Shown: piece after piece, positions 1 to 64,000 of the stretch | Position numbering within the stretch: position 1 is the first letter of the stretch | How the letters are laid out: every line of letters begins with the position of its first letter | Source: an uncultured Acidobacteriota bacterium | Lineage (GTDB): Bacteria; Acidobacteriota; Thermoanaerobaculia; Multivoradales; SZUA-115 | Length of the DNA: 64,000 bases | Assembly: GCA_963805975.1 (NCBI GenBank) | Contig: CAWDVR010000002.1 | Span: 1,056,001-1,120,000, forward strand | Reading direction: 5' to 3' | The notes under the pieces: generated by a model | What the model saw: only the letters and a program-made list of their open reading frames with translations | What the model was told of the DNA's origin: nothing | Databases searched by the model: none | Made by a program: the position numbers and the translations under genes

Positions 1-970
<970 letters not shown>

Positions 971-974
<4 letters not shown>

Positions 975-2356
975 CGCGCGATCTCCTCTTCGGCCAGCGC
1001 CTCGGCCAGAGCGTCGTCGAGCCACCGGATCTCGCCGGCCGGCGCGGCTGCCGCCGGCTTCCCTGTGGGCTCTAGCGCCGCGAACAGGTCCTCGTCGCAG
1101 GCGGCGAGGAAGCTCCGCACCGCGTCCATGCCCTGCTCGGCGGCGAGACCCTTGAGGCCCAGGGTCGGAAGGTGGGCGAAGCGGCGGGCGAGAGTCTCGG
1201 CCCAGCGCTCGAGATCGTCACGGCTCTCTCCTTCGAGGACCAGGCCCTGCTTCCTGAGCAGCCGTTCGACCCCCTCGAGCGCGGTCTCGCGGAAGCGGCG
1301 GTTGATGCGGGCGATCACCGGGGCGAGCGCGCGTTCGGCGAGCCGGCGCTTGAGGCTCGAAAGCGCCGTCTCGACCACCTCGCGGGCGGCGGCAGCCTCC
1401 GCCAGCCGGGCCTCGTGCCCCTGGCGGGCGATCCCGCTCACGTCGTCGATGCCGACCCGCTGGACCCCCACCTCGTCGGCCACCCGCGGGTCGACGTCGG
1501 GCGGCACGGCCAGGTCGACGACGAGCGGCGGCTCCTGGCTCTCGGTGCGGGCCGCGAGGCGCTCCAGGGCGGCGCGGTCCAGCACCGGCTCCGATGCGCC
1601 GGTGGCGCAGAGCACCGCCTCCACTCGGGGCGGGCGCTCGCGGAGCTCCTCGAGCGCCAGGCACTCGCCGGCGCCCACCTCCGCCACCAGCGCCTCGGCG
1701 TGGGCCAGCGTGCGGTTGACCACCACGAACGGCACGCGCTCGCGCCGCAGGATCTCGGCCGCGCGGCGGATCATCGGCGAGACCCCCACCAGGGCCACCG
1801 GCGAGGGCGTGCGGCGCACCCGTTCGAGCAGGAGCTCGCCCGCGATCTCGGCGAGCGACACGCGCCCGCGGCCGAGCTGGGTGGTGAGATGAACCTGCCG
1901 GGCCACCTTGAGCGCCTCTTCGAGCAGCACGCCCAGCATGCCGCCCGCGGTGCCGGCCTGCCGCGCCTGGGCGAGGGCCTCGCGCATCTGCCCCTGGATC
2001 TCGCGCTCGCCCAAGAGCGCCGAGTCCAGCCCCGAGGCCATCTCGAAGAGATGTCGAACGGCGGGCTCCCCCACTTGGCAGGAGAGCAGGCTTTCAGCCT
2101 CTCCCGGCCCGGCTTCCCGGCCGGCGAGGGCAAAGAACAGCCGCCTCCGAAGGTCCTCGGCCCTCGGCGCTTCTGGGCCAGCCACGATCACCTCGACCCG
2201 GTTGCAGGTGGCGAGATAGACCAACTCGGGCACGCCCAGAGCCGCCGCCAGGTCGCCCATGCGGCGCGCGCGGTCCTCACGGGGAATTGTCAGCCGGGCC
2301 AGCTCCGCCGCCCCGTGCTCGCGCCCCGAGATGCCAATGACGCCGATCGATTCCAT
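971..2356 (-). CDS. hemA: Glutamyl-tRNA reductase
   Basis: LATCNRVE catalytic Cys motif, [29 protein letters not shown]; translationally coupled to hemL. Confidence 0.93.
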
Positions 2357-2495
2357 GGGCGGTCATCTTCGCACGCTCCCCAAGGGTCTAGCACCAGGCA
2401 AAGACCTTGTGCCATGATTGCTGCCAACAGAGCAGACGAAGCATGGGGCCCGAGCGAGCCGGTGGGGCGGAATCCCGGTGGGTCCAATCAGGGAC

Positions 2496-4049
2496 ATGGG
2501 TCAGTCGCCCACCACGGCGCCGAGCGAGGGCATGAGCGGAACGCACGACGAAAGCGGTCCGATCGCGGGCCGAACCAGCCAGACGGCCGAGATCTCGGCC
2601 GATCTGGCTTCCCCCGACCTTCTCGACCCGGTTGACCACCGCGCGCCGCTGATTCTCGGCGCGCCGACCTTCCACGCCATCACCGAGGCGGTAGCGCGGC
2701 CGCTCGAGCGGCCGCCCACGCGCGGCTGGTGGATCTGCTTCCTCACCTCCCTCTCGATGCTGGGCCTTCTGGGCGTCGCCATCGCCTGGCTGTTCTGGGA
2801 GGGGATCGGCGTCTGGGGCCTCAACAACCCCGTCGGCTGGGCGTTCGACATCACCAACTTCGTGTTCTGGGTGGGCATCGGCCACGCCGGCACGCTGATC
2901 TCGGCGATCCTCTTCCTCTTCCGCCAGAAGTGGCGGACCTCGATCAACCGCTCCGCGGAGGCGATGACCATCTTCGCGGTGATGTGCGCATTGATCTTCC
3001 CCGGCATCCACGTCGGCCGGCCCTGGGTGGCGTACTGGATGTCGCCGCTTCCCAACCAGATGGACATGTGGCCGCAGTTCAGAAGCCCGCTGATGTGGGA
3101 CGTCTTCGCGGTCTCGATCTACGGCTCGGTCTCGGCGCTGTTCTGGTTCGTGGGCCTGGTGCCGGACCTGGCCACCATCCGCGACCGCTCGACCGGCCTG
3201 CGGCGCAAGATCTTCGGCGCGCTGGCCCTGGGCTGGCGCAGCTCGGTGCGCCACTGGCAGCACTACGAGAAGGCGTACCTGGTCCTCGCCGGGCTGGCGA
3301 CGCCGCTGGTGCTCTCGGTCCACTCCATCGTGTCGATGGACTTCGCGACCTCCCAGCTCCCCGGCTGGCACACCACCATCTTCCCGCCCTACTTCGTCGC
3401 CGGCGCCATCTTCTCGGGCTTCGCGATGGTGGTGACGCTGATGGTGATCACGCGCAAGGTGTTCGGCCTCGAGCAGGTGATCACCATGAAGCACTTCGAC
3501 TACATGGCCAAGATCATGCTCGTCACCGGCATGATGGTGGGCTACGCCTACAGCCTGGAGTTCTTCATCGCCTGGTTCTCGGGCAGCGCCTACGAGCTGT
3601 TCACGTTCAAGAACCGCGCCTTCGGGCCCTATGCCTGGGCCTACTGGACGATGGTCTCCTGCAACGTGCTCTCGCCGCAGCTCTTCTGGTTCAAGAAGGT
3701 GCGCTCGTCCCTGCTGTGGCTGTTCGTGCTCTCGATCTTCGTCAACGTCGGCATGTGGTTCGAGCGCTTCGTGATCATCGTCACCTCGCTGCACCGGGAC
3801 TTCCTGCCGTCCTCCTGGTTCTACTTCACGCCGACGTTCTTCGACATCGCGACGATGATCGGCAGCTTCGGCCTGTTCTTCACCATGTTCTGCCTCTTCG
3901 TGCGCTTCCTGCCGATCGTCGCCACCGCCGAGGTGAAGACGGTGCTGCCACAGGCGGCGGCGCATCCGCTGGTGGCGCCGAGGATCGAGCACGACGAGCC
4001 TGCCGTCGTCGGCCGGCGTTCGGATCTCGCCCGAGGAGAAGCCGGCTGA
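2496..4049 (+). CDS. actC: ACIII quinol-oxidising membrane subunit ActC (NrfD/PsrC family), copy 1; start uncertain (2418/2496/2532)
   Basis: [75 protein letters not shown]. Confidence 0.93.
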
Positions 4050-4606
4050 TGGCCCTGTTGCGGCCCAGCCTGCCGGCCGGCGACCGCTTCGGCGCTCTCG
4101 CCGAGTACGCCTCGCCCGCGGCGCTCTACCATGCCTGCGAGGCGGTGCGCGACGCCGGCTACACGCGCTGGGACGCGCACACGCCGTTCCCCGTGCACGG
4201 GCTGGACCGGGCCATGGGCCTCAAGGCCTCGCGCCTCCCTTGGGTGTCGCTCGTCCTGGCGCTCGGCGGCGGCCTGGCCGGCATGGGCCTCCAGGGCTGG
4301 GTGAGCACGACCGCCTACCCGCTGGTGATCAGCGGCAAGCCGTTCTTCAGCTGGCCGGCGTTCGTTCCCGTGACCTTCGAGCTGGCGGTGCTCGGCGGCG
4401 CCCTGGGCGCGGTGTTCGGCATGTTCGCCATGAACCAGTTGCCTACCCTGTACCACCCGCTCTTCGGCAGCGCGAGCTTCGAGCGGGCGAGTGACGACGG
4501 CTTCTTCATCTCGATCGAGTCCTGGGACCCCCAGTTCGACGCCGACCGGACGGTCGAGTTCCTGCGCCGCCTGGGAGCCACCCAGGTCGAGCTGGTCGCG
4601 AGCTAG
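4049..4606 (+). CDS. actD: ACIII subunit ActD (DUF3341), copy 1
   Basis: ATG overlaps the actC stop; DAHTPFPVHGLDRAMG, YPLVISGKPFFSWPAFVPVTFEL; two TM helices. Confidence 0.9.
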   Translation: MALLRPSLPAGDRFGALAEYASPAALYHACEAVRDAGYTRWDAHTPFPVHGLDRAMGLKASRLPWVSLVLALGGGLAGMGLQGWVSTTAYPLVISGKPFFSWPAFVPVTFELAVLGGALGAVFGMFAMNQLPTLYHPLFGSASFERASDDGFFISIESWDPQFDADRTVEFLRRLGATQVELVAS

Positions 4607-4618
4607 GCGAGCCTCCCG

Positions 4619-5845
4619 ATGAGCGATCACGGCCACCACCCGCACCCGCCCGTGCTGCGCGCCTCGTCGCTGTGGCTGCCGCCGGACCATGCCTGGCGTC
4701 GCCTGCCGAAGCTCGGCCTGGTGCTGGCGGTGCTGGGGCTCGGCGGCAGCCTGGCTCTCGGGCTCCTCTCCCACGACGGGCGGCACCAGCTCTGGCACTC
4801 CTGGCTCGTGGGCTCGCTCTTCGTGCTCTCCGTGGCCCTGGGCGGCCTCTTCTTCGTGCTCGTCCACCACGCCACGCAGGCGGGTTGGAGCGTGGTAGTG
4901 CGGCGGATCGCCGAGAACGCCATGGCCACGCTGCCCTTCCTGGCGCTGCTGTTCGTGCCACTGCTCTTTGGCATGCACGACCTCTTTCACTGGAGCCATG
5001 CCGACGCGGTGGCCGCGGACCCGTTGCTCGCCCACAAACGGCCCTACCTCAACGTGCCGTTCTTCCTGATCCGCACCCTGGCCTACTTCGGCATCTGGTC
5101 GTTTCTGGCGATCTGGTTCGGCCGGCTGTCCCGGCTCCAGGATCAGACCGGCGACCACGAGCTCACCCGGCGGATGCGGCGGGCGAGCGCGCCGGGGCTG
5201 CTGCTCTTCGCCATCAGCGTGACCTTCTTCGCCTTCGATTGGGTGATGTCGCTCGACCCCCACTGGTACTCGACGATCTTCGGGGTCTACTTCTTCGCCG
5301 GCTCGACGGTCGCCTTCTTCGCCTTCCTGGCACTGGTGGCTCTCGGCCAGCGGCACATGCTCGCCCGGGTGCTGAACGCCGAGCACCTGCACGACATCGG
5401 CAAGCTGCTCTTCGCCTTCGTCGCCTTCTGGGCCTACATGGCGTTCTCCCAGTACCTGCTCATCTGGTACGCCAACCTTCCGGAGGAGACCGGCTTCTTC
5501 GCCCAGCGTCTGAACGGCTCGTGGCGGCCGGCGAGCGCGGTGCTCGCCCTCGGGCATTTCGTGGTGCCGTTCTTCTTCCTCCTGCCGCGCACCACCAAGC
5601 GCCACACCACCGCTCTGGCCGCGGCCTCGGTGTGGCTGCTGGTGATGCACTTGCTCGACCTCTACTGGCTGGTGATGCCGAGCCTCCATGCGGACGGTAT
5701 GGCGCCGAGCTTGCTCGATCTCGCGACGCTGATAGGCTGTGGCGGTGTCTTTCTGGCGGCTTTCGGTTGGTCCCAGAGCCGTCAGGCCTTGGTGCCGTTG
5801 CGCGACCCGCGTCTTCCGGAGTCGCTCACCTTCGAGAACGTTTGA
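4619..5845 (+). CDS. actF: ACIII membrane subunit ActF, copy 1
   Basis: AGWSVVVRRIAE, KRPYLNVPFF, DWVMSLDPHWYSTIFG, FSQYLLIWYANLPEET. Confidence 0.9.
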   Translation: MSDHGHHPHPPVLRASSLWLPPDHAWRRLPKLGLVLAVLGLGGSLALGLLSHDGRHQLWHSWLVGSLFVLSVALGGLFFVLVHHATQAGWSVVVRRIAENAMATLPFLALLFVPLLFGMHDLFHWSHADAVAADPLLAHKRPYLNVPFFLIRTLAYFGIWSFLAIWFGRLSRLQDQTGDHELTRRMRRASAPGLLLFAISVTFFAFDWVMSLDPHWYSTIFGVYFFAGSTVAFFAFLALVALGQRHMLARVLNAEHLHDIGKLLFAFVAFWAYMAFSQYLLIWYANLPEETGFFAQRLNGSWRPASAVLALGHFVVPFFFLLPRTTKRHTTALAAASVWLLVMHLLDLYWLVMPSLHADGMAPSLLDLATLIGCGGVFLAAFGWSQSRQALVPLRDPRLPESLTFENV

Positions 5846-5909
5846 GGAAGCCACAGCAATGTCCCACACCCACCACCATCAGATCTTGCCCACGCGGAGG
5901 AGCTCCACG

Positions 5910-6625
5910 ATGTCCAAGCACCTCAAGTCCCTGGCGGGCACCGGCCTAGCCTTTGCCCTCGCCCTCGCCACCAGCCCTGTCTTCGCCGCCGGCATCACCG
6001 GCACCGTCACCTACACCGGGAAGGTACCCACCCTGAAACCCCTCGCCATGGACGCCGACCCGGGCTGTGCCGCCAAGCACTCCGGCCCGGTGCCGAGCGA
6101 GGTGCTGGTGCTCGGTTCGGGCAACACCATGGCCAACGTCATGGTGCGGGTCAAGAACGCTCCCGCGGGCGGCACCGCCCCGTCGACGCCGGCGGTGATC
6201 GACCAGAAGGGCTGCCAGTACTCCCCGCACGTCCTCGGGATCATGGTCAACCAGACCTTGAAGCTCAAGAACTCCGACGGCGTGCTGCACAACGTCCACG
6301 CCCTGCCCAAGGTCAACACGCCCTTCAACATGGCGATGCCGGCCAACCGCACTCGAGGCGGACACCAAGTTCGGCAAGGAAGAGGGCATGTTCCTCGTCA
6401 AGTGCGACGTCCATCGGCTGGATGACCGCCTACGTCGGCGTGTTCTCGAACCCCTTCTTCGCGGTCTCGGGCAAGGACGGCAAGTTCTCGATCCCGAGCC
6501 TGCCGCCGGGCACCTACGAGCTCGAGGCCTGGCACGAGAAGCTCGGCGTCAAGACCGCCAGCGTGACGGTCACCGCGGACAAGCCGGCGACCGCCAACTT
6601 CGCGTTCGCCGCGCCGGGCGGCTGA
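5910..6625 (+). CDS. Exported cupredoxin-like protein with a C-terminal carboxypeptidase-regulatory-like (Ig) domain; two apparent +1 frameshifts near 6353 and 6415
   Basis: GGAGG RBS and signal peptide; DQKGCQYSPHV, NSDGVLHNVH; rejoined frames give KCDVH(G)WM then LPPGTYELEAWHEKLG. Confidence 0.75.
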
Positions 6626-6666
6626 GCGCGGCCCGAACCGTAACCGCCGTCTAGCCCGGGGAGACC

Positions 6667-8466
6667 ATGGCCACCACCGCGACCCAAGCACCAGCCCACT
6701 CCCACCACGGGAGTGGGCACCACGACGCTGCGCACGAGCACGCCCATCCCGACCTGGGCTTCTGGCGCAAGTACGTGTTCTCGACCGACCACAAGGTCAT
6801 CGGCATCTGGTATGCGGTGACCGGCCTGCTGTTCCTGTTCTTCGGCTTCTGCCTGGTGATGCTGATGCGCTGGCAGCTCGCCTTCCCCGGGCGGGCGCTG
6901 CCGATCATCGGCAACCTGCTCGGCGAGGCCCGCATGCCGGGCGGCGCCATGCTGCCCGAGTTCTACAACGAGCTCGGCGCCATGCACGGCACGATCATGG
7001 TGTTCCTCGGGGTCGTGCCGCTGGCGGTCGGCGGTTTCGGCAACTTCGTGCTGCCGCTCCAGATCGGCGCCCCCGACATGGCGTTCCCGAAGATCAACCT
7101 GGCGAGCTACTGGTCGTACTTCCTGGGCGGCGTGACCATGCTGGCGAGCTTCTTCGTGCCCGGCGGCGCGGCGCAGTCCGGCTGGACGTCGTACGCGCCG
7201 CTCTCGGTGATCGCCGGTGAAGGCCAGACGATGTGGCTCATCGGCATGATCTTCCTCATCACTTCCTCGCTGCTCGGCTCGATCAACTTCATCGTCACTA
7301 CGGTCCAGCTCAGAGCGCCCGGCCTCTCCTACTTCCGGCTCCCGTTCTTCGTCTGGGCGCAGCTCGTCACCTCGTTCCTTCTGCTCCTCGCCTTCCCGCC
7401 GCTCGAGGCCGCCGGCATCCTGCAGCTGATGGACCGGCTGGCCGGGTCCAGCTTCTTCATGCCCAGCGGCCTGGTGGTCTCCGGCCAGATAGCGGCCTAC
7501 ACCGGCGGCGGCAACCCGATCCTGTGGCAGCACCTGTTCTGGTTCCTCGCCCACCCCGAGGTCTACGTGCTGATCCTGCCGGCTTTCGGGATCGTGGCGG
7601 AAGTGATGGCCAACAACACCCGGAAACCGCTCTTCGGCTACAAGATCATGGTGCACTCGTTGTGGTTCCTGGGCTTCATGTCGTTCATCGTCTGGGCGCA
7701 CCACATGTTCTTCACCGGCATGGGCACGACGATGGCGGCCTTCTTCCAGACCACCACGATGATCATCTCGATCCCCTCGGTGGCGCTCCTGACCTCGCTC
7801 CTCATCTCGCTCTGGGGCGGCTCGATCCGGTTCAACACGCCGATGCTCTTCGCGCTCGCCTTCCTGCCGATGTTCGGCATCGGCGGCCTGACCGGCCTGC
7901 CGCTGGGCCTCTCGGCCGCGGACATCCCGCTCCACGACACCTACTACGTGATCGGGCACTTCCACTACGTGGTGGCGCCGGGCACCCTCTTCGCGCTCTT
8001 CGCCGGCATCTACTACTGGTTCCCCAAGGCCACCGGACGGATGATGAGCGAGCGCCTGGGCAAGCTCCACTTCTGGCCTTCGCTGATCTTCATCAACGGC
8101 ATCTTCATGCCGATGTTCATCCAGGGCCTGGCGGGAGTGTCGCGCCGCCTGTACGACGGCGGCGCCTCGTACGACTTCGCGCAAGAGGTGAGCCACTGGA
8201 ACGTGTTCATGTCCTACTCGGCCTGGGGCCTGGCGATCGCCCAGATCCCGTTCATCATCAACTTCTTCTGGAGCATCAAGCGCGGCCAGAAGGTGGGCGA
8301 CAACCCCTGGAACGCCACGACCATCGAGTGGGCGGCCCCGTCGCCGCCGCCGCACGGCAACTTCCTCACGCCGCCCGAAGCACACCGCGGCCCGTACGAG
8401 TACAGCGTGCCCGGACAGCCGCTCGACTACTCACCGCAGTACCAATCGGAACAACGGGCGAGCTGA
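6667..8466 (+). CDS. coxA: Haem-copper oxygen reductase subunit I, A1-like, with the K-channel Lys replaced by Leu
   Basis: TDHKVIG, MHGTIM, GNF..GAPDMAFPKIN, FWFLAHPEVY, WAHHMF, HDTYYVIGHFHY, GVSRR. Confidence 0.95.
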   Translation: MATTATQAPAHSHHGSGHHDAAHEHAHPDLGFWRKYVFSTDHKVIGIWYAVTGLLFLFFGFCLVMLMRWQLAFPGRALPIIGNLLGEARMPGGAMLPEFYNELGAMHGTIMVFLGVVPLAVGGFGNFVLPLQIGAPDMAFPKINLASYWSYFLGGVTMLASFFVPGGAAQSGWTSYAPLSVIAGEGQTMWLIGMIFLITSSLLGSINFIVTTVQLRAPGLSYFRLPFFVWAQLVTSFLLLLAFPPLEAAGILQLMDRLAGSSFFMPSGLVVSGQIAAYTGGGNPILWQHLFWFLAHPEVYVLILPAFGIVAEVMANNTRKPLFGYKIMVHSLWFLGFMSFIVWAHHMFFTGMGTTMAAFFQTTTMIISIPSVALLTSLLISLWGGSIRFNTPMLFALAFLPMFGIGGLTGLPLGLSAADIPLHDTYYVIGHFHYVVAPGTLFALFAGIYYWFPKATGRMMSERLGKLHFWPSLIFINGIFMPMFIQGLAGVSRRLYDGGASYDFAQEVSHWNVFMSYSAWGLAIAQIPFIINFFWSIKRGQKVGDNPWNATTIEWAAPSPPPHGNFLTPPEAHRGPYEYSVPGQPLDYSPQYQSEQRAS

Positions 8467-8475
8467 GGCCAGGCC

Positions 8476-9066
8476 ATGGAAATCCCCTACACCGTCGCGG
8501 AGCGGCCCGACACGGGCCTGAACAACGGCAAGATCGGCATCTGGCTGTTCCTCGCCTCGGAGGTCATGCTCTTCGGGGCGCTGTTTGCGACCTACCTGAT
8601 CATGCGCATCGGCGCCGAGACCTGGCCCCGCGGCGACTCGATCCTCAACGTGCCGCTCGCCACCATCAACACCGCCGTGCTGATCACCTCGAGCGTCACC
8701 ATGGTCATGGCCTGGGCGTCGCTCAAGCGCCACGACTTCGGTAAGTTCCGCCTGTTCATGGGCCTCACGGTACTGGCCGGCTTCGGCTTCCTGCTGATCA
8801 AGTACTTCGAGTACTCGGCCAAGCTCCACCATGGCCTGCTGCCCTCGACCAACACCTTCCTGGCGATCTACTTCACGCTCACCGGCCTGCACGGCCTGCA
8901 CGTCATCGGCGGCATGGTGGTCAACGGCTACCTCTGGGGCCCCGGCTCCAAGCTCTGGAAGACCAACCCCGAGCACTTCACCAACCGGGTGGAGAACTCG
9001 GGGCTGTTCTGGCATTTCGTCGACCTGGTGTGGATCTTCCTGTTCCCGGTCCTCTATCTTCTCTAG
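8476..9066 (+). CDS. coxC: Haem-copper oxidase subunit III
   Basis: GIWLFLASEVMLFGALF, NTAVLITSS, TGLHGLHV, FWHFVDLVWIFLFP. Confidence 0.93.
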   Translation: MEIPYTVAERPDTGLNNGKIGIWLFLASEVMLFGALFATYLIMRIGAETWPRGDSILNVPLATINTAVLITSSVTMVMAWASLKRHDFGKFRLFMGLTVLAGFGFLLIKYFEYSAKLHHGLLPSTNTFLAIYFTLTGLHGLHVIGGMVVNGYLWGPGSKLWKTNPEHFTNRVENSGLFWHFVDLVWIFLFPVLYLL

Positions 9067-9096
9067 ACAGCGGGCAAGCACGTAGGAGCCGTCGCC

Positions 9097-9394
9097 ATGG
9101 ACCACCACGCTGACCTCGACCGCCACGTCAAGACCTACATCCTCGTCTTCGTGACCCTGCTGGTTCTGACGATCGTCACTGTCGCCGTGGCGCGGCTGCA
9201 CCTGCCCGTCGCCGGCGCGGTGGCGGTGGCGCTGATCGTGGCCTCGATCAAGGGCGACGCTGGTCGCCGGCTTCTTCATGCACCTCCTCCACGAGCGCAA
9301 GCTCATCTACTGGGTGCTCGGGTTCACCGTGGCCTTCTTCCTCGCAGTGCTGCTGATGCCACTCTGGACGCACTTCGATCCGATCACCAATTGA
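9097..9394 (+). CDS. coxD: Haem-copper oxidase subunit IV (one extra G near 9252)
   Basis: YILVFVTLLVLTIVTV..IVASIK continues after the frameshift as ATLVAGFFMHL; three TM helices. Confidence 0.8.
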
Positions 9395-9404
9395 GGGGCT
9401 TCCC

Positions 9405-9602
9405 ATGAACCTCAAGAGCTTCCACGTCGTCTTCATCGTCTGCGCGATCGCCCTCGCCTACCTGCTCGGCGCCTGGGTCCTCCAGAGCCCGGCGCTCACC
9501 GGGGCGCCGCGGCTCGCGGCCGCGGCCGGTGCGTTCGGCGCGGGCCTGGCGCTGGTCGCCTACGGGGCTTGGTTCCTGCGCTATTCCCGGAGACGAGGAT
9601 GA
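9405..9602 (+). CDS. Small 2-TM membrane protein
   Basis: MNLKSFHVVFI..., two hydrophobic helices and a basic C-terminus; tightly packed in the operon. Confidence 0.65.
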   Translation: MNLKSFHVVFIVCAIALAYLLGAWVLQSPALTGAPRLAAAAGAFGAGLALVAYGAWFLRYSRRRG

Positions 9603-9886
9603 GCGGGCGGCTGCGCCCGCTGGCGCTCCCTGCCGGCGCGCTGCTGGCCGCTGCGCTCTGGGCGGTGCCGGCGATCGCGTGCACCGTGTGCTACGGCGCT
9701 GACGCCAACGCCTCGCCGCTCCTCACCGCCGCAAGGCTGGGGGTCTTCCTGCTCCTCGGGATCACCGTCGCGTTGCTCGGCGGCTTCGCGAGATTCTTCT
9801 TCTATCTGCGCAACCGTGCCCGGCAAGTCGAGAGCGAGAGCATCGCCGCGGAGTGGGCGCAACTGCAACGGAGTGCCTCGTCATGA
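9599..9886 (+). CDS. Small membrane protein with an exported CxxC (ACTVCYG)
   Basis: ATGA overlaps at both ends; signal-like segment, then CTVC, then a TM helix. Confidence 0.65.
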   Translation: MSGRLRPLALPAGALLAAALWAVPAIACTVCYGADANASPLLTAARLGVFLLLGITVALLGGFARFFFYLRNRARQVESESIAAEWAQLQRSASS

Positions 9887-10683
9887 CCAGTTGGCTACCC
9901 CCGATCGCCTCGGAGCACGGCCCCCAGATCGACAGCGCCCTCACCTGGGTTCACTGGCTGATGCTGGTGCTCTTCGTCGGCTGGATCATCTTCTTCGTCG
10001 TCGCCCTCTGGCGGTTCCGGCGCTCGGCGAACCCGGTGGCGAGCTATACCGGCGCCACCAGCCACGCCTCGAGCTGGCTCGAAGGCGGGGTGGCGGTGGC
10101 CGAGGCCATCCTCCTGATCGGGCTCTCGATCCCGCTCTGGGCGGACCGCGTGGCCGAGTTCCCGCCGGAGAGCGAGTCCGTGGTGGTGCGCGTGGTGGGC
10201 GAGCAGTTCGCCTGGAACGTGCACTACCCCGGCCCTGACGGCACGTTCGGCCGCACGGCGATCGACAAGATCGACGTCCAGAGCAATCCCCTGGGCCTCG
10301 ACCGGACCGACCTCGCGGCCCAGGACGACGTCACGACGGTGAACCAGCTCTACCTGCCGGTGGGTAAGCCGGTGATCGTCCACTTGAGCAGCAAGGACGT
10401 CATCCACAGCTTCGGCCTCCCGGAGATGCGCATCAAGCAGGACGCCGTGCCGGGCATCGTCATCCCGGTCTGGTGGAAGCCCACCGTCACCACCGCCGAG
10501 ATGCGCCAGCGCCTGGGCAAGCCCGAGTTCGTCTACGAGATCGCCTGCGCCCAGCTCTGCGGTATCAGCCACGCCAGCATGCGAGGCTTCGTCACCATCC
10601 AGGAGCCGGCCGAGTTCCAGGCCTGGATGGACGAGCAAGTGGCGGCCCAAGCCTCGACCGGGGAAGACGCGATCTGGGAGTAG
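9883..10683 (+). CDS. coxB: Haem-copper oxidase subunit II (CuA), no fused cytochrome c
   Basis: Two TM helices, GEQFAWNVHYPG, SKDVIHSF, KQDAVPG, CuA motif CAQLCGISHASM. Confidence 0.92.
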   Translation: MTSWLPPIASEHGPQIDSALTWVHWLMLVLFVGWIIFFVVALWRFRRSANPVASYTGATSHASSWLEGGVAVAEAILLIGLSIPLWADRVAEFPPESESVVVRVVGEQFAWNVHYPGPDGTFGRTAIDKIDVQSNPLGLDRTDLAAQDDVTTVNQLYLPVGKPVIVHLSSKDVIHSFGLPEMRIKQDAVPGIVIPVWWKPTVTTAEMRQRLGKPEFVYEIACAQLCGISHASMRGFVTIQEPAEFQAWMDEQVAAQASTGEDAIWE

Positions 10684-10768
10684 GGGCACAGCTGGCGAAC
10701 CTACCGCTTCTGCTGCTCCTTGGCCTTCTGGCTTCCTCACCTGTAGCCGGCCTAGTTTCTCTCCCAGC

Positions 10769-11818
10769 ATGAGCACAGGCGAGAACCTACCGCAGGACAC
10801 CGAGGTGGCGTACTACGCGCACGCCTTTATCACCTCCTCAAACCGGGTGCGGTACGCGGTGATTACGATCACGGTCGCAAGTACGCTTCTCTTTGCGGGG
10901 CACCACAACTCAGATCGTCTAAGCTGGTTCAACTCCCGAGTGAACGTCGCCTACGAAGCTCTGCACGAGCAGGTGTGGGAGAAGTCGGCCGACTTGCCAA
11001 AGGACCAGAAGAGCATCGCCCAGAGATGGGCTGAAGCCCGGCGCTTGAAGACTCGAGAAGAGATTCAGGAACACGTCCAAAGCCTGGAGGCTGCGCGCAC
11101 TGAGCACATCCTCCTTCTGCATATGCCCTTCTTTGGTATCGCATTCGACGTAAATGACATTGGGTTCTTTGGAAGTATTGCCCTGCTGGTCCTGATGCTG
11201 ATGCTGGCTTTCGCAGTATCAAGACAGCACGAAAACCTCTACCTGGCCCTTTGGAAGGTCCGGCAAGCGTGGCGCGATGAAGGATGTCCAGATTCGCCCA
11301 AGAGTTATGCAAACCTTATTTATCACACGCTGGCAATGACCCAGCAGTTCAGCCGGCCGCCCAGCCTAGCTCGATGGGACAAGCGCAGCCTAAGAAGTCT
11401 CTCCAACGTACTCCTTCTATCGCCAGTCATCGTCCAAGCTGTCTGCCTGCAGCATGACTGGTCTAGCCGTGATCTCGGTCTCGCGCTCAATCGCAACGCG
11501 ACAATCATCTCGCTTTCACTTCAGTTCGCTTCGCTGTGCATTGTCACTGTGCTGACCGTCGTTTGCCTCCTCTATACTCGATCCAACGAGAAGCGCTGGG
11601 AAAAGACTTTCTTTCGGATCAATCCTTCGTTTGACGGGACACCACAACCGTCTTGGCTTGAGTGGGTACAAGTTCGCGCGCCAAAGCAGCTCTACTGCGA
11701 AGAACACCATCCAGGAAGGTCACGGCCCGTGCAGGGAAGTGTTCAGACCGGTGTACCGCAGCATTCTGAAACGGACACGGGTATAGCTCCCGCAAAGGTG
11801 GAACCTAGGGACGCATAA
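10769..11818 (+). CDS. Hypothetical multi-pass membrane protein, lower GC
   Basis: 349-aa ORF with about four hydrophobic segments; visibly more AT-rich codons than its neighbours. Confidence 0.6.
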   Translation: MSTGENLPQDTEVAYYAHAFITSSNRVRYAVITITVASTLLFAGHHNSDRLSWFNSRVNVAYEALHEQVWEKSADLPKDQKSIAQRWAEARRLKTREEIQEHVQSLEAARTEHILLLHMPFFGIAFDVNDIGFFGSIALLVLMLMLAFAVSRQHENLYLALWKVRQAWRDEGCPDSPKSYANLIYHTLAMTQQFSRPPSLARWDKRSLRSLSNVLLLSPVIVQAVCLQHDWSSRDLGLALNRNATIISLSLQFASLCIVTVLTVVCLLYTRSNEKRWEKTFFRINPSFDGTPQPSWLEWVQVRAPKQLYCEEHHPGRSRPVQGSVQTGVPQHSETDTGIAPAKVEPRDA

Positions 11819-11889
11819 CCACTGCCGGCACCGCTCGCGCTTCGCGCGCCGGTGAGGGGAAGAGCCGTTCGTCTGGTTGGCTCCGCAGC

Positions 11890-13215
11890 TCACCCCGCCC
11901 CAAAAACCTTCGGCGTCGGCATCCGCGCACGGATCTCTTCCAACACGGTGGCGGTCACCAGGTCCACGCCGTTCTTCGCGCACCATCCCTCGACGGCCCG
12001 CGTCACCATGCCGCGCACGAAGGCCGGGATGCGCTGCATGCGCTCGCGGGCGTCGGGCTCCCAGGTGAGGGTGATGCTCGCGGCCTGGCCGTACTCGACG
12101 GCGGCGGGTCGCAGGCGGTCCACTGCCGCCTGGAGGGTGCCTGGCTGGTGGGTACAGAGGGGATCCTCGGCCATCAAATCGCCGGTCATGCCGTAGGCTC
12201 GTGCCCGGCAGCCGCCGCACAGGCTCTTGAGCTCGCAGGGCCCGCAGCGCCCGCCGAGGTGCTCGCGCTGGCGGATGCGGGTGAAGAGCTCGGAGCTGTC
12301 CCACAGCTCGCGCAGGCCCGTGTCTCCCAGGTTGCCGGCGAAGAGGGGCAGATAGGGGCAGGGCGTGACGTCGCCGTTGGGCCGTATCCCTAAGTAGTGG
12401 GTGCCGGCCGGGCAGCCTCCGGCGCCGCCGCCGAAGCTCTTCGGAAAGGGTGCCGGCGAGTCCGACGACAGCAGCGTGCGGACGAAGTGCGGCGCGCACT
12501 TGGCGTTGACCAGCATCTTCGAGGACCAGCGCCGCTGGATCTCGGCCAGCTCCCCCAGCACCTGGTCGTACTCGGCGGGATCGAGGTCGCTGACGAAGGA
12601 ACCCCGGCCGCTCGGCACCAGGAAGTAGAGGTTCCACACCTTGGCGCCAAGCTCTTCGTGGGCGAAGGCGGCGAGCGCCTCGAGCTCGTTGCGGTTGTGC
12701 GCGCCCACCGTGGTCTGCACGATGAACGGCAGGCCGGCGCGGGTGAGGATCTTCGCGCCCTCGACCGTGTTCTGCCAGGCGCCGCGCACGCGGCGGAAGG
12801 TGTCGTGGCGCTCCGGGTCGAGCGCGTCGAGCGACAGCGCAAGGCCGCGCACGCCTTCGGCCAGGAGGATCTGCGCCAGGTTCTCGGTGATCTTGACGCC
12901 GTTGGTGCCGACCACGACCCAAAGATTCTGCTGCACGCCGTAGCGGATGATCTCGACGATGTCGCGACGCAGCAGAGGCTCGCCGCCGGTCAGGATGGTC
13001 ACGCACTCGGGAGCGAAGGCGGCGATCTCGTCGATCACCCGGTAGCACTGCTCGGTCGAGAGCTCACTGCGGTCGGCGAACGCCGGGCTCTTGACCTTGC
13101 CGGGGCCGGCGTCCAGATAGCAGTGCTCACAGGCGAGGTTACAGCGGTAGGTGAGGTTCCACGACACCACGTAGGGCCGCTCGAACCCGCCCGCGCTCCC
13201 GACGAGATCGGCCAC
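11890..13215 (-). CDS. Radical SAM/SPASM protein (AhbD/NirJ-like) with a C-terminal PCP_red-like domain
   Basis: WNLTYRCNLACEHCY, LTGGEPLLR, SPASM Cys set CPAG..PC..CGPC..CGGCRA..EDPLC; tail WEPDARERMQRIPAFVRGMVTRAVE. Confidence 0.88.
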   Translation of the reverse strand: MADLVGSAGGFERPYVVSWNLTYRCNLACEHCYLDAGPGKVKSPAFADRSELSTEQCYRVIDEIAAFAPECVTILTGGEPLLRRDIVEIIRYGVQQNLWVVVGTNGVKITENLAQILLAEGVRGLALSLDALDPERHDTFRRVRGAWQNTVEGAKILTRAGLPFIVQTTVGAHNRNELEALAAFAHEELGAKVWNLYFLVPSGRGSFVSDLDPAEYDQVLGELAEIQRRWSSKMLVNAKCAPHFVRTLLSSDSPAPFPKSFGGGAGGCPAGTHYLGIRPNGDVTPCPYLPLFAGNLGDTGLRELWDSSELFTRIRQREHLGGRCGPCELKSLCGGCRARAYGMTGDLMAEDPLCTHQPGTLQAAVDRLRPAAVEYGQAASITLTWEPDARERMQRIPAFVRGMVTRAVEGWCAKNGVDLVTATVLEEIRARMPTPKVFGAG

Positions 13216-13218
13216 GGG

Positions 13219-13692
13219 TCACATCCCGAACCGCGTGCGGGCCGCGGAGAGGACGGCTTCGTCGATCAACGCGTGACCCTCTTCCCGCGCCACCATCTCG
13301 ATCCCGGCGCGGGCCATGGGCCGCACCATCTCCGGGATGGCCTCGAGCCGCGCCAGCGCACCGGCCGTCCACTCGGGGCCGCTCGGGACAACCATGGCTT
13401 GCGCCTCGGACGGCTGCGTGGTGCCGCCGAGCATGGCCGAGAAGGGACACCTGCCGGCAGGGGCCTCCGCAGGCACTGCCGCCATCCCCGGGTTGGCGAT
13501 CGCCGCCGCCGCGGCCGGGCCGATGCGGACCCCCAGGGAGCGCACCATGTCGGTCTCGTGCTTGTTGGTCAGCATCGCCATCTCGTAGCCGCAGGCCGGG
13601 CAGCTATAGACCACGGCCAGCGAGCCCGGCTCGCTCTCCTCGGTGGCGCGGAGCCGCATCGGCGTGTCGCAGGGAACGCAGAGAAATTTCAT
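13219..13692 (-). CDS. Zn-ribbon + CP motif + PCP_red-like domain protein
   Basis: CVPC...CPAC, GRCPF, WTAGALARLEAIPEMVRPMARAGIEMVAREEG. Confidence 0.8.
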   Translation of the reverse strand: MKFLCVPCDTPMRLRATEESEPGSLAVVYSCPACGYEMAMLTNKHETDMVRSLGVRIGPAAAAAIANPGMAAVPAEAPAGRCPFSAMLGGTTQPSEAQAMVVPSGPEWTAGALARLEAIPEMVRPMARAGIEMVAREEGHALIDEAVLSAARTRFGM

Positions 13693-13735
13693 CGAGCCTC
13701 TCCCACTTCAGGAAGCGATCGGACGGCTGGATCCT

Positions 13736-13821
13736 GCTCGAGCTCCAGGCTGCCTTGGGAGGAGCGCAGCGTTACCCGCAGGGGCGTCGAGCACCGCACC
13801 AAGGCAGCCTGGAGCTCGAGC
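13736..13821. repeat. Perfect 23-bp inverted repeat with a 40-nt spacer
   Basis: GCTCGAGCTCCAGGCTGCCTTGG (13736-13758) and CCAAGGCAGCCTGGAGCTCGAGC (13799-13821). Confidence 0.9.
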
Positions 13822-13890
13822 TGTGCACCGCTGACGGCTAACAGTACCGCAGGTCCGGCGCTTCCGAGCGAGGCAGCCGACACAGCGAAG

Positions 13891-16546
13891 CTAGTCGCTG
13901 CGCAGGGACTCGATCGGGTCCACGCTGGACGCCCGGCGTGCGGGCAGGTAGCTCGCGAGCACGCCGACGCCGACCATCGCGGCGGACATGCCGCCGAACG
14001 TCGGCGCGTCCAGGGCGGCGACGCCGAAGAGCAGGCTGGCGACGGCGCGGGTGGAGGCGAGCGCGGCCACCAGGCCCAGGGCGACGCTCACGCCCATCAT
14101 GCGCGCCCCCTGCGCCACCACCATGCGCCGGACCTGCGCGGTGGTGGCGCCCAGCGCCATCCGGACGCCGATCTCGCGAGTGCGAGCGGCGACCACGTAG
14201 GAGAGCACGCCGTAGAGGCCGATCGCGCCGAGGACCAGGGCGAGCGAGGACAGGACCCCGAGCGTCAGCATGGTGAACGACAGCTCTGCCATCGAGTCCG
14301 CGGCGAGCCCCGTCATGGTGAAGGTGCGGTACATCGGCGCCTCGGGCGCGACCTCGCGGACCAGGGCACGGATCTCCGGCGCGATCGTCTCGGCGCGCGC
14401 GGTCTTGACCACGTAGGCCGGCGAGCTGATCGTCCAGCTCATGGGCTCCGGGCCCACCAGCGGCAGGTAGACGAGCGCCTGCGGCGTCTCCCGGAAGCCG
14501 TCCTGCTTCACGTCCTCGACGACCCCCACGACCGTGTGCCAGCCGGGCTCGCTCCGCGCCTGGAGGCGTCGCCCGAGAGGGTTCTGCCCCGGCCACAGCA
14601 GGTCGGCCGCCTGGCGGCTGACCACCGCGTTGCCGAGCGACGACTGGTGGTCGGCGGTCTCGAACGGCCGCCCGTCGAGCACCTCGATGCCCATCGTCCG
14701 GAAGTAGTCGCCCGCCGCCCAGGTGTAGTTGAGCAGCTTGCCGGCGTCCGGGTCGGCCGCCATCTCCTCGGTGATGAACGGGTCGCTGCGGGTGCCTTCG
14801 TTGAGCGGCACGTTCTCGACCAAGCCCACGGAGCGGACGCCCGGCAGCGCCGCCAGGCGCGCCAGGAAGTCGAGGTGGAAGCGGCTCCACGCCGGGCCGT
14901 CCGCCAGCCGCTCCTGCTCGGGAGCGAACTGGAAGGTGAAGACGTCCCGCGTGTCGTAGCCGGGGTCCACGTGGCGGAGCGCCTGGAAGCTCCTCACCAG
15001 GAGGCCCGAGCCGATGAGGAGCACGAGCGCCAGCGCCGTCTGGCCCACCACCAGGGCGTCCCTCACCCACCTCCGCCCGCCGGTCGCGCCGCGCCCGCCG
15101 TCACGCAGTCGGGTCAGGTCCGACCCCGAGGCGCGGAGGGCCGGAATGACGCCGCAGGCGAGGCCCGAGAGAAGCGCCAGGACGACGGTGAAGAGGAGCG
15201 TGGTGACATCGAGGCCCACGTCGTCGAGCCGGGGGATGCCCTCCGGAGCGGCGCGCAGGAAGATCGGCCCGACCAGCACGGCGAGCAGGATCGCGAGCCC
15301 GCCGGCGAGCACGGCCACGATCAGGGACTCCAAAATCTGGAGGCGAATCACCTGGCCTCGGGAGGCACCGATGGCCCGCCGCACGGCCAGGTCGCGGTAC
15401 CGCCCCTCGGCGCGCACCAGGAACAGGTTCGCGACGTTGGCGCAGGCGATCAGCAGCACGACACCGACCGCACCCAGAAGGACCCAGAGCGGCCGCGCCG
15501 CGGAGCCCAGGAGCTCGTCGAGCAGCGGCCGCACCACGGCGCGGTGCTGGCCGATCACGCGGGCATAGGCCGCCGAGCCGCCGAAGCGCTCCGGCAGCCG
15601 CCGGGCGAGCAGTGGTGAGCTCGTCGGCCAGCGTCGCGGAGGTCGCGCCGGGCGCCAGCCGGGCCACGAGGTTCGCTCCGAAGCGACCGGGCTCGAGCCC
15701 CTCGGGGCGGATCACCCTGGGGATCCAGAGCAGGGTGCCGCTGTTCGGGAACTCGAACTCCGGCCCCATCACCGCGATCACCTCGCGGCGCTCGCCGGCG
15801 ATCTCGTAGGTGCGCCCGACGACCTGCGGGTCGCCGCCGAACCACGAGTGCCAGAGCGTGTCGCTCATCACCGCCACCCGCGTCTCGTCCTCCTGCACTG
15901 GCAGGCGCCCCAGGGCCGGCTGCGCCCCGAGCGTCGAGTAGAGCGAGTTGGTGGTGATCGCCATGCGGATGCGCTCGACGCGGTCGTCGGTACGCAGAGT
16001 CGCAGTGAAGGTGTTGTAGCTCGCAACGTCCTCGAGCCGGCGCGAGCTCTCCCGGTACTCGAGGAAGAACTCCGGCGCTACGCCGAACTCGTCCTCGAAG
16101 TCCGACCCCGGCGCCGTGGCGGAGATGGCCACCAGCCGGTCGGCGTGCGCGAAGGGCAGCGGGTCGAGCAGGATCGTGTTGACGACGCCGAACATCCCGG
16201 CGTTGGCGCCGATGGCGAGCGCCAGCGTCCCCACGGCCGTGAGCGTGAAGGCGGGCGTCCGCCGCAGGGCGCGCGCCGCGTGGCGCAGATCGGTGGTCCA
16301 CTCGCTGATCATGTTCTGCCTCTCTGCGGGTAGCCTCCGGCCCGCCCAGGATGGGTGCCAGCGCTCTCTCAAACCGGATGTAGCGAGGTCCAGGACCGCG
16401 CCCAGGGCGAACCGGAGCGCCGCCAGCCGGCCGCGTCCACGGGCGTCGTCGAGGTCGCGCTCCACCTGTTCGACGATCTCCGCGCCGAAACGGTCACGGA
16501 ACGGCTCCGGGAAGAGCCACAGCAGGACCGCGAAAAGCACCCTCAC
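13891..16546 (-). CDS. ADOP-type duplicated MacB/FtsX ABC permease (frameshift near 15605)
   Basis: DLRHAARALRRTPAF, LALAIGANA, LLIACANVANLFLVR, GLYGVLSYVV..RTREIGVRMALGA, PARRASSVDP; split over ORFs 15101-16546 and 13891-15558. Confidence 0.88.
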
Positions 16547-16866
16547 GAGCGGCCCGCCAGGCCGAGGCGCTCTTCCGCCAGGGCGGCAGTACCCCGGAGG
16601 CGGCGCGCCTCCGCCGCCAGCATCCGGCGTCCGGCCGCGGTCAAGGCGTAGTACCGGCGCGCCAGGCCCGGATGCGGTAGCTCCTCCTTCGGCCGCTCCT
16701 CGACGACGAGACCCACGGTCATCAACCGTGCCAGGACCCGGTACAGGGAACCGGCACGGGGCTCGAGCGCGCCGGACGACTCGCTCGCGATCGCCTCTTT
16801 GATGGCGTAGCCGTGGAGCTGACCATTCGCCAGCGCCAGCAGCAGGTGGTACTCGAGGTTGCTCAT
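16543..16866 (-). CDS. PadR-family transcriptional regulator
   Basis: HGYAI, GSLYRVLARL, RRYYALTAAGR; stop overlaps the permease start. Confidence 0.9.
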   Translation of the reverse strand: MSNLEYHLLLALANGQLHGYAIKEAIASESSGALEPRAGSLYRVLARLMTVGLVVEERPKEELPHPGLARRYYALTAAGRRMLAAEARRLRGTAALAEERLGLAGRS

Positions 16867-16909
16867 GCCGGCGTCACTCCTTAGCTCCCGGGCTCCAAAC
16901 GGCCCAGGG

Positions 16910-16930
16910 TAATTACGCAGTGCGTAACTA
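16910..16930. promoter_or_regulatory. Palindromic operator upstream of padR
   Basis: TAA-TTACGCA-G-TGCGTAA-CTA. Confidence 0.6.
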
Positions 16931-17845
16931 TTCCGAAAGAGTATTTGCCGGGAGGCGACTTGTCAAAACCTGGTCTTCGGATGGCTCACCGAGGCACTCG
17001 AGCAAAGCTCGCGACACGGTTGCCAGCGCGACTAAGGTCGGGCTTGCCTCGGTGATCGGCAGCCCCTGGTCGGAGAGCGCTGCGAGCTGCGGATCGAAGG
17101 GCACGCGGCCCAGGCAGGGCAGGGCGATCTGCTCCGCTCCTTCGGCAACGGGAAAGAGCGGGCGCACCGTGCCGCAGCCGGCGCAGGCGTAGCCGCTCAT
17201 GTTCTCGATGTAGCCGAGCAGGCGGTTCGGCAGCGGCGAGAGCGCATCGACCGAGCGAGCCACCACGCCCCGCGCCAGGGCGGAAGGGATCGAGACCAGC
17301 ACCACCGCGGCGTCGGGACCGAGGAAGTCCGCGAACTGGGCGGTGCGCTCCGGGCCCGGCGGCAGGTCCACCAGCAGCAGGTCGAGCGGGCCCCAGTGGA
17401 TCGCCGCCAGCAGCTCCGCCAGCTTGGCGAACTCGCGGGTGGCGCGCCAGACGTGCGAGTGCCGGGGCGACGCGCTGGGCCAGGAGAGCGCCTCGCCGTC
17501 GGCCAGCAGGCTCCCCACCGAGAGGATCTTCAGGCCGTCGCGGCTCACCGGCAGCAGCAGGCCCTCCTCGCCGGGCAGCGGCGGCACGTCTGCGACGCCG
17601 CCCAGCAAAGCCTGGCTGGGGCCGTTCACGTCGGCGTCCAGGATGCCCACCTTCCGGCCTCGCGCCGCCAGCACGGCACCGAGCTGCCGGGTGAGCGTGC
17701 TCTTGCCGACCCCGCCCTTGCCCGACCCCACCGCCACCACGTGGCGGATGCCGGACATGCGCCGGGCGATGGCCGCCTCCAGCTCGGCGACCTGTTCCGC
17801 AACGCCCGAGCCGCCGTCGCCTGCGATCTGCGAGTACGTGCGCAT
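16928..17845 (-). CDS. Mrp/NBP35 (ApbC-like) P-loop ATPase, Fe-S carrier family
   Basis: GSGKGGVGKST, LDADVNGPS, DLPPG, IENMSGYACAGCG. Confidence 0.88.
   Translation of the reverse strand: MRTYSQIAGDGGSGVAEQVAELEAAIARRMSGIRHVVAVGSGKGGVGKSTLTRQLGAVLAARGRKVGILDADVNGPSQALLGGVADVPPLPGEEGLLLPVSRDGLKILSVGSLLADGEALSWPSASPRHSHVWRATREFAKLAELLAAIHWGPLDLLLVDLPPGPERTAQFADFLGPDAAVVLVSIPSALARGVVARSVDALSPLPNRLLGYIENMSGYACAGCGTVRPLFPVAEGAEQIALPCLGRVPFDPQLAALSDQGLPITEASPTLVALATVSRALLECLGEPSEDQVLTSRLPANTLSE
16938..16966 (-). promoter_or_regulatory. Sigma70-type promoter for padR-ADOP, embedded in the 3' end of the mrp gene
   Basis: Minus strand TTGACA (16961-16966), N17, TACTCT (16938-16943). Confidence 0.6.
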
Positions 17846-17857
17846 GGCGGAGGGATC

Positions 17858-18729
17858 CTATGCCGCCTGCGCCCGGGTCGCGAACAGGAGGTGCTCCGAC
17901 GCCGGGCTCGAAACCGAGCTCAGCGAGGAAGCTCGGTTCGATTTCTCCCGGCGCGACCCGCGGGAAGACGAGGGAGGCTTCCCCCTCGGCCGGCGGGCCA
18001 GGTCTCTCGATCAGCACACTCAGGCCCAGCCGGCCGAGATCTCCTGCAAGGAGGCCCATCGTCAGGATCTCCCGCCCTTCGGCGCCCTGACGATAGAGAA
18101 CCCAGGCTTCGAGCCGCTCGGACGGAATGGAACCCGAGCCCGAGAAGCTGGTCCTCGAGCTTCGACAGGGCCGGAAGGTCGCGGTGCCAGCAGCGAGCAC
18201 CTTCCTGCGTCGAGTCGAGCTGCCCGCCGTCGATCAGATCCTGGAGAGAGATGGGGGCCACGGCTTCACCTGCCGCAGCCTCGTCAGCGGCCGGCTGCAA
18301 GCTCTCGCAACGCCAGTCCATCAGCCGTGCCTCCACGTCCCAGCCGCAGGCCGAGAAGACGGCGCAGGCCGCCTCGCGCTCCGCCGGCACCTCGGCGACG
18401 AGCTTCGGGGGACCCAGGATGGCGAGCTTCTGGCCGAGCGAGGTGAGGAGGTGCCGCCCGTGCCCTCGCCGACGGTGCTCGGGGTGGACGCGGAGACCGT
18501 AGATCAGCGTTGCGGCAGGGCGCTTCGCCCCGAGGAGAACTCCCACCGGCTCGCGCCCTTCGAGCGCCACCATGCAGCTACTGCACCACAGGTCGATCCC
18601 GCGCACGAGCTGCTTGAAACCCTGGAGGTCCAGCGCCGGCGTGCCCGCGTCCTCCGGGCCGCGGCAGCTCTCGTAAGCCGCGACGAGGAGGCCCATGTCG
18701 TCCGTGCGGCAGAAGCGGTAGGCGGTCAT
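17858..18729 (-). CDS. GNAT-family N-acetyltransferase (frameshifted near 18125 and 17905)
   Basis: Acetyl-CoA motif VHPEHRRRGHGRHLL; the 3' part continues in other frames to TAG at 17858. Confidence 0.65.
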
Positions 18730-19289
18730 GAAGGGTTGGTGCCGAAGCCAGCCGTCTCCATCACCTTCCTGGCTTGCAGCAGATGGCGCTGCTCGTGGGC
18801 GACGAGGATGCGGAAGGCATCGAGCAGGCTGTAGGTGATGAGGCTCGTGACCGGAGAGGTGATGATGATCTTCGCGGCCTTCAACGGCTCGGAGGCTTTC
18901 ATGTACCGGATGACCTGCTCCTGCTGGTCGAGGAAGCGCTGGAGGATCGCCCCATCCACGCTGCTGGCAGTCGGCTGGAAGATCTTCGGGGCCCTGAGCT
19001 TGGGCTTGGAGTCAGGGCTGACGGACCGGATCATCATCCTTCCCCACAGAGCCGGGAGCCCCGGCACCCTCTCCCAGAAGGCGCTCTTCTTGGTTCCGTT
19101 CAGGATGGCGTCGAAGAGGGGGAAGTACTCCCCATTGGCCGTCACCAAGTGGTCGAGGCACTGACCGACGCTCCACCGGTCCGGACCCGGCTTCCAATTG
19201 AGCTGCTGCGGGGTGAGGCCGGAGAAGACAGCCCGGGCTTCCTCGGTGATCGCGTTGGCGGCGGCGATCAGCTCGGGCCAGGTTGGCAC
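18726..19289 (-). CDS. DinB-family protein
   Basis: LNWKPGPDRWSVGQCLDHL ... HEQRHLLQA His triad. Confidence 0.85.
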   Translation of the reverse strand: MPTWPELIAAANAITEEARAVFSGLTPQQLNWKPGPDRWSVGQCLDHLVTANGEYFPLFDAILNGTKKSAFWERVPGLPALWGRMMIRSVSPDSKPKLRAPKIFQPTASSVDGAILQRFLDQQEQVIRYMKASEPLKAAKIIITSPVTSLITYSLLDAFRILVAHEQRHLLQARKVMETAGFGTNPS

Positions 19290-19341
19290 GGAGCATCACA
19301 CTTGCCATCGAAGCTCATGGACAGGACGGCACGTGAAAGCA

Positions 19342-19405
19342 GTCATTCCCGCGCCGGCGGGAACCCATCCGCGTTCGTGCCGTCGAGGAGTCGATGGACT
19401 CCCGC
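19342..19405. repeat. REP-like element of the GTCATTCCCGC...GCGGGAA type, right arm truncated
   Basis: GTCATTCCCGCGCCGGCGGGAACCCAT ... ATGGACTCCCGC. Confidence 0.6.
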
Positions 19406-21597
19406 TTACCCGCCTTCCAGCTCCGGATGCGGTCCGGCCCGGCGGGCCTGGAGGGCCGAGGGCGAGCCCACCTCGTTGATCGGCGGCTTGCGGTCGGCGG
19501 ACGGTGCCTCGGGAGCGGGCGCTGCATGGCTCGCGTCCGCCGGAGGTGCTGCCTCGTGGCCGGGTGCGCCATTGCCGCTCGCATGGGGCGCGCCGGCGGA
19601 GACCACGTCGGTGCTCACGCCTTTCGCCGCCGCCTGGTTCTTGAGCATCTCTTCCATCATCTGCCGGCCGATGGCGATGCCCTCCTCGACCAGCGCCAGA
19701 TTGATGGCATCACGGCCGCGCTCGGCTGCCAGGGCCTCGATGCGGTCCTGGGTGCGGTTGCGCATGAAGCCTGCCGGCACGCGCAGGATGCGCTCCACGG
19801 CCTCGCCGTGCCAGGTGAAGGCGGAGAGCAGCGGCACGTGCTTGGCGTCGCGCGCGATGAGGCGCTTCTCGCCCGTCCGGAGCCTCCGGCCCGTGGGCCG
19901 GTGCCGCGTGCCCGTTGGCCGTGCCGTTGGGAGCCATCTCCTCGGCGCTTCTTCCATCGATGCCGTGGTCGGCGCGTCGCCCGCGGCGGCGATGCCGTCG
20001 CCCAAGGGCACGCCGGTCTCCTCTTCGACCACTTGCTGCGCCAGCTCGAGCGTGATGGTCGGGAGCTTGCGCAGCCGCGCCGTCTTCTCGATGCGCGCCT
20101 TGGCCCGCCGGCGCTTGTAGGCGTCCTTCAGGGTCCACAGCGCGCGGCGCGCGCTCTCGCTCCACTTGAGCTTGCGGCCGTCGTAGGTGACCTCTTCGGT
20201 GAGGGCGCCCTCGGCGCGCGCGATGCGGTCCAGCGTCTCGCGGTCGATGCGCTCGAGGTCGCCGCTGCCGCAGACCCCGCAGCGCACCGCGTCCGGCTCG
20301 CTCGCCGCCACACCGCAGCTCTTGCAGATCGCCACCGGCTGGCGCTCGGCGAGCTCGAGCGCCATGCGCTCGGCGAGCTGGAAGGTCACGTCCCGCGCCT
20401 GCTTGGGCATGAAGCGGTCCATCGCCTCGTCGATCACCGAGTTGGTGACCACGCTGTGGCCCTTCTCGAGCGCCAGGCGCAGGATGCCGGTGCGCGCGAT
20501 GCCCTTGACCTGCGGCGGCACGCGCAGCATGCGCTCCTCGGCCTCGGGCGTCCACTTGATGCTCTCCTCGGCACGCACGTCGATGTCCGGGTAGGCGAGG
20601 CGGGTCGAGAGCAGCACGTCGCAGGGGCAGCGGCGGAGCAGGTTCTCGGTGTTGCTGCCCAGGCCGGTCTCTTCCGCCGGGCTGTGGACGCCGATGCGGC
20701 CGACGACCACCAGCCATGGGTTGGTCTTGCGCACGTGGTCGAGGATCTTCTGGAACGCCTTGCCGTCGAGCAGCGTCTTGGTCACCACCGTGCCGGCGTC
20801 GAGCGCCATGCGCTCGGCGACGTCCAGGTGCGACTGGTAGATCTGCGCCAGGCCGGTGTCGATGATCTCCTCGTGGAGCTGGTTCTGCTCCTCGAAGCGG
20901 AAGACCTTGGAGGCCTTCTCGGAGAGCACGCCGACGATGCCGTGGAAGACCGAGTAGTGAAGGTACGGGTCGTAGACGCCGATGATCTCGACCTTCTTCG
21001 TCGAAGCGCTCGGCGAGCCCGAGCGCCGTCTGGAGCGCTCCGAACGACTGCGGGCTGCCGTCGATGCCCACCAGGATGGTGTCGCCCTCGGGCTCGTCCT
21101 TCTTGGGCAGGTGCTTGACCACCCAGACGTCGCGGTTGGAGGTCCGCGCCACGCGATCGCAGACCGAGCCGATCTCGCTGTCCTTGACCCGGCCGATGCC
21201 GAGCGCGCCCGATCACCACCAGGTCGTAGTCGGCGCTCTCGATGTCCCGCACCAGCTCGGTGTGGTGCTTGCCGTCCATCATCCGCGGCTCGAAGGCCAG
21301 CCCGTTGTCCCGGCAGAGGTTCTCCATCTGGTCGAGGTAGCTCTCGGAGATCAGCTTCAGGCCGAGGGTGATCAGGCTGTCGTGGATCTTGCGCTGGCGC
21401 TCGAGCTCGACCTCGTCGAGGTACTCCTCGGGGAGCGTGTACTCCATCTGCTTGAAGCGGTAGTCGTGCATGCGGGCGGCGTAGACGTGGCAACCCACCA
21501 GCGAGGAGCCGAACGCCTTGCCGAGCGCGACGCTGTTGGCGATCGCCCGGTTCGAGAAGTCGGAGTTGTCGACCGGGACGTAGATCTTGCTATACAT
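19406..21597 (-). CDS. Tandem universal stress protein (USP-USP) fused to three PCP_red-like domains and a Zn ribbon (frameshifts near 21205 and 21000)
   Basis: MYSKIYVPVDNSDFS, TILVGIDGSPQS, LGSNTENLLRRCPCDVLL; WTPEAEERMLRVP, CKSC..CGVC, WSESARRAL, WHGEAVERILRVP. Confidence 0.82.
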
Positions 21598-23315
21598 GTG
21601 CTTGGACCTCTCCGTTGTCCTGGTTGCCCTGCCCGCCGGCAAGCTCTCGAGAGTTCCGGCGCCGCACCCACAGCGACCAGCAGGATCTCGACCGCCAGCA
21701 CCGCCACGGCGGCCCGCAGCATCGGCCAGACCGGCGACGGGGTCTCTCGCGGCATGGTGTACAAATACATCCACTGCGTCAAGCCCCGCTTGTTGCCGCG
21801 CTCGCGCTGGTGCCGTCCCAGAGCGAGAAGGCGACGGGAACGTACTGCCCCTCGGCGAAGGTCACGCTGCCGCTGCCGCGTAGCGCACGCTTCAGGATCA
21901 CCGACCACTCGCCGCGGTCGTAGCTCGCCACCGCCGCTCACGTCCTCGCCCTCGATCACGGTCAGATTGTCGCTTCCCGCGCCAGCGTAGCGTTGCACCA
22001 CCTTCGTCGCCAGGTCCACGAACCAGAGGTCGACCGGGTTCTGCGCGTCGCCGAACAGGAAATAGGGCTTGCGGATACCGCTCGGAAGCTGGGCCGGGAG
22101 CTGGATCGCGACCGCGTCGGAGAACTCGGTCTCGGGGCTGGTGGCCGCGGTGCCGCCGCCCTCGTCGCCCCAGAAATCGCCACCGGCGCCGTCCGCGGCC
22201 GGGGCTGCGTCCGCACCCCAGAAGTCCCCACCTTCGGCAGCGGCGGCCGCGGGCGCGGCTTCGTCACCCCAGAAGCCGCCCTCGCCTGCTGCCGGCGCGG
22301 CGGCGGCCTCGGCCTGGTCCTCCTCGGGCGGAACCACCAGGTCGGGCGCGTTGCGGCCCGCGACGTCGGCCCGCATGTCGTGCCAGGTGAGCAGGAAGGC
22401 GATCTCCCTGGCGTTGTAGACCGCTCGTACGGTGATGCCGTTGGCCGACGGATGGAACGCGCGGCCCGGCTCGGTGATCTGGCCGACGACCGGGAAGTAG
22501 GCCGGCGGCGCGGTGGCGAACGTTTCCTCGCCGCGCTCGAGGTCGATCTCGTCGGCCGTCCACTGGACCTGCAGCAGCTCGGAGTACGAGGGCGCATCGC
22601 GGGGATCGAGCGAGACGATGAAGTCCACCAGCTGCCAGCGCTGCTCGTCGGTGAGCGACTCGGCGAAGGACGGCATGGGCGTGCCGTTCATCCCGGTGGT
22701 GAAGGTGCGGTAGATGTCCTCGCGGGTCGGGCCGCCACGGTAGGTCCAGCGCTTGGTGAGGTCGGCAGGCCGGATCGAATGGTCCCAGTCGTCCTTCAAC
22801 GTGGGCGCCGAGGTGCCGTCGCCGCGCCCGAGCTCGCCATGGCAGGCCCCGCAGCCGATCTCGACGTAGACCTGCTTGCCTTTCTCGGCCGACTCCGTCG
22901 AGAACGACGGCGCCTTCGGGATGGTGAGCGCCGTGGGCTTGCGCTCCGGGTTCGCGAAGTCCGGCGAGAAGGACTTGACGGCGGCGATGAGCTGGTTGAT
23001 CTGCTCCTCGGAGAGGTGCTTCCAGCCCGGCATCGAGGTGTAGGGCATGCCCTCGCGCAGGATGTGCTGCAGGTCCTCGTCGGTGGGGAGCGCGCCGCTC
23101 GGCGTGTGCCGGACCTTGAACTTGGCCGAAGTGAAGTCGCGCGGGCGCGGCACCAGCCGCGGCGCCGCGATCCCTTGGCCGTCGCCCTGCTCGCCGTGGC
23201 ACTGGGAGCAGAGCTTCTGGTAGAGCTCTCCGCCGGGCGGGTTGTCCTGGGCAGAGGCCCCCGGCACCAGGAGCAAGGCGAACCCGAGAGCCGCCGCGAA
23301 CCGCACCCCCGTCAC
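21590..23315 (-). CDS. Exported dihaem cytochrome c with an EB_dh/DOMON-like haem-b domain and C-terminal TM anchor (frameshifts at ~21670-21930; 3' end approximate)
   Basis: Signal peptide, CSQCH..PRPRDFT..SMPGW, CGACH..GTPMPSF, then VRAVYNAREIAFLLTWHD, FSDAVAIQLP, PYFLFGD..PVDLW. Confidence 0.8.
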
Positions 23316-24136
23316 TCGTGCACCTCCTCGCGCGCCCGCGGCTGCTGCTCCGAGAAATCGTAGAGGAACAGGATCACGTCCCACATCTCTTCCTCGGTGA
23401 GGAACTTCTCCCACGCCGGCATGGCGGTGTCCCAGGGGCCGGCCTCCTCGGGCAGGCCGGGGCCGCCCTTGCCGATGCGCCAGAAGAGGAAGGACTCCTG
23501 CAGCAGCGCGATGGCGCCGCCATCCGCGAAGTTGGTGGGGATCGGGTTCAGGCCGTGCGCGAACATCCCGTCGCCCCGCATCGCGTCGCCGTGGCAGTAG
23601 AAGCAGTTCTGGTAGTAGACCCGCCGGCCGTTGGCCAGGTGGCCGGCGAAGGCGGTCGGGTCGCTCTGCTCGAGCGGGCGGTAGGGATTGTCGAGCTTCA
23701 CCAGGTCGAACTGCTTGTCGTGCACCGTGATCGAGTCGGGCGGCGCGGGGTGGATCGTGCGGCCGAAAGCCGGCGCCTCGAGCTTGACGTTCATGCGCCG
23801 GTAGACCCCGAACGCCACCAGCGCCGGGATCAGCAGGACGACCGCGTAGAGCAGCGGGCGCCGCCGGGGCTCGAGGCACAGGCGCACCAGCGGCCCGGTG
23901 AACGCCTGCAGCCGCTCGCGGCTGGAGGTGACGTAGGCCACGGTCGCCAGGGTGACGATGCCCATGTAGAGCGAGATCACCGACTGCGGCACCGGGACCT
24001 TGAACCCGAAGCGCAGGAAGACCCAGACCGAGAACCAGGTCACCACGGTCCACAGGAACGAGCCGGCGCGGCGCTGGCGCAGCAGGAACTGCACGGCAAG
24101 GAGCGGCAGCACCACCCAGAGGACGATCGGGTTCAT
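23312..24136 (-). CDS. Membrane-anchored monohaem cytochrome c
   Basis: 3-4 N-terminal TM helices, YYQNCFYCHG, LFWRIGKGG, TAMPAW. Confidence 0.88.
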   Translation of the reverse strand: MNPIVLWVVLPLLAVQFLLRQRRAGSFLWTVVTWFSVWVFLRFGFKVPVPQSVISLYMGIVTLATVAYVTSSRERLQAFTGPLVRLCLEPRRRPLLYAVVLLIPALVAFGVYRRMNVKLEAPAFGRTIHPAPPDSITVHDKQFDLVKLDNPYRPLEQSDPTAFAGHLANGRRVYYQNCFYCHGDAMRGDGMFAHGLNPIPTNFADGGAIALLQESFLFWRIGKGGPGLPEEAGPWDTAMPAWEKFLTEEEMWDVILFLYDFSEQQPRAREEVHE

Positions 24137-24180
24137 CGCATCATGTCCTTTGCCGGTCCCTCATCTCAGTGGCCCCTCTC

Positions 24181-24753
24181 TCAGTGGCTGGGGACCGGGG
24201 CGGGTGCCTCGGCGCCAGCCTCACCGCCGGCCGGGGCCGCCGCGGGGGCGCCCGCCGCCACACCGGCGCCGCCGGCCTGCCAGGGCAGCTTGGTCTCCAG
24301 AGTGACCGTGGTGGTCCCGCCGAGGCTCTGCAGGTAGGCGATGACGGCGAGGATCTCGTCGTCGGTCAAGCCGATCGGCGGCTTGCTGATCGCTGGCATG
24401 CCGGGGTTGAAGCCCGGCACGATGAACTTGTCCGGCTCGTAGAGCGACTGCGCCAGGTACTCGACGTCGGAGAGGCCGGCGATCCGGGTCGCGGCGCGGG
24501 CGCCGATGCCCTCGAGGTCCGGGAAGCGCAGCGCTCCCGACTTGCCCACCGTGTGGCAGGTGAAGCACAGGCCCTTGCCGTCCATGATCTCGCGGCCGAC
24601 CTTGAGCATCTGCTCCGGCGTCATGTCCTTGCTGAGCACCACCTCCGCGGGCGGATGCACTTCCTTCTGCGGCACCAACTGGCCGACATACGTGTAGAAG
24701 CCGGTCGTGGCGACCGTCAGCGCGGCGATGCGCAGGCTCACGGGGACCTTCAC
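24181..24753 (-). CDS. Monohaem cytochrome c with an N-terminal anchor
   Basis: GKGLCFTCH, YLAQSLYEP..IVPGF..GMP. Confidence 0.88.
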   Translation of the reverse strand: MKVPVSLRIAALTVATTGFYTYVGQLVPQKEVHPPAEVVLSKDMTPEQMLKVGREIMDGKGLCFTCHTVGKSGALRFPDLEGIGARAATRIAGLSDVEYLAQSLYEPDKFIVPGFNPGMPAISKPPIGLTDDEILAVIAYLQSLGGTTTVTLETKLPWQAGGAGVAAGAPAAAPAGGEAGAEAPAPVPSH

Positions 24754-26632
24754 GCGACCGCTCCCAGGTCCGTGGAGCTCGGCCCAGGGGGCTCGCCGGG
24801 GGAGGAGAGCTCACCTTGGGCTCCCAGTCCTTCTTGCCGCCCAGGCTGGCGAGCCAGAACACGAAGCCGATCAGCAGGAAGAAGATCAGCACGGTCACCG
24901 AGACCACCTGGGTGGCAAAGCCCAGCGTGGGGGTGAAGGCGTCCACCGAGGTGTCGCGGATGACGCCGTAGACGTGCCAGTGCTGGCGCAGGCCCGAGCG
25001 CACGTAGCCCATCAGCCCCATCAGCCAGGTGAAGGTGACGGCGATGAAGATCAGCACGTACTGGGAGATGGGCGCGATCTGGCCCCAGCGCGGCTCGCCG
25101 GCCTTCTTGGCGTTCCTGAACATGAAGACGTCGATCACCGTCACCGCCACCATGGCGAAGAGCACCGACAGCACCTGCGGCACCGAGAACGCGATGCGCA
25201 CGGAAGCCTCGACGAAGTAGCCGTAGACACCGAGGAAGATCACGAACGCCGCGACGCCGACGAAGATGCCGAGCTGCGCGCGGTTGCCCGCCTTCGCCCA
25301 GGGGACGATCGGGGTCTTACCGCTGCGGCGATAGAGCAGGAAGCTCACGAAGGTGGTGAGGATCAGGATGTTGACCGCGGTGTTCTTGGCCGACATGACG
25401 CCCAGGAATTGCAGGGCGGGGTGGGCGGAGCCGCCCATCGCCCGAATCTCGGACACGGTCGAGATGATCGAGCGCGGCGTCGCCCAGACCGCGAAGCAGA
25501 GCGCCACCAGGATCAGCAGGTACTTGATGTACTTCTGGAACTTCTCGGCGCCGGCGATCCGCCCCATCCCCAGCCACAGGTAGTAGTTGGCGCCGAGGAA
25601 GAGGTTGCCGATCAGCACCGCCTGGATGATGAACAGCCAGGAGAAGGCGCCGCCCATCATGGTCAGCCCCAGCGTCTGGGAGTAGGCGTAGATCTCCTTG
25701 GCCAGGTAGTAGCCGGCGAAGGGCAGCGGCAGGAAGGCGCAGATCGCCACGAAGTTGCCGATGTAGCCCATCCAGTCGTAGTGGGCGCGCTCCTCGTCGG
25801 TCTTCGCCCCCAGGAACTTGAAGGCGGCGTAGGCCGCGGCCACCGAGCCGCCGAAGGCGACGTTGGCGATGATGCGGTGGACGTTGATCGGCATCCAGGT
25901 GTAGTTGCGCACCGCGTCCCAGGTGCTGATCAGCGCGCCGGTCTCGGAGATCCCCGACGGCGAGGTCATGAAGGTGAGCCAGGCGTTGGCGATCAGCATG
26001 ATCGCCGTGCCGACCACGTTCAGGCCCACTCCCAGGAGCAGGTGGACGCGGGGCGAGAACTTCCCCCAGCCGTAGTAGTAGGTGTAGAGGAAGAAGGCCT
26101 CGAAGAAGAACAGCCCGACGTAGGGCAGGAAGGTAGGCGAGAAGACGCTCACCAGGTAGGTGGTGAACTTCGGGTAGAGGATGATCAGCCCGAAGGTCAG
26201 CATCGCCCCGAACGTCGCGGTGAGCGAGAACGACACCGAGAGCAGCTTGGTGAACTCGTGCGCCAGGCGGTCGTAGCGCGGGTCCTTGGTGCGGTAGCCG
26301 ATGAACTCGATGATCAGCGCGAACATCGGCACGGCCAGCACGAAGGCGGCGAAGAGCAGGTGGAGCTGGGCCGCGATCCAGACCGCGACCCGGCTGCCGA
26401 TCCTGGGGAAGGCGCGGTACTCGGCGTCGACGTAGGGCTTCTCCCGGTCCTTCTGCTCCTGCTCGGCGTGCTGGTCGGCGAGCCCCTCGTCGCGCGGGGT
26501 CTCGACGACCTCGCCGCCCGGGGTGCTGGTGGGGGCCCGGTACTCCCGCTTGAGGAGCAGGGTCGAGACGCCGACGATCATCGCCAGCCCGAGGAGCGCG
26601 ACCAGGCCGGCGGCGAGACCCTTCTTCATCAT
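24750..26632 (-). CDS. Cytochrome bd subunit I (CydA)-like oxidoreductase of the Nitrospira 'bd-like'/OR-N type; stop at 24750 needs one indel near 24790-24830
   Basis: QLHLLFAAFVLAVP, FFFEAFFLYTY, IANAWLTFMTSP, NVHRIIAN, MGYVRSGLRQHWHVYG; ~13 TM helices; GTGA overlap with the next gene. Confidence 0.82.
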
Positions 26633-27300
26633 GGCGTCACCTGCTGCGGTGCAGCCGGGGTGGTCTCTGCCGGGACCGCGGGGGCCGGGGCGGCCGGGTT
26701 GGGAGCGACCTGGGGCGGCATGGTCCCGCCGGAGCGCTCGACGCGCCGCTGCTGGAGCGCACGCAGGTGCACGATGATCGCCCAGCGGTCCGCGACGGGG
26801 ATCGGGTAGCGGTACGCGGGCATCAGGCCGAAGCCGTTGGTGATGGTGTCGAAGAGCTGGCCGTCGGGCATCTGGCGCAGCCGGTCGTCGTGGAACGACG
26901 GGGTCGGCACCTTGCCGCGCTCGAAGAGGATGCCCTTGCCGTCGCCGTTCTTGTCGTGGCAGACCGCGCAGTAGATGTCGTAGCGCCGCGCACCGCGCTC
27001 GCGCACCGTCTCGTCCACCGCCATCGGCACCGCCATGACGAACGTGCCGGCGGCGTCCTTGCCCGTCCAGTAGGGGCCGTCGTCCCGCAGCTCGCCGCGC
27101 GCCACGGTGCCGGGAACCGGCGGCCGCATCGCCTTGCCGTCGTAGAAGAAGGCGCTCGCCGCCTGGGGCTCGTAGCGCGGCTGCACGTCCATGTTGGGAT
27201 TCATATGGATCGGCGGCCGGCTGGAGGTGCAGCCGCGGGCGCACCCGGAGAGGGCGAGGAGGACGAGACCCAGGGCCAGGTGCTGGCTGCGCCGGCTCAC
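26629..27300 (-). CDS. actE: ACIII monohaem lipoprotein ActE, copy 1
   Basis: Lipobox [46 protein letters not shown]. Confidence 0.9.
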
Positions 27301-27304
27301 GCCC

Positions 27305-30300
27305 CTAAGCCTCCACCAGCTCGGGATGGGGGTTGCGGATGCGCGCCAGGTAGCTGGTGCGCGGCCTGTTGCCGAGCTCGGCCAGCAGCACGTAGTTGCG
27401 GCTGCTCTGCTTGCGCGCGCTCACCTGGGCTTGCGGGTCGCGGATGTCGCCGAAGACGATCGCCTGCGTCGGGCAGGTCTGCTGGCAGGCGGTCTGCACG
27501 TCGCCGTCGGCCAGCGGGCGCTCGGCCATCTTGGCGTCGACCCGGGCGCGCTGGATGCGCTGCACGCAGTAGGTGCACTTCTCCATCACGCCGCGCGAGC
27601 GCACGGTGACGTCCGGGTTGGCCGCCAGCTTGAGCAGCTCGGGCGTGTCCTTGGTGTAGTTGAAGAAGTTGAACCGCCGCACCTTGTACGGGCAGTTGTT
27701 CGAGCAGTAGCGGGTGCCGATGCAACGGTTGTAGACCATCGCGTTCGAGCCCGTCGGCGGTGTGCACGGTCGCCGCCACCGGGCAGACCTGCTCGCAGGG
27801 GGCGTTCTCGCACTGCTGGCAGGGCATCGGCTGGAACACCATCTCCGGCGTCTCGGGCGGGCCGGAGAAGTAGCGATCGAGGCGCAGCCAGTGCATCTCG
27901 CGGCCGCGGCGCACCTGCTCGTGGCCGACGATGGGGACGTTGTTCTCGCTCTGGCAGGCGACGACACAGGCGTTGCAGCCGGTGCAGGAGTTGAGGTCGA
28001 TCGCTCATGCCCCACTGCGGGCCTTCGTCGTACCGGTGCTCGGCCCAGAGCGGCCCGCTCTTCGGGATCTCCACCATCTCGTCCGCGAAGTGCGGCTCGT
28101 GGCGCCATTCCTCGAGGGTGGCCTCGCGCACCACCGGCCGCCCCTCCATGCTGCCGTGATCCTGGGTCTGGGCGATGCGGTGCCGGTTGCCGGAGGCCTC
28201 GAGCGCCGCGCCGGAGACGAAGCCGAGCGCCGTGCTCGTGCGCAGCGGATAGACGTTGGCGCCGACCCCGCTGCCTACCCGGCCGGCCGCGGCCGCCCGT
28301 AGCCGAGGTGCACGACGACGGTCTCCTCGGCCTGGCCGGGCACGATCCACACCGGCAGCTCGACCTCGGCCTCGCCCAACCGCAGGCGGGCGCCGTCCTC
28401 GTTGGCCAGCCCCAGGCGCTCGGCGGTCTTCGGGGCGAGGAGAGCGGCGTTGCCCCAGGTCAGCTTGGTCACGGCATCCGGCAGCTCCTGCAGCCAGCCG
28501 ACGTTGGCGAAGCGCCCGTCGTGCACCGCCGGCGAGGCCCTGAACGACAGCTCGAGGCCCGCGGCAGCCGCGCCGGCCAGCCCTGCGGCAGCCTCGGCCG
28601 GCAGCGCCGCCACAGGCAGCGAAACGGGAGCCGGCGCACTCCCTGGCAGGAGACCGTCGTGGAGCACCTTGTTGAAGGCGTTGTCGAAGGCGGTCGCGGG
28701 CCCGGAGACCGGCAGCAGCGTCCTCCAGGTCTCCCGCACGAGATCGTACGCCGTCTTCTCTTCGCCGCTCGCCAGGAGGCCCAGCACCTCGATGGCGCCG
28801 TGGCCGCCGAACAGCGGCTCGATCAGCGGCTGCACCACGCTCACGGTGCCGTCCGCCGCCCTGCAGTCGCCCCAGGCTTCCAGGAAATGGGCCTCGGGAA
28901 GGTGCCAGTCGGCGCGCGCCGCGGTCTCGTCCGCCGCCAGCCCGAGGTGGACGACGTTCTCCACCTGCTCCAGGGCCGACTCGAAGGCGAGGTCCGCGGG
29001 CGCGTCGTAGACCGGGTTCCCGCCCAGGACGACCAGGGTCGAGACCTGGTTGGCGCGCAAGGCGGTCACCAGGGCCGAAAGCTCCGCGGTGCTGGGAGCC
29101 AGCACGTCGACCGGCTCGCGCAGCAGGACCGTCGTCCCCACGTTGCCGAGCGCGGCGTTGATCGCCAGCGCCAGAGCGTGCACCGAGGGTGGCTGATGGC
29201 GGCCCGCGATCACCAGGCTCGCCCCCCGGTTCGCCACCAGGTCCTTGGCCATGACTGCGACCCAGCGCATCGCTTGATCCGAGGCGGCCTCGGCGCCCGT
29301 GACGGGCAGCGCGAGCGGCACGCCGGCCGCGGCGAGCGCCCGGCCCAGCGCCAGCGCGAAGCTGCCGATCTGCCCGGCGGGCAGGGCCAGGCGGTGGTCG
29401 GCCATCGCTCCGGTCGTGGTGTGGGCGCTCTCGACCACCCACAGCCGGTTCATCGCGTCCTCTTCCGAGGCGAGCCGGCGGCCCGCGGCAAAGCCGCGAG
29501 CGTGGGCCACGGCGTTGCTCTCGGCCAGGAACAGGTCGGCATCCAGGCTCACCACCACCCGCGCCGCGCCGAGATCGTAGGTGGCCTTGAGCGGCCGTCC
29601 GGCCAGCAGCGCCGCGCCGGCGAGCGCGTTCTCGTCGCTGACCGGCTCCCAGGTGGCAGCGCGCATCAGGGGAAAGCGCTGGCGCAAGGCCGCGAACAGC
29701 CGGTACAGCGTGGGGGACGACGAAGGCGTGGCGAGCACCGCCAGCCCGGCGCCGCCGCTCGCAACGAAGCCGGCCTCGAGCGCCTTCCAGGCGGCTACGA
29801 ACTCGGCCCAGCTCTTGCGTATGGCGCCCGCGGCGGCAGTCGTTTGCAGCACGTGCTGCGAGCGGTCCGGATCGTAGAGGCCCAGGATCGAGGCCTGCAT
29901 CTGGGCGCTGGCGCTGCCGGCGGTTCCCGGATGGAGCTCGTTGCCCTCGATCTTGGTCGGCCGACCCTCGTGGCTCTCGACCAGCAGGCCGTAGCCCTCG
30001 ATGCCGAAGGGCATGGTCGTGGCGTAGCGTCTCGGGATGCCCGGCACCGTCTCTTCGGGGGGCGCCACGAAAGGCACGATGTTCTCGACCGGCCGACGGC
30101 AACCGGCGAGCCCGGCGAGCGACAGGGAAGCCCCCAGGAGCTGCACCAGCGACCGGCGATCGATGCCCTCCGGCAGCTCCGACGCGCCCTCGGGGAACTC
30201 GCGCTCGAGGAAAGCCCGTGACTCCGGGCTGTCGGCCAGTTGCTCGAGGCTGCGCCAGTGCTCCCGCTCGCGCCGCCGCGGTTCCCCGCCGCCCCCACAG

Positions 30301-30383
30301 CCGCAGGCCGAGCCGCAGCCGCCGGAGGCCGAGCCCGGCTCACCGCCGGCGAGCTCTTCCGTGGGCTCGATCACCGGTGGCAC
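27305..30383 (-). CDS. actB: ACIII ActB (non-catalytic molybdopterin-fold domain + Fe-S domain), copy 1; frameshifts near 28285, 28005 and 27750
   Basis: HWRSLEQL, Tat-like [33 protein letters not shown]; [41 protein letters not shown]. Confidence 0.9.
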
Positions 30384-31018
30384 CCCGTGCAGTCGAGAGG
30401 CGGTTGCAGGCCCTTGGCCTCCTTGATGAGGGCCGCGGATTGGAGTTGGTCGCGGGGCGGGCTCCAGTCCATGTTCGTCACCTCGTCAGCGGGTCGCAGG
30501 TAGGGGTCGGGGTTGCGGTGACAGTCCAGGCACCAGCTCATGGAGAGCGGCTCGGCCTGCGCCACCTCGTCCATCTGGTCGATGCGCCCGTGACAGGTGG
30601 CGCAGCCGACCCCGGCGCGCAGGTGGGGCCGGTGGTCGAAGAACGCGAAGCCGGGCAGGTTGTGCACCCGCACCCAGCGGATCGGGCGCCCGCTGGTGGC
30701 GCTGTCGCGCACCACCGCCAGCGTCGCGGCATCGCGCTTCACCACGCGGTGGCAGTTCATGCACACCTCGGTCGGCGGCACCACCGCGACCGGCGCGCGG
30801 TCCACCGTGGCGTGGCAGTAGAGGCAGTCGATCCCGAGGTCCCCGGCGTGGAGCTTGTGGCTGTAGGCGACCGGTTGCACCGGCTGGTAGCCGACGTCGG
30901 TGTAGCGCGGGGAGAAGAAGTACCAGACCCCGGCCACCGCCAGGCCACCGACGACGACGCTCGCCGCGGCGATGCGCAGCGGCAATTCGTTGGCCCAGCG
31001 CGGGAAGATCTGCGCCAC
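30371..31018 (-). CDS. actA: ACIII pentahaem cytochrome ActA, copy 1
   Basis: One TM helix, QPVAYSHKLH, five CxxCH (CLYCH, CMNCH, CATCH, CLDCH, CTGCH). Confidence 0.93.
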   Translation of the reverse strand: MAQIFPRWANELPLRIAAASVVVGGLAVAGVWYFFSPRYTDVGYQPVQPVAYSHKLHAGDLGIDCLYCHATVDRAPVAVVPPTEVCMNCHRVVKRDAATLAVVRDSATSGRPIRWVRVHNLPGFAFFDHRPHLRAGVGCATCHGRIDQMDEVAQAEPLSMSWCLDCHRNPDPYLRPADEVTNMDWSPPRDQLQSAALIKEAKGLQPPLDCTGCHR

Positions 31019-31128
31019 GCGCTAGCCCCACACCTGCTCGAAGAGCCGCTCGCGTGACCCCCTACAGACCATCCTCAAGGCACCTCCCCAACGAGAAGCG
31101 GCTCTTGTTCGATTCGTAAAGTCGGCGC

Positions 31129-31158
31129 AGTCTACCGTGGCGACTTCCGAGGGGTCAA
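31129..31158 (-). promoter_or_regulatory. Putative sigma70 promoter of the actA-actB-actE operon
   Basis: Minus strand TTGACC (31153-31158), N18, TAGACT (31129-31134). Confidence 0.45.
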
Positions 31159-31216
31159 GGCGATTCGGGGGCCCTCGGACGGCGCGTTCGAGGTTGCATG
31201 TACGATACGTCGGCCC

Positions 31217-32308
31217 GTGGTTGCTTCCCTCCTCGATCCGCAGCCTGCTCCCATGAAAGACCGCCCCGGCCTGCTGCTGGTGAACCTCGGAACGCCGGAT
31301 GCTCCGCGTCCGCGCGAGGTGCGGCGCTATCTGCGCGAGTTCCTGTCCGACCCTCGCGTGATGGACGTTCCGGCGCTCACGCGTTTTCTCGTGCTCGAGC
31401 TCCTCATCCTGCCGCGCCGGCCGCGCGCCTCGGCCGCGGCCTACGCCAGGATCTGGGGCCCCGAGGGCTCACCGCTCCTCGTGCATGGCCGCGCACTGAC
31501 GGAGAAGGTCCAGGCGCGCCTGGGGGACGCCGTGCAGGTGGAGCTCGCGATGCGCTACGGCAACCCCTCGATCGCCAGCGCGCTCGACCGCTTCGAACGA
31601 GCCGGGGTGAGCCGCCTGGTCGTCTTCCCGCTCTATCCGCAGTACAGCTCCGCCGCCACCGGCTCCACGATCGAGCACGTGCTGCGGCTCGCGGGAGGGC
31701 GCTGGAACACGCCCTACCTCCAGGTCGTGCCGCCGTTCTACGACCACCCCGCCTACCTGGAAGCTCGCGCCGAGGTAGCGCGGCCATTTCTCGCGCCGCT
31801 GCCCGAGCGCGTCTTCATGAGCTTCCACGGCCTGCCCGAGCGCCAGATTCGGAAGAGCGATCCCACCGGTGGCCATTGCCTGGCACGCCCCGACTGCTGT
31901 GCCGAGGTCGGGGCGAGGAACCGCTCCTGCTATCGCGCGCAGTGCCACGCCGCGGCACGATTGCTGGCGGGGCGGCTCGCGATCCCCGCGGAGCGCGTCG
32001 TCGTCTGCTTCCAGTCCCGCCTGGGGCGCACGCCGTGGCTCACCCCGCAGACCGACGAGGTGCTGGCAGCCGAGGCCCGACGGGGCGTGCGTAGGGCCGT
32101 GATCATCCCGGCGTTCGTGGCCGACTGCCTGGAGACCCTCGAGGAATTGAGCATCCGCGGCGCCGAGATCTGGCGTGAGAACGGCGGCGAAACGTTGACC
32201 GTGGTGCCGGCGGTCAATGCCGGCGACCGCTTCGCCGAGGCGGTGATCGAGATCGCCGCCGAAAGCTCGACCTGGCTCGAGGCGGCGAGCGGAGCCTCGG
32301 CCTCCTGA
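31217..32308 (+). CDS. hemH: Ferrochelatase (protoporphyrin-type N-terminus); alternative start 31253
   Basis: LLVNLGTPD, YLREFLSDPRV, LYPQYS, SFHGLP, FQSRLG, FVADCLETLEEL. Confidence 0.95.
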   Translation: MVASLLDPQPAPMKDRPGLLLVNLGTPDAPRPREVRRYLREFLSDPRVMDVPALTRFLVLELLILPRRPRASAAAYARIWGPEGSPLLVHGRALTEKVQARLGDAVQVELAMRYGNPSIASALDRFERAGVSRLVVFPLYPQYSSAATGSTIEHVLRLAGGRWNTPYLQVVPPFYDHPAYLEARAEVARPFLAPLPERVFMSFHGLPERQIRKSDPTGGHCLARPDCCAEVGARNRSCYRAQCHAAARLLAGRLAIPAERVVVCFQSRLGRTPWLTPQTDEVLAAEARRGVRRAVIIPAFVADCLETLEELSIRGAEIWRENGGETLTVVPAVNAGDRFAEAVIEIAAESSTWLEAASGASAS

Positions 32309-32310
32309 CC

Positions 32311-33734
32311 ATGCCGCCGCGGGTGGCGATCGTGGGTGCAGGGATCGGTGGTCTCGCCGCCGCCCATCATCTGAGCTTCCTGGCTGCGGAGCGCGGCTGT
32401 GCGATCGAGATCGTGCTCCTCGAGGCGTCCGGGAGGCCGGGAGGAGCGCTGGCGACCGAGCTTGTCGAGGGTGCGCTCCTCGAGCGCGGCCCGGACACGC
32501 TGGTGACGCACAAGCCGGCGGGCCTCGCCCTCTGCGAGCGGCTGGGCCTGGGCGAGCGCATCGTCTTCCCGCCGCCGGGTCGCATCGACATTCTCGACCG
32601 TGGTCGCCTCCTGCCCGTGCCGGCGGGTTTTGCGCTGCTCGCTCCAACGCGCGCTCGGCCGCTCCTGTCGTCGCCGCTCCTGTCCTGGCGGGGCAGGCTG
32701 CGCGGCGTGCTCGAGCCTCTGGTGCCGGCCAGAGCCGACCTCGGTGACGAGAGCGTCGCCTCGTTCGTGCGCCGCAGGTTCGGCGCCGAGGTCTACGAGC
32801 GGCTCTCCGAGCCGATGGCGGGCGGGCTGTTCATGGCCGATACCGAAGAGCTGAGCCTCGCGGCCGGCTTCCCCCGCTTCGCCAGCCTCGAACGCGAACG
32901 CGGCCGGCTTCTCGGCGGATGGCGGGCGCCCGCAGTCTCCAGGGCCCACCGCCGCGACCCTCGCCGGCGGCCTCGGCCAGATCGTGGACGCCCTGGTCGA
33001 GCGGCTGCCGCCGGGCTCCCTGCGCCTGGGCCAGGCGGTACAAGGGCTCGTCCGGCAGCCCCGAGGCTTCGTGCTGAAGATGGCCGAGGGTCCCGCGCTC
33101 GCCGCGGAAGCGGTGCTGGTCGCCATCCCGGCGCACGCGGCGGCGCCGCTCTTTTCCGAGCTGGACCCGCAGCTCGCCGGCGAGCTGGCCCGGATCTCCT
33201 ACGCCTCCTGCGTGACGGTGAACCTCGCATGGCCTCGGCAGGCCGTGAAACGCCTGCCCCAAGGCCACGGCTTTTTCGTTCCCCGCACCGCGGGCCTGCC
33301 GGTGGTGGCGGCGAGCTTCGTGAGCGTCAAGTTCCCCGAGCGGGTGCCGGTGGACCAGATCGTGGTCCGGGTGTTCCTCGGGCGGAGCGCTTCACCCGGA
33401 GGTCTCCGGCCGCTCGGACGCCGAGCTGGTCGAGGCCTCGACGAGCACCCTCGCGCCGCTCCTCGGGTTGCGGGAGCCGCCTTCCTGGAGCCGCGTCTGG
33501 CGCCACCCGCTGTCGATGCCACAGCGGGTCGTGGGGCATCCGGCGCTCGTGGCGCGCGTCACCGCGCGGCTGGATGCACATCCCGGCCTCGAATTCGCGG
33601 GCGGCCCGCTCGGCGCCTACGGCCTGCCCGATTCGATCGCCGCGGGCGAGGCGGCGGCGGAGCGCCTGCTCGACTGGGTCGCGGCTCGCAGCCGGGGCGC
33701 AACCTTCCGAGATTCCCGGATAGTGCCGTCATGA
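32311..33734 (+). CDS. hemY: HemY-type protoporphyrinogen oxidase (frameshifts near 32950 and 33385)
   Basis: IVGAGIGGLAAA, ERGPD, DESVASFVRRRFG, SVKFPER, MPQ..VGH, GLPDSI. Confidence 0.85.
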
Positions 33735-34231
33735 GCTCTAGCTCCCAACCGCCACGCCCGTTGCTCCTGGCCGTCCTCTCGGACACGCACGGGCTGTTCC
33801 GGCCCGAGGTGCTCGACGTGCTCCGCGGCGCGGACCTGATTCTCCATGCCGGCGACGTGGGCTGCCCCGAGGTGCTCCGCCGGCTCGAGGCGATCGCGCC
33901 TCTGGTCGCGGTGCGGGGCAATGTCGACCACGGCGCCTGGGCCGAGGCGCTGCCGCTGTGGGAGGTCGTGACCGCGGGCGAGCACAGGATCTACATGCTG
34001 CACGACCTCCAGCACCTCGACCTCGATCCCGTGGCGGCCGGCTTCTCGGTCGTGGTGTCCGGGCACACGCATCGTCCGCGGGCCGAGCACCGGGCCGGGG
34101 TGCTGTACCTGAACCCCGGCAGCGCCGGCCCGCGGCGGTTCAAGCTGCCGGTGTCGATCGCCCGGCTCAGGATCTCTGGCTCTGCGATCGAGCACGAGCT
34201 GGTGGAGCTGGAATCCATCCGTTCCGTCTGA
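33731..34231 (+). CDS. YfcE-like metallophosphoesterase
   Basis: LSDTHG, HAGDVG, VRGNVD, SGHTH, NPGSAG. Confidence 0.9.
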   Translation: MSSSSQPPRPLLLAVLSDTHGLFRPEVLDVLRGADLILHAGDVGCPEVLRRLEAIAPLVAVRGNVDHGAWAEALPLWEVVTAGEHRIYMLHDLQHLDLDPVAAGFSVVVSGHTHRPRAEHRAGVLYLNPGSAGPRRFKLPVSIARLRISGSAIEHELVELESIRSV

Positions 34232-34250
34232 GGTACGCTCTCCAGCCGCT

Positions 34251-35456
34251 ATGGACTTCTCCATCCCCGAAGACCTCCGGCAGCTCTGCGCACAGGTGCG
34301 GAGCTTCGTGGAGGAGGAGATCTATCCGCTCGAGCCCCGGTTCTTCGTCGAGGGCTTCGCGGCCGTGGAGGCTGGCCTCGAGAAGGCGCGGCAGCGGGTG
34401 AAGGCGCTGGGGCTCTGGGCGCCGCAGCTCCCCCGCGAGCTGGGCGGGATGGGCCTCTCGCTCCTGGAGTTCGGCCTGCTGAGCCGCGAGCTGGGCCGGA
34501 GCCCGCTCGGCCACTTCGCCTTCAACTGCCAGGCGCCGGACGCCGGCAACCTGGAGGTGCTGGCCGAGTTCGCGAGCCCCGCACAACGCGAGCGCTTCCT
34601 GCTGCCCCTCGCCGCCGGCTCGGTGCGGAGCTGCTTCGCCATGACCGAGCCGGACCTGCCGGGCTCGAACCCCTCCTGGATGGCCACCGTGGCGCGGCGC
34701 GACGGCGACGGCTTCGTGATCGACGGCCGCAAGTGGTTCACCTCCGCGGCCGAGGGCGCCGCCTTCGCCGTGGTGATGGCGGTGACCGACCCGGATGCGC
34801 CGCCGCACCGGCGGGCGAGCCTCTTCCTCGTGCCGCTCTCGACCCCGGGCTTCCGCATTCTGCGCAACCTGCCGGTGATGGGCGAGGCCGGCTCCGGCTG
34901 GGCGAGCCATGCCGAGGTGGTGTTCGAGGGCTGCCGGGTGCCGGCCGAGCAGCTCTTGGGCGAGGTGGGCGACGGCTTCCGCATGGCGCAGGCGCGGCTG
35001 GGGCCGGGGCGCATCCATCACGCGATGCGCTGGCTGGGCATCTGCGAGCGTGCCTTCGAGCTGCTCTGCCGGCGCGCCGCCGAGCGCGAGATCGCTCCGG
35101 GCGAGCCGCTGGGCTCGCGGCAGCTCGTGCAGGGCTGGATCGCCGACAGCCGGGCCGAGATCTCGGCCGCCACTCTGCTGGTGCTCGAGACCGCCTGGAA
35201 GATCGAGACCTCGGGCACTCGCGCGGCCCGCGAGGAGATCTCGCTCATCAAGTTCCACACTGCGCGGGTGCTGGGCCAGGTGCTGGACCGGGCGATCCAG
35301 GCCCACGGCGCCCTGGGGATGACGGACCTGACGCCGCTCGCCTATTTCTACCGCCACGAGCGGGCGGCGCGGATCTACGACGGGCCGGACGAGGTGCACC
35401 AGGGCGTGGTGGCACGCGAGGAGCTGAAGCGCTTCGGTTTCGGCGGCGGGCGCTGA
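34251..35456 (+). CDS. Acyl-CoA dehydrogenase (ACAD10/11, LvaC-like)
   Basis: FNCQAPDAGNLEVL, FAMTEP, AQARLGPGRIHH, ARIYDGPDEVH. Confidence 0.92.
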   Translation: MDFSIPEDLRQLCAQVRSFVEEEIYPLEPRFFVEGFAAVEAGLEKARQRVKALGLWAPQLPRELGGMGLSLLEFGLLSRELGRSPLGHFAFNCQAPDAGNLEVLAEFASPAQRERFLLPLAAGSVRSCFAMTEPDLPGSNPSWMATVARRDGDGFVIDGRKWFTSAAEGAAFAVVMAVTDPDAPPHRRASLFLVPLSTPGFRILRNLPVMGEAGSGWASHAEVVFEGCRVPAEQLLGEVGDGFRMAQARLGPGRIHHAMRWLGICERAFELLCRRAAEREIAPGEPLGSRQLVQGWIADSRAEISAATLLVLETAWKIETSGTRAAREEISLIKFHTARVLGQVLDRAIQAHGALGMTDLTPLAYFYRHERAARIYDGPDEVHQGVVAREELKRFGFGGGR

Positions 35457-36526
35457 TGGAGCCGGCCCCCGACGAGACGGTGCCGGTGCGGGTCGGCGAG
35501 GAGCTTCCGGCCGACGGCCTAGGTCGGTTTCTGGCCGGGGCTCTCGGGCTCGACTCGGAGGCTCCGCTCACCATCCGCCAGTTCCCGAGCGGCTACTCGA
35601 ACCTCACCTACCTGGTGCGCGCCGGGGACCGCGAGCTGATCCTGCGCCGGCCACCGGTAGGGAGCCAGGTGAAGACCGCGCACGACATGGGCCGCGAGCA
35701 CCGGGTGCTGGCGCGGCTCCACCCGGTCTACCCGCTCGCGCCCCGGCCGCTCGCGGCCTGCGACGACGCCGAGGTGCTCGGCTTTCCTTTCTACGTGATG
35801 GAAAGGGTGCCGGGGGTGATCCTCCGCGCCCGCCTGCCCCACGGTGTGGCGCTCGACGCCGCCACGGCGCGCGGCCTGTCCGAGGCTTTGATCAGCAACT
35901 TGGCGGACCTGCATGCGCTCGACCTCGAGGCCACCGGCCTCGGCGAGCTGGGCAAGGCGACCGGTTACGTGGAGCGCCAGGTCAAGGGCTGGCACGGGCG
36001 CTACCAGGCCGCCAAGACGCACCAGAACTCCGAGCTCGAAGCGGCCTTCGCGCGGCTCGAGGCGCGCATCCCGGCGGAGAGCGGCGCGGCCTTCGTCCAC
36101 AACGACTACAAGTACGACAACCTGGTGCTCGACCCCGGCGACCTGACCCGCCTCTGCGCCGTGCTGGACTGGGAGATGGCGACCGTGGGCGACCCGCTGC
36201 TCGATCTCGGCACGGCGCTCGGCTACTGGGTGGAAGAGGGCGACGCGGAGGAGGTGCGCCGCTTCCGCTTCGGCCCCACGGACGTGCCCGGCTCGCCTTC
36301 CCGGGCCGAGATGGCGGCGCTCTACGGCCGGGCGAGCGGCCGGGACCTCTCGAACCTGCCCTACTGCTACGGCTTCGGCCTGGCGAAGATCGCGGTGATC
36401 GCCCAGCAGATCTACTACCGCTTCCACCAGGGGTTGACCCGCGACCCGCGTTTCGGCCAGTTGCCGTCCGCCATCCGCACCCTGGGCCGGCAGGCACTGG
36501 CGGCGATCGACGAAGACCGGCTGTGA
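35456..36526 (+). CDS. APH-family phosphotransferase (ACAD10/11 kinase-like, LvaA-like)
   Basis: QFPSGYSNLTY, LRRPP, AHDMGRE, VHNDYKYDN, LDWEMATVGDPLLDLG. Confidence 0.9.
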   Translation: MEPAPDETVPVRVGEELPADGLGRFLAGALGLDSEAPLTIRQFPSGYSNLTYLVRAGDRELILRRPPVGSQVKTAHDMGREHRVLARLHPVYPLAPRPLAACDDAEVLGFPFYVMERVPGVILRARLPHGVALDAATARGLSEALISNLADLHALDLEATGLGELGKATGYVERQVKGWHGRYQAAKTHQNSELEAAFARLEARIPAESGAAFVHNDYKYDNLVLDPGDLTRLCAVLDWEMATVGDPLLDLGTALGYWVEEGDAEEVRRFRFGPTDVPGSPSRAEMAALYGRASGRDLSNLPYCYGFGLAKIAVIAQQIYYRFHQGLTRDPRFGQLPSAIRTLGRQALAAIDEDRL

Positions 36527-37417
36527 CTACGCCGCCCGGCGAGCGCTGACCAGGAAATACCCGAAGCGGTGGCGGGCGAGGCCCACCAGAGGCGACAGCA
36601 CACAGGCGCGCAGGTGCCCCCAGCGCACCGCGCTCAGCCGCAGGCCGTGGGTGCGGAGCTCGCGCCACAGGAAGCGGGCGGTGACCCACGGGATGTGGGC
36701 GACGGACGGGGCGATCCGCCAGGAGATCTCCTCCACCTGCAAGTCTTCGAATCCGTGCTCTTCGAGGCAGCGGGTGAAGGCGCCGATCTCGGCGAAGGTC
36801 TCGAGCGCCCAGTCGGCGCACACCACTTCGAACAACCGCGAGAGCGGCCACCGCAGCGGCCGGCCGCCCTTGAGGAAGCCGTCCGCCAGCGCCAGGCGCG
36901 CGCCGGGCTTGAGCACCCGCGCCGCCTCGCGCACGAAGCCTTCCTTGGCGATCCCCTGGTCGTGGCAGGCGCTCTCGATAGCGTAGGCGCCGTCGAACGT
37001 CGCCTGGGCAAAGGGAGTCAGGGTGAAGTCGGCGCTGACGAAACGCAGCCTGCCGTCCGTCCCCTGGAGGGCCGCGAGCCGCGTGGCGTTTCGCGCCTGC
37101 CACGGCACCAGGGTCGCGGCGTCGATCGACAGCCGCGGGTGGTGCCGCACGGCCCAGCGCGCCGGCGCCCCCAGGCCGCAGCCCAGGTCGAGCAGGCGGT
37201 GGGCGGCCGAGAGATCGAGCCCGAGCCGGCCCAACACCTGCCGCGTCATCTCGTCGAGCATGCTCTCGAGAAGCAGCGGGTTCAAGCCGCGCCGGAAGTA
37301 GCCAAAATGCATGTTGAAGCTACGGCTCCAGGCCTCGTAGTCCTGGCCGGCCTCGGTGTAGTAGCGCACTACCTGCCGGCGGGCGTCGCCGGCAGCGCCT
37401 GAGCTTCTCGCAAGCAT
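36527..37417 (-). CDS. Class I SAM-dependent methyltransferase (sterol/tocopherol MT-like)
   Basis: [26 protein letters not shown]. Confidence 0.85.
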
Positions 37418-37527
37418 GGGTGGAGCAGTCTGTCACACGGGAGTGTGGCTCCCGGCCAGGCTGCCGGTCGCTGGAATGCGGGGGTGCTACCGCTTCAGCT
37501 AGACTCCCGGCACTCAAGGGACTACCG

Positions 37528-38856
37528 ATGAACAGCGCTCAGAATGCAGGCGGCGAGCTCGCCGCGCTCGCCCATCACCTCGCCAGCCGGCGGGAGGCCA
37601 TCCTGGACGCCTGGCGGCAGGCCGTGGAGGCCGACCCGGAGCTGACCACCGCGCCCGCCTTGTCGCGCACCCAGTTCTACGACCACATTCCCGCCGTCCT
37701 GGATGCCTTCGAGCGCCGGCTCCGGGCGCGCGGGGGCGAAGAACGGGCGGCAGCGGAGGCAGCTCAGAAGGAGAGCGCGGCCGGGCACGGCCTGCTCCGC
37801 TGGCAGCACGGCTATCACCAGCGCGAAGTGATGTTCGAGTGGCGCCACTTGCACCTCTTGCTGGTCGACGAGCTCGAGATCTATTGCTCCTCACAGTCCG
37901 GGCTCGACCCCGGTGCGATGTCGTTCGCACGGCGGGCCCTGGCCGAGCTGTGCAGCGAGGGGGTCTGTGAGAGCGCCACCCAGGTCGCCCGCCTGCAGCA
38001 GGCGGAGGCGGCCGGCCGCGTTCGCGACCTGGAGCACGCCCTCCAGGAGCTCCGTGCCCTGGAGCGCCGGCGCGCCGAGGCCTGGCGCGAGGCAGCGCAC
38101 GACCTGCGAGGCAACCTCGGCGTGGTCAGCAACGTCGCCGCGGTGCTGAACTTCGACGACGTGACGGCCGGGGAGCGTGCCCAGTTCACCCAGGCGCTGC
38201 AACGATCGGTGGTCGCGCAGAAGTCCTTGCTCAACGACCTCATGGACCTGGCGCGCCTGGAGGCCGGCCACGAGCAGCGGCGGGTCGAGCCTTTCGACGT
38301 CGCGGCACTGCTCGGCGAGCTCTGCGCCAGCATGCAGCCCCTCGCCAAGGAGCGCGGCCTTTCCTTGCGCACCCAGGGGCCCCCGGAGCTGCGGGTCGAG
38401 GGAGATGCCGTCAAGGCCCGGCGGATCGCGCAGAACCTGCTGTCGAACGCCCTCAAGTACACGGAGCGCGGCGGCGTGCGGCTGACCTGGGAACAAGCGG
38501 CGGGCGAGCATTGGGTGCTCTGTGTGCAGGACACCGGCCCCGGCTTCGAAGACGGCTCGGTCACCCCGATCGCCCAGGCGCTCAAGGAAGCCACGGAGGA
38601 GGCCCGGGAGGTCGAGGTGCGGGCTCTGGAGGAGCACGAGGAGGCGCTCGAGCCCTCCGCGCAGGCGGAGCCGGCTCCCACGCTGACCTCGCAGTCCGCG
38701 CATCGGCCGGCCTACGAGCCGCCGGGGGAAGGCATCGGCCTCTCCATCGTCAAGCGCCTCTGCGAGCTCCTGGACGCCAGCCTGGAGCTCGAGACCCGGC
38801 CCGGCCAGGGCAGCACCTTCCGGGTGGTCTTTCCCGGCAGGTACGAGACCCCCTGA
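37528..38856 (+). CDS. Soluble sensor histidine kinase with an RsbRD_N-like N-terminal domain
   Basis: H box AAHDLRG, N box NLLSNALKYT, DTGPG, GEGIGLSIV; no TM helix. Confidence 0.88.
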   Translation: MNSAQNAGGELAALAHHLASRREAILDAWRQAVEADPELTTAPALSRTQFYDHIPAVLDAFERRLRARGGEERAAAEAAQKESAAGHGLLRWQHGYHQREVMFEWRHLHLLLVDELEIYCSSQSGLDPGAMSFARRALAELCSEGVCESATQVARLQQAEAAGRVRDLEHALQELRALERRRAEAWREAAHDLRGNLGVVSNVAAVLNFDDVTAGERAQFTQALQRSVVAQKSLLNDLMDLARLEAGHEQRRVEPFDVAALLGELCASMQPLAKERGLSLRTQGPPELRVEGDAVKARRIAQNLLSNALKYTERGGVRLTWEQAAGEHWVLCVQDTGPGFEDGSVTPIAQALKEATEEAREVEVRALEEHEEALEPSAQAEPAPTLTSQSAHRPAYEPPGEGIGLSIVKRLCELLDASLELETRPGQGSTFRVVFPGRYETP

Positions 38857-38877
38857 AGCGAAGGAGGACCTGTCTTC

Positions 38878-39453
38878 ATGACGACGGGCCGCCTGCCCTC
38901 GCTCCAGCGCTCCTCGTGGGTGGGGAGCCTCGGGTTCTGTTTTGCCAGCCTGGCGGTCTTCGGCACGGTCGCCTTCGGCGAAGGCTGGATGTACCGCCGA
39001 CTGGGCCTGCTGGGGGCCTACCTGGCCTGGACCGCGATGTTCATTCTGCTCGGTGGCGCAGCGCTCCGGCCCCTGGTGGTCGATCCCGAACGAAAGCGGA
39101 AGTTCTTCCTGATCTTCGGCCTGGCCTTCTTCGCCTATGCCGCCGGCTGGGTGGGCGTGTACTTCGCCCTGCCCAACCTCGAGGGCGAGGTCGTGGCCTC
39201 CTTCGCGGGCTCTCTCCTGATGGGCCTGGTGATCGCCCGGGCGTTCGGCGCCCTGCGCTCGGCGCTCTACCTCGCCGGGGTGCTGTTCGTTGCCAGCTCC
39301 AGCGGCTACTTCGTCGGCTCGGCCCTCAACGCGTGGGTCGGGGGGAAAGCCGGGATGATGCTCTGGGGCGTCGCCTATGGGTTGTGCTTGGGAGCGGGGC
39401 TGGGCGCTGTCCTCCACCTGGCTCAGTCCCGCCCGGCGAATGAGCACGGGTGA
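38878..39453 (+). CDS. Hypothetical multi-pass membrane protein
   Basis: About six hydrophobic segments; GGAGG RBS. Confidence 0.7.
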   Translation: MTTGRLPSLQRSSWVGSLGFCFASLAVFGTVAFGEGWMYRRLGLLGAYLAWTAMFILLGGAALRPLVVDPERKRKFFLIFGLAFFAYAAGWVGVYFALPNLEGEVVASFAGSLLMGLVIARAFGALRSALYLAGVLFVASSSGYFVGSALNAWVGGKAGMMLWGVAYGLCLGAGLGAVLHLAQSRPANEHG

Positions 39454-39970
39454 GATCCTCACCAGGGCGACGATCTGGGTCTCCCTCGCGGGGTGGGCCA
39501 CAGGGTCCGCCGTCCTGGCGCTTTCCCGAGGAAGAGCCGGTTGGGACCGGGCGGCGAGGCTCGCCTGGACGGCAGGCTGCGTCGCCCTCCTCGCCCACGT
39601 CGCCTGTGCCTTCCATTTTGCCCACGGCTGGAGCCAGGGCCACGCCTACCGAGAAACGGCACGCCAGACGGCAGAGGTGTTCGGGCTCGACTGGGGCGGC
39701 GGCCTCTTCATCAACTATGCCCTCCTCGTCGCCTGGGTCCTGGACGTCGCCTGGTGGTGGCGCGGGCTCGAGCTCTACCGGCGCCGGCCGCGGTGGCTCA
39801 CGGCACTGTGGCAAGGGTTCCTGGTCTTCATCGTCTTCAACGCCACCGTGGTGTTCAAGACCGGTGCCCTGCGCTGGATCGGCTGGCTCCTGTGCCTGGG
39901 GCTCTGCGCGGTCTGGTGGCGAGCCTCTGCGAGTACACTGCCCGGCACCCAGAAAGGGCGCCCGACATGA
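39440..39970 (+). CDS. Hypothetical 4-5 TM membrane protein
   Basis: Hydrophobic, with HVACAFHFAHGWS; overlaps both neighbours. Confidence 0.7.
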   Translation: MSTGEILTRATIWVSLAGWATGSAVLALSRGRAGWDRAARLAWTAGCVALLAHVACAFHFAHGWSQGHAYRETARQTAEVFGLDWGGGLFINYALLVAWVLDVAWWWRGLELYRRRPRWLTALWQGFLVFIVFNATVVFKTGALRWIGWLLCLGLCAVWWRASASTLPGTQKGRPT

Positions 39971-41223
39971 GCTCGCTCTCCGCCGAAGCACCCCGCCCCA
40001 CGGTCGGCCCGGCCCGCCTGCCGTTCTACTACGGCTGGGTGAACCTCGGCGTGGCCGCGCTGGCGATGGTGGGCACTCTTCCCGGGCGCACCCAGGGCCT
40101 GGGGCTGATCACCGAGCCGCTGCTCAGGGACTTGCAGGTCGACCGCGTGCTCTTCGCCCAGATCAACCTCTGGGCCACCCTGATCGGCGCCCTCTTCTGC
40201 CTCGGCATCGGACGGCTGATCGACCGCTTCGGCAGCCGCGTGGTGCTCTCGGCGGTCGCGCTGGCGCTCGGCGCGGTGGTGCTCGCGATGAGCGGTGCCC
40301 ACGGCGTGCTGTGGCTCGCGCTTCTCATCACGCTCTCCCGCGGGCTGGGCCAGAGCGCCCTCTCCGTGGTGAGCCTGACGATCGTCGGCCAGTGGTTCGT
40401 GCGCCGGATCAGCCTGGCGATGTCCGTCTACACCGTGGTACTCAGTATCGGCTTCATGGTGGCCTTTCCCGTGGTCGGTGCGGCCGTGGTCGGGAGCGGC
40501 TGGCGCGCTGCCTGGGCCGGGGTCGGGGCCATGCTGCTGCTCTTGCTGGTACCGGCGGCCTGGCTCTTCGTCCGGCGGACGCCGGAGGACTGCGGCATCG
40601 CGCTCGACGGTGAGCGCCAGCCGGAGGGCGAGCCGGTGGCCAGGCAGGGTGCGACGCTGCGGCAGGCGCTCTCGACGCCCGCCTTCTGGGTGTTCGGTCT
40701 CGCGAGCTCGGTCTACGGCCTGACCGCCTCGGGCATCGCTCTGTTCAACGAGTCGATCCTCGCCGAGCGGGGCTTCGATCCGGCCACCTACCACCGCAGC
40801 CTGGCGGTCACCGCGCTGACCGCCCTCGCCGGGAACTTCCTGGGCGGCTGGCTGGTCTCCAAGGGTTCCATGAACCGGCTGATGGCGCTCGCCATGGGCC
40901 TGCTCGCGGGTGCGCTCCTGGCGCTGCCCCAGGTCAGCACCCAGGCGCACGTCGCGGCCTATGCCGTGGTCATGGGGCTGGCCGGCGGCTTCGTGATGGT
41001 GATCTTCTTCACCTTCTGGAGCCAGGCCTTCGGCCGCGCCCATCTCGGCAAGATCCAGGGTGCGGCGCAGTCCCTGACCGTGCTCGCGTCCGCGGTCGGG
41101 CCACTGCTCCTCGCAGAGTGCGTGGCCCGGACCGGTTCCTACGCGACGATGTTCTACCTCCTGGCCGTGGTGGTGGCGGTTCTCGGCGCGGCCGCCTGGT
41201 TCGTCACTCCCTCACGTTCCTGA
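39967..41223 (+). CDS. MFS transporter (OFA-like)
   Basis: FYYGWV, GRLIDRFGSR, FGRAHLGKIQG; about 12 TM helices. Confidence 0.88.
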   Translation: MSSLSAEAPRPTVGPARLPFYYGWVNLGVAALAMVGTLPGRTQGLGLITEPLLRDLQVDRVLFAQINLWATLIGALFCLGIGRLIDRFGSRVVLSAVALALGAVVLAMSGAHGVLWLALLITLSRGLGQSALSVVSLTIVGQWFVRRISLAMSVYTVVLSIGFMVAFPVVGAAVVGSGWRAAWAGVGAMLLLLLVPAAWLFVRRTPEDCGIALDGERQPEGEPVARQGATLRQALSTPAFWVFGLASSVYGLTASGIALFNESILAERGFDPATYHRSLAVTALTALAGNFLGGWLVSKGSMNRLMALAMGLLAGALLALPQVSTQAHVAAYAVVMGLAGGFVMVIFFTFWSQAFGRAHLGKIQGAAQSLTVLASAVGPLLLAECVARTGSYATMFYLLAVVVAVLGAAAWFVTPSRS

Positions 41224-41234
41224 CACGTCGCGCC

Positions 41235-42098
41235 GTGCCGCGAAGCCTCTTGCTCGCCTTCCTCGTCCTGCTCCTCGCCGTCGAGGTGGCGCTGCCGGTG
41301 GCGATGGCGCTCTCTCGCAACCGACTGATCTTCCTGCCCTCGATGGCGCCCGGTGCAGAGGCGGGCTCGAGGTTCTTTCCACCGGACGTCGAGGCGCGAG
41401 TGGTGAGCGTCCGGCGTCCGGACCGCCGGCTGCTGGCGGCGTACGACGCCAGGCCACGCGGCCTGGGTGACGGTGAGGGGCCGGTGGTGCTCTTCTCCCA
41501 CGGCAACGCCGGCAACCTCTTCTACCGCGCCTCGCTCCTCGGCCTCTTCGTGCGCCACACCGGGGCGCGTACGCTGGCCTTCGACTACTCGGGATACGGC
41601 GGCAACGAGGGCAGGCCCAGCGAGGAAGAGGTCTACCGGGACGGCCTCGCGGCCTACGACCACCTGGTAGCCGAGGGCGTGACAGCGGGACGGATCGTCC
41701 TCTACGGCGAGAGCCTGGGCGGGGCCGTGGCCTTGAAGGTGGCTTCCGAGCGACCGGTGGCCGGGGTGGTGCTGCAAGCGCCCTTCGCCTCGCTCGCCTC
41801 CCTCGCCCGGCGCCTCTACTCCTGGCTGCCTCTCGCCGCCGTGCTGGTCCGTGGCGACTTTCCCAACGCGGAGCGCGTGCGGCGGCTCACAGTGCCCGTG
41901 CTCGTGGTGCACGGCACCGAGGACGAAGTGATCCCTCTCGCCGAAGGCCACGCTCTCCACGCCGCGGCGCCACCCGGCTCAGAGCTCCTACCCATCGAAG
42001 GCGCCGGTCACAACGACCTCTTCGAAGTGGGCGGCGAGGAATACCTGCGAGGGCTCGGCGAACGGTTCCGGGCGTGGACGGAGAGGTCCAAGAGCTAG
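41235..42098 (+). CDS. Alpha/beta hydrolase (ABHD13/17-like)
   Basis: HGNAGN, DYSGYG, GESLGG nucleophile, HGTEDEVIP, GAGHND. Confidence 0.88.
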   Translation: MPRSLLLAFLVLLLAVEVALPVAMALSRNRLIFLPSMAPGAEAGSRFFPPDVEARVVSVRRPDRRLLAAYDARPRGLGDGEGPVVLFSHGNAGNLFYRASLLGLFVRHTGARTLAFDYSGYGGNEGRPSEEEVYRDGLAAYDHLVAEGVTAGRIVLYGESLGGAVALKVASERPVAGVVLQAPFASLASLARRLYSWLPLAAVLVRGDFPNAERVRRLTVPVLVVHGTEDEVIPLAEGHALHAAAPPGSELLPIEGAGHNDLFEVGGEEYLRGLGERFRAWTERSKS

Positions 42099-42189
42099 CT
42101 GCGCTCGCGAGTCGCCCCGAGGTGGTACGGAGCTCGTGGGCGAAGCGCGCATCTTGACGGAGCTACGGATAATCCGTAGTCTGACGAAG

Positions 42190-42477
42190 GTGGAATACGA
42201 GTGGGATACCACGAAGGCCGCCGAGAATCTACGTAGGCATGGGGTCGATTTCGTGGAAGCCATCGCGGCTCTTGAGGACCCGCATCGCTTCGAGACGATG
42301 GACACCCGCTCGGTCTACAGCGAGGAAAGGATGCAGGTTCTCGGCATGAGCGCTGACGGCATCTTATTCGTGATACCGACGATGCGCGGCAACGAGCGGT
42401 GCCGCATTATTTCGACCCGGAGGGCCACGCGCCATGAAGCAGACCGGTACTACGCGGGTGATCGTGAAGCTTGGTGA
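42190..42477 (+). CDS. BrnT-family toxin
   Basis: YEWDTTKAAENLRRHGVDF..EER..G..RIISTRRATRHE. Confidence 0.85.
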   Translation: MEYEWDTTKAAENLRRHGVDFVEAIAALEDPHRFETMDTRSVYSEERMQVLGMSADGILFVIPTMRGNERCRIISTRRATRHEADRYYAGDREAW

Positions 42478-42805
42478 ACCCCTATCGCGCGGCGAAACCG
42501 ACTGGGCACGGGTGAAGGCGATGACCGATGAAGAGATCCTGGCAGCAGCGCTCTCCGACCCCGATGCTCAGCCTCTCACCTCGGAGGAACTGGCGAGGAT
42601 GCGGCGGGTCTCCCCTGCCAAGGTGCTGCGGCAACGGCTCGGGATGACCCAGGTCGAGTTTGCCGCTGAGTTCGGGATACCGGTGAGCACGCTGCGGGAC
42701 TGGGAACAGCGCCGGACCACTCCGGATGCGCCGGCTCGTTCGTTGCTGCGAGCCATCGAGCGTGAGCCCGAGACCATGAGGCGGCTGCTGGCCCAGGTAG
42801 CCTGA
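42434..42805 (+). CDS. Antitoxin with a C-terminal XRE-type HTH
   Basis: TDWARVKAMTDEEI, LGMTQVEFA..IPVSTLRDWEQRR; overlaps the toxin gene. Confidence 0.82.
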   Translation: MKQTGTTRVIVKLGEPLSRGETDWARVKAMTDEEILAAALSDPDAQPLTSEELARMRRVSPAKVLRQRLGMTQVEFAAEFGIPVSTLRDWEQRRTTPDAPARSLLRAIEREPETMRRLLAQVA

Positions 42806-43000
42806 GCCAGCGAGGGTCGCCGGGCGACTGTCGTCACGGGCCGGGCGACGCATGGCTTGCCGAGGCCCCCGATGACGATTCGGGCATCGCACGCGCCCTG
42901 GGCGACATTGCCCGCACCAGCCGAACAGATCCATCGAGCGGCCCACCCTGCGCTAAACTCCACAAGAACCAGCAGCATAGCCAGCACGGGGAGGCCCGCG

Positions 43001-46000
43001 ATGCCGTTCGAGGCCCGCTCTCTGGAGTTTTTCCATACCCACTCGCCGCGACGCTGGCCTTGGGCCGCCGCTTTCTTGTCGGCGGCCGCCCTCGCCCTGC
43101 TGCTCCTCCCCGCTTTCGAGGTTCAGACCCAGACGGCCGACCCGCCTTGCGACCTCTACAGCCCGGAGCCGGTGCCGGCGAGCTTCGTGGGATGTGCCGA
43201 TCTGCAAGCGAAGGTGGAGGACACGGCCGCCTTCATGGGCCAGGATGGGTTCGATCTCGCGGGCTACGAGGGCGTGCTCGGCGAGTTCTTCGACAACTAC
43301 TGCCACCGCAACGCCGCTTCCGGCTGGGTGCGCGACAAGCGGGTGCGCGACACCGGTCCGTACGTGGCGGTGTCGCAGCCGGGCGGCACCTGGAGCTCAC
43401 CGCGCGCCTACGGCACCCACCTGCCGGTGGTGATCTGGTACAACCCGAAGATGATCGAGTGGCTGCGGCAGAACCGGCCGCACGAAGGAGACGCGCCCGC
43501 CGCGCCCGCGCCCATCCCGGATGGTGCGGTGATGGTGAAGGAGATGTTCCCGGCGCCGGCGGCGCGCTGCGACCGCTACCCGCCCGAGCACCTGACGGTG
43601 CCTGCCTCGACGGGCGTGGCCTTCATGATCCGCGACGCGGCCAACGCCCAGGACGGCTGGTTCTGGGGCGCCTGGTGGCAGGGGTTCACCCCGGATTGGC
43701 CGCCGCAGGGCCGCGGGCTGGCGGCGATGGGCTTCGGGCTCTACTGTCTCAACTGCCACGCCTCGGCGAAGGACAACTCCACCTTCGCCGACCTCGCCAA
43801 CGTGGCCGGCGAGCCCGGCGAGCCCAACGTCTACCTGTCGCAGAACTTCCTCTTCGAAAACGCTATCGCCCCCCAGGAGGAGCTGGGCCGCCACCGCACC
43901 GTGGTGGACACCACCGACGACCCGCCCCGCGAGCAGGCGCCGCTCTCGAGCTACAACCCCGCCTTCCTGGCGCGCTTCCCCACGACGACTCCACCAGTGC
44001 AGAGCGCCATCACCTCGCTCCCGTCCCAGACCTACGACCACGTGTGGGTGCCCGGTGGAGGGCCCACCGTGGCGAGCCAGTTCGTCACCTCGGACCAGTG
44101 CATCGGCTGCCATGACGCCGGCTCCACGGGCCTGCAATTCGACATGACCGAGCCCTCGCCCAAGGCGAAGGCGCTGCTCAACCTTTCGCCCTACGCCACC
44201 TGGCGCACCTCGCCCATGGGCCTGGGCGGGCGGGACCCGATCTTCCTCGCCCAGCTGGCGAGCGAGACGGAGACCTTCCACCCCCAGCATGCGGCGATGG
44301 TGCAGAACATCTGCTTCGGCTGCCACGGAGTCCAGGGGCAGCGCCAGCTCGGCATCGACCACTTCGAGAAAACTGGTGTCTGCGTCCCGTTCGACCGCGC
44401 CATGGTCGACGCCGTGCCCTATCCGGCCGCCGCGGCCCACAACCCCGGGCTGGCCTTCGCCCGCTACGGCGCGCTGGCTCGCGACGGCATCGCCTGCTCG
44501 GCCTGCCATCACATGGCGCTGACGCCGGCCGAGATCGAGCGGGTGAAGGACGCGCCGCAGAACCACTGCGTCGAGGAGCGCCAGGAGCTGCTCAACCCGG
44601 AGAACAAGGGCTTCGCCCGCACCTTCACCGGCAGCTTCTTCGTCGGCCCGCCGGGCGAGCTCTACGGCCCGTTCACCGAGCCCCAGCAGAAGCCCATGGA
44701 GCACGCGCTCGACATCCAGCCGATCCACAACACGGCGGTCAAGAGCTCCGAGCTCTGCGGCACCTGCCACACCGTGCACCTGCCCATCTTCGGCGCCGGC
44801 GGCAAGCAACTGGGCTCGACCTACGAGCAGACCACCTATCCGGAATGGGCGATGAGCGCCTACCGCACCGGCGCACTGGCCGACGGCTCGCCGCTGCCGT
44901 CCGGCGTCGGCAGCCTGGCGCAGTCCTGCCAGGGCTGCCACATGAAGTCTTCGGACGGGAAGACCGGGCTCTACCAGAGCAAGATCGCGAGCATCCAGGA
45001 GAAGAGCAACTTCCCGGCCACGGAGAACACGCTGCCGGCAGCGGAGATCGACCTCTCCCCCCGACCCGGCTTCGCCCGCCACACGCTGGTGGGGCTGAAC
45101 GTCTTTTTCAACGAGATGGCGCAGCAGTTCCCGGACGTGCTGGGCATCCCGACGCAGGACCCGATGATGGGCTCGCTCGGCCTCGACCCGCTGCTCGCCA
45201 CCGAGCAGGCGATGCTCCAGCAAGCCGCAGAGCAAACTGCGACCGTGGCCGTGAGCGAGGTGCGCCTCGCCGGCCGCAAGCTCTCCGCCCGGGTCACGGT
45301 CGACAATCTCGTCGGCCACCGCTTCCCCTCGGGCGTCGGCTTCCGCCGCGCCTTCCTCGAGGTCGCGGTGCTGGACGCCGCGGGCCAGGTGCTCTGGGCC
45401 TCGGGGCGCACGGACGGCGCCGGCACGCTGGTGGATCAGAACGGCCAGGCCCTCGCCGGCGAGATGCTGTGGCAGAGCGACTGCTCCGCGCTCCTTCCCG
45501 GCACCGCCCACCAGCCGCACTACCAGGTGGTGAGGCGCCAGGACCAGGCGCAGATCTACCAGGAGCTCTCGCTCTCGCCGGCACCGGTGCCGGACCCGCG
45601 CTGCGGGCGACACCCGGTTCCGGGCGGCGCCATCACCACCAGCTTCCTCTCGATCTGCGGCCCGCTCAAGGACAACCGCCTGCTGCCGGATGGTTTCCTG
45701 GGGGATCGCGAGCGGCTGGCGATCGCTCGCGCCCTGGGGGCCGGCCACGAGCTGGCGGAAGAGACCGGGCCGTTCGCGGTGGGCGACGACCCGGACTACA
45801 GGAGCGGCGGCGGCGGAGACTCGCTGCGCTACGAAGCGGACCTCGCCGAGGTGGCTGGCACCCCGGTCTACGTGCAGGCGACGCTCTATTACCAGGCCAT
45901 CCCGCCCTTCTATCTGCAAGACCGCTTCTGCACCTCACGAAGCGGCGACACCGAGCGCCTCTACTACCTCGCCGGGCATCTCGACCTCGCCAAGAGCCCG

Positions 46001-46084
46001 ATGGAGAGCTGGAAGCTCACGGTGGCGAGCAGCGGCCGCGTGGTGATCGGGCCGGCGGCGGAGGCGGTGCAGGCGGCGAGGTAG
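43001..46084 (+). CDS. Exported multihaem cytochrome: N-terminal cytochrome P460-like domain + five further CxxCH + C-terminal beta domain
   Basis: Signal peptide; WYNP, PDGAVMVKE, FMIRD..GWFW, CLNCH; then CIGCH, CFGCH, CSACH, CGTCH, CQGCH; GHRFPSG. Confidence 0.85.
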   Translation: MPFEARSLEFFHTHSPRRWPWAAAFLSAAALALLLLPAFEVQTQTADPPCDLYSPEPVPASFVGCADLQAKVEDTAAFMGQDGFDLAGYEGVLGEFFDNYCHRNAASGWVRDKRVRDTGPYVAVSQPGGTWSSPRAYGTHLPVVIWYNPKMIEWLRQNRPHEGDAPAAPAPIPDGAVMVKEMFPAPAARCDRYPPEHLTVPASTGVAFMIRDAANAQDGWFWGAWWQGFTPDWPPQGRGLAAMGFGLYCLNCHASAKDNSTFADLANVAGEPGEPNVYLSQNFLFENAIAPQEELGRHRTVVDTTDDPPREQAPLSSYNPAFLARFPTTTPPVQSAITSLPSQTYDHVWVPGGGPTVASQFVTSDQCIGCHDAGSTGLQFDMTEPSPKAKALLNLSPYATWRTSPMGLGGRDPIFLAQLASETETFHPQHAAMVQNICFGCHGVQGQRQLGIDHFEKTGVCVPFDRAMVDAVPYPAAAAHNPGLAFARYGALARDGIACSACHHMALTPAEIERVKDAPQNHCVEERQELLNPENKGFARTFTGSFFVGPPGELYGPFTEPQQKPMEHALDIQPIHNTAVKSSELCGTCHTVHLPIFGAGGKQLGSTYEQTTYPEWAMSAYRTGALADGSPLPSGVGSLAQSCQGCHMKSSDGKTGLYQSKIASIQEKSNFPATENTLPAAEIDLSPRPGFARHTLVGLNVFFNEMAQQFPDVLGIPTQDPMMGSLGLDPLLATEQAMLQQAAEQTATVAVSEVRLAGRKLSARVTVDNLVGHRFPSGVGFRRAFLEVAVLDAAGQVLWASGRTDGAGTLVDQNGQALAGEMLWQSDCSALLPGTAHQPHYQVVRRQDQAQIYQELSLSPAPVPDPRCGRHPVPGGAITTSFLSICGPLKDNRLLPDGFLGDRERLAIARALGAGHELAEETGPFAVGDDPDYRSGGGGDSLRYEADLAEVAGTPVYVQATLYYQAIPPFYLQDRFCTSRSGDTERLYYLAGHLDLAKSPMESWKLTVASSGRVVIGPAAEAVQAAR

Positions 46085-46152
46085 ATTGTCGGGGTCTCGC
46101 GAGTCGTTCGCCGGACTCCAGCCCAAACTGTTGACTGGTTGTGGAGGTTTCT

Positions 46153-46500
46153 ATGGCACTCGTCGTCCGCGCCTTTCCCGTTCTGCCCGAAAAAGAAAAG
46201 GAGCTTCAGGCCTTCGCGGCTGAGCTCACCGAACAGCGCCAGCAGGAGGCATCCGAGTTCTTTCGCCTCTTTCGTGTGCAGCATGAAAGCTGGCATCTCC
46301 AGCACACTCCACACGGTTCGTGGGTGATCGCAGTCACCGATCTCCTGGAAGAGCCGGAAGTGGTGGCACAGGAGTATGCGGAGTCTGAGCGACCTTTCGA
46401 CCGATGGTTCAAGGGCCAGGTTCTTTCCTTGTCGGGCATCGACCCGGACCTCGAGCCGCTCGGCCCACCGACAGAGAAGATCTTCGAGTGGCGGAGCTAG
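46153..46500 (+). CDS. Hypothetical soluble protein
   Basis: GGAGG RBS; about 115 aa. Confidence 0.6.
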   Translation: MALVVRAFPVLPEKEKELQAFAAELTEQRQQEASEFFRLFRVQHESWHLQHTPHGSWVIAVTDLLEEPEVVAQEYAESERPFDRWFKGQVLSLSGIDPDLEPLGPPTEKIFEWRS

Positions 46501-47009
46501 GCAACGCCGTCTCACCCCTCGTCGGCCACGCTCTGGTATGGGGCCTCTTCCTCAGCGCGGTCCTCTTCACCATGACCCTCCTGCTCCTCTGGTGGAACCC
46601 GGAGATCATGCTCAGGGACTATCCGCCGGACATCCAGGCCCAGCACGGGCCGATGAGCGAGCGGTCGAAGCGCCAGCGATGGCCGGTGGGAATCGCTTTC
46701 CTGGCGGTGCTGGTGGCGATCGTCGTGGCCTCGTTCCAGCGCGTTCACGCGCTCGCGGGCGGGGACATCTCCTTCGCCGTGGCTTTCGTCCACTCGTGCA
46801 CGATGTTCTCGCTCTTCAACCTGCTCGACTGGCTGGTGCTCGATTGGGGGATGGTCGCCCTGCAACCCCGCTTCGTCGTCTTGCCGGGGACCGAGGGCCT
46901 GGCCGGCTACCGTGACTACTGGTTCCATTTTCGCGGCTTCCTGATCGGCATCGTGGTGACCCTCCTCGCCAGCCTGCTGACTGCCGGGATCGCCGCCAGG
47001 TTCTTTTGA
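46488..47009 (+). CDS. Hypothetical 4-TM membrane protein (start uncertain)
   Basis: DYPPDIQ, FNLLDWLVLDW, LPGTEG..GYRDYWFH. Confidence 0.65.
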   Translation: MAELGNAVSPLVGHALVWGLFLSAVLFTMTLLLLWWNPEIMLRDYPPDIQAQHGPMSERSKRQRWPVGIAFLAVLVAIVVASFQRVHALAGGDISFAVAFVHSCTMFSLFNLLDWLVLDWGMVALQPRFVVLPGTEGLAGYRDYWFHFRGFLIGIVVTLLASLLTAGIAARFF

Positions 47010-47127
47010 AGAGGCTACACAGCTCGCCGTCGGGTTGATCTCCGCGCCAGGAAGCGCACGAGCGTGGCGCGACTTAGAGGCATGATGCGCGTCCGATGAC
47101 CGGACCGCCCTCAAAGGGAGAGATGAA

Positions 47128-47583
47128 ATGAGTCACTTCACACGACTGGGAGCAGGTCTCGTCCTCATCGCCATCGTGGGCACGTGCATCTGGGCCTTCT
47201 TCCCGCGCAAGGAAAACGGCGTGGACATCGACTTCGTGGTCGGCGTGACAGCGTTCTCGATCGCGATGGTGACGTTCTTTGGCATCCTCGGGCCGGATCG
47301 CTCGACCAAGGAACGATCCTCGCTCGGCGGCGACCGGCTGAGGACCGCAATCGCCTGCTCACTCATCATCACCTACATCTACATGGTTTCCTTCACCGCC
47401 TTCGTGTGGAACCCACCCGAGGTCGGGGAGGTCACCAGGACGTTCGTCGAGAGCTTCTCGAGCGTGATCGGCATCACGATCGCTTTCTATTTCGGGGCCT
47501 CCGCCGCGGCGCAGATTTTCGGCACGGAGAAGGAGCCCCCACTCGCCGGCAAGCGCGCCGACGAGAAGGGCCCCGACTCGTAG
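47128..47583 (+). CDS. Hypothetical 4-TM membrane protein
   Basis: GGGAG RBS; ends in IAFYFGAS. Confidence 0.65.
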   Translation: MSHFTRLGAGLVLIAIVGTCIWAFFPRKENGVDIDFVVGVTAFSIAMVTFFGILGPDRSTKERSSLGGDRLRTAIACSLIITYIYMVSFTAFVWNPPEVGEVTRTFVESFSSVIGITIAFYFGASAAAQIFGTEKEPPLAGKRADEKGPDS

Positions 47584-47799
47584 CCGAAGGAGGCCCGGTC
47601 GATGGGCGCTCCAGGTGGCTTCCGAGCACGCGGTGCCCGAGTGGTGCTGCTCGGTGCGTGCGCGGCGTCGGCTTGCTGCCCACCACGCTCAGCTCCTCTT
47701 CGAGACGGACCAGACGGAGCGCCTGATGCAATCGATCCTGCACTTTCTCAGGGGGCCGTAGCTTGCACTAGAACCCCAGATCCGCTAGCCTCGGCGAGT

Positions 47800-47819
47800 C
47801 TTGTGACGCTTGTCACAAG
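47800..47819. promoter_or_regulatory. CRP/FNR-family (or Rex-like) operator upstream of the second ACIII operon
   Basis: CTTGTGAC-GCTT-GTCACAAG, containing TGTGA-N6-TCACA. Confidence 0.7.
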
Positions 47820-47911
47820 CGCCTTGTGGGAGAGCTGGGGGCTACGTTATCCTCTCGCCGGTTCCCACAGGCCGGCAGGCCCATAGAATCTCTAGCCGAG
47901 GCCCCTTGACG

Positions 47912-48562
47912 ATGGCCCAGGTATTCCATCGCAGCACGAACACGATCGCCAAGGCGACGATCTATGGCGGTGTGGTTTTTGCGGCCTTCGCGGGCTGGCT
48001 GCTCCTGGCCCTGGCGCGCTCCCCTTACGTCACCCGCCAGGGGGTGGTGCGGCAGCAGCCGGTGCCCTTCAGCCACGACCACCATACGGCCGGCCTCGGC
48101 ATCGACTGCCGCTACTGCCACACCTCGGTCGAGGACTCGTCCTTCGCCGGCCTCCCCCCCACGCAGACCTGCATCGGCTGCCACAAGCTGATCTGGACCA
48201 ACGCCGAGCTCCTGGAGCCGGTGCGGGCGAGCTGGCGGACCGGCGAGCCGATTGTCTGGCGGCGCATCCACGACCTGCCGGACTACGTGTACTTCGACCA
48301 TTCGATCCACGTCGCCAAGGGCGTCTCCTGCTACACCTGCCACGGGGCGGTGAACGAGATGCCGCTCATGTACCAGAAGTCTTCGCTGCTGATGGAGTGG
48401 TGCCTGGACTGTCATCGCGACCCGGCGAAGTTCGTGCGCCCCAGGGAAGAGGTGGTGAACTTTCGCTGGCGGCCCGAGGAGCCCCAGGAAGTGCTGGGGG
48501 CGCGGCTGGTCGAGGAGTACGACATCCACAGCATGACCAACTGCTCGACCTGCCACCGTTGA
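47912..48562 (+). CDS. actA: ACIII ActA, copy 2
   Basis: MAQVFH, QPVPFSHDHH, five CxxCH. Confidence 0.94.
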   Translation: MAQVFHRSTNTIAKATIYGGVVFAAFAGWLLLALARSPYVTRQGVVRQQPVPFSHDHHTAGLGIDCRYCHTSVEDSSFAGLPPTQTCIGCHKLIWTNAELLEPVRASWRTGEPIVWRRIHDLPDYVYFDHSIHVAKGVSCYTCHGAVNEMPLMYQKSSLLMEWCLDCHRDPAKFVRPREEVVNFRWRPEEPQEVLGARLVEEYDIHSMTNCSTCHR

Positions 48563-48600
48563 TATGTCACCGTTGAAAGAAAACTGGGTCACCGCCGAGC

Positions 48601-51710
<3,110 letters not shown>

Positions 51711-51711
<1 letters not shown>

Positions 51712-53114
51712 TGACGCCCGGCGAGAACGTCAGCGTGCTCGACAAGCCGCCGTTCATCGAGCCCGGCCACACTCCGGGAACGGTCACCGACAAGATCAGC
51801 TCGATCGTCCTCGGCAAGATCCCGATGTGGTGGTACGGGGTCTTCGGCGTCGGCTTCATCCTGCTCACGGTGCTGCTCCAGGCGCTTGGCTACCTGATCC
51901 TCAAGGGCACCGGCATCTGGGGCGTGAACATCCCGGTGGGCTGGGGCTGGGCGATCATCAACTTCGTCTGGTGGATCGGCATCGGCCATGCGGGCACGCT
52001 GATCTCGGCGATCCTGCTGCTGCTGCGCCAGCAATGGCGCACCTCGATCAACCGTTTCGCCGAGGCGATGACCCTCTTCGCCGTGGCCTGCGCCGGCATC
52101 TTCCCGCTGATCCACACCGGCCGGCCGTGGCTCGGCTACTGGCTGCTGCCACTGCCCAACGTGATGAGCGTGTGGCCCAACTTCAGGAGCCCGCTGGTCT
52201 GGGACGTGTTCGCGGTCTCGACCTACGCCACAGTCTCGATGCTCTTCTGGTACGTGGGCCTGGTGCCGGACCTCGCCACGCTGCGCGACAAGGCGAAGCA
52301 CAAGGCCGCCAAGATCGCCTACGGCGTCTTTGCCATGGGCTGGCGCGGCTCGGCCGTGCAGTGGCACAACTACGAGTCGGCCTACCTGCTGCTCGCCGGC
52401 CTCGCCACACCGCTGGTGCTCTCCGTGCACACGGTGGTGAGCTTCGACTTCGCGGTCGGCCAGCTTCCCGGCTGGCACGCCACGATCTTCCCGCCCTACT
52501 TTGTCGCCGGCGCCATCTACGCCGGCTTCGCCATGGTGCTGACGCTGGCGCTGCCGCTGCGCTACGCCTTCGGCTTGCACGACTTCATCACCGACCGCCA
52601 CCTGCAGAACATGGCCAAGGTGATGCTCGCCACCGGCCTGATCGTGGTCTACGGTTATTTCATCGAGATCTTCGTCGGCTGGTACGGCGGCCATCCCTAC
52701 GAGCAGTTCCTGATCAAGAACCGCATCACCGGCCCCTACTGGCCGGCCTGGTGGGCCCTGATCCTGTGCAACGGCATCGTGCCGCAGCTCCTGTGGATCA
52801 AGAAGCTGCGCACCAACCCGTGGCTCCTGTTCGGCATCTCGATGGTGGTCAACGTCGGCATGTGGCTCGAGCGCTACGTGATCGTGGTCACCAGCCTGAC
52901 GCGCGACTTCCTGGTCTCCTCCTGGGGCACTTACCACGGCACCAAGTGGGACGTGATGACGTTCATCGGCACCATCGGCCTGTTCATCTTCCTGTTCTCG
53001 CTGTTCATCCGCTTCCTGCCGCTGATCTCGATCTTCGAGATGCGCACCATCGTGCCGGAGGCCGAGCGGGTGCTGAAGCACCGGCCGGAAGAGCCCGAGG
53101 GGACGGGACCATGA
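51711..53114 (+). CDS. actC: ACIII ActC, copy 2
   Basis: [39 protein letters not shown]. Confidence 0.94.
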
Positions 53115-53656
53115 AGACCGAAGACGCGTTCCAGCTCTACGGCGTGATGGCGGAGTTCGAGACCCCCGAGGGCCTTCTCGCCGGCATCCGCGCCAGCCGC
53201 CGGGCGGGCTACGAGGATCTCGACGCCTACACTCCCTACCCGATCGAAGCGGTGTGGGAGGAGATCGGCCACCATCACTCGAAGGTGCCGCTCTTGGTGC
53301 TGATCGGGGGCATCCTGGGCGGTCTTGGCGGCTTCGCCCTCCAGTACTGGACCTCGGTGATCGACTATCCGCTCAACGTCGGCGGCCGGCCCTTCAACAG
53401 TTGGCCGGCGTTCATCGTGCCGACCTTCGAGTGCACGATCCTCGCCGCCGCGGCGTCGGCGGTCTTCGGCATGTTCTTCCTCAACGGGCTTCCCAGCCCG
53501 TACCACCCGGTGTTCAACGTGCCGCGCTTCGCCGCGGCGTCCCGCGACGCCTACTTCCTGGTGATCAAGGCCACGGACGACAAGTTCGACCTGGACGCCG
53601 TGCGCCGGTTCCTCGGCGGCCAGCCGGTGAGAGAGGTATCCGACGTTGAGTATTGA
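53111..53656 (+). CDS. actD: ACIII ActD, copy 2
   Basis: [22 protein letters not shown]. Confidence 0.92.
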
Positions 53657-54308
53657 GAACCCGAGGGTCGGGGCGAGGGTGCTGGCGGGCGTGGCTCTGC
53701 TGCTCGCCACCGGCGGTTGCCGCCAAGACATGCACGACGCGCCGCGCTACGACGCGCTCGAGAAGTCGAGCTTCTACGCCGACGGCCGGTCGGCGCGGGA
53801 CCCGATGGCGGGCACCGTGGCGCGCGGCCACCTCAACGAGGACACGGTGCTCCTGACCGGCAGGACGCCGGACGGCAAGTTCGCCACCGCCGCGCCCATG
53901 CCGCTCGATCTCGCCCTGCTCCAGCGCGGCCAGGAACGCTTCAACATCTTCTGCTCGCCCTGCCACGACCGCGTGGGCACGGGCAACGGCATGATCGTGC
54001 GCCGCGGCTACAAGCAGCCGCAGACCTACCACAGCGACCGCCTGCGCGATCAGCCGCTGGGCTACTTCGTGGACGTGATGAGCAACGGCTTCGGCCAGAT
54101 GCCGAGCTACGCCCACCAGGTTCCGCCGAGGGACCGCTGGGCGATCGCCGCCTACATCCGGGCCTTGCAGTACTCGCAGAACGCCCGCCTCGCCGAGCTC
54201 TCGGCCGACGACCGGCAGCAGATCGCCGCCGCCGGGTCGCGGCCGGCCGGGGAGGCCGGCGCCGCGGCGCACGGCGGCGGCGGCGGCCACCACCAGGGGG
54301 AGCGATGA
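53646..54308 (+). CDS. actE: ACIII ActE, copy 2
   Basis: Lipobox GGCRQDM, CSPCH, DRWAIAAYIR. Confidence 0.92.
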   Translation: MSIENPRVGARVLAGVALLLATGGCRQDMHDAPRYDALEKSSFYADGRSARDPMAGTVARGHLNEDTVLLTGRTPDGKFATAAPMPLDLALLQRGQERFNIFCSPCHDRVGTGNGMIVRRGYKQPQTYHSDRLRDQPLGYFVDVMSNGFGQMPSYAHQVPPRDRWAIAAYIRALQYSQNARLAELSADDRQQIAAAGSRPAGEAGAAAHGGGGGHHQGER

Positions 54309-55558
54309 GCGAGCACGCGGTACCGCAGCCGATGGCGCACGGCGCCGCGAGGCCCCGGGTGGTGGCGCCCGCCAACTGGCGGAGCCTCTCCTGGACCGCG
54401 CCGGAAGCGATCGGCCGGCTCCAATCGCGCTCTTTCCTGGTGGGCGCGATCGGCCTCGCCCTGGCGGCCATCGGCCTGTTCTTCAATCGCCAGCACTTCT
54501 TCCAGTCCTATCTGGTGGGTTATCTCTATTGGCTGATCCTCGCCCTGGGCTGCCTCGGCATCCTGATGTTGCACCACACGTCGCGCGGCGCCTGGGGCCT
54601 GGTGGTGCGCCGCATCCTCGAGGCCGGTGCCCGCACCCTGCCCTGGATGCCGCTCCTCTTCCTGCCGGTGCTCCTGGGGATGCGGTACATCTTTCCCTGG
54701 CTGAATCCCGAGGTCGCGGCGGAGGAAGTGGTCCGCCACAAGGCGGCCTACCTGAACGCGCCGTTCTTCATCGCCCGCTACGTCTTCTACTTCGCCGTCT
54801 GGACCTTCCTCGCCTGGCGCCTGTCGAGGCTCTCGATCGAGCAGGATCGGCGGCCGGGAGACGATCAGCTCACGCGGCGCATGCAGGTGTACTCGGCGCC
54901 GGGCCTCCTCATTTTCGCCATCACCGTCAGCTTCGCCTCGTTCGACTGGCTGATGTCGCTCGACCCGCTCTGGGCCTCGACCATCTACGGCGTCTACGTG
55001 ATCGGTTGCGCCGGGCTCTCGGGCTTCGCGTTCGTGATCGCGGTCGCCTACTACCTCTCCCGCCAGTTACCGATGGCGAACGTCTTTGGCAGCCGCCACT
55101 TCCACGACTATGGCAACCTGATGATGGCCTTCATCATGTTGTGGGCCTACTTCTCCTTCTCGCAGTTCCTCATCATCTGGTCGGCCAACCTGCCAGAGGA
55201 GATCCCCTTCTACCTCAACCGCTCGCGCCACGGCTGGCAGTTCCTGAGCCTCGCGCTGATCATCTGTCACTGGGCGATCCCGTTCTTCCTGCTGCTCTCC
55301 AAGGGCCGTAAGCGCGATCCCTCGCGCCTGGTGAAGGTGGCGCTGTGGGTGCTCGCGATGCGCTTCGTGGACCTCTACTGGCAGACGGCGCCGATGCCGA
55401 CCTTCCACCCGGAGAGCCTGCTGCCCCGCCTCGCGGACATCCCCGCGGTGGTGGGGATCGGTGGCATCTGGCTGGGGCTCTTCGCCCGCGAGCTGGGGAG
55501 CCGGCCGCTCCTGGCGGTCAACGCTCCCGATATGGAGGAGGCGCTCGGCGATGAATGA
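54305..55558 (+). CDS. actF: ACIII ActF, copy 2
   Basis: GAWGLVVRR, DWLMSLDP, FSQFLIIWSANLPEE. Confidence 0.92.
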   Translation: MSEHAVPQPMAHGAARPRVVAPANWRSLSWTAPEAIGRLQSRSFLVGAIGLALAAIGLFFNRQHFFQSYLVGYLYWLILALGCLGILMLHHTSRGAWGLVVRRILEAGARTLPWMPLLFLPVLLGMRYIFPWLNPEVAAEEVVRHKAAYLNAPFFIARYVFYFAVWTFLAWRLSRLSIEQDRRPGDDQLTRRMQVYSAPGLLIFAITVSFASFDWLMSLDPLWASTIYGVYVIGCAGLSGFAFVIAVAYYLSRQLPMANVFGSRHFHDYGNLMMAFIMLWAYFSFSQFLIIWSANLPEEIPFYLNRSRHGWQFLSLALIICHWAIPFFLLLSKGRKRDPSRLVKVALWVLAMRFVDLYWQTAPMPTFHPESLLPRLADIPAVVGIGGIWLGLFARELGSRPLLAVNAPDMEEALGDE

Positions 55559-56093
55559 GCTCAAGGACGCCAACCTCGACGCCGGTACTCAGGGTGCGGC
55601 GCCGCAGCCCGATCTCCATGCCGCCGGTCATCGCGGCGAGGGCGAGACCTTCGACCTCGAGATCGACGTCAAGTCCATCGCGGCCACCGGCGGCTGGCTG
55701 TTCGTGACCATCGCCGTCTCCATGGTCCTGATGTGGTTCCTGATCGTGGCCCTACGCAACTGGGAGCGAAAGGCCGACCCGCCGGCCTCGCCCGCCTTTG
55801 CGCAGGCGATCCAGGAACGGGTGAGCTTCGACCCCCCGGGGCCGCGCCTCCAGCCTTCACCGGCGAGCGACCTGCGGCCCGAGGCCGAGCTGACCGCCTT
55901 CCTCCACGAGCAGGACGAGGCGCTCGGCAGCTACGGCTGGGTGTCGAAGGAGGGCGGCATCGCCAGGATCCCGATCGCGCGGGCGATCGCGCTGCTGGCC
56001 GAGAAGGGCCTGCCCGCACCGCGGCCCACGGCCGAGGTCGTCACCTTCCCGCCGGTCGCCGAGCCCCACGCGGCGCCGGCACAGGGCCATTGA
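55551..56093 (+). CDS. actG: ActG-like single-TM subunit
   Basis: Position after actF; PPGPRLQ, SYGWV, RIPIARAI. Confidence 0.75.
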   Translation: MNELKDANLDAGTQGAAPQPDLHAAGHRGEGETFDLEIDVKSIAATGGWLFVTIAVSMVLMWFLIVALRNWERKADPPASPAFAQAIQERVSFDPPGPRLQPSPASDLRPEAELTAFLHEQDEALGSYGWVSKEGGIARIPIARAIALLAEKGLPAPRPTAEVVTFPPVAEPHAAPAQGH

Positions 56094-56109
56094 GAGTGCG
56101 ACGAGGCCC

Positions 56110-57003
56110 ATGGTGAGACCTGGAACCCTTCTCCTGGCGCGGCTCCTGCCGGCGTGCGCCGCCCTGGCCTGGTCCCTGGGCGCGGCTTCGCCGGCGCTCG
56201 CGCAGGCGACGGCCCAGCCCGCGCTCGGCGATCCGCTGGGAACGACCCCTTCGACCAAGATGCCCGACGAGTTCAAGGACGTGGGCTTCGACCAGCGCCT
56301 GGGCGAAGGTGTACCGTTCGACGGGGCATTCACCGACGAGGCCGGCCGGAGCGTGCGCCTGGGCGACTTCTTCGGCCAGCGCCCGGTGCTCCTGGTGCCG
56401 GTCTATTACGAGTGCCCGATGCTCTGCAGCCAGGTGATGAACGGGCTGGTGGCGGGCCTCGCCACGATCCCCTTCCTGCCCGGCAACGAGTACGAGGTGG
56501 TGGCGGTCTCTTTCGACCCCCGCGACACGGTCGAGGACGCCTTCAAGCGCAAGAACACGGTGCTCGGCCGCTTCGGCCACCGGGAGACGGCCGGCGGCTG
56601 GCACTTCCTCACCGGCTCTCCGGAGTCGATCCGCGCCTTCACCGACGCGATCGGCTTCCGCTACCGCTTCGACGAGAAGAAAGGCGAGTTCGCCCACACC
56701 GCCGGCGCCGTGCTGGCGACCCCCGAGGGCCGCATCTCCCGCTACTTCTTCGGCCTCGAGTTTCCCGGCCGGCACCTGCGGCTGGGCATCGTGGAAGCAT
56801 CGGCCGAGCGCATCGGGTCGGTGGCGGACCACGTGTTCCTCTACTGCTTCCGCTACGACCCGACGACGGGCCAGTACACCGCCCTGACTCTGAACATCGT
56901 CCGCCTGGCCGGCGGTCTAACCGTCGCCCTGCTCGCCGCCTGGCTCACCGTCACCCTGAGCCGGGAGCGGCGGCGCAACCGAACCTCTCTGGGGACCGCC
57001 TAG
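56110..57003 (+). CDS. SCO1/SenC copper chaperone
   Basis: YYECPMLC, WHFLTG, FAH. Confidence 0.9.
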   Translation: MVRPGTLLLARLLPACAALAWSLGAASPALAQATAQPALGDPLGTTPSTKMPDEFKDVGFDQRLGEGVPFDGAFTDEAGRSVRLGDFFGQRPVLLVPVYYECPMLCSQVMNGLVAGLATIPFLPGNEYEVVAVSFDPRDTVEDAFKRKNTVLGRFGHRETAGGWHFLTGSPESIRAFTDAIGFRYRFDEKKGEFAHTAGAVLATPEGRISRYFFGLEFPGRHLRLGIVEASAERIGSVADHVFLYCFRYDPTTGQYTALTLNIVRLAGGLTVALLAAWLTVTLSRERRRNRTSLGTA

Positions 57004-57004
57004 G

Positions 57005-57988
57005 ATGCCGCAATTCCCCTTGTTTCCCCAACAGGCCTCGACCGTGGCCGGCGAGGTCGACGCCCTGTACCTCGCCTGGGTGGCGATCAGCCTGTTCTTC
57101 ACGGTGCTCATCTTCGTGCTGGTGGTGTACTTCGCGGTGCGCTACAAGCGCCGCTCGCCGGGCGAGGTGGGAACCGAGGAGACCGCGCCGGCTTCGCTCG
57201 AGATCGTCTGGTCGGTGATCCCGCTCGCCATCTGCCTGGCGTTCTTCTTCTGGGGAACCAAGGTCTTCTTCACCCTGTCGCGCCCGCCCGCCGACGCCGT
57301 CGAGTACTTCGTCACCGGCAAGCAGTGGATGTGGAAGGTGCAGCACCCGAGCGGCGTGCGCGAGATCAACCATCTGCACGTGCCGGTGGGCGTACCGATC
57401 CGGCTGACCATGACCTCCGAGGACACCATCCACTCCTTCTATCTGCCGGCGTTCCGCGTCAAGCAGGACGTGCTCCCCGGTCGCTACTCGACGGTCTGGT
57501 TCGAGGCCACCAAGCCCGGCACCTACTACCTCTTCTGCGCCGAGTACTGCGGCGCCGAGCACTCGCTGATGGGCGGCTGGGTCACCGTCATGGAGCCCAG
57601 GGCCTACGAGGAGTGGCTGGCCGGAGGGCCCTCCACCCTGCCGCCGGTCGAGATGGGCAAGGAGCTCTTCGGGAGCCTCGCCTGCAACACCTGCCACATG
57701 GCCGGCGACACGCAGCGCGGCCCGAAGCTCGACGGCGTCTTCGACAGCGAGGTGACGCTCTCGACCGGGCGCGTGGTGGTGGCCGACGAGAACTACCTGC
57801 GCGAGTCGATCCTCAACCCCGGCACCAAGCTGGTGGCCGGCTTCGAGCCGCTGATGCCGACCTTCCAGGGCCAGGTCTCCGAAGAGCAGTTGAACGCCTT
57901 GATCTCCTACATCAAATCGCTTCCCAAGACGGTGCCCGCCGGGCAGGCTGCCGTCGCGCCCCAGGCCGCGAGCGGCGCCGTCCACTGA
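57005..57988 (+). CDS. coxB: caa3 oxidase subunit II with fused cytochrome c
   Basis: LEIVW, CAEYCGAEHSLM, CNTCH..MP. Confidence 0.95.
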   Translation: MPQFPLFPQQASTVAGEVDALYLAWVAISLFFTVLIFVLVVYFAVRYKRRSPGEVGTEETAPASLEIVWSVIPLAICLAFFFWGTKVFFTLSRPPADAVEYFVTGKQWMWKVQHPSGVREINHLHVPVGVPIRLTMTSEDTIHSFYLPAFRVKQDVLPGRYSTVWFEATKPGTYYLFCAEYCGAEHSLMGGWVTVMEPRAYEEWLAGGPSTLPPVEMGKELFGSLACNTCHMAGDTQRGPKLDGVFDSEVTLSTGRVVVADENYLRESILNPGTKLVAGFEPLMPTFQGQVSEEQLNALISYIKSLPKTVPAGQAAVAPQAASGAVH

Positions 57989-58001
57989 GGAAGATTGAGC
58001 C

Positions 58002-59687
58002 ATGAGCACTGAATCGTTCCTGACGGCACCGGAGCCCGGGGTCGAAACGACCGCCACCGAGCTGCCGCGCCGCCATTTCATGAACAGCAAGTACGGCATC
58101 CTGTCGTGGCTGCTGACCCAGGACCACAAGCGGATCGCCATCCTCTACCTGATCTCGGTCTCGGCTTTTTTCGCGCTCGGCGGCGTGATGGCGATGCTGA
58201 TCCGCCTCGAGCTCCTCACCCCGGCGGGCGACCTGTTCCAGGGCGACACCTACAACCGGGTGTTCACCATGCACGGCGTCTTGATGGTGTTCTTCTTCCT
58301 GGTGCCGGTGATCCCGGCGATCCTCGGCAACTTCCTGCTGCCGATCATGATCGGGGCCAAGGACCTGGCGTTCCCCAAGATCAACCTGGCGAGCTGGTAT
58401 CTCTACACCATCGGCGGCGCGTTCACTCTCTACGCCATGCTGCACGGCGGCGTCGACACCGGCTGGACCTTCTACACGCCGTTCTCCTCCGCCTACTCGA
58501 ACACCGGCGTGCTGGCGACGGCGGTCGGCGTCTTCATCGCCGGCTTCTCTTCGATCTTCACCGGTCTCAACTTCATCGTTACCGTGCACCGCATGCGGGC
58601 GCCGGGGCTGACCTGGTTCCGCCTGCCGCTCTTCGTGTGGGCCAACTACGCGACCAGTCTGGTGATCATGCTCGGCACGCCGGTGATCGCGGTGACCCTC
58701 TTCCTGCTGGCCCTCGAGCGCGGCCTCGGCCTGGGCATCTTCAACCCGGCCCTGGGCGGCGACCCGGTGCTCTTCCAGCACCTCTTCTGGTTCTACTCGC
58801 ACCCCGCGGTCTACATCATGGTGCTGCCGGCGATGGGCGTGGTCAGCGAGCTGGTGGCGGCCTTCGCCAGAAAGCCCGTTTTCGGCTACAAGGTGGTGGC
58901 CTTCGCCTCGATCGCCATCGCCGTTCTCGGCTTCCTGGTCTGGGGCCACCACATGTTCGTCTCCGGCCAGTCGGTGTACGCGGCGACGGTCTTCTCCGTG
59001 CTCTCGATGCTGGTGGCGATCCCCTCGGCGGTCAAGGTCTTCAACTGGACGACGACGCTCTACGAGGGCTCGGTCTCCTACGAGACGCCGATGCTCTACG
59101 GGCTGGGGTTCATCGGCCTGTTCACCATCGGCGGCCTGACCGGCGTGATGTTGGCGACGCTCGGCATCGACGTCCACGTGCACGACACCTACTTCATCGT
59201 CGCCCACTTCCACTACGTGATGGTGGGCGGCACGCTGATGGGCTATCTCGGCGGCCTCCACTACTGGTGGCCGAAGATGTTCGGCCGCATGTATCCGGCG
59301 TTCTGGTCGAAGCTGTCGGCGCTCTGCGTGTTCATCGGCTTCAACTTGACGTTCTTCCCGCAGTTCATCGTCGGGTACATGGGCATGCCGCGCCGCTACT
59401 GGACCTATCCGGCCGAGTTCCAGGTGCTGAACGTGCTCTCCTCGGCCGGTGCCTCGATCCTCGGCTTCGGCCTCCTGCTGCCGGCCTGCTACCTCTTGTG
59501 GTCGCTCGCCAAGGGCCGGGTGGCGGGCAACAACCCGTGGGGCGCAGTGGGGCTCGAGTGGGAGACCACCTCGCCGCCGCCCACCGAGAACTTCACCTCC
59601 ACCCCCGAGGTGGCCGGCGGCCCGTACGACTACATCAACAAGGACAAGATCTTCGCCTTCCCGCACGAGGAGGCACGCGTTGTCTAG
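58002..59687 (+). CDS. coxA: caa3 oxidase subunit I, A2 type
   Basis: [10 protein letters not shown] (YS motif), WGHHMF, IPSAVK (K-channel Lys present), AHFHY. Confidence 0.95.
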
Positions 59688-60450
59688 CCCGCACTCGCAG
59701 GCCCTCGACTCCCACGCGGCTCGCCCGCTGACGGAGCACGGCGATCACCCTCCAGGGCTCGCGCACCACTTCGAGTCCTTCGCGCAGCAGCGCGAGTCCT
59801 CGACGCTCGGCATGTGGCTCTTCCTGGTCACCGAGATCATGTTCTTCGGCGGCATGTTCCTGGCCTACACGCTCTACCGCCGGGAGTTCCCGCTCGCCTT
59901 CCAGGCCGGCAGCCACTCGCTGAGCATCGGGCTCGGCGTGTTCAACACCGCGGTCCTGATCGGCTCCTCGCTCACCATGGCGCTGGCGGTGCGCGCAGCG
60001 CAGCTCTCCTGGCGCAAGGGGATCGTCCTGTTCCTGGTCCTTACCATCCTCCTGGGCGGCATCTTCTTGGGCGTCAAGGTGATCGAGTACTCGCAGAAGG
60101 GCGTCCCCATCCCGGTCGTCGGCCCCTGGGTGCTCTCCCAAACCCCCGAGCCCCACCACATCTACGTGCCCGGCGACCGGTTCCACTTCGAGGGCGAGGG
60201 CAAGTTCCAGGGCGCGGCCGAGAACAACGTGCAGATGTTCTTCTCGCTCTATTTCGCGATGACCGGCACGCACGCGCTGCACATGATCATCGGCATCGCG
60301 ATCATGCTCTTCATGCTGCGGCCGGCATGGCGCGGCAGGTGGAACACCGACAACCACAACTTCGTGGAAGGCTTCGGCCTCTACTGGCATTTCGTCGACA
60401 TCGTCTGGATCTTCCTCTTTCCGTTGCTGTATCTCATCGGCCGGCACTAG
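59680..60450 (+). CDS. coxC: Oxidase subunit III (TTG start)
   Basis: [29 protein letters not shown]. Confidence 0.92.
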
Positions 60451-60465
60451 GCAGGAGAGGCGCTC

Positions 60466-60765
60466 ATGTCCGTCCACGTGTCCCCGGTGCGCCTTTACCT
60501 GGCGATCTTCTTCGCGCTGCTGGTAGGCACCGCCCTCACGGTGTGGGCCGCGTTCATGGAGTTCGGCCCCTTCAACAACATCGTGGCGATGGCGATCGCC
60601 GTGGCGAAGGCGACCCTCGTGGTGCTGTTCTTCATGCACGTCAAGTACTCGACCCGGCTGACCAAGCTGGTCGTCGCCGGTGGCTTCCTCTGGCTGGGGC
60701 TGCTGTTCCTCTTCACGCTCGCCGACTACATGAACCGCGGCTGGCTGGGCGTCGCCGGCAAGTAA
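60466..60765 (+). CDS. coxD: caa3 subunit IV
   Basis: KATLVVLFFMHVKY. Confidence 0.9.
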   Translation: MSVHVSPVRLYLAIFFALLVGTALTVWAAFMEFGPFNNIVAMAIAVAKATLVVLFFMHVKYSTRLTKLVVAGGFLWLGLLFLFTLADYMNRGWLGVAGK

Positions 60766-60810
60766 CGCCCGACCCGCCGGCCCTGAGGCCGGCCCACGGT
60801 CTCAGCTCTC

Positions 60811-61374
60811 ATGCGCCGCAACGAGACCCTCCTCGACCTTCTCCTCGAGATCCAGATGCTGGACCGCGTGCCGCGGATGGGCTACGCACTGCGCGGCGTG
60901 GTGGACGGCGAGAGTGTCACCGAGCACTCCTGGCACGTGCTCTTCCTGGTCTGGTCGCTGGCGCCGCGCGTCCCCGAGGTGGACCCGCACCGGGCCGTCG
61001 AGATGGCCCTGATCCACGACTTGGCCGAGCTTCGGGTCGGGGACCTGCCGCGCACCGCCTCGCGCTACTTCCCGGCCGGCGCCAAGCGGGCCGCCGAGAC
61101 CGCCGCCATGGCCGAGCTGGCGGCCCCTTTGCCCGAGCGCGCGCAGGAGCTCTTCGCCGACTACGAACAGGGGACGAGCCCGGAGGCGAAGCTGGTGAAG
61201 GCCTGCGACAAGCTGCAACTGATGCTCAAGGTGGCGGTCTACCAGCACTGGGGCGCGGGCGGCCTCGGGGAGTTCTGGGAGAACCCGGACAACTTTCCTG
61301 ACGGCGGTTTCCCGGCGGTACGCGAGCTGTTCGAGGAGCTCAGGCGCCGCCGGGACGAGGGGGCGAAGTCATGA
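60811..61374 (+). CDS. HD-domain hydrolase (YfbR/HDDC2-like)
   Basis: PRMGY, ESVTEHS, IHDLAE..GD, CDKL. Confidence 0.85.
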   Translation: MRRNETLLDLLLEIQMLDRVPRMGYALRGVVDGESVTEHSWHVLFLVWSLAPRVPEVDPHRAVEMALIHDLAELRVGDLPRTASRYFPAGAKRAAETAAMAELAAPLPERAQELFADYEQGTSPEAKLVKACDKLQLMLKVAVYQHWGAGGLGEFWENPDNFPDGGFPAVRELFEELRRRRDEGAKS

Positions 61375-61739
61375 GGATGGCCCCCGCGAGCTGGCGTAAA
61401 GCCTGCTTTCTGCTGGCGCTTGCCACGACCCTGGCCTGCGGCTCGTCGCCCGAGGACCGTGTGGCACGCGGCCGCGTGCTCTATCAACAGACCTGCTCCA
61501 TCTGCCACGGCGGTGACGCCAGGGGCATGCGGGGGCTGGGCAGGAGCCTGCTCGGCAACCAGTTCATCGCCGACCGGAGCGAGCGGGAGATGGTGGACTT
61601 TCTGAAGGTCGGCCGGCGTTTCGACGACCCCACGAACGAGACCGGGGTCGACATGCCGCCCCGCGGCGGCAACCAGGGCCTGCGGGACGACGATCTCGGC
61701 GCCATCGCCGCCTACCTCAAGACCCTGCCGAGCCACTGA
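61371..61739 (+). CDS. Monohaem cytochrome c lipoprotein
   Basis: Lipobox LAC, CSICH, DMPPRGG. Confidence 0.85.
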   Translation: MRMAPASWRKACFLLALATTLACGSSPEDRVARGRVLYQQTCSICHGGDARGMRGLGRSLLGNQFIADRSEREMVDFLKVGRRFDDPTNETGVDMPPRGGNQGLRDDDLGAIAAYLKTLPSH

Positions 61740-61755
61740 GGGGCGCCCGGGCCCG

Positions 61756-62340
61756 CTACTTCTTTTTCTTCTTCTCCTGCTTGGCCAGGAACTTCTCGAG
61801 CTTGGGCTGGAAGCTCGGCCCCAGGAGGCGGTGGGCGGCGGAGGTCACGTCGCCCAGCACCACGCGCAGATCCTCGGGGCCGCTCCAGTGCTTGCGGGCG
61901 TGGGCCTCGAGCTCGCCGCCGAACGCCTGGGCGAGGACGGCGGTGGCGAGCACCACGTCCTCCAGGTAGCCGGCGCCGCCCAGCAGCGCCTCGGGCAGCA
62001 GGTCCACCGGCAGCAGGAAGTAGGCGAGCACCGAGCCGATGAGGGCCCGGGTGCGGGGCGGCACGTCGCGGTCCATTACCAGCCGTACCAGCAGCAGGAA
62101 GATGTCCGGCACCAAGAGCAGCACCTTGACCGCGTCGGCCCCTAGCTTGCCGCCCTTCTTCTCCACCGCCGCGAGCACCTTCTCCCGCAGCCGGTCGTAG
62201 GTGGTGAGCAGATGCTCGCGCTCGGGCGGAAGAACCTCTTCCTCGTCGGCCCTATCCTCGCTTGCCAGAGCCTCGGCGGCGGCTGCGTCGGACAGCTCGA
62301 TCTCGGTAGCGGCTGGCGGCTGGCGGTTCTCTTCGTTCAT
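61756..62340 (-). CDS. YkvA/DUF1232-family protein
   Basis: LAYFLLPVDLLPE..GYLED. Confidence 0.8.
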   Translation of the reverse strand: MNEENRQPPAATEIELSDAAAAEALASEDRADEEEVLPPEREHLLTTYDRLREKVLAAVEKKGGKLGADAVKVLLLVPDIFLLLVRLVMDRDVPPRTRALIGSVLAYFLLPVDLLPEALLGGAGYLEDVVLATAVLAQAFGGELEAHARKHWSGPEDLRVVLGDVTSAAHRLLGPSFQPKLEKFLAKQEKKKKK

Positions 62341-62406
62341 CGAGGCTCCGAGTGCGGCGCCATTGTAGCAGCGGGTCCACCACTGCCTCGAGCTCGTCTC
62401 GACTCA

Positions 62407-62459
62407 CCCCTTGACAGCTTAGGGGTCCCTGCGCGACACTCCCCTAAACGACTTAGGGT
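62407..62459 (+). promoter_or_regulatory. Two 19-bp imperfect palindromes (putative PadR operators) overlapping a TTGACA -35 box
   Basis: CCCCTTGACAGCTTAGGGG (62407-62425) and CCCCTAAACGACTTAGGGT (62441-62459). Confidence 0.7.
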
Positions 62460-62465
62460 GAAACC

Positions 62466-62798
62466 ATGGCGAGACGATCCACCGACCTCCTGCAAGGCAC
62501 CCTCGACATGCTGGTGCTCAAGGCCCTCACTCGCGAGCCGCTCCACGGCTACGCCGTGATGCGCTGGCTGCGCCAAGTGTCGGACGACGGCTTGAAGATC
62601 GAGGAGGGGGCCCTCTACCCCGCGCTCCACCGTCTCCAGGCCCGCGGCTGGGTGGCCGCGGAGTGGGGCCTGTCGGACACCAACCGCCAGGCGAAGTACT
62701 ACGCGCTGACCGCCAAGGGCCATGGCGCGCTCGACTCCGAGACCCAGGCCTGGCGCGGCTACGTGACCGCGGTCAGCAAAGTGCTCGAGGCGGTCTGA
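62466..62798 (+). CDS. PadR-family regulator (acidobacterial type)
   Basis: LLQGTLDMLVLK, LHGYAV, EGALYPALHRL, NRQAKYYALT. Confidence 0.93.
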   Translation: MARRSTDLLQGTLDMLVLKALTREPLHGYAVMRWLRQVSDDGLKIEEGALYPALHRLQARGWVAAEWGLSDTNRQAKYYALTAKGHGALDSETQAWRGYVTAVSKVLEAV

Positions 62799-62807
62799 GA
62801 GCCGTTC

Positions 62808-64000
62808 ATGGATCCCGGCTTCCAGAAGGTCCGCCGCTTCAGCCTCGGCCGCCGCGACCGCCGCCGCGAGGTGGAGGAGGAGCTCGCTTTTCACCTCGAG
62901 TCGAGCCAGCGCGATTTGATGGCCACCGGCCTCACGGCGCCGCTGGCCCGTGAGGAAGCCGACCGGCGCTTTGGCGACCTCGACCGCTACCGCAAGGCCT
63001 GCCTGACCATCGACCAACGTCGCGAACGCGCGGAAAGGCGAGGTGAGCTCGTGACCGACCTGTTGCTGGACTTCAAATACGCCCTGCGCTCCTTCCGCAA
63101 GAGCCCGGCCTTCCTGGCCGGCACCGTGCTGACCCTGGCGCTCGGCATCGGCGGGGCCACCGCCGTCTTCTCCGTGGTCTACGGCGTGATGCTCAAGCCG
63201 TTGCCGTTCCCCGAGCCGGATCGCCTGATGCACCTCTGGGAAAAGAACCCGGAGCGCGGCTGGACGTTCAACGAGGCGTCGCCCGCCAACTTCCTCGACT
63301 GGCGCGAGCGCGCCACCAGCTTCTCCGGGATGACCGCCTACAGCACTCTCGGCAACGACATGGCGCTGACCGGCGACGGCGAGCCCGACCACATCGCCGG
63401 CGTCCTGGTCTACCCGAACTTCTTCGAGGTGCTGGGTCTCCATCCGGTGCTGGGCCGCTGGTTCGAGGAGCAGGATTCCTGGCAGGGCAAAGCGACCGTG
63501 GTGGTGCTCTCCCACGAGATCTGGCAGCGGCGCTTCGGTGGCGACCCGGCCCTGGTGGGCCAGAGCATCCAGTTGAACGGCCGAGACCGGCTGGTGGTGG
63601 GCATCGCGCCGGCCGGCATCCCGTTTCCCCAGCCCGGCTTCGACTTCTGGCTGCCCATCGCCTGGGAGCCGGCCAACCGCTCCGAGGTCTGGTTCCGGCG
63701 CGCCCATTTCGTCCGGCCGGTGGCGCGCCTCAAACCGGGGGTCTCGCCCGAGGCCGGCTCCACGGAGCTCGAGACGATCGCGGCGCGGCTCGAGAAGGAG
63801 TATCCCGAGACCAACCTGCAGATGGGCGCCGGCCTCACGCCGCTCTCCGCATGGATGAGCCGTGGCAGCCGCCTGTCGCTCCTCGTGCTGCTGGCGGCGG
63901 TCGGGCTGTTGCTCCTCGTGGCCTGCGCCAACGTGGCCCATTTGCTTCTCGCCCGCGCCGCGCCGCGCACCGAGGAGATGGACGTGCGCACGGCGCTCGG
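62808..64000 (+). CDS. ADOP-type ABC permease (truncated by the window end)
   Basis: Manual translation: EVEEELAFHL..RRFGD, DFKYALRSFRKSP, LALGIGGATAVFS, VACANVAHLL. Confidence 0.88.
   Translation, partial: MDPGFQKVRRFSLGRRDRRREVEEELAFHLESSQRDLMATGLTAPLAREEADRRFGDLDRYRKACLTIDQRRERAERRGELVTDLLLDFKYALRSFRKSPAFLAGTVLTLALGIGGATAVFSVVYGVMLKPLPFPEPDRLMHLWEKNPERGWTFNEASPANFLDWRERATSFSGMTAYSTLGNDMALTGDGEPDHIAGVLVYPNFFEVLGLHPVLGRWFEEQDSWQGKATVVVLSHEIWQRRFGGDPALVGQSIQLNGRDRLVVGIAPAGIPFPQPGFDFWLPIAWEPANRSEVWFRRAHFVRPVARLKPGVSPEAGSTELETIAARLEKEYPETNLQMGAGLTPLSAWMSRGSRLSLLVLLAAVGLLLLVACANVAHLLLARAAPRTEEMDVRTAL

Follow-up and report, generated by a model that had tools for sequence, protein, structure and literature searches.

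A Lys-less, A1-derived haem-copper oxidase from an acidobacterial genome and a possible glutamate relay in its subunit II

Introduction

Why A-family haem-copper oxidases need two proton channels is a long-running question, and with it goes the question of whether K362 serves as a proton carrier or as a mobile positive charge; its role has been studied mainly through dead mutants. The locus described here raises the question in a natural enzyme. A 64,000-nucleotide stretch of DNA from an uncultured Acidobacteriota bacterium (the window) encodes an oxidase in which the D-channel is intact and the K-channel lysine is a leucine. A preliminary description of this DNA proposed an altered proton route or an altered chemistry (peroxide or NO as substrate, or O2 reduction through the D-channel only), and we ask here which of these readings the enzyme and its relatives favour.

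Results

Subunit I retains the active site and D-channel and lacks the lysine

The relevant features, in window coordinates, are:

6667..8466, + strand: oxidase subunit I, A1 type (HPEVY), 599 aa (fold model and PDB matches)
7042..7098, + strand: D-channel entrance N126, D137, N144, intact (alignment)
7405..7407, + strand: Glu247 of helix V, clade-specific, role unexplained (clade alignment)
7552..7566, + strand: HPEVY, with a CuB His, the D-channel Glu286 equivalent and the cross-link Tyr288 equivalent (alignment)
7747..7797, + strand: remodelled helix VIII with Gln361 (position 349), Ser368 (A356), Ser371 (T359), Val372 (G360), Thr376 (F364) and Ser377 (S365) (alignment)
7786..7788, + strand: Leu374 in place of K362, the missing K-channel lysine (gap-free alignment)
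58002..59687, + strand: subunit I of a second oxidase, an A2 type (YSHPAVY) that retains its Lys, for comparison only (sequence and alignment)

The model of subunit I (pLDDT 89) has a TM score of 0.84 (range 0.82-0.84) against the aa3 oxidases of P. denitrificans and R. sphaeroides, whose subunits I are its best PDB matches, with helix VIII aligned gap-free. Alignments to E. coli CyoB and 1AR1 bear out the earlier claim that the six His ligands (H107, H296, H345, H346, H431 and H433), the cross-linking Tyr, the HPEVY Glu and the D-channel N/D/N residues are all kept, Y300 corresponding to Y288 of CyoB, E298 to E286, and D137/N126/N144 to D135/N124/N142. The D-channel set of 1AR1 (Asp124, Asn199, Asn113, Asn131, Tyr35, Ser134, Ser193, Glu278) is complete, the equivalents being D137, N207, N126, N144, Y49, S147, S201 and E298. 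The CyoB alignment also places L374 at K362 and S371 at T359, as first reported, together with A311 at S299 and S377 at 365; the T359-to-S change is itself common (53/118 Lys-bearing sequences).

Membership of the A1-type oxygen reductases is defined by ligands, D- and K-channel residues and a CuA subunit II, along with O2 reduction and proton pumping (PMC3084760 Table 2). Judged by its residues the window enzyme is an A1-derived variant and not a canonical A1 member, because in place of the K-channel set Lys354, Thr351, Ser291 and Tyr280 it has Leu, Ser, Ala and Tyr. A B-type oxidase is excluded, the D-channel being complete with Leu and not Thr at 362 and Ala and not Tyr at 299, and so is a cNOR or qNOR, as HPEVY keeps its Tyr with no H-X-Arom-X-E Glu in its place. 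The TIGR02891 (CtaD_CoxA) score of subunit I, 582.8 bits, falls below the curated cut-off of 670.75, which the A2 paralog at 58 kb, correctly described as keeping its Lys, exceeds at 682.9 bits.

The lysine loss is clade-wide: position 362 is Ile, Leu or Val in 98/98 clade sequences and Lys in none, and the 120 nearest homologues have Ile (114), Val (4) or Leu (2). The Leu374 codon, CTC, shares no base with a Lys codon at any of its three positions; together with the 0/120 Lys count, this rules out at this site a sequencing error absent from homologues, for which the preliminary description had allowed. No compensating Lys from another helix is seen; all nine lysines of subunit I lie in loops or helix ends, as judged by AlphaFold helix boundaries and not by coordinates, so that there is no obvious replacement.

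Helix VIII is otherwise remodelled in a characteristic way. Ser at 356 is found in 98/98 clade sequences versus 3/174 Lys-bearing ones, and Thr or Ser at 364 in 97/98 versus 0/174, these new hydroxyls being situated on a face 120-200 degrees away from the old Lys. S299 has become Ala or Gly in 79/98 clade sequences, and S365 is often non-polar as well. Loss of the haem a3 tail (a b3-type site), raised by G360V and the new prolines, was set aside; genes for haem O synthase and haem A synthase are both present in the window genome, and those for haem A and haem O synthases lie within 20/66 and 24/66 clade loci respectively. The haems of the window enzyme are probably of type a.

Position 247 is Glu in 75/98 and Gln in 17/98 clade sequences, and Glu in 0/118 Lys-bearing sequences. 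This Glu is gone in 13/13 clade members with an altered D-channel entrance. Seven clade members have D132 replaced by Gly or Arg and retain the His ligands, the Tyr, Glu286 and the subunit II acid described below.

Beyond the clade, acids occur in helix VIII of 17/44 other Lys-less subunits I versus 0/118 Lys-bearing ones, and the AU test rejects a single origin for those Lys-less enzymes that are hydrophobic at this position (p 1e-50).

Subunit II carries a clade-wide acid within helix 2

9883..10683, + strand: subunit II with CuA and without a cytochrome c domain, 266 aa counted from the ATG at 9883 (sequence)
10081..10083, + strand: Glu67, at the position of the K-channel entry glutamate (E89 in E. 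coli, E101 in R. sphaeroides) (alignment)
10102..10104, + strand: Glu74, a new acid within transmembrane helix 2 at the column of E. coli P96, putative proton relay (clade alignment)
10552..10554, + strand: Gln in the CuA motif, CAQLC (alignment)

The column of Glu74, seven residues inward of the entry Glu in a helix that is otherwise hydrophobic around it, holds an acid in 60/60 clade operons (Glu 53, Asp 7), and this +7 acid recurs in further clade operons (11/11 and 4/4), some of which possibly repeat genomes already counted. At +3 to +18 from the entry-Glu column, an acid was found in 0/43 Lys-bearing operons of one set and 0/55 of another (one duplicate in the latter). The entry Glu itself is present in 46/60 clade operons and missing in 14/60, as well as in 7/9 clade members with an altered D-channel entrance. 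The helix-2 register of Glu74 is uncertain by about three residues (P108 by N-side anchors, I111 by P-side anchors), and the direction in which its side chain would point is inferred from alignment and not from coordinates of a I-II pair.

Of the Lys-less operons outside the clade, 11/12 have a helix-2 acid, the exception having Lys-to-Glu in subunit I, a pattern that we read as convergence. In these lineages the acid sits at +10 to +16, in 7/11 cases close to the helix end, and the Lys-to-Gln lineage has a mid-helix acid in 0/3, with one Asp at +17. The clade is a single evolutionary event for this covariation, and among independent pairs, Lys loss and helix-2 acid change in the same direction in three, in opposite directions in none and without difference in one (p 0.25). 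A wider sample of 60 regions, hand-picked from two lists and partly overlapping the earlier genomes, added no further independent Lys-less lineages: every enzyme in it was Lys-bearing, a clade member or of the Lys-to-Gln kind.

The Gln of the CuA motif, also pointed out initially, is real, occurring in 59/60 clade operons. It is not diagnostic, since 11/98 Lys-bearing operons (3/43 and 8/55) share it, and we reject it as a mark of altered chemistry. The copper ligand at this position is a backbone carbonyl, and Thermus thermophilus ba3 has Gln in its CuA motif. The CuA residues His175, Cys222, Cys226, His230 and Met233 are invariant across 47 subunit II sequences; the TIGR02866 (CoxB) score is 131.3 bits, below the cut-off of 147.7.

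The operon and its neighbours

5910..6625, + strand: upstream blue-copper (cupredoxin-like) gene, with two one-base frameshifts near 6350 and 6414 (motif and weak PDB match)
8476..9066, + strand: subunit III, short CyoC/CtaE-length type, 196 aa (family search)
9097..9394, + strand: subunit IV, its frame interrupted near 9255 by a single extra base (TIGR02229 match on a relative)
9405..9602, + strand: small membrane ORF, 65 aa (no family match)
9599..9886, + strand: small CxxC membrane ORF, 95 aa (no family match in an NCBIfam search)

The gene order is I-III-IV-x-x-II, and the CxxC ORF is present in 27/66 clade loci. The extra base in subunit IV is probably an assembly error; it is absent from the contigs of runs X1 and X2, as are the extra bases of the blue-copper gene. 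Within the blue-copper family 19/23 members have a His...Cys-x2-His-x2-Met motif, and a relative gives a weak PDB match to a type 1 copper protein (E 0.003), making the upstream protein a candidate electron donor. A promoter scan found nothing. Contigs from RNA libraries, 85-90% alike, span subunit I including helix VIII; they derive from relatives and may reflect DNA carry-over, and we give them no weight as evidence.

Distribution of the clade

Clade members are frequent in soil and freshwater records. PLSDB plasmids have none (all 1068 records below 60% identity). No other PF00115 match exists in 16/59 clade-bearing genomes, and 11 of those 16 are also without a cytochrome bd match. Among them are G073, G110 and G258, each a single contig and 100% complete, and also G044. 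Four of the best sole-oxidase genomes belong to one family. Three closed genomes have no cytochrome bd and do have haem A synthase, which is present in 13/13 clade genomes tested. NirK is above cut-off in 2/13, and no full-length NirS was found in the clade genomes searched. A search for AOX gave 0/5, its control being silent too.

Discussion

The enzyme likely reduces O2 to water, and we lean, by a modest degree, towards an aa3-type O2 reductase with a rerouted K-pathway that uses a subunit II glutamate. In this model protons would enter at Glu67, which corresponds to E101, and move past Thr376 (at position F364) to Glu74, which would lie two helical turns deeper on the same helix 2 face; Ser371/Ser368 and the hydroxyl on the haem a3 side chain would then carry them to Tyr300. 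Glu74 would take the lysine's role for reductive-phase protons, oxidative-phase and pumped protons would use the D-channel in the ordinary way, and electrons would arrive through CuA from the blue-copper protein or cytochrome c. The altered proton route of the preliminary description is the part that gains support, from the clade-wide Lys loss with its fixed helix-2 acid and helix VIII hydroxyls. A point against the relay is that the Lys of canonical enzymes is credited with positive-charge compensation (PMC12901375), which a Glu cannot supply.

A rather unlikely alternative is that all protons of an O2 reductase travel by the D-channel, the K-pathway being sealed and Glu74 structural (haem-tail, lipid or ion binding). 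It fits the non-polar replacement of K362, S299 and often S365, the intact D-channel of most members, the way in which Glu247 tracks that intact channel, and the operons that have lost the entry Glu. D-channel-only turnover is made less likely because some members without a D-channel entrance still have both their active site and the acid on subunit II; moreover a buried acid in every clade operon calls for a reason, and a canonical Lys mutant blocks haem a3 reduction despite an intact D-channel (PMC12901375). Somewhat less probable still is a substitute route by helix VII serines, the published, C-family-like 'KC-channel' under which a published table places clade relatives, or by a helix V polar row of Gln232 (96/98), Glu247 (Glu or Gln in 92/98) and Gln253 (95/98), all clade-specific. 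Ser339 is fixed in the clade (98/98) and Ser331 is found in 67/98, yet they also occur in 38/174 and 51/174 Lys-bearing sequences and in the Flavobacterium row; the loss of Glu247 from every member with an altered D-channel entrance speaks against helix V, and neither set connects to the entry Glu of subunit II.

We regard as very improbable an enzyme that is mainly an NO reductase or peroxide scavenger with no need for reductive-phase K-protons. Peroxidase activity is reported to survive in K-channel mutants (PMC10095113), weak NO reduction is possible for A-family oxidases (PMC11214002), and the window genome has a second, canonical A2 oxidase. Against this stand the kept cross-link Tyr without a NOR Glu motif (the criterion of PMC3084760), the scarcity of NirK and the haem synthases within clade loci; the genomes in which this is the sole haem-copper enzyme, and the three closed genomes without bd but with haem A synthase, speak for O2 reduction of the usual kind rather than for NO or peroxide as substrate. 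Sodium coupling, with the two new buried carboxylates, Glu74 and Glu247, binding Na+, is equally improbable given the intact D-channel and the soil and freshwater occurrence of the clade. Na+-pumping cbb3 offers a precedent for it. A decaying or misread gene is scarcely credible: the assembly does have three one-base frameshifts in neighbouring genes, but subunits I-III are intact and the leucine is no one-base slip.

More broadly, and only tentatively, the K-channel lysine of the A-family may be replaceable, several lineages having each put a buried carboxylate in its stead (here in helix 2 of subunit II, elsewhere in helix VIII) to give a second, D-channel-like acid relay. In this clade the relay would work well enough to serve a cell as its sole route to O2 reduction, and a sub-branch would then have lost its D-channel entrance, which would make it a present-day counterpart of the proposed A-to-B transition.

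A natural, widespread Lys-less enzyme that some genomes apparently have as their only terminal oxidase sets the two roles of K362 apart: if a glutamate can serve in lysine's place, the proton relay is what counts, and the partner glutamate on subunit II provides a single-residue handle for testing a rerouted K-pathway. Standard NCBIfam cut-offs miss the clade, and genome scoring based on K362 would wrongly label a common soil and freshwater oxidase defective.

Comparison with known systems

Lys loss in an A1 clade is already catalogued in print, which lowers the surprise: Degli Esposti et al. 2021 list an 'A1, KC-channel' subclade (PMC8239418; supplementary Table S1 and the Fig. S7 table) with Elusimicrobia and Methylacidiphilum sp. 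Yel among its entries. Compared by table row, clade loci L238, L240, L241 and L242 agree with 10/10 subunit I columns of its Methylacidiphilum row and the window protein with 7/10 columns of its Elusimicrobia GWA2_38_7 row. In subunit II that table scores the entry Glu alone, leaving the +7 acid out, and it attributes the route to residues of helix VII. Within the open-access literature, preprint supplements aside, our search met Lys-less A1 enzymes only in papers by Degli Esposti and met no published account of the helix-2 acid, which subscription papers such as his 2020 review may describe; the accessible parts of PMC11102522 and PMC6431628 hold nothing on the channel of such an enzyme.

The Lys-less oxidases of acidophilic iron oxidisers (Acidithiobacillus rus operon) and of Thermoplasmatales (bioRxiv 10.1101/2020.03.01.968255; PMC8239418) likewise have a hydrophobic residue for Lys and keep the D-channel, and the proteobacterial iron-oxidiser enzymes have also lost the CuA Glu; as likened from publications and not from sequences, they differ in belonging to A2 or archaeal lineages and in having lost the entry Glu. 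The Lys position is Thr or Gly in B- and C-family oxidases, and the B-family ba3 of T. thermophilus functions with Thr312 there (PMC12901375 Table 2), although it has no D-channel, uses a Thr/Ser/Tyr channel analogue and is only distantly similar (E ~1e-7).

The closest known A1 systems are the aa3 oxidases of P. denitrificans (1AR1, 7ATE) and R. sphaeroides (1M56, 2GSM; K362M mutant 3OM3), which share with the window enzyme the fold, the six His, the His-Tyr, the eight D-channel residues, the Mg-site His/Asp, a CuA subunit II and the entry Glu. The window enzyme departs from them in lacking K362, in the change of S299 to Ala, in its new Ser356, Thr364 and Gln349, in extra prolines in helices IX and X, in Glu247, the CuA Gln and its gene order, and in the Glu inside subunit II helix 2.

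Subunit I and its operon

The oxidase operon and its neighbours are arranged as follows.

Genes in and around the lysine-less oxidase operon (window positions)
2418-5845, +, ActC, ActD, ActF-like module without ActA/B/E, immediately upstream of the operon
5910-6625, +, blue-copper-like gene, upstream of the operon
6667-8466, +, oxidase subunit I, first gene of the operon
8476-9066, +, oxidase subunit III
9097-9394, +, oxidase subunit IV
between subunits IV and II, +, two small membrane ORFs
9883-10683, +, oxidase subunit II
10769-11818, +, 349 aa membrane protein of differing composition, directly after subunit II, without a Pfam match

The A-type K-channel comprises Lys354, Thr351, Ser291 and Tyr280 (PMC3084760). 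Helix VIII of the window subunit I aligns without gaps to those of P. denitrificans and R. sphaeroides, with E. coli CyoB included as a numbering reference, and places Leu374 at K362, Ser371 at T359 and Ala311 at S299 (R. sphaeroides positions), as the preliminary description had proposed for K362 and T359. The enzyme retains Tyr300, Glu298, the full set of six His ligands and the D-channel residues, and its AlphaFold model (pLDDT 89, pTM 0.90) has TM scores of 0.82-0.84 to aa3 structures. The substitution also proves to be clade-wide: Lys is found at this position in 0/120 nearest homologues, and all 98 clade sequences gathered have Ile (78), Leu (13) or Val (7). Sequences were assigned to the clade by their helix X APG/GPG motif rather than by the Lys, and one more was taken in from the tree; a tree from which helix VIII was left out recovers the clade as a single branch (SH-aLRT 100). 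The loss of Lys is real, and the enzyme is an oxidase derived from the A1 type whose K-channel departs from the canonical one.

Helix VIII of the clade has Ser at 356 (98/98, versus 3/174 Lys-bearing sequences) and Thr or Ser at 364 (97/98 versus 0/174), on a face 120-200 degrees away from the old Lys, and helix V (window 7360-7425) has a clade-specific polar row, Gln232, Glu247 and Gln253. Named records come from Acidobacteriota, Verrucomicrobiota, Planctomycetota, Marinisomatota, Ignavibacteriota and others, the nearest being MAG proteins of Thermoanaerobaculia (Acidobacteriota). Two genomes with the published Lys-less signature also have another clade subunit I (L266, L267) that stands by itself, none of subunits II-IV being found in the 16 kb fetched.

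The Act-like module also adjoins the oxidase operon in four other genomes (G186, G236, G206, G266). The blue-copper-like protein is conserved (27/66 clade loci) and has a C-terminal carboxypeptidase-regulatory-like domain; given that subunit II lacks a cytochrome c domain, it is a likely electron donor. One-base insertions at 6350, 6414 and 9255 disrupt the cupredoxin and subunit IV genes, and are probably assembly errors, as near-identical contigs from two other studies do not have them.

An acid in subunit II and the proton route

When every subunit I is paired with its neighbouring subunit II, an acid (Glu in 53, Asp in 7) is seen in 60/60 clade operons exactly seven residues inward (+7) of the column of the K-channel entry glutamate. 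In the window this is Glu74 (10102-10104); its neighbours in transmembrane helix 2 are hydrophobic, and E. coli CyoA has Pro96 in the column. There is no acid at +3 to +18 in 43 Lys-bearing neighbours, nor in a second sample of 55 further Lys-bearing operons (one duplicate). The +7 position is two helical turns, about 10 Å, from the entry Glu on the same face, in a register that is uncertain by 3 residues, and its candidate R. sphaeroides equivalents, P108 and I111, presumably flank the haem a3 tail beside helix VIII. Distances along the channel put this depth roughly at K362-T359 (PMC9687966), and a single cavity is lined by helices VII and VIII together with helix II of subunit II (PMC10095113; PMC6778200).

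We lean modestly towards a model in which the clade oxidase reduces O2 with its K-pathway rerouted via the subunit II glutamate. Were the D-channel the only proton route, which we consider unlikely, members with an altered entrance should be dead, yet the six His, Glu286 and Tyr288 persist in all 13 such sequences; for nine of them a paired subunit II is available (D132 changed to Gly/Arg in seven, to Glu in two), which keeps the +7 acid in 9/9, although it lacks the entry Glu in seven. Proton routes other than these two seem to us less likely still. All 13 also lack Glu247. The altered enzymes may be accessory, since both genomes examined (G098, G134) carry other oxidases. One sub-branch has neither K362 nor the D-channel entrance (D132 to Gly/Arg/Ser/Ala) and keeps its active site (L038, L039, L040, L044, L113, L118, L127, P0126, P0127, P0131).

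O2 reduction or other chemistry

In K-channel Lys mutants, haem a3 reduction is blocked (PMC12901375) and peroxidase activity is spared (PMC10095113). Family searches covered the 59 best-matching genomes out of 301 sampled from the phylum, picked for carrying the clade, and related genomes among them are not independent of one another; the unpublished genome G024 supports no claim. The Lys-less enzyme is the sole PF00115 match in 16/59, and of these 11 have no cytochrome bd match and 5 a partial bd-like domain only. Three (G073, G110, G258) are single contigs of 100% completeness; G044, of the same family, G082 and G055 reach 95-99%. Operons from 10 of the 16, and from G266, combine a helix VIII without Lys with Glu at +7 in 11/11. 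In a set of 13 genomes, comprising that of the window and 12 of the 16, haem A synthase is present in 13, NirK exceeds the cut-off in 2 and a full-length NirS match is seen in none. Such gene content suits a housekeeping aa3 oxidase much better than an enzyme acting on NO or peroxide. Of the altered proton route or chemistry envisaged in the preliminary description, the route gains support from the subunit II acid and the helix VIII Ser/Thr, and the NO or peroxide chemistry is not supported.

The window's genome itself has only one other PF00115 match, an A2-type oxidase, which shares the 48-60 kb region with a complete operon for alternative complex III (full Act operon 47.8-55.6 kb). Contig C1 of this genome carries haem A synthase; about 8-10 kb before the window (G000:C2:1046140-1048270) come genes for haem O synthase and for SCO and DUF420-like proteins. 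A long frame at 24221-27244 (-) matches only the first 240/418 positions of cytochrome bd subunit I, and similar partial matches occur in many clade-bearing genomes.

Comparison with other lysine-less oxidases

Lys-less A-family enzymes are reported from iron-oxidising acidophiles and from archaea (bioRxiv 10.1101/2020.03.01.968255); family definitions and K-pathway layout are given in PMC11214002 and bioRxiv 10.1101/2022.04.13.488242, respectively. Outside the clade, 11/12 Lys-less operons have a helix-2 acid at +10 to +16, near the helix end in 7; in the twelfth, position 362 is itself a Glu. Helix VIII acids occur in 17/44 other Lys-less subunits I versus 0/118 Lys-bearing. In a separate Lys-less group, 12/12 sequences carry either Glu at 353 or Asp/Glu at 360 of helix VIII (P0172, P0186, P0205, P0209, P0213, P0216, P0218, P0226-P0229, P0261). 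Starred tree branches force at least four changes, and an AU test on 41/78 rows, with groups named once a first tree had been seen, rejects a single origin of the 19 hydrophobic Lys-less rows (p 1e-50). There are just four independent pairs to compare, of which three agree, none is opposite and one shows no difference (p 0.25), most of the helix-2 acids outside the clade are close to the helix end, and subunit II of a Lys-to-Gln lineage has no mid-helix acid; the idea that losing Lys calls for an acid is therefore suggestive, not established.

A literature search, which took in few subscription journals and no bioRxiv supplements, turned up nothing on the subunit II acid. Four clade loci agree in all ten columns with the Methylacidiphilum row of the 'A1, KC-channel' subclade tabulated in PMC8239418 and its supplement, and 3/3 fetched operons among them have the +7 Glu; the clade's loss of Lys is therefore already in print.

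Follow-up and report, generated by a model that had tools for sequence, protein, structure and literature searches.

Organization of the locus

The analysed window, the whole stretch of 64,000 nucleotides, harbours on its minus strand an operon for a CydA-like 'bd-like' membrane protein, followed by genes for a tandem-USP fusion, a radical SAM enzyme and several smaller proteins. The features are as follows:

26629..31018, minus: ActA, ActB (frameshifted) and ActE-like genes heading the bd-like operon
24790..26632, minus: OR-N-type 'bd-like' membrane protein related to CydA, 3' end approximate; presumed client
21590..24753, minus: three genes for cytochromes c in the bd-like operon (Pfam), the last one abutting the USP start
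24181..24753, minus: mono-haem cytochrome c of this group
23312..24136, minus: second mono-haem cytochrome c
~21590..23312, minus: di-haem cytochrome c with EB_dh, frameshifted
19406..21597, minus: tandem-USP fusion (Pfam, conservation, AF2); core member
20423..20554, minus: PCP_red copy 1, in the USP fusion (Pfam and genome-wide family search)
20030..20164, minus: PCP_red copy 2, divergent, in the USP fusion (its third Pfam stretch)
19682..19813, minus: PCP_red copy 3, in the USP fusion (genome-wide family search)
18726..19289, minus: DinB-family gene; local insertion, non-member
17858..18729, minus: GNAT acetyltransferase (Pfam), frameshift after ~18124; accessory member
16928..17845, minus: Mrp/NBP35-type P-loop ATPase; accessory member
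13891..16866, minus: PadR and frameshifted MacB/FtsX ABC permease (Pfam); local insertion, non-member
13219..13692, minus: small Zn-ribbon protein with PCP_red copy 4 at 13237-13371; accessory member
11890..13215, minus: radical SAM/SPASM enzyme with C-terminal PCP_red copy 5 at 11929-12063; core member

All module genes are co-oriented downstream of the bd-like gene, as the original prediction had stated. They are non-contiguous, being interrupted by DinB and by PadR with the ABC permease. DinB was rejected as a member, since it occurred in 0/54 related loci (those with 11 kb downstream), and so were PadR (2/54) and the ABC permease (6/54). The USP, Mrp, Zn-ribbon and radical SAM genes that had been proposed as the gene set are present, whereas the GNAT member had been overlooked. 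A promoter and terminator scan of the locus yielded no promoter and one terminator, located inside the ABC gene, which does not exceed the level of shuffled sequence. A search of a plasmid collection with the locus gave no match. In the sequencing-run search the best share was 0.16 and came from relatives' contigs only, which is uninformative on habitat or expression.

PCP_red domains

PCP_red (PF08369) was identified by Pfam in five copies in three proteins, three in the USP fusion and one each in the Zn-ribbon protein and the radical SAM enzyme, starting at 20554, 20164 (divergent), 19813, 13371 and 12063. The domain covers residues 385-429 of the radical SAM enzyme (E 2e-11) and residues 108-152 of the Zn-ribbon protein (E 1.7e-11), and the C-terminal frame of the USP fusion (19406-21493, minus strand) shows three stretches (E 1.6e-20). 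The scores for the three proteins (44.2, 44.4 and 73.3 bits) exceed the gathering cut-off of 32.5. A genome-wide family search (E<=0.01) gave four matches, every one above the cut-off and at this locus; the divergent copy 2 was not recovered as a single copy in this search. Only one of 14 control genomes was positive (Synechococcus), and chance is therefore excluded. For the copy of the Zn protein, which the fold comparison covers, the AF2 model matched the solved structure 2KRU with Z 8.4 and an rmsd of 1.1 A over 55 residues. Thus, the repeated motif is indeed PCP_red, and all five predicted copies, one of them divergent, were located. The USP, Zn-ribbon and radical SAM proteins carry it, three proteins and not four, as Mrp has none.

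These copies have the same sequence family and fold as PCP_red of the DPOR subunit BchB/ChlB (PDB 2KRU, 2L09, 2YNM). In contrast to BchB/ChlB, the domain is found here repeatedly on a USP and on a radical SAM enzyme, and the locus possesses neither DPOR catalytic subunits nor a BchL-type ATPase. Across relatives, the USP proteins carry PCP_red one to six times.

The tandem-USP fusion

The intact fusion of about 710 amino acids has the architecture USP-USP-PCP_red-CxxC/CxxC ribbon-PCP_red-PCP_red. In the window (start 21597) single extra bases occur near 21209 and 21000 in comparison to all five relatives shown, and these two frameshifts are likely assembly errors. USP and PCP_red parts lie in a single ORF in 94/98 related loci. 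Both sites are absent from the indel table shown for the sequencing runs, which covers relatives' contigs only.

Six histidines (His37, 44, 72, 213, 241 and 304) are kept in 84-87 of 88 diverse cores, down to 33% identity. Four of them sit in twin helical lids, with H44/H72 aligning with H213/H241. Such lids could hold a metal ion rather than haem. The AF2 model (pLDDT 88) had the ATP-binding tandem USP 3AB8 as best fold match. The fold is common with that of tandem ATP-binding USPs (TTHA0350, Rv2623; E 1.6e-17), and the nucleotide motif G-x2-G-x9/10-G-S/T is likewise found in the first USP domain (76/88). Unlike these proteins, to which it is about 19% identical, the fusion adds His-bearing helical lids as well as PCP_red and CxxC appendages.

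The radical SAM enzyme

The radical SAM enzyme possesses a CX3CX2C motif (C25/29/32) and the cysteines C240, 268, 286, 324, 327, 333, 336 and 354, all invariant in 76/76 sequences. The full SPASM arrangement (C240-x27-C268-x17-C286-x37-CX2CX5CX2CX17C) agrees with the published AhbD pattern, CX3CX2C plus CX20-33CX17CX36-37CX2CX5CX2CX17-35C (PMC10452713). The best-scoring families were AhbD (TIGR04545, 295.5 bits) and NirJ2 (TIGR04055, 285 bits), both below their cut-offs of 500, although AhbD-like proteins in ahbABCD context themselves score 490-496 against the AhbD cut-off. Both families outscored the peptide-maturase families by more than 100 bits. An assignment as AhbC or NirJ was rejected (146 and 150 bits; cut-offs 650 and 515; PF17805, looked for because of the expected ahbAB/nirDLGH partners, in 0/23 genomes).

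The suspected kinship to AhbD/NirJ is thus borne out, though as a separate clade. In a midpoint-rooted tree, from which one short row (L109) was left out and whose references are biochemically untested AhbD-like proteins of this phylum, the enzyme falls into an own clade of 31 rows (support 100/99). The C-terminal tails separate this clade (64-103 aa versus 5-24 aa in the others), and PCP_red was verified by Pfam on the relatives L102, L107, L117 and L187. The enzyme shares CX3CX2C, the eight-cysteine SPASM and the CAPH segment with AhbD and NirJ2. It differs from them by the C-terminal PCP_red and the USP partner. A comparison with 18 AhbD-like proteins shows further differences at WE/WN, HCR/HCY and TCAPHYY, with WN..HCY in place of WE..HCR. 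Furthermore, the hosts have no ahbAB in 23/23 genomes. The gene adjoins hemY in three genomes (G282, G503, G408), and in two others (G005, G022) it adjoins an aa3-type oxidase operon instead of the bd-like gene.

All 23 module genomes encode HemN (7), HemF (10) or a ChdC-family protein (9, of which 4 are partial matches to a family that also contains chlorite dismutases), and the AhbA/B family (PF17805) was found in none of them. The radical SAM enzyme is therefore unnecessary for housekeeping haem b, as had been predicted, and a housekeeping AhbD function as its sole role was rejected.

The enzyme might nevertheless be a dedicated AhbD isoenzyme, which converts coprohaem to haem b without oxygen or peroxide, while the USP channels this haem b to the bd-like oxidase at low oxygen. 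The top-scoring families, the exactly fitting SPASM motif and the hemY neighbours are consistent with this, as are some automatic JGI labels ('AdoMet-dependent heme synthase') and the AhbD-like enzyme proposed in the literature for anaerobic coprohaem decarboxylation. However, the enzyme forms a separate clade with altered motifs on the active-site side, and HemN/HemF occur without ChdC in 14/23 genomes, where coprohaem is no expected intermediate. Additionally, oxygen-independent HemN is already present in seven genomes and AhbA/B are absent. We consider the isoenzyme rather unlikely.

GNAT, Mrp and the Zn-ribbon protein

The GNAT gene follows the USP gene in 71/72 loci with room. The Mrp ATPase (PF10609, 170.8 bits, above the Pfam cut-off) has the deviant Walker A motif GKGGVGKST and a CxxC motif, both kept across 43 homologues. 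It shares deviant Walker A and ENMS-x-x-x-CxxC with Mrp/NBP35 Fe-S carriers (ApbC, Cfd1), and its best PDB matches were Cfd1 and Fe-S carriers; BchL and NifH were not among its PDB matches at E<=0.001. It scored below the cut-offs for MrpORP (162/450 bits) and ApbC (112/348 bits). A second Mrp is encoded on contig C3, and that of the locus is a dedicated paralogue.

The original prediction had drawn an analogy to DPOR. In a DPOR-like machine, Mrp would be a BchL-type, ATP-driven electron donor that docks on PCP_red domains to reduce a tetrapyrrole. PCP_red is common to BchB/ChlB and the locus, and the P-loop ATPase belongs to the same broad clan (Fer4_NifH E 0.002, 17.9 bits, below the cut-off of 25). 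Against this, the locus encodes no BchN/BchB catalytic fold, the match being confined to the ~55-residue tail of BchB, and the ATPase is of the Mrp/NBP35 class, has no PCP_red and is missing from many loci. The analogy is unsupported and was rejected, and such a machine is highly improbable.

The Zn-ribbon protein consists of a CxxC/CxxC ribbon, a variable linker with a Cys-Pro-Phe invariant in 47/47 sequences, which we take to resemble a haem-regulatory motif, and PCP_red. It is present in 25/34 USP-bearing genomes, and its gene adjoins Mrp in 42/43 loci. A fold search with its N-terminal domain gave weak ribbon matches only (NrdR Z 4.2, ZPR1 Z 3.6); the best ESM Atlas match of this region (0.85) is a lead only.

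Accessory genes are missing from G022, G106, 7/11 genomes of a second phylum and 58/58 Manganitrophus-related loci. Since many loci keep USP and radical SAM without Mrp, GNAT and the Zn protein, the four-protein machine envisaged earlier is not a conserved unit. The conserved core consists of USP and radical SAM; GNAT, Mrp and the Zn-PCP protein are accessory.

A further explanation is that the module builds a non-haem feature. The radical SAM/SPASM enzyme would cross-link or modify oxidase residues, and the USP lids, Mrp and the Zn-ribbon protein would insert a metal ion (e.g. Cu or Fe), like metallochaperone ATPase/Zn-finger pairs. Peptide maturases occur among SPASM enzymes, and Gms, which is 36% identical to AhbD, cross-links lipids, so that AhbD homologues can use other substrates. 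Moreover, a copper site has been proposed for OR-N bd-like oxidases, Mrp adjoins the CxxC/CxxC protein almost throughout, and 5AUN-5AUQ, presumably the HypAB nickel-insertion pair, are among the PDB matches as entries of an Mrp homologue. However, the tetrapyrrole families AhbD and NirJ2 are closest by far, the invariant Cys-Pro-Phe is haem-regulatory-like, and Mrp and the Zn protein are dispensable. This explanation is unlikely.

The bd-like oxidase and its co-occurrence with the module

Pfam PF01654 covers only the N-terminal part of the bd-like protein. In comparison to five canonical CydA proteins, the equivalents of His19, His186 and Glu107 are kept, but those of Glu99, the Q-loop and Glu445 are not; the residue numbering (partly) and the identity of the Q-loop residues are our assumption. 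CydA homology, a kept His19 and the loss of the quinol-binding site, which characterize OR-N, are all found. The protein likely belongs to OR-N2; a crude hydropathy analysis gave 12 segments, the criteria for OR-N2 being 14 transmembrane helices and a placement by the published HMMs or tree. The OR-N2/NIDE0901-type clusters of Nitrospira, Nitrospina and Ca. Manganitrophus (TO_1) likewise comprise one CydA-like gene, which lacks the quinol-site residues, together with genes for cytochromes c and for a di-haem c/EB_dh protein. In contrast to these, here they form one operon with ActA/B/E, and the module lies downstream. No maturation genes are described for such oxidases in the portions of the literature covered, and no description of the module was found in the literature searched. 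OR-N bd-like enzymes are putative terminal oxidases, whose composition and function await experimental confirmation (PMC10839748).

The bd-like gene lies upstream in 65/65 loci with room and ActA in 54/65. The USP fusion, a close bd-like gene and the radical SAM-PCP protein occur in the identical 23 genomes out of 301 sampled in this phylum. In the second phylum (231 genomes), 10/10 bd-like carriers have the USP and 10/11 USP carriers the bd-like gene, and radical SAM-PCP occurs in 8/231 genomes, all inside this carrier set. The co-occurrence expected from the original prediction was thus found in both phyla. Part of it reflects linkage, given the kinship among the genomes and a possible transfer of the operon as one unit.

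USP and radical SAM might also provide a general low-oxygen haem supply or quality control for respiratory complexes and merely hitch-hike with the bd-like operon. This would fit the aa3 neighbourhood in G005 and G022, the converging cox operon in 33/54 loci, and the Manganitrophus-USP-related loci, in which the pair is unlinked to a bd-like gene (0/58 within the flanks searched). In Nitrospira marina, USP genes are up at low oxygen, the family members among them not being identified. However, the USP is absent from 278/301 and 220/231 genomes, none of which has a close bd-like gene, and the co-occurrence is kept despite an unlinked radical SAM gene in five genomes (G005, G022, G325, G337, G417). 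A general role is improbable.

Proposed function

The gene set may be a dedicated haem tailoring and hand-over module for the OR-N-type bd-like oxidase, a tentative reading to which we assign a probability of about 0.42. It is supported by domain content, synteny, co-occurrence, the separate radical SAM clade and the His/Cys motifs, and also by the redundancy with housekeeping haem b routes and the non-canonical haem-site residues of the oxidase. Haem is suggested as the substrate because of the AhbD kinship, the hemY neighbours, the His lids and the Cys-Pro motif. The radical SAM enzyme would rework iron-porphyrin side chains, its product likely differing from plain haem b. The histidine lids of the tandem USP would bind the haem for transfer to the oxidase, possibly gated by ATP in view of the nucleotide motif of the USP. 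Mrp, with the Zn/CPF protein as putative partner, may load the radical SAM enzyme with its three predicted [4Fe-4S] clusters, PCP_red domains may be contact modules tying the proteins together, and GNAT perhaps contributes regulatory acetylation.

The Gms precedent, the aa3 neighbours in G005/G022, the 0/58 Manganitrophus-related loci and the partial ChdC matches count against haem tailoring.

A more specific, rather unlikely proposal is that OR-N2 oxidases, which presumably are the terminal oxidases of Nitrospira, Nitrospina and the manganese-oxidising Manganitrophus, use an undescribed haem made by the new radical SAM clade and carried by the first haem-carrying USP, PCP_red being a general docking tag in non-photosynthetic tetrapyrrole handling. 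The USP and radical SAM pair offers a candidate for new haem chemistry, a new USP role and a means of probing PCP_red function. Since this pair follows the oxidase across two phyla, it is a guide to co-expression for enzyme production. Interest in OR-N bd-like enzymes stems from their putative role as terminal oxidases in nitrite and manganese oxidisers of global importance; Ca. Manganitrophus noduliformans has the USP fusion as well (NKE72954.1).

Identity and distribution of the recurring domain

The recurring motif is real and corresponds to the Pfam domain PCP_red (PF08369), as had been proposed from the sequence. The Pfam HMM matched the C-terminus of the radical SAM/SPASM protein (rSAM, E 2e-11) and the Zn-ribbon protein of 157 aa (Zn-PCP, E 1.7e-11), each with a single copy, as well as the tandem universal stress protein (USP) fusion, where it covered three stretches (E 1.6e-20). 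In the Mrp-type ATPase, Pfam showed no copy. In a genome-wide family search of the source genome (5.36 Mb, 96% complete), four PCP_red matches were obtained, every one within the module locus; one of 14 control genomes gave a match. The predicted fold of the Zn-PCP domain matched 2KRU (Z 8.4, rmsd 1.1 Å).

The USP family comprises 331 clusters at 50% identity (E ≤ 1e-30), with 0 to 6 PCP_red copies per protein, and includes NKE72954.1 of Ca. Manganitrophus noduliformans. The gene in the window starts at 21597; compared with all five relatives shown, it has one surplus base near 21209 and another near 21000. Since comparable indels interrupt the ActB, di-haem cytochrome and GNAT genes of the window, and USP is a single ORF in 94 of 98 related loci, these frameshifts are most likely assembly errors; no sequencing reads of this strain were found. 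One USP-PCP protein (P0177) carries an N-terminal PNPOx-like split-barrel domain (weak match, E 6e-5), a fold with haem-binding proteins among its members.

Gene order and conserved unit

In the GTDB genome scan (best 80 of 344 stretches with a relative, mostly labelled Acidobacteriota; counts restricted to loci with enough flank), the order was actA-actB-actE, the bd-like (CydA-like) gene, three cytochrome c genes, USP, GNAT, Mrp, Zn-PCP and rSAM, and this operon often converges on a cox operon. The bd-like gene lay upstream of USP in 65/65 loci, Zn-PCP adjoined Mrp in 42/43, and Mrp, Zn-PCP and rSAM each occurred within 11 kb in 37/54. Because GNAT was downstream of USP in 71 of 72 loci, whereas DinB, PadR and the ABC permease occurred in 0, 2 and 6 of 54, GNAT is a member of the gene set, unlike DinB and PadR/ABC. 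In some genomes an additional rSAM-PCP, 44% identical, lies upstream of USP, or Zn-PCP and rSAM are present as a duplicated pair.

Extra rSAM-PCP genes or duplicated Zn-PCP and rSAM pairs
L084 (related locus), 8750-10186
L093 (related locus), 8876-10186
G129 (genome), contig C1, 208793-210444

A metagenome search started from the Manganitrophus protein gave 80 loci, of which the 58 with a length of at least 9 kb were counted; from identities of 60-95% they probably belong to Nitrospirota. An rSAM gene was present in 51 (50 directly downstream of USP, one divergent), and of the seven loci lacking it three end no more than about 3 kb from the USP start. The bd-like, Mrp, GNAT and Zn-ribbon proteins were detected in 0/58 at the threshold used. 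In genome G106, only USP-USP-PCP and rSAM-PCP follow the bd-like operon, and Zn-PCP occurs in 21/23 USP-bearing genomes of the window's phylum and 4/11 of a second phylum. Therefore, USP and rSAM are the conserved unit.

In one Manganitrophus-like locus, rSAM is followed by a 337-aa protein with four PCP_red domains and no further Pfam family (L117:14309-15322). A CopD-like small membrane protein follows the pair in both loci examined (L117:15425-15889; L187:13584-14099); the Pfam match is weak (E ~7e-5, under the cut-off), and a link to copper is possible.

Co-occurrence with the bd-like oxidase

Profiling bore out the expectation that the module travels with bd-like genes. Of 301 genomes sampled from the window's phylum, 23 encode the USP fusion, 49 gave a match to the bd-like query (23 of them at E < 1e-100) and 59 to the rSAM query (23 at E < 1e-97). 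The same 23 genomes, from 17 genera, carry all three, and the other 26 bd-like matches (E > 1e-21, ≤ 31% identity) are canonical CydA. In 231 genomes of the second phylum, USP occurred in 11, bd-like in 10 and rSAM-PCP (E ≤ 1e-75) in 8, and every carrier of either of the latter has USP. The exception, a USP carrier outside the bd-like set, is the central genome G301, in which the contig bearing USP measures 2.3 kb; in G468, a fragment of rSAM is located where a contig ends. Kin are not independent in these counts and linkage inflates the agreement; co-occurrence was kept where rSAM is encoded on a separate contig or adjoins a different operon (G005, G022, G325, G337, G417). That the module serves general respiratory haem supply is improbable.

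Genomes G325 (contig C3), G417 (C13), G527 and G022 possess two USP paralogues, one short, adjoining bd-like and cox3-like genes (L246, L247, L250, L251, L101, L102). More than one bd-like paralogue is found in G337:C29, G468:C138 and G364:C160, two of these in facing operons.

The radical SAM protein and haem synthesis

In the source genome, a hemN gene whose product exceeds the cut-off lies 5 kb beyond the window, and ferrochelatase, HemY, HemE, CtaA and CtaB are also encoded; ChdC, AhbA/B and AhbC were not found over the cut-off. HemN, HemF and a PF06778 protein occur in 7, 10 and 9 (5 full-length, 4 partial) of the 23 module genomes, together in 23/23, the PF06778 set being disjoint from the other two. 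AhbA/B was found in 0/23, versus 3/12 comparison genomes. A housekeeping AhbD thus appears unnecessary, as anticipated. The genes ctaB, hemN, hemE, hemB, hemA, hemH and hemY flank the entire respiratory cluster.

G000 (source genome), contig C2, 1047000-1090000 (window -9000 to 34000): haem-synthesis and respiration supercluster

The rSAM carries the full SPASM cysteine motif described for AhbD (PMC10452713). It scored 295 bits for AhbD and 285 for NirJ2 (cut-offs 500), whereas two of 18 AhbD-like proteins, in ahbABCD context, reached 490-496. In a tree of 56 rSAM domains, 31 long-tailed module proteins formed one clade (100/99) apart from these 18. Furthermore, it has WNLT..HCY, as in three AhbC/NirJ1-type proteins checked, instead of WE.T..HCR of the AhbD-like group, and lacks T and YY of TCAPHYY. 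Judged by these features, it is a sister of AhbD whose pocket has changed, and falls outside the catalogued AhbD family. A dedicated haem b synthase, which the shared cysteines would allow, is thus a rather unlikely role. Gms, an AhbD homologue that cross-links lipids according to PMC11214058, cautions against over-reading this kinship; that the module modifies a protein or inserts a metal is unlikely.

Predicted properties of USP, Zn-PCP and Mrp

In the AF2 model of USP (pLDDT 88, pTM 0.65), both of the two USP domains bear a long helical hairpin, and PCP_red, a ribbon and two further PCP_red domains follow; the model's fold is best matched by 3AB8, a tandem USP with bound ATP. Six histidines are each conserved in 84-87 of 88 cores (33-100% identity), with H44 and H72 in the first hairpin occupying positions equivalent to H213 and H241 in the second. 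These paired lid histidines suggest a candidate haem or metal site. The motif G-x2-G-x9/10-G-S/T, which we take to be the USP ATP motif, occurs in 76/88 first domains, and a looser form in 51/88 second domains.

Cys-Pro-Phe of Zn-PCP, presumably akin to a haem-regulatory motif, is invariant (47/47) in an otherwise variable linker. The ATPase is similar to Fe-S carriers such as Cfd1 rather than to BchL, which makes a DPOR-like reductase, for all its shared PCP_red domain, highly improbable.

The presumed client oxidase and the proposed role of the module

Alignment of the bd-like protein with five canonical CydA proteins shows that it retains equivalents of His19, His186 and Glu107; it lacks those of Glu99, the KLAAxE Q-loop segment and Glu of TEVGRQPW, and has GLMGYVRSGLRQHWH instead. 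The His186, Q-loop and TEVGRQPW positions are our own presumed assignment. His19, Glu99 and Glu107 follow the numbering in bioRxiv 2021.01.16.426971, which also describes OR-N2 as often a single cydA-like gene. The protein fits OR-N and is likely OR-N2; together with its non-canonical haem-site residues, this offers a rationale for a cofactor step dedicated to it.

We favour, with a probability of roughly 0.4, a joint reading in which rSAM would perform AhbD-type radical side-chain chemistry on an iron-porphyrin, USP would hold substrate or product and release it to the bd-like oxidase, Mrp with the Zn/CPF protein would supply Fe-S clusters where present, and the PCP_red domains would be putative contact modules between the proteins. 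That the product is a new haem is doubtful.

The module is real and widespread, a new combination of known protein families (a putative cofactor maturation cassette) tied to an uncharacterised oxidase family. It is apparently undescribed: no account was found in literature searches or in the passages covered of PMC8115632, bioRxiv 2021.01.16.426971, PMC10839748, PMC12342949, PMC3578206, bioRxiv 2021.11.15.468770, PMC10114771, PMC13474568, PMC6013774, PMC11214058, PMC7242693 and PMC10452713.

Between cox2 and the rSAM end lies a membrane-like ORF of 349 aa and lower GC (10769-11818, plus strand), without a Pfam or NCBIfam match and absent from the related loci shown. The genes for a second alternative complex III are divided between two converging operons about 21 kb apart.

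Respiratory genes in the window
2586-5845, plus strand: ActC (NrfD), ActD and ActF-like genes
26629-31018, minus strand: actA/actB/actE
About 47900-59700: further act and cox cluster

Follow-up and report, generated by a model that had tools for sequence, protein, structure and literature searches.

Gene content of the locus

The window analyzed here is a stretch of 64,000 nucleotides, earlier read as DNA of a probable acidobacterium; in line with that reading, its nearest proteins are 88-91% identical and carry the source labels Thermoanaerobaculia/Acidobacteria. On the minus strand, at 24750..26632, lies a gene for a CydA-like protein of the cytochrome bd superfamily, with about 625 residues and 14 predicted membrane helices; its open reading frame starts at 26632, and a frame change falls within the last ~20 codons. 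It is followed on the same strand by cytc1, a membrane-anchored monohaem cytochrome c (24181..24753), cytc2, a multi-helix membrane monohaem cytochrome c (23312..24136), and a dihaem cytochrome c fused to an EB_dh/alt-NxrC-like domain (21590..23315). These are the genes to which an earlier, sequence-only reading had drawn attention at 21590..26632, and they lie where it had placed them.

That reading ended the unit at the start of the CydA gene, 1 kb short, and missed both actABE and an orphan actCDF. The real run reaches upstream to actA (31018) and downstream into a maturation-type gene set. Upstream, all on the minus strand, are the genes for three subunits of an alternative complex III (ACIII): actE (26629..27300), a monohaem cytochrome c carrying LSGC, a lipoprotein-type motif; actB (27305..30374), a fusion of a molybdopterin-oxidoreductase-like part (B1) and an Fe-S part (B2) with a TIGR04519 TAT-variant motif; and actA (30371..31018), a pentahaem cytochrome c with 5 CxxCH. 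The downstream set, also on the minus strand, consists of a USP-USP-zinc-ribbon-PCP_red protein (19406..21596; downstream in 54/56 loci), an Mrp/ApbC-like Fe-S carrier ATPase (16928..17845) preceded by a conserved GNAT-like gene (~17850-18729), a small CxxC zinc-finger-like/PCP_red protein (13219..13692), and a radical SAM/SPASM protein with a C-terminal PCP_red-like tail (11890..13215). The best match of the latter, below cut-off, is the haem b synthase AhbD; as no ChdC/HemQ was found in a genome search, its role may just be haem b synthesis and not a specialized maturation step.

On the plus strand, actC-actD-actF (2532..5845, with ActC at 2532-4049) encode the membrane half of the ACIII paralogue to which actABE belong. 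Behind them, at 5907..10683, are a cupredoxin-like gene and the genes of an A-type haem-copper oxidase, cox1-cox3-cox4 plus a cox2 without haem c. Also on the plus strand, and divergent, are hemH and hemY-like genes for haem biosynthesis (31217..33700); the window additionally carries a complete ACIII-caa3 operon. Two A-type haem-copper oxidases account for all COX1-family genes of the genome. A scan for promoters and terminators gave nothing beyond chance.

Frameshifts are found in the tail of the CydA gene, in actB (three, near 28290, 28005 and 27745), in the dihaem/EB_dh gene (near 21935, 21810 and 21665) and in the USP gene (two). Because the homologues are mostly in a single frame (ActB at 40 of 52 loci, the dihaem protein at 57 of 67, the USP protein at 49 of 54, counting loci with at least 80% coverage), these are likely to be assembly indels. 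A fusion of CydA and cytochrome c in the window was ruled out: the apparent read-through is produced by the frame change near the end of the gene, and close homologues are 616-631 residues long.

The CydA-like protein belongs to the OR-N group

Pfam Cyt_bd_oxida_I covers only residues 80-317 of the CydA-like protein. Its AF2 model (pLDDT 87) consists of 14 long helices, including an N-terminal one, and matches the CydA fold with Z 32-35. The first four CydA helices, with the equivalent of His19, are present, and the quinol site is absent. The region after helix VI is a membrane helix in the model, without a KLAAxE motif, and a Q-loop quinol site with K252/E257 was not found. In a quick 73-row tree, supported by SH-aLRT values without bootstrap and unsettled in its forks within OR-N, the protein falls inside the OR-N clade (SH-aLRT 96) and the 19 qOR rows are separate (100). 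The genome, which is 96% complete, contains a single cydA and yields no match to cydB, so that the absence of a CydB partner, noted earlier for the window, extends to the genome. The grouping and the missing cydB both uphold the assignment to a Nitrospira-style protein rather than to a canonical quinol-oxidizing CydA.

Of 401 Acidobacteriota genomes sampled, 36 carry an OR-N gene. Each carrier has one such gene, without the N1-type partner known from Nitrospira; cydB occurs in 9 of the 36, never beside the OR-N gene. According to Murali et al. (bioRxiv 2021.01.16.426971), OR-N1 and OR-N2 proteins have 14 helices, and OR-N2 proteins are frequently without a partner CydA. Identity to the two Nitrospira paralogues is 48% versus 35%, and H404/M413/HWH as well as the gene order are shared with the N2 type. 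Identity, shared residues and gene order thus favor OR-N2 as the probable type of the protein. The available portion of PMC10839748 states that no OR-N protein has been assayed so far.

Putative active-site residues

Equivalents of three canonical CydA elements had been recognized earlier, and alignment confirms them: QLH (H91) aligns with E. coli H19, FFFE (E178) with E107, and NVHR (H252) with H186. The residues conserved in the CydA-like protein are H91, E178, H197, H252, H404, M413 and H553. The first glutamate of the proton channel, E99, is replaced by Tyr171, while E107 is retained as E178; since the same tyrosine is found in both Nitrospira paralogues, it does not distinguish this protein from its relatives. 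At the position of the canonical GWxxxExGRQPW, residues 542-553 read GYVRSGLRQHWH; E445 within that motif is not found, and WLMGLMGYVRSGLRQHWH stands there instead. Without equivalents of E445 and E99, the protein cannot be taken to work by the canonical bd chemistry.

The C-terminal signature had been described as one glutamate lost and two histidines gained. The loss stands, but the histidine pair is only half conserved: H553 is invariant, whereas H551 varies. All 79 motif-matching nearest loci have HWH, as do all 80 Nitrospira-type loci, but among representatives of 50% clusters only 25 of 46 have it, and the second histidine is present in all 46. The first position is aspartate in one carrier genome (G170) and glutamate in another (G175). 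A histidine pair as a strict motif was rejected on these counts. Nor is the idea of a metal site new: HWH is common to the Nitrospira counterpart, and a copper/metal site has already been proposed for the latter in the available parts of PMC6606698 and PMC8115632, which cite Lücker 2010. The acidobacterial proteins share Y171, H197 and H553 with the two Nitrospira paralogues, and H404/M413 with the N2 type. From the alternation of K/R-rich loops between the helices of the AF2 model, we infer that H91, H252, H404, M413, H551 and H553 lie on one periplasmic side, as the CydA haems do. Topology and conservation make M413 probably a haem ligand.

Cytochrome c neighbors

The cytochrome neighbors of the OR-N gene are kept in 64 of 64 loci, and natural fusions of CydA with cytochrome c, with cytc1 as the fused partner, occur among the relatives (P0121, P0123 and P0138). 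Both observations favor the earlier proposal of a cytochrome-c-fed enzyme, which on these grounds is very probably correct.

When the EB_dh domain is aligned to EbdC (2IVF_C), Phe and Arg occupy the positions of Met108 and Lys201, which we take to be the haem b ligands of EbdC. The Met108 position is Phe in 52/57 motif-matching loci and Met in 1/57, and the Lys201 position is Arg in 62/65. Nitrospira-type loci retain Met (52/52) and Lys (50/50) at these positions. The ligand pair of alt_NxrC is thus not found in the present domain.

A probable split alternative complex III

ActA and ActE encoded beside the oxidase are 39% and 40% identical, respectively, to those of the complete ACIII of the window. 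The multihaem ActA, the ActB with an Fe-S domain and the monohaem ActE of an ACIII are all found in this run, and ActC/D/F are found in trans, actCDF being ~20 kb from the actABE-oxidase run. The orphan ActC retains the R. marinus quinol-site residues H139/S164/D169/D253, along with H97/R114/R119/E122/H247, with matching spacing (residue list in PMC8076601, Table 2).

Of 61 loci with sufficient flank, 49 have actA-actB-actE directly upstream of the oxidase, none with actC/D/F in between; at the other 12 the run starts at the oxidase gene, and no substitute complex III was seen upstream. Of the 26 carrier genomes (out of 36) in which actB adjoins the oxidase, all but G195 also contain an orphan actC at least 70% identical (25 of 26). 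The remaining 10 comprise 7 without orphan actC, 2 with joined halves and 1 at a contig edge. These counts are not independent, as 11 of the 36 carriers belong to one genus. The two joined cases (G048 and G170) have the order actA-B-E-C-D-F-cox; in trees, their ActB nests among the oxidase-adjacent ActB and their ActC groups with the orphan ActC (both 100). In G311, the sole actB match and the sole actC match are the split ones. Judging from co-occurrence, joined operons and congruent trees, the two halves in all likelihood form one complex.

Whether this complex delivers its electrons to the OR-N2 protein is a separate question. The position of actABE could reflect operon shuffling, with the split ACIII serving the A-type haem-copper oxidase beside actCDF and the OR-N module drawing on the general cytochrome c pool. 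As orphan actCDF is co-transcribed with that oxidase, the split ACIII does have another obvious acceptor, and G048 and G170 join actABE to actCDF-cox with the OR-N module apart. The loci without actABE fit this explanation as well, as does a Chloroflexus actABEG operon without actCDF, reported in the available part of PMC9316378 to use shared membrane subunits. However, actABE has kept its place beside the oxidase in several classes and also in Binatota/deltaproteobacterial records, and in Nitrospira this oxidase is independently preceded by a complex III. We therefore regard shuffling as unlikely, and a supply of the OR-N2 oxidase by the split ACIII as likely. The cox1 gene beside actCDF was rejected as an exclusive partner of OR-N: it is present in 35 of 36 carriers but, counted by eye, also in ~40 non-carriers at 70% identity or above.

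Alternatively, the OR-N2 protein could be a membrane electron hub or anchor. ActABE might dock on it in place of ActC/ActF, or it might link the cytochromes with the quinone pool, a role that has been speculated on for Nitrospina. An ACIII-like role was raised in the part of Lücker 2013 available (PMC3578206). In the gene run actABE takes the place of the usual actCDF neighbors, and the AF2 model has further fold matches to ActF and ActC, with Z 20-23 over 313-319 aligned residues. Its matches to the CydA fold are far stronger, however; the cognate ActC has an intact quinol site in the 25 genomes noted above, and the oxidase also occurs without actABE. The likeness of the CydA fold to NrfD/PsrC, moreover, has already been noted for canonical bd. 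A hub or anchor thus appears highly improbable.

Electron donor, substrate and proposed path

The absence of NxrA, first stated for the window, holds genome-wide, with no NxrA/NarG over cut-off. Membership in an NXR module has no counterpart in the genome, where nxrAB was not found; TIGR03479 is over cut-off in 0/36 carriers, and one distant carrier (G102) has a partial match below cut-off (698 bits). No NirK over cut-off was found in the genome. A search for a porin-cytochrome conduit returned no MtrB match and no decahaem ORF in the genome, the maximum being 7 CxxCH, although frameshifts could hide some. The module is not tied to nitrite oxidation: the Acidobacteriota carriers have it without NXR and without an N1 partner, beside ACIII genes, and the same distribution points to quinol-derived cytochrome c as the donor. 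An oxidase gene run that includes half of an ACIII likewise makes quinol-derived electrons, passed on via cytochromes c, likely.

A further possibility, in line with the earlier suggestion that O2 may not be the substrate, is that the protein acts as a terminal reductase of another compound, for example NO or peroxide, via a rebuilt haem-metal site. The replacement of E99 and E445, the residues shared across the Nitrospira and acidobacterial proteins, and the presence of two other oxidases in the genome are in keeping with this. So are homologues reported in strictly anaerobic anammox bacteria, in the portion of PMC3578206 available, which weaken the O2-reductase reading. The present data give no positive support, however. 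With no NarG/NxrA or NirK over cut-off and only A-type COX1-family genes, there is no evident N-oxide respiration to serve, and the neighbors are genes of aerobic respiration and haem metabolism. In addition, some cultivated Nitrospira are described in part of PMC12342949 as having no other oxygen reductase, and they nonetheless respire O2. Thus, a non-O2 substrate seems improbable, and O2 is the more plausible substrate.

Our preferred reading, to which we assign a probability of about 50%, is therefore that of a cytochrome-c-fed O2 reductase of OR-N2 type supplied by a split ACIII. Quinol would be oxidized at the orphan ActC, and electrons would pass via the ActB Fe-S clusters and the ActA/ActE haems, and then via the dihaem cytochrome and both monohaem cytochromes, until they reach a low-spin haem b with H252 and probably M413 as ligands. 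The last step would take place in an active site around H91/E178, which H553, H404 and Y171 may reshape in place of E445 and E99. A more far-reaching version is rather unlikely as a whole. It would make OR-N2 a stand-alone oxygen reductase on a bd scaffold, with a convergent haem-copper-like site (H553, H404, H/D/E551, and Tyr171 for Glu99), no CydB/N1 partner and its own radical-SAM/Mrp/USP-PCP_red maturation set, in a quinol-to-O2 supercomplex of Acidobacteriota whose dedicated ACIII also serves, through its membrane arm, a K-channel-less haem-copper oxidase.

Significance and comparison with known systems

In Nitrospira, the bd-like protein of NIDE0901 type is presumed to be the terminal oxidase, and in Mn oxidizers it is a candidate. 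Here, a soil-type acidobacterium carries a member of this known but never purified family. As a single-subunit version it is a simpler target for expression and structural work, and it comes with a short list of candidate residues for mutation (Y171, H404, M413, H551 and H553). Genome annotation now files this respiratory branch under ordinary cytochrome bd. The component parts are already known. A literature search found no description of actABE arranged with OR-N2 in Acidobacteriota, and older work on the bd superfamily may cover part of it.

Among named relatives, the Nitrospira NIDE0901/bd-like_2 (Manganitrophus TO_1-like) type comes closest, at 48% identity over ~530 residues; the protein shares with it 14 helices, the absence of a Q-loop, the H/E/Y/M set and HWH. 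The Nitrospira-type order is CydA (48%)-cytc1 (35%)-cytc2 (36%)-alt_NxrC, and the same two downstream cytochromes and an alt_NxrC-like domain are found here. In both lineages a complex III module precedes the OR-N2 oxidase. For bd-like_2 this is a Rieske/cytochrome b complex, as described in the available part of PMC6606698, whereas here it is ActABE. Also unlike bd-like_2, there is no second (N1-type) CydA and no NXR in the genome, the dihaem cytochrome is fused to an EB_dh domain without Met/Lys, and the run has a USP/GNAT/Mrp/radical-SAM gene tail.

With E. coli CydAB (qOR), the protein shares the fold and the equivalents of H19, E107 and H186. It differs in having four inserted helices and an N-terminal helix, and in lacking a Q-loop or K252/E257 motif, E445/GRQPW, E99 (Tyr instead) and cydB. 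As in R. marinus ActABCDEF, the genome encodes an ActA with 5 haems, a fused ActB, ActE, and ActC/D/F with quinol-site residues. A precedent for the ABE/CDF split is the respiratory actABEG operon of Chloroflexus (PMC9316378, in part). Unlike in R. marinus and Chloroflexus, the OR-N2 module here has the ABE half next to it, and the CDF half lies with a separate A-type oxidase; both halves are dedicated orthologues, present in addition to the complete ACIII-caa3 operon of the same window. ACIII genes likewise lie directly upstream of an OR-N oxidase in Nitrospirales, where, in the part of PMC12342949 available, actABCDE including actC precedes an OR-N5 CydAA' pair; here, actABE only precedes a single 14-helix gene of OR-N2 type.

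The CydA-like protein belongs to the OR-N group

The CydA-like gene lies on the minus strand (26632 to about 24750). Its product was aligned by profile with CydA of E. coli and 18 other canonical quinol-oxidising (qOR) sequences (probability 99.8). H91, E178 and H252 correspond to H19, E107 and H186 of E. coli CydA. The CydA motifs are where a sequence-only reading of this DNA had put them. Y171 occupies the position of E99, and no Glu aligns at E445, the residue that reading took to be lost. It had also proposed a Nitrospira-style bd-like protein and suggested a superfamily tree. In a quick tree of 73 rows, in which forks inside OR-N are poorly resolved, the OR-N clade takes in the protein (SH-aLRT 96) and qOR is separate (100); among named groups, a Nitrospira family comes nearest, at 48% identity. 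The N1/N2 labels on compared rows are inferred.

Homologues are abundant: of 7997 candidates scored, 7971 matched. The best 120 of these matches share 81-91% identity and, where named, are labelled as Thermoanaerobaculia or other Acidobacteriota. A full-length relative, one copy per genome, is found in 36 of 401 sampled Acidobacteriota genomes; one sampled genome (G023) counts only in the denominators of this survey and that of A-type cox1. In the AF2 model (pLDDT 87, pTM 0.83) 14 long helices are seen, and CydA structures score Z 32-35 against it; 14 helices are described for OR-N1/N2 by Murali et al. (bioRxiv 2021.01.16.426971), who note that OR-N2 frequently lacks a partner CydA. This model (m9d4f0a5493b6) also aligns to ActF/ActC of alternative complex III (ACIII) over 313-319 residues at Z 20-23; unrelated helical bundles give Z under 8.

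The source genome, 96% complete, carries a single cydA and lacks cydB; its molybdoenzymes resemble formate dehydrogenases, NuoG and a BisC-type enzyme rather than NxrA/NarG. In one formate dehydrogenase alpha-like gene (L006, G000:C2:810265-811542), an in-frame TGA falls on the catalytic position, which would fit selenocysteine.

Half an ACIII adjoins the oxidase

The first reading of the window missed the upstream context: actA (31018-30371), actB (30374-27305) and actE (27300-26629), on the minus strand and running into the CydA-like gene with no sizeable gap. Beyond it on that strand, and just as closely spaced, come two genes for monohaem cytochromes, one for a dihaem-c/EB_dh protein and then USP-PCP_red. 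Several genes of the run are frameshifted; because homologues are mostly intact, these are likely assembly indels.

We surveyed 80 related GTDB loci, taking upstream counts from the 61 whose upstream flank reaches 4.7 kb or more. The order actA-actB-actE directly precedes the oxidase in 49/61, and none of the three does so in 12/61; actC, actD or actF never intervenes (0/61). Downstream, the three cytochrome genes occur in 64/64 loci and the USP gene in 54/56; within 10 kb, Mrp is present in 29/49 and a radical SAM gene in 25/49.

At 2532-10683 (plus strand) lie an orphan actC-actD-actF and an A-type oxidase, and at 47900-60770 (plus strand) a complete actABCDEF with SCO and a caa3-type oxidase (YSHP type). 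The 64 kb make up a respiratory supercluster, with three candidate terminal oxidases beside two ACIII sets. Of the 36 carriers of the oxidase, 26 have actB beside it, and 25 of these have an orphan actC; seven of the other 10 lack orphan actC, two have actB joined to actC and one is truncated at the end of a contig. As 11/36 genomes belong to one genus, the counts cannot be treated as independent. The two joined genomes read actA-B-E-C-D-F-cox1-cox3-cox4-cox2. In trees of 25 ActB rows (L078 representing an oxidase-adjacent ActB) and 11 ActC rows, joined ActB groups with oxidase-adjacent ActB and joined ActC with orphan ActC, the canonical operon standing apart (both 100). Orphan ActC keeps, at equal spacing, the quinol-site residues listed in PMC8076601. 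Most plausibly, actABE and the orphan actCDF are a single ACIII paralogue divided between E and C. In one carrier (G195, C17; 420 contigs) actABE adjoins the oxidase, yet orphan actC and A-type cox1 are absent, and the sole COX1-family gene is a distant one.

A predicted path from quinol to oxygen

The most likely path, to which we assign a probability of about 0.5, is predicted as follows. Quinol would be oxidised at ActC and electrons handed to ActB, then to ActA/ActE, which would feed c-type cytochromes; these would reduce the OR-N2 haems, which would finally reduce O2. The cytochrome-c-fed enzyme of the sequence-only reading gains support from the invariant cytochrome neighbours and from natural fusions. 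That actABE adjoins the oxidase incidentally is unlikely; the oxidase does also occur without actABE, and G195 lacks orphan actC, both of which count against the path. So do the loss of E99 and E445 and the two haem-copper oxidases already in the genome. A substrate other than O2, which these last points would accommodate, seems somewhat less likely still, and an anchor or hybrid role improbable. The EB_dh domain may be a scaffold. The positions of Met108/Lys201 of EbdC, which we take to be haem b ligands, are Phe/Arg here (Met/Lys in Nitrospira-type loci), so haem b is probably lost.

In an alignment of 81 rows, conservation reaches 90% or more at H91, H197, H252, H404 and H553; of the extra His pair noticed earlier, H553 is in this set and H551 is not. 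HWH occurs in 79/79 motif-matching nearest loci and 80/80 Nitrospira-type loci, but in only 25/46 distant representatives; two acidobacterial orthologues carry DWH or EWH instead. The N2 type is distinguished by H404 and M413, neither of which is found in the N1-type paralogue. Helix order and K/R-rich loops predict a periplasmic location for H91, H252, H404, M413, H551 and H553; a putative metal site is therefore plausible.

Neighbouring genes

The stretch AIPSAVK of the window's other cox1, whose lysine is presumably that of the K-channel, is SIPSVALL in the A-type cox1 (LAHPEVY; 6667-8466, plus strand); 10/10 aligned orthologues, this gene included, lack the lysine. This type occurs in 35/36 carriers and about 40 other genomes, and its cox2 partner carries a CuA-type motif (CAQLCG) and lacks haem c. 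Between actF and cox1, a secreted cupredoxin-like/carboxypeptidase-regulatory-like gene (5907-6625, plus strand; frameshifted near 6375) is conserved in place. A 1075-aa protein with six CxxCH motifs and no NCBIfam match (42857-46084, plus strand) adjoins the cluster.

After the oxidase module comes a conserved tail (11890-21596, minus strand) of USP-PCP_red, GNAT, Mrp, zinc-finger/PCP_red and AhbD-like radical SAM genes, found as well in Calditrichia and Rhodothermales records. Three of these share PCP_red-like domains, hemA/hemL/hemH/hemY lie nearby and no ChdC was found; the tail may serve haem b synthesis or assembly. PadR and ABC-permease pairs, presumably ADOP-type, lie at 13891-16866 (minus strand), the one break in the gene run from Mrp to radical SAM, and at 62460-64000 (plus strand).

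Comparison with known systems

Enzyme type, cytochrome module and the idea of copper binding have all been published; a His-bound metal is not new, copper having been suggested for its Nitrospira counterpart (PMC6606698 and PMC8115632, both citing Lücker 2010). Our literature searches turned up no publication on actABE with OR-N2 in acidobacteria or on the orphan actCDF that goes with it; the supplement of Murali et al. may bear on this. The observation is real; what is modestly new, and testable, is the wiring of an enzyme of known kind.

Nitrospira-type loci run from a second bd-like gene (35%) through cytochrome c, Rieske, cytochrome b and a hypothetical gene to the 48% gene, then homologues of cytc1 and cytc2 (the two monohaem cytochromes), alt_NxrC and a dihaem cytochrome, the order described for bd-like_2 of N. 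moscoviensis (PMC6606698). From the published descriptions we infer that bd-like_2 is the NIDE0901-like OR-N2 of PMC12342949. The latter reports ACIII upstream of an OR-N5 pair in Nitrospirales. The Nitrospina/anammox bd-like cluster, as described in PMC3578206, also has cupredoxin-like genes. For the split itself, Chloroflexus offers a precedent (PMC9316378).

Follow-up and report, generated by a model that had tools for sequence, protein, structure and literature searches.

Characterised cytochromes P460 are small stand-alone proteins, monohaem homodimers, and their Ala-type members have no assigned function. In N. europaea P460, replacement of the distal Glu by Asp abolishes activity, a natural P460 with Ala131 is cross-linked yet inactive, and the potential of the P460 haem lies at -300 to -424 mV (PMC11928373). 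In hydroxylamine oxidoreductase (HAO), bound hydroxylamine is in contact with an Asp and with a His close by (PMC6457333). MccSep, a member of the PHC family, is a polysulfide reductase in which haem II is catalytic with Cys239 as its ligand and haem 1 is the proposed point of electron entry; the PHC haems I, III, IV, and V overlay the haem chain of a nanowire (PMC11976967). The lPHCtX fusion has been proposed to couple such a haem chain to small-molecule chemistry (PMC11976967).

We analyzed an open reading frame at 43001..46084 of the window, the whole 64,000-nucleotide stretch of DNA considered here; all coordinates below are window positions on the forward (+) strand. The encoded protein, P0001, is a 1,027-residue fusion of a P460 domain to a PHC module, as read from the translation and from full-length homologues. 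Its frame has no internal stop and a GC3 of 0.93, and a Shine-Dalgarno-like GGAGG (42990..42994) lies 5' of the ATG. Six CxxCH motifs begin at residues 249, 367, 438, 499, 586, and 643, against 0.014 expected from composition. The N terminus reads as a likely export signal (43001..43114), with basic residues followed by a hydrophobic stretch at approximately residues 19 to 38 and similar N termini in homologues, and P0001 is likely secreted. In an AlphaFold model of residues 44 to 1027 (pLDDT 92.9, pTM 0.93), both domains are predicted to form one rigid chain, with low confidence at residues 282 to 295 of the linker between them (43820..44065). NCBIfam profiles assigned no family to P0001, including NF040886, which had no match, and its ESM Atlas matches are solely unnamed or automatically named clusters.

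The N-terminal domain, residues ≈87 to 273 (43259..43819), adopts a cytochrome P460/c'-beta fold. The original prediction had recognized a P460 domain here from Nitrosomonas motifs, and those motifs are indeed present in the alignments to 2JE2 and 8GAR. The Pfam Cytochrome_P460 model (PF16694) matches residues 144 to 259 with 34 bits against a cut-off of 27. When the model was compared with 48,161 chains, five P460/c'-beta structures took ranks 2 to 6 with 124 to 140 residues aligned and Z scores of 6.5 to 9.2. These values are middling taken alone; the fold assignment draws on the Pfam and profile matches as well. The haem of this domain is bound by the CxxCH at C249-H253 (43745..43759), present in 298 of the 299 homologues whose alignment underlies all residue conservation counts given here.

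Two residues that the original prediction singled out in this domain proved to be as it described them. Lys180 (codon AAG, 43538..43540) occupies the cross-link position, that of Lys70/78/106 in P460s, corresponds in M. capsulatus P460 (6HIU) to the Lys of GAILVK, and is found in 293/299 homologues. Ala207 (43619..43621) lies at the position of the catalytic distal carboxylate, Glu96/Asp102, where its counterparts are the ADFMVKD Asp of 6HIU and the GLEASVKD Glu of a Nitrosomonas orthologue; across the family this position is Ala in 184, Thr in 82, and acidic in 3 of 299 sequences. The presence of Lys180 does not guarantee a cross-link, because the Phe41Ala and Arg44Ala mutants of P460 keep their Lys and are largely cross-link deficient (PMC10411619). 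His140 (43418..43420) is a candidate distal base or sixth ligand: hhalign places either it or Thr139 at the capping-Phe position, a one-residue uncertainty of register at low column confidence. It is kept in 294/299 homologues, the remaining five being gaps, and three homologues that lack the Lys180 equivalent still have it. Asp112 (289/299) and Arg116 (287/299), both polar and both within 43334..43348, are candidate distal-pocket partners from the homologue alignment. We do not equate Arg116 with Arg43 of M. capsulatus because the first strand of P460 aligns unreliably; the family has Val at the Arg44 position of P460 or, in the other register, a variable residue. Since His140, Asp112, and Arg116 are nearly invariant, loss of the distal carboxylate need not mean inactivity.

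The remaining five CxxCH motifs lie in a PHC module spanning residues 356 to 1016 (44066..46048), which comprises a pentahaem cap and an Ig-like beta-sandwich. It superposes on T. tepidum c552 (5ZE8) with a Z score of 19.3 and an rmsd of 3.0 over 352 of 385 residues. Global hhalign gave a probability of 99.7% with the five CxxCH motifs in register, and pairwise local hhalign aligned the Ig loop alone. Module haems I (44099..44113, whose MccSep equivalent is the proposed entry haem), II (44312..44326, at the position of the MccSep catalytic haem), III (44495..44509), IV (44756..44770), and V (44927..44941) follow in order. The ligands of the 5ZE8 haems were inferred from orthologues and MccSep. 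Met406, which stands in place of the His ligand of the WxxSxH motif, is present in 295/299 homologues, and the alignments put the invariant Arg411 (299/299; both within 44216..44233) on the loop that in MccSep bears the substrate-binding Arg83. Met566 (44696..44698), a His in relatives, is also invariant (299/299); no other candidate ligand is invariant between haems III and IV. Beyond the haem motifs, only His694 (45080..45082; in an aligned region) and His773 are invariant histidines of the module (each 299/299), the other two sites being Met406 and Met566; both histidines are predicted ligands, His694 a distal one. His773 belongs to the GHxxPSGVGFRR loop (45317..45349), which also carries the invariant Arg783 (299/299) and, at the selenocysteine position of MccSep, Val779 (Val 292, Thr 4, Ala 3, Cys 0 among the 299).

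Where MccSep has its Cys ligand to haem II (Cys239), P0001 has the pair Glu609-Gln610 (44825..44830, with a register uncertainty of one residue), conserved in 298/299 and 299/299 homologues, respectively. Because the Cys ligand has been lost to this conserved pair, haem II is probably a second open or active site, as predicted from the alignment. The suggestion of a P460 domain fused to a five-haem wire thus stands as to the five haems, and as to the fusion itself, but not as to a wire and nothing more: the MccSep relative is an enzyme, and the five-haem part of P0001 is probably not a plain wire. MccSep-type polysulfide reduction was ruled out as a function of P0001, which lacks both the catalytic Cys and the Sec/Cys.

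An inserted arm at residues 660 to 690 (44978..45070), evident from alignment and covariation, has no counterpart in proteins of the T. tepidum c552 type. Mean-field covariation on the homologue alignment yielded plausible intradomain pairs and a weak interdomain signal: the P460 domain covaries weakly with segments 550 to 579 (6 pairs versus 2.1 expected) and 670 to 699 (5 versus 1.9), values that are near noise, with windows read post hoc and halves that are phylogenetically non-independent. Both segments covary with the haem I region, and the inserted arm shows weak covariation with the P460 domain and with the Met566 helix.

The P460-PHC family comprises 2,592 of 7,996 scored candidates and extends over many phyla. 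Six CxxCH motifs occur in all 105 full-length representatives of 50% clusters, in 118 of 120 close homologues, and in 89 of 90 locus ORFs. The P460 domain is nearly always fused, with matches in only 22 of 1,412 short candidates; the ten of these that we inspected all look truncated or frameshifted. The genome also encodes a stand-alone paralogue that lacks any P460 domain and carries Glu at the position of the haem II ligand. Cultured hosts include Skermanella, whose orthologue is WP_051511319.1, as well as Bosea, Mesorhizobium, Devosia, and Nisaea, and a plasmid search returned two records, one annotated as a "hypothetical protein" and the other as a "cytochrome c family protein". The original prediction had suggested that the enzyme may be undescribed, and the literature we searched contained no description of the family.

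No recurrent partner gene was identified at 80 homologue loci, where the unannotated neighbor clusters reached 10, 9, and 6 of 80, and no ptd or ext operon context was seen for the family. In the host genome, which is 96% complete, nosZ, nirK, and narG gave nothing over cut-off and nrfA no match, and we discarded a role in host denitrification on these grounds. The HAO profile PF13447 found nothing there, but was silent in the control genomes too. No hydroxylamine source was identified in the host. PF00115 has two matches in the genome, both cytochrome oxidase subunit I genes inside the window.

We tentatively favor, at somewhat less than an even chance, a reading of P0001 as a secreted, self-contained oxidoreductase with two sites that likely oxidizes hydroxylamine and reduces peroxide or O2 on board. 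The host cytochrome c maturation system would attach the haems after export, and Lys180 would cross-link the P460-fold haem. There, His140, perhaps with Asp112, would accept protons in place of the Glu, in the manner of the Asp/His pair in HAO, and a small nitrogen compound would be oxidized, with hydroxylamine the most likely. Electrons would then pass from the P460 haem to haem I and on through III and IV to II, along a route in which two haems are His/Met ligated. Without its Cys ligand, haem II would bind and reduce another substrate beside Glu609, Gln610, and Arg411, with peroxide or O2 the most likely. The substrates are the weakest step. The carboxylate that hydroxylamine oxidation requires is missing (acidic in 3/299). 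The absence of a recurrent partner gene fits a self-contained enzyme, but absent neighbors are no proof of self-containment because a soluble electron partner may be encoded elsewhere. Against this two-site model, His140 could ligate the iron and so close the P460 site.

That last point leads to an alternative in which the P460 haem is non-catalytic, capped or ligated by His140 and acting as a low-potential carrier or NO-binding site, and haem II is the sole active site, a peroxidase or a reductase of sulfur or nitrogen oxyanions. The missing distal carboxylate, the existence of inactive cross-linked P460s (PMC11928373), the homologues that keep His140 without the Lys, the stand-alone paralogue with its haem II Glu, and the reductase activity of MccSep all agree with it, as does the alignment of His140 to an AL212 P460 residue located right over the iron. 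A simple carrier has no obvious need of Lys180, Asp112, and Arg116, however, and both the Cys and the Sec/Cys of MccSep polysulfide reduction are gone; we consider this alternative rather unlikely. Conversely, the P460 haem could be the only catalytic site, converting hydroxylamine to NO or N2O, with the five haems as an exit wire to soluble cytochrome c and the terminal oxidases, making P0001 a single-chain analogue of HAO. Conservation of Lys180 and His140, the two oxidase genes of the host, and the overlay of the PHC haems on the nanowire chain (PMC11976967) are in keeping with such an arrangement. Replacement of a His ligand by Met usually raises the potential of a haem, and two such replacements would suit exit from a P460 haem of such low potential. 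But a passive wire has no need of Glu609, Gln610, Arg411, and Arg783, which are conserved in the manner of ligands, no conserved redox partner is encoded nearby, and the distal carboxylate is again absent, leaving the exit-wire model somewhat improbable as well.

The original prediction had also raised a link to the neighboring respiratory complexes, which would make P0001 an accessory subunit, or a redox or NO sensor, for the products of the operon next to it, which encodes alternative complex III and cytochrome oxidase. The gene does share its strand with actA, from which it lies ≈1.7 kb upstream, the surrounding window is rich in respiratory and haem-synthesis genes, and the closest relative (L021, 87%) likewise has actA and actB in its flank. 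Yet act genes appear at only 1 of 80 homologue loci (flanks up to ≈8 kb, many shorter) and in none of 19 same-family or same-order stretches, and the link was rejected on these counts. Three unrelated ORFs intervene, a promoter-like site at 47862-47889 (a consensus match only) directly precedes the act genes, and a Pfam search found no signaling domain in P0001, all of which makes an accessory role very improbable. The two-site model also has a bolder form, which we regard as unlikely: a new P460 class with an HAO-like His/Asp base and an electron sink of its own. Such an enzyme would be a hydroxylamine oxidase or dismutase formed by a single chain, with its two sites communicating via the haem chain; occurring in thousands of soil and aquatic bacteria that do not nitrify, it would be an unrecognized source of NO and N2O or a sink for them.

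The family matters in that thousands of its proteins, from many phyla, have their P460 domain hard-wired to a haem chain. It allows a direct test of His in place of Glu as the P460 base, and it bears on what the PHC module does after loss of the Cys/Sec chemistry of MccSep. If hydroxylamine or NO is turned over, common heterotrophs would hold an unrecognized nitrogen-oxide enzyme. The cultured hosts make the family testable now.

Among known systems, the P460s of N. europaea (2JE3), M. capsulatus (6HIU), and Nitrosomonas sp. AL212 (6AMG) share with P0001 the beta-sheet fold (Z 6.9 to 7.9), a CxxCH near the domain end, and the Lys at the cross-link position, and the inactive AL212 protein also shares Ala at the carboxylate position. 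Where they are small homodimers, P0001 carries the domain within one long six-haem chain; it has neither the distal Glu96 nor the Asp102 of hydroxylamine-oxidizing P460s, and it has a conserved His at or next to the capping position, which known P460s fill with Phe or Arg (PMC11928373). The cytochromes c'-beta (8BRK/7EAD, 6HIH, and 7S5O) have the same fold, 8BRK being the best match (Z 9.2), and likewise lack a distal carboxylate, but have Phe or Met for the cross-link Lys (PMC11928373, table 2), whereas the P0001 family retains the Lys together with conserved polar residues. HAO offers a possible functional analogy, with a cross-linked catalytic haem, an Asp/His pair, and wiring to further haems; it differs in its eight haems, intersubunit Tyr cross-link, and trimeric assembly, and homology was rejected, as P0001 has no sequence or structure match to it.

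The PHC family, including T. tepidum c552 (5ZE8), PtdA, and G. sulfurreducens MccSep/ExtKL (9WT8), is like P0001 in its five colinear CxxCH motifs, its helical cap and Ig-like sandwich, and its WxxSx[H/M] and GHxxP[ST]G motifs. P0001 departs from these relatives in its large insertions and N-terminal P460 domain, in Glu609-Gln610 for the haem 2 ligand Cys239 of MccSep/ExtKL, in Val779 for the Sec/Cys of the GHxxPxGU loop, and in having Met at two of the four haems (1, 3, 4, and 5) that bear a distal His in MccSep and T. tepidum c552. Closest in architecture is lPHCtX of cable bacteria, which, like P0001, joins a ligand-binding haem domain to a large PHC module (PMC11976967). That domain is a truncated haemoglobin with a b-type haem, whereas the Pfam search found no globin family in P0001, whose domain is a c-haem P460 fold; and lPHCtX has been reported in cable bacteria only (PMC11976967), whereas the P0001 family occurs in many phyla.

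The open reading frame at 43001–46084 (+ strand; computed GC3 0.93), with GGAGG six bases 5' of its ATG, encodes a 1,027-residue protein, P0001, whose N terminus resembles an export signal. It contains six CxxCH motifs against 0.014 expected by composition, in keeping with the original prediction of six haem motifs in one chain. The 120 closest homologues share ten other conserved cysteines (window 43148–45931), most of which are not kept in the wider family; they likely form structural disulfides. The host genome (5.36 Mb) encodes two cytochrome c assembly proteins and a single P460 match, P0001 itself. Among the matches listed, the nearest titled relative of P0001, a Thermoanaerobaculia record, is 87% identical to it.

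P0001 belongs to a large family: of 7996 scored candidates, 2592 satisfy a cut-off of E 1e-20, and at 1e-30 there are 399 clusters of 50% identity. Among 150 listed cluster representatives, all 105 of 820–1,250 residues and three longer ones carry six CxxCH motifs; the remaining 42 were left out as short, and the 19 of these examined (541–819 residues) look like fragments. Titled loci among the matches listed include Acidobacteriota, Alpha- and Gammaproteobacteria, Bacteroidetes, Planctomycetota, Chloroflexota, and others, and 27 of 61 related genomes, host counted, have a family match. Database names are hypothetical or P460-domain-containing. Short P460-domain forms are scarce (22 of 1412 candidates), and the ten examined look truncated or frameshifted. 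Three long members (P0242, P0251, and P0255) carry inserts rich in Cys and end in a hydrophobic tail with a basic cluster. We take this tail to resemble an IPTL-CTERM-like surface-sorting signal, and it hints at a possible cell-surface location; an NCBIfam search of the three proteins gave no IPTL-CTERM-type match.

The predicted P460 identity of the N-terminal domain holds at several levels. Pfam PF16694 matches residues 144–259 above cut-off, and a profile of 120 homologues retrieves M. capsulatus P460, aligning Lys180 with its cross-link lysine and Ala207 with its Asp, as anticipated for a retained lysine and an alanine at the catalytic Glu position. Anchoring a Nitrosomonas orthologue to 2JE2 reproduces this register, with Lys70 and Glu96 at the two positions. 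For the structure model (residues 44–1027; pLDDT 92.9, pTM 0.93), ranks 2–6 of 48,161 chains are all P460 or c'-beta structures, with middling Z values (9.2, 7.9, 7.1, 6.9, and 6.5) that weigh only jointly with the sequence matches. Across 299 homologues (317 sequences reduced at 90% identity), Lys180 is present in 293, His140 in 294 (the other five are gaps), Asp112 in 289, and Arg116 in 287; position 207 is Ala in 184, Thr in 82, and acidic in 3. His140 aligns, with low confidence, with the Phe capping the P460 iron. In the rare members P0262, P0263, and P0268, Ala replaces the cross-link lysine and the His is kept, making them natural controls; in P0262 the carboxylate position is Glu.

The five-haem module (residues 356–1016) matches the fold of T. 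tepidum pentahaem c552 (5ZE8; Z 19.3, rmsd 3.0 Å, 352 of 385 residues). In the available text of the sources, this pentahaem-plus-Ig (PHC) family also comprises Geobacter ExtKL and cable-bacteria truncated-haemoglobin fusions (PMC11976967), with PtdA a further relative (bioRxiv 2023.11.21.568154); ExtKL, or MccSep, is a polysulfide reductase whose haems 1, 3, 4, and 5 are bis-His and whose haem 2 is ligated by Cys239 with a selenocysteine beside it (bioRxiv 2025.11.18.688581; PMC13510729). We aligned 16 Tt-type orthologues, one anchored to 5ZE8 and MccSep, and all five module motifs are in register with them. The Cys239 position maps to Glu609–Gln610 (Glu609 by hhalign, Gln610 by spacing to an invariant Thr and Glu), the selenocysteine position is Val779, and two His ligand positions of PHC relatives are Met406 and Met566, the latter assigned by exclusion because no other candidate in its segment is invariant. 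Met566, His694, His773, Gln610, Arg411, and Arg783 are present in 299 of 299 sequences, Glu609 in 298, Met406 in 295, and Val779 in 292, with Cys at position 779 in none. The host also encodes a stand-alone large PHC paralogue, P0270 (L102:6700-8601; G000 C1:1220699-1222600), 23% identical and without a P460 domain, which carries an RDP motif and in which the 406 position is Met and the position of the haem II ligand is Glu. A T. tepidum c552-type PHC motif is matched in 62 of 121 genomes of the family of genome G061, and several of the 20 such loci examined (L112–L131) adjoin other multihaem genes.

The P460-PHC gene lies upstream of an alternative complex III (ACIII) and oxidase operon (window 47810–61736), in which ACIII-like pentahaem, 4Fe-4S, NrfD, and monohaem genes come first and are succeeded by genes for SCO, a c-haem-bearing Cox2, Cox1, Cox3, Cox4, and a small cytochrome c. 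Immediately upstream is a BrnT-type toxin and HTH antitoxin pair (window 42136–42805); at L021, the locus of the closest relative, this pair sits right before actA, so the stretch from the hydrolase gene to actA looks variable. Two further respiratory sets bring the number to three in 64 kb, which looks unusual: one has NrfD with Cox1/Cox3/Cox2 (window 2418–10680, +), and the other (window 23315–31021, -) comprises pentahaem, molybdopterin-oxidoreductase-like, 4Fe-4S, cytochrome bd subunit I-like, and monohaem genes. Window 3–2362, 11893–13707, 19409–21589, and 31058–33720 hold genes of the haem-synthesis type, namely aminotransferase III, glutamyl-tRNA reductase, ferrochelatase, and flavin oxidoreductase. 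They also hold three PCP_red-domain ORFs, of which one encodes a radical SAM/SPASM protein and another has a Usp domain as well.

Adjacency to this operon might suggest that P0001 is an ACIII accessory. The survey of loci took in at least 596 of 604 stretches, and we kept 80 loci; their flanks did not exceed about 8 kb, and many of the loci were shorter. However, act genes occur in the flanks of just one of the 80 and in none of 19 same-family or same-order stretches, so the predicted tie to neighbouring respiratory complexes is not supported and an accessory role is very improbable. Immediate neighbours are mostly singletons, and the most frequent neighbour cluster recurs in at most 10 of the 80. 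The 96%-complete host genome has no nosZ, nirK, or narG match over cut-off and no nrfA match, which argues against a nitrogen-oxide respiration role.

We tentatively favor a two-site enzyme, a reading somewhat short of an even chance. Haem II of the module is probably open, because the Cys ligand is lost; the conserved Glu, Gln, and Arg next to it would form a pocket that may resemble those of peroxidases. If NrfA ligand order is a guide, Met566 would be the ligand of haem I, where electrons are proposed to enter. Covariation ties the 660–690 arm to the haem I motif (top pair Ser375–Ser664) and the Met566 helix; its tie to the P460 domain is weak (6 and 5 inter-domain hits in two segments versus 2.1 and 1.9 expected; top inter-domain pair Ala266–Glu675, where each pair is ranked on the weaker of its scores in two random halves). 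These links are suggestive only. At the P460 site, the literature indicates that P460s are active only with the cross-link in place and a carboxylate in an exact position, and that an Ala-type protein, AL212, is cross-linked yet inactive (PMC11928373), which counts against hydroxylamine oxidation by P0001. Cross-link formation is likewise described as dependent on peroxide and pocket residues (PMC10411619; PMC6427953), so Lys180 alone proves nothing. Because HAO is reported to place Asp and His at its P460 haem (PMC6457333) and His140 may lie at or beside the capping-Phe position, a His/Asp base is plausible by analogy. Catalysis confined to the P460 haem, with the module a plain exit wire, is an unlikely reading. 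His140 could equally plausibly be a haem ligand closing the P460 site, as would suit catalysis only at module haem II, also an unlikely reading.

A full-text search of non-subscription papers without supplements, judged by title and abstract start, returned no description of a P460-multihaem fusion. The words fused, fusion, and domain are absent from the main text of a 2025 P460 review, PMC12758564 mentions P460 for HAO only, and the available text of bioRxiv 2026.01.20.700514 discusses, among such fusions, only the globin fusion. Joining P460 to PHC, placing a His within the P460 pocket, and having Glu-Gln at the haem II site all appear undescribed; the P460 and PHC modules are each already known, and globin-PHC fusions are the precedent for the design.
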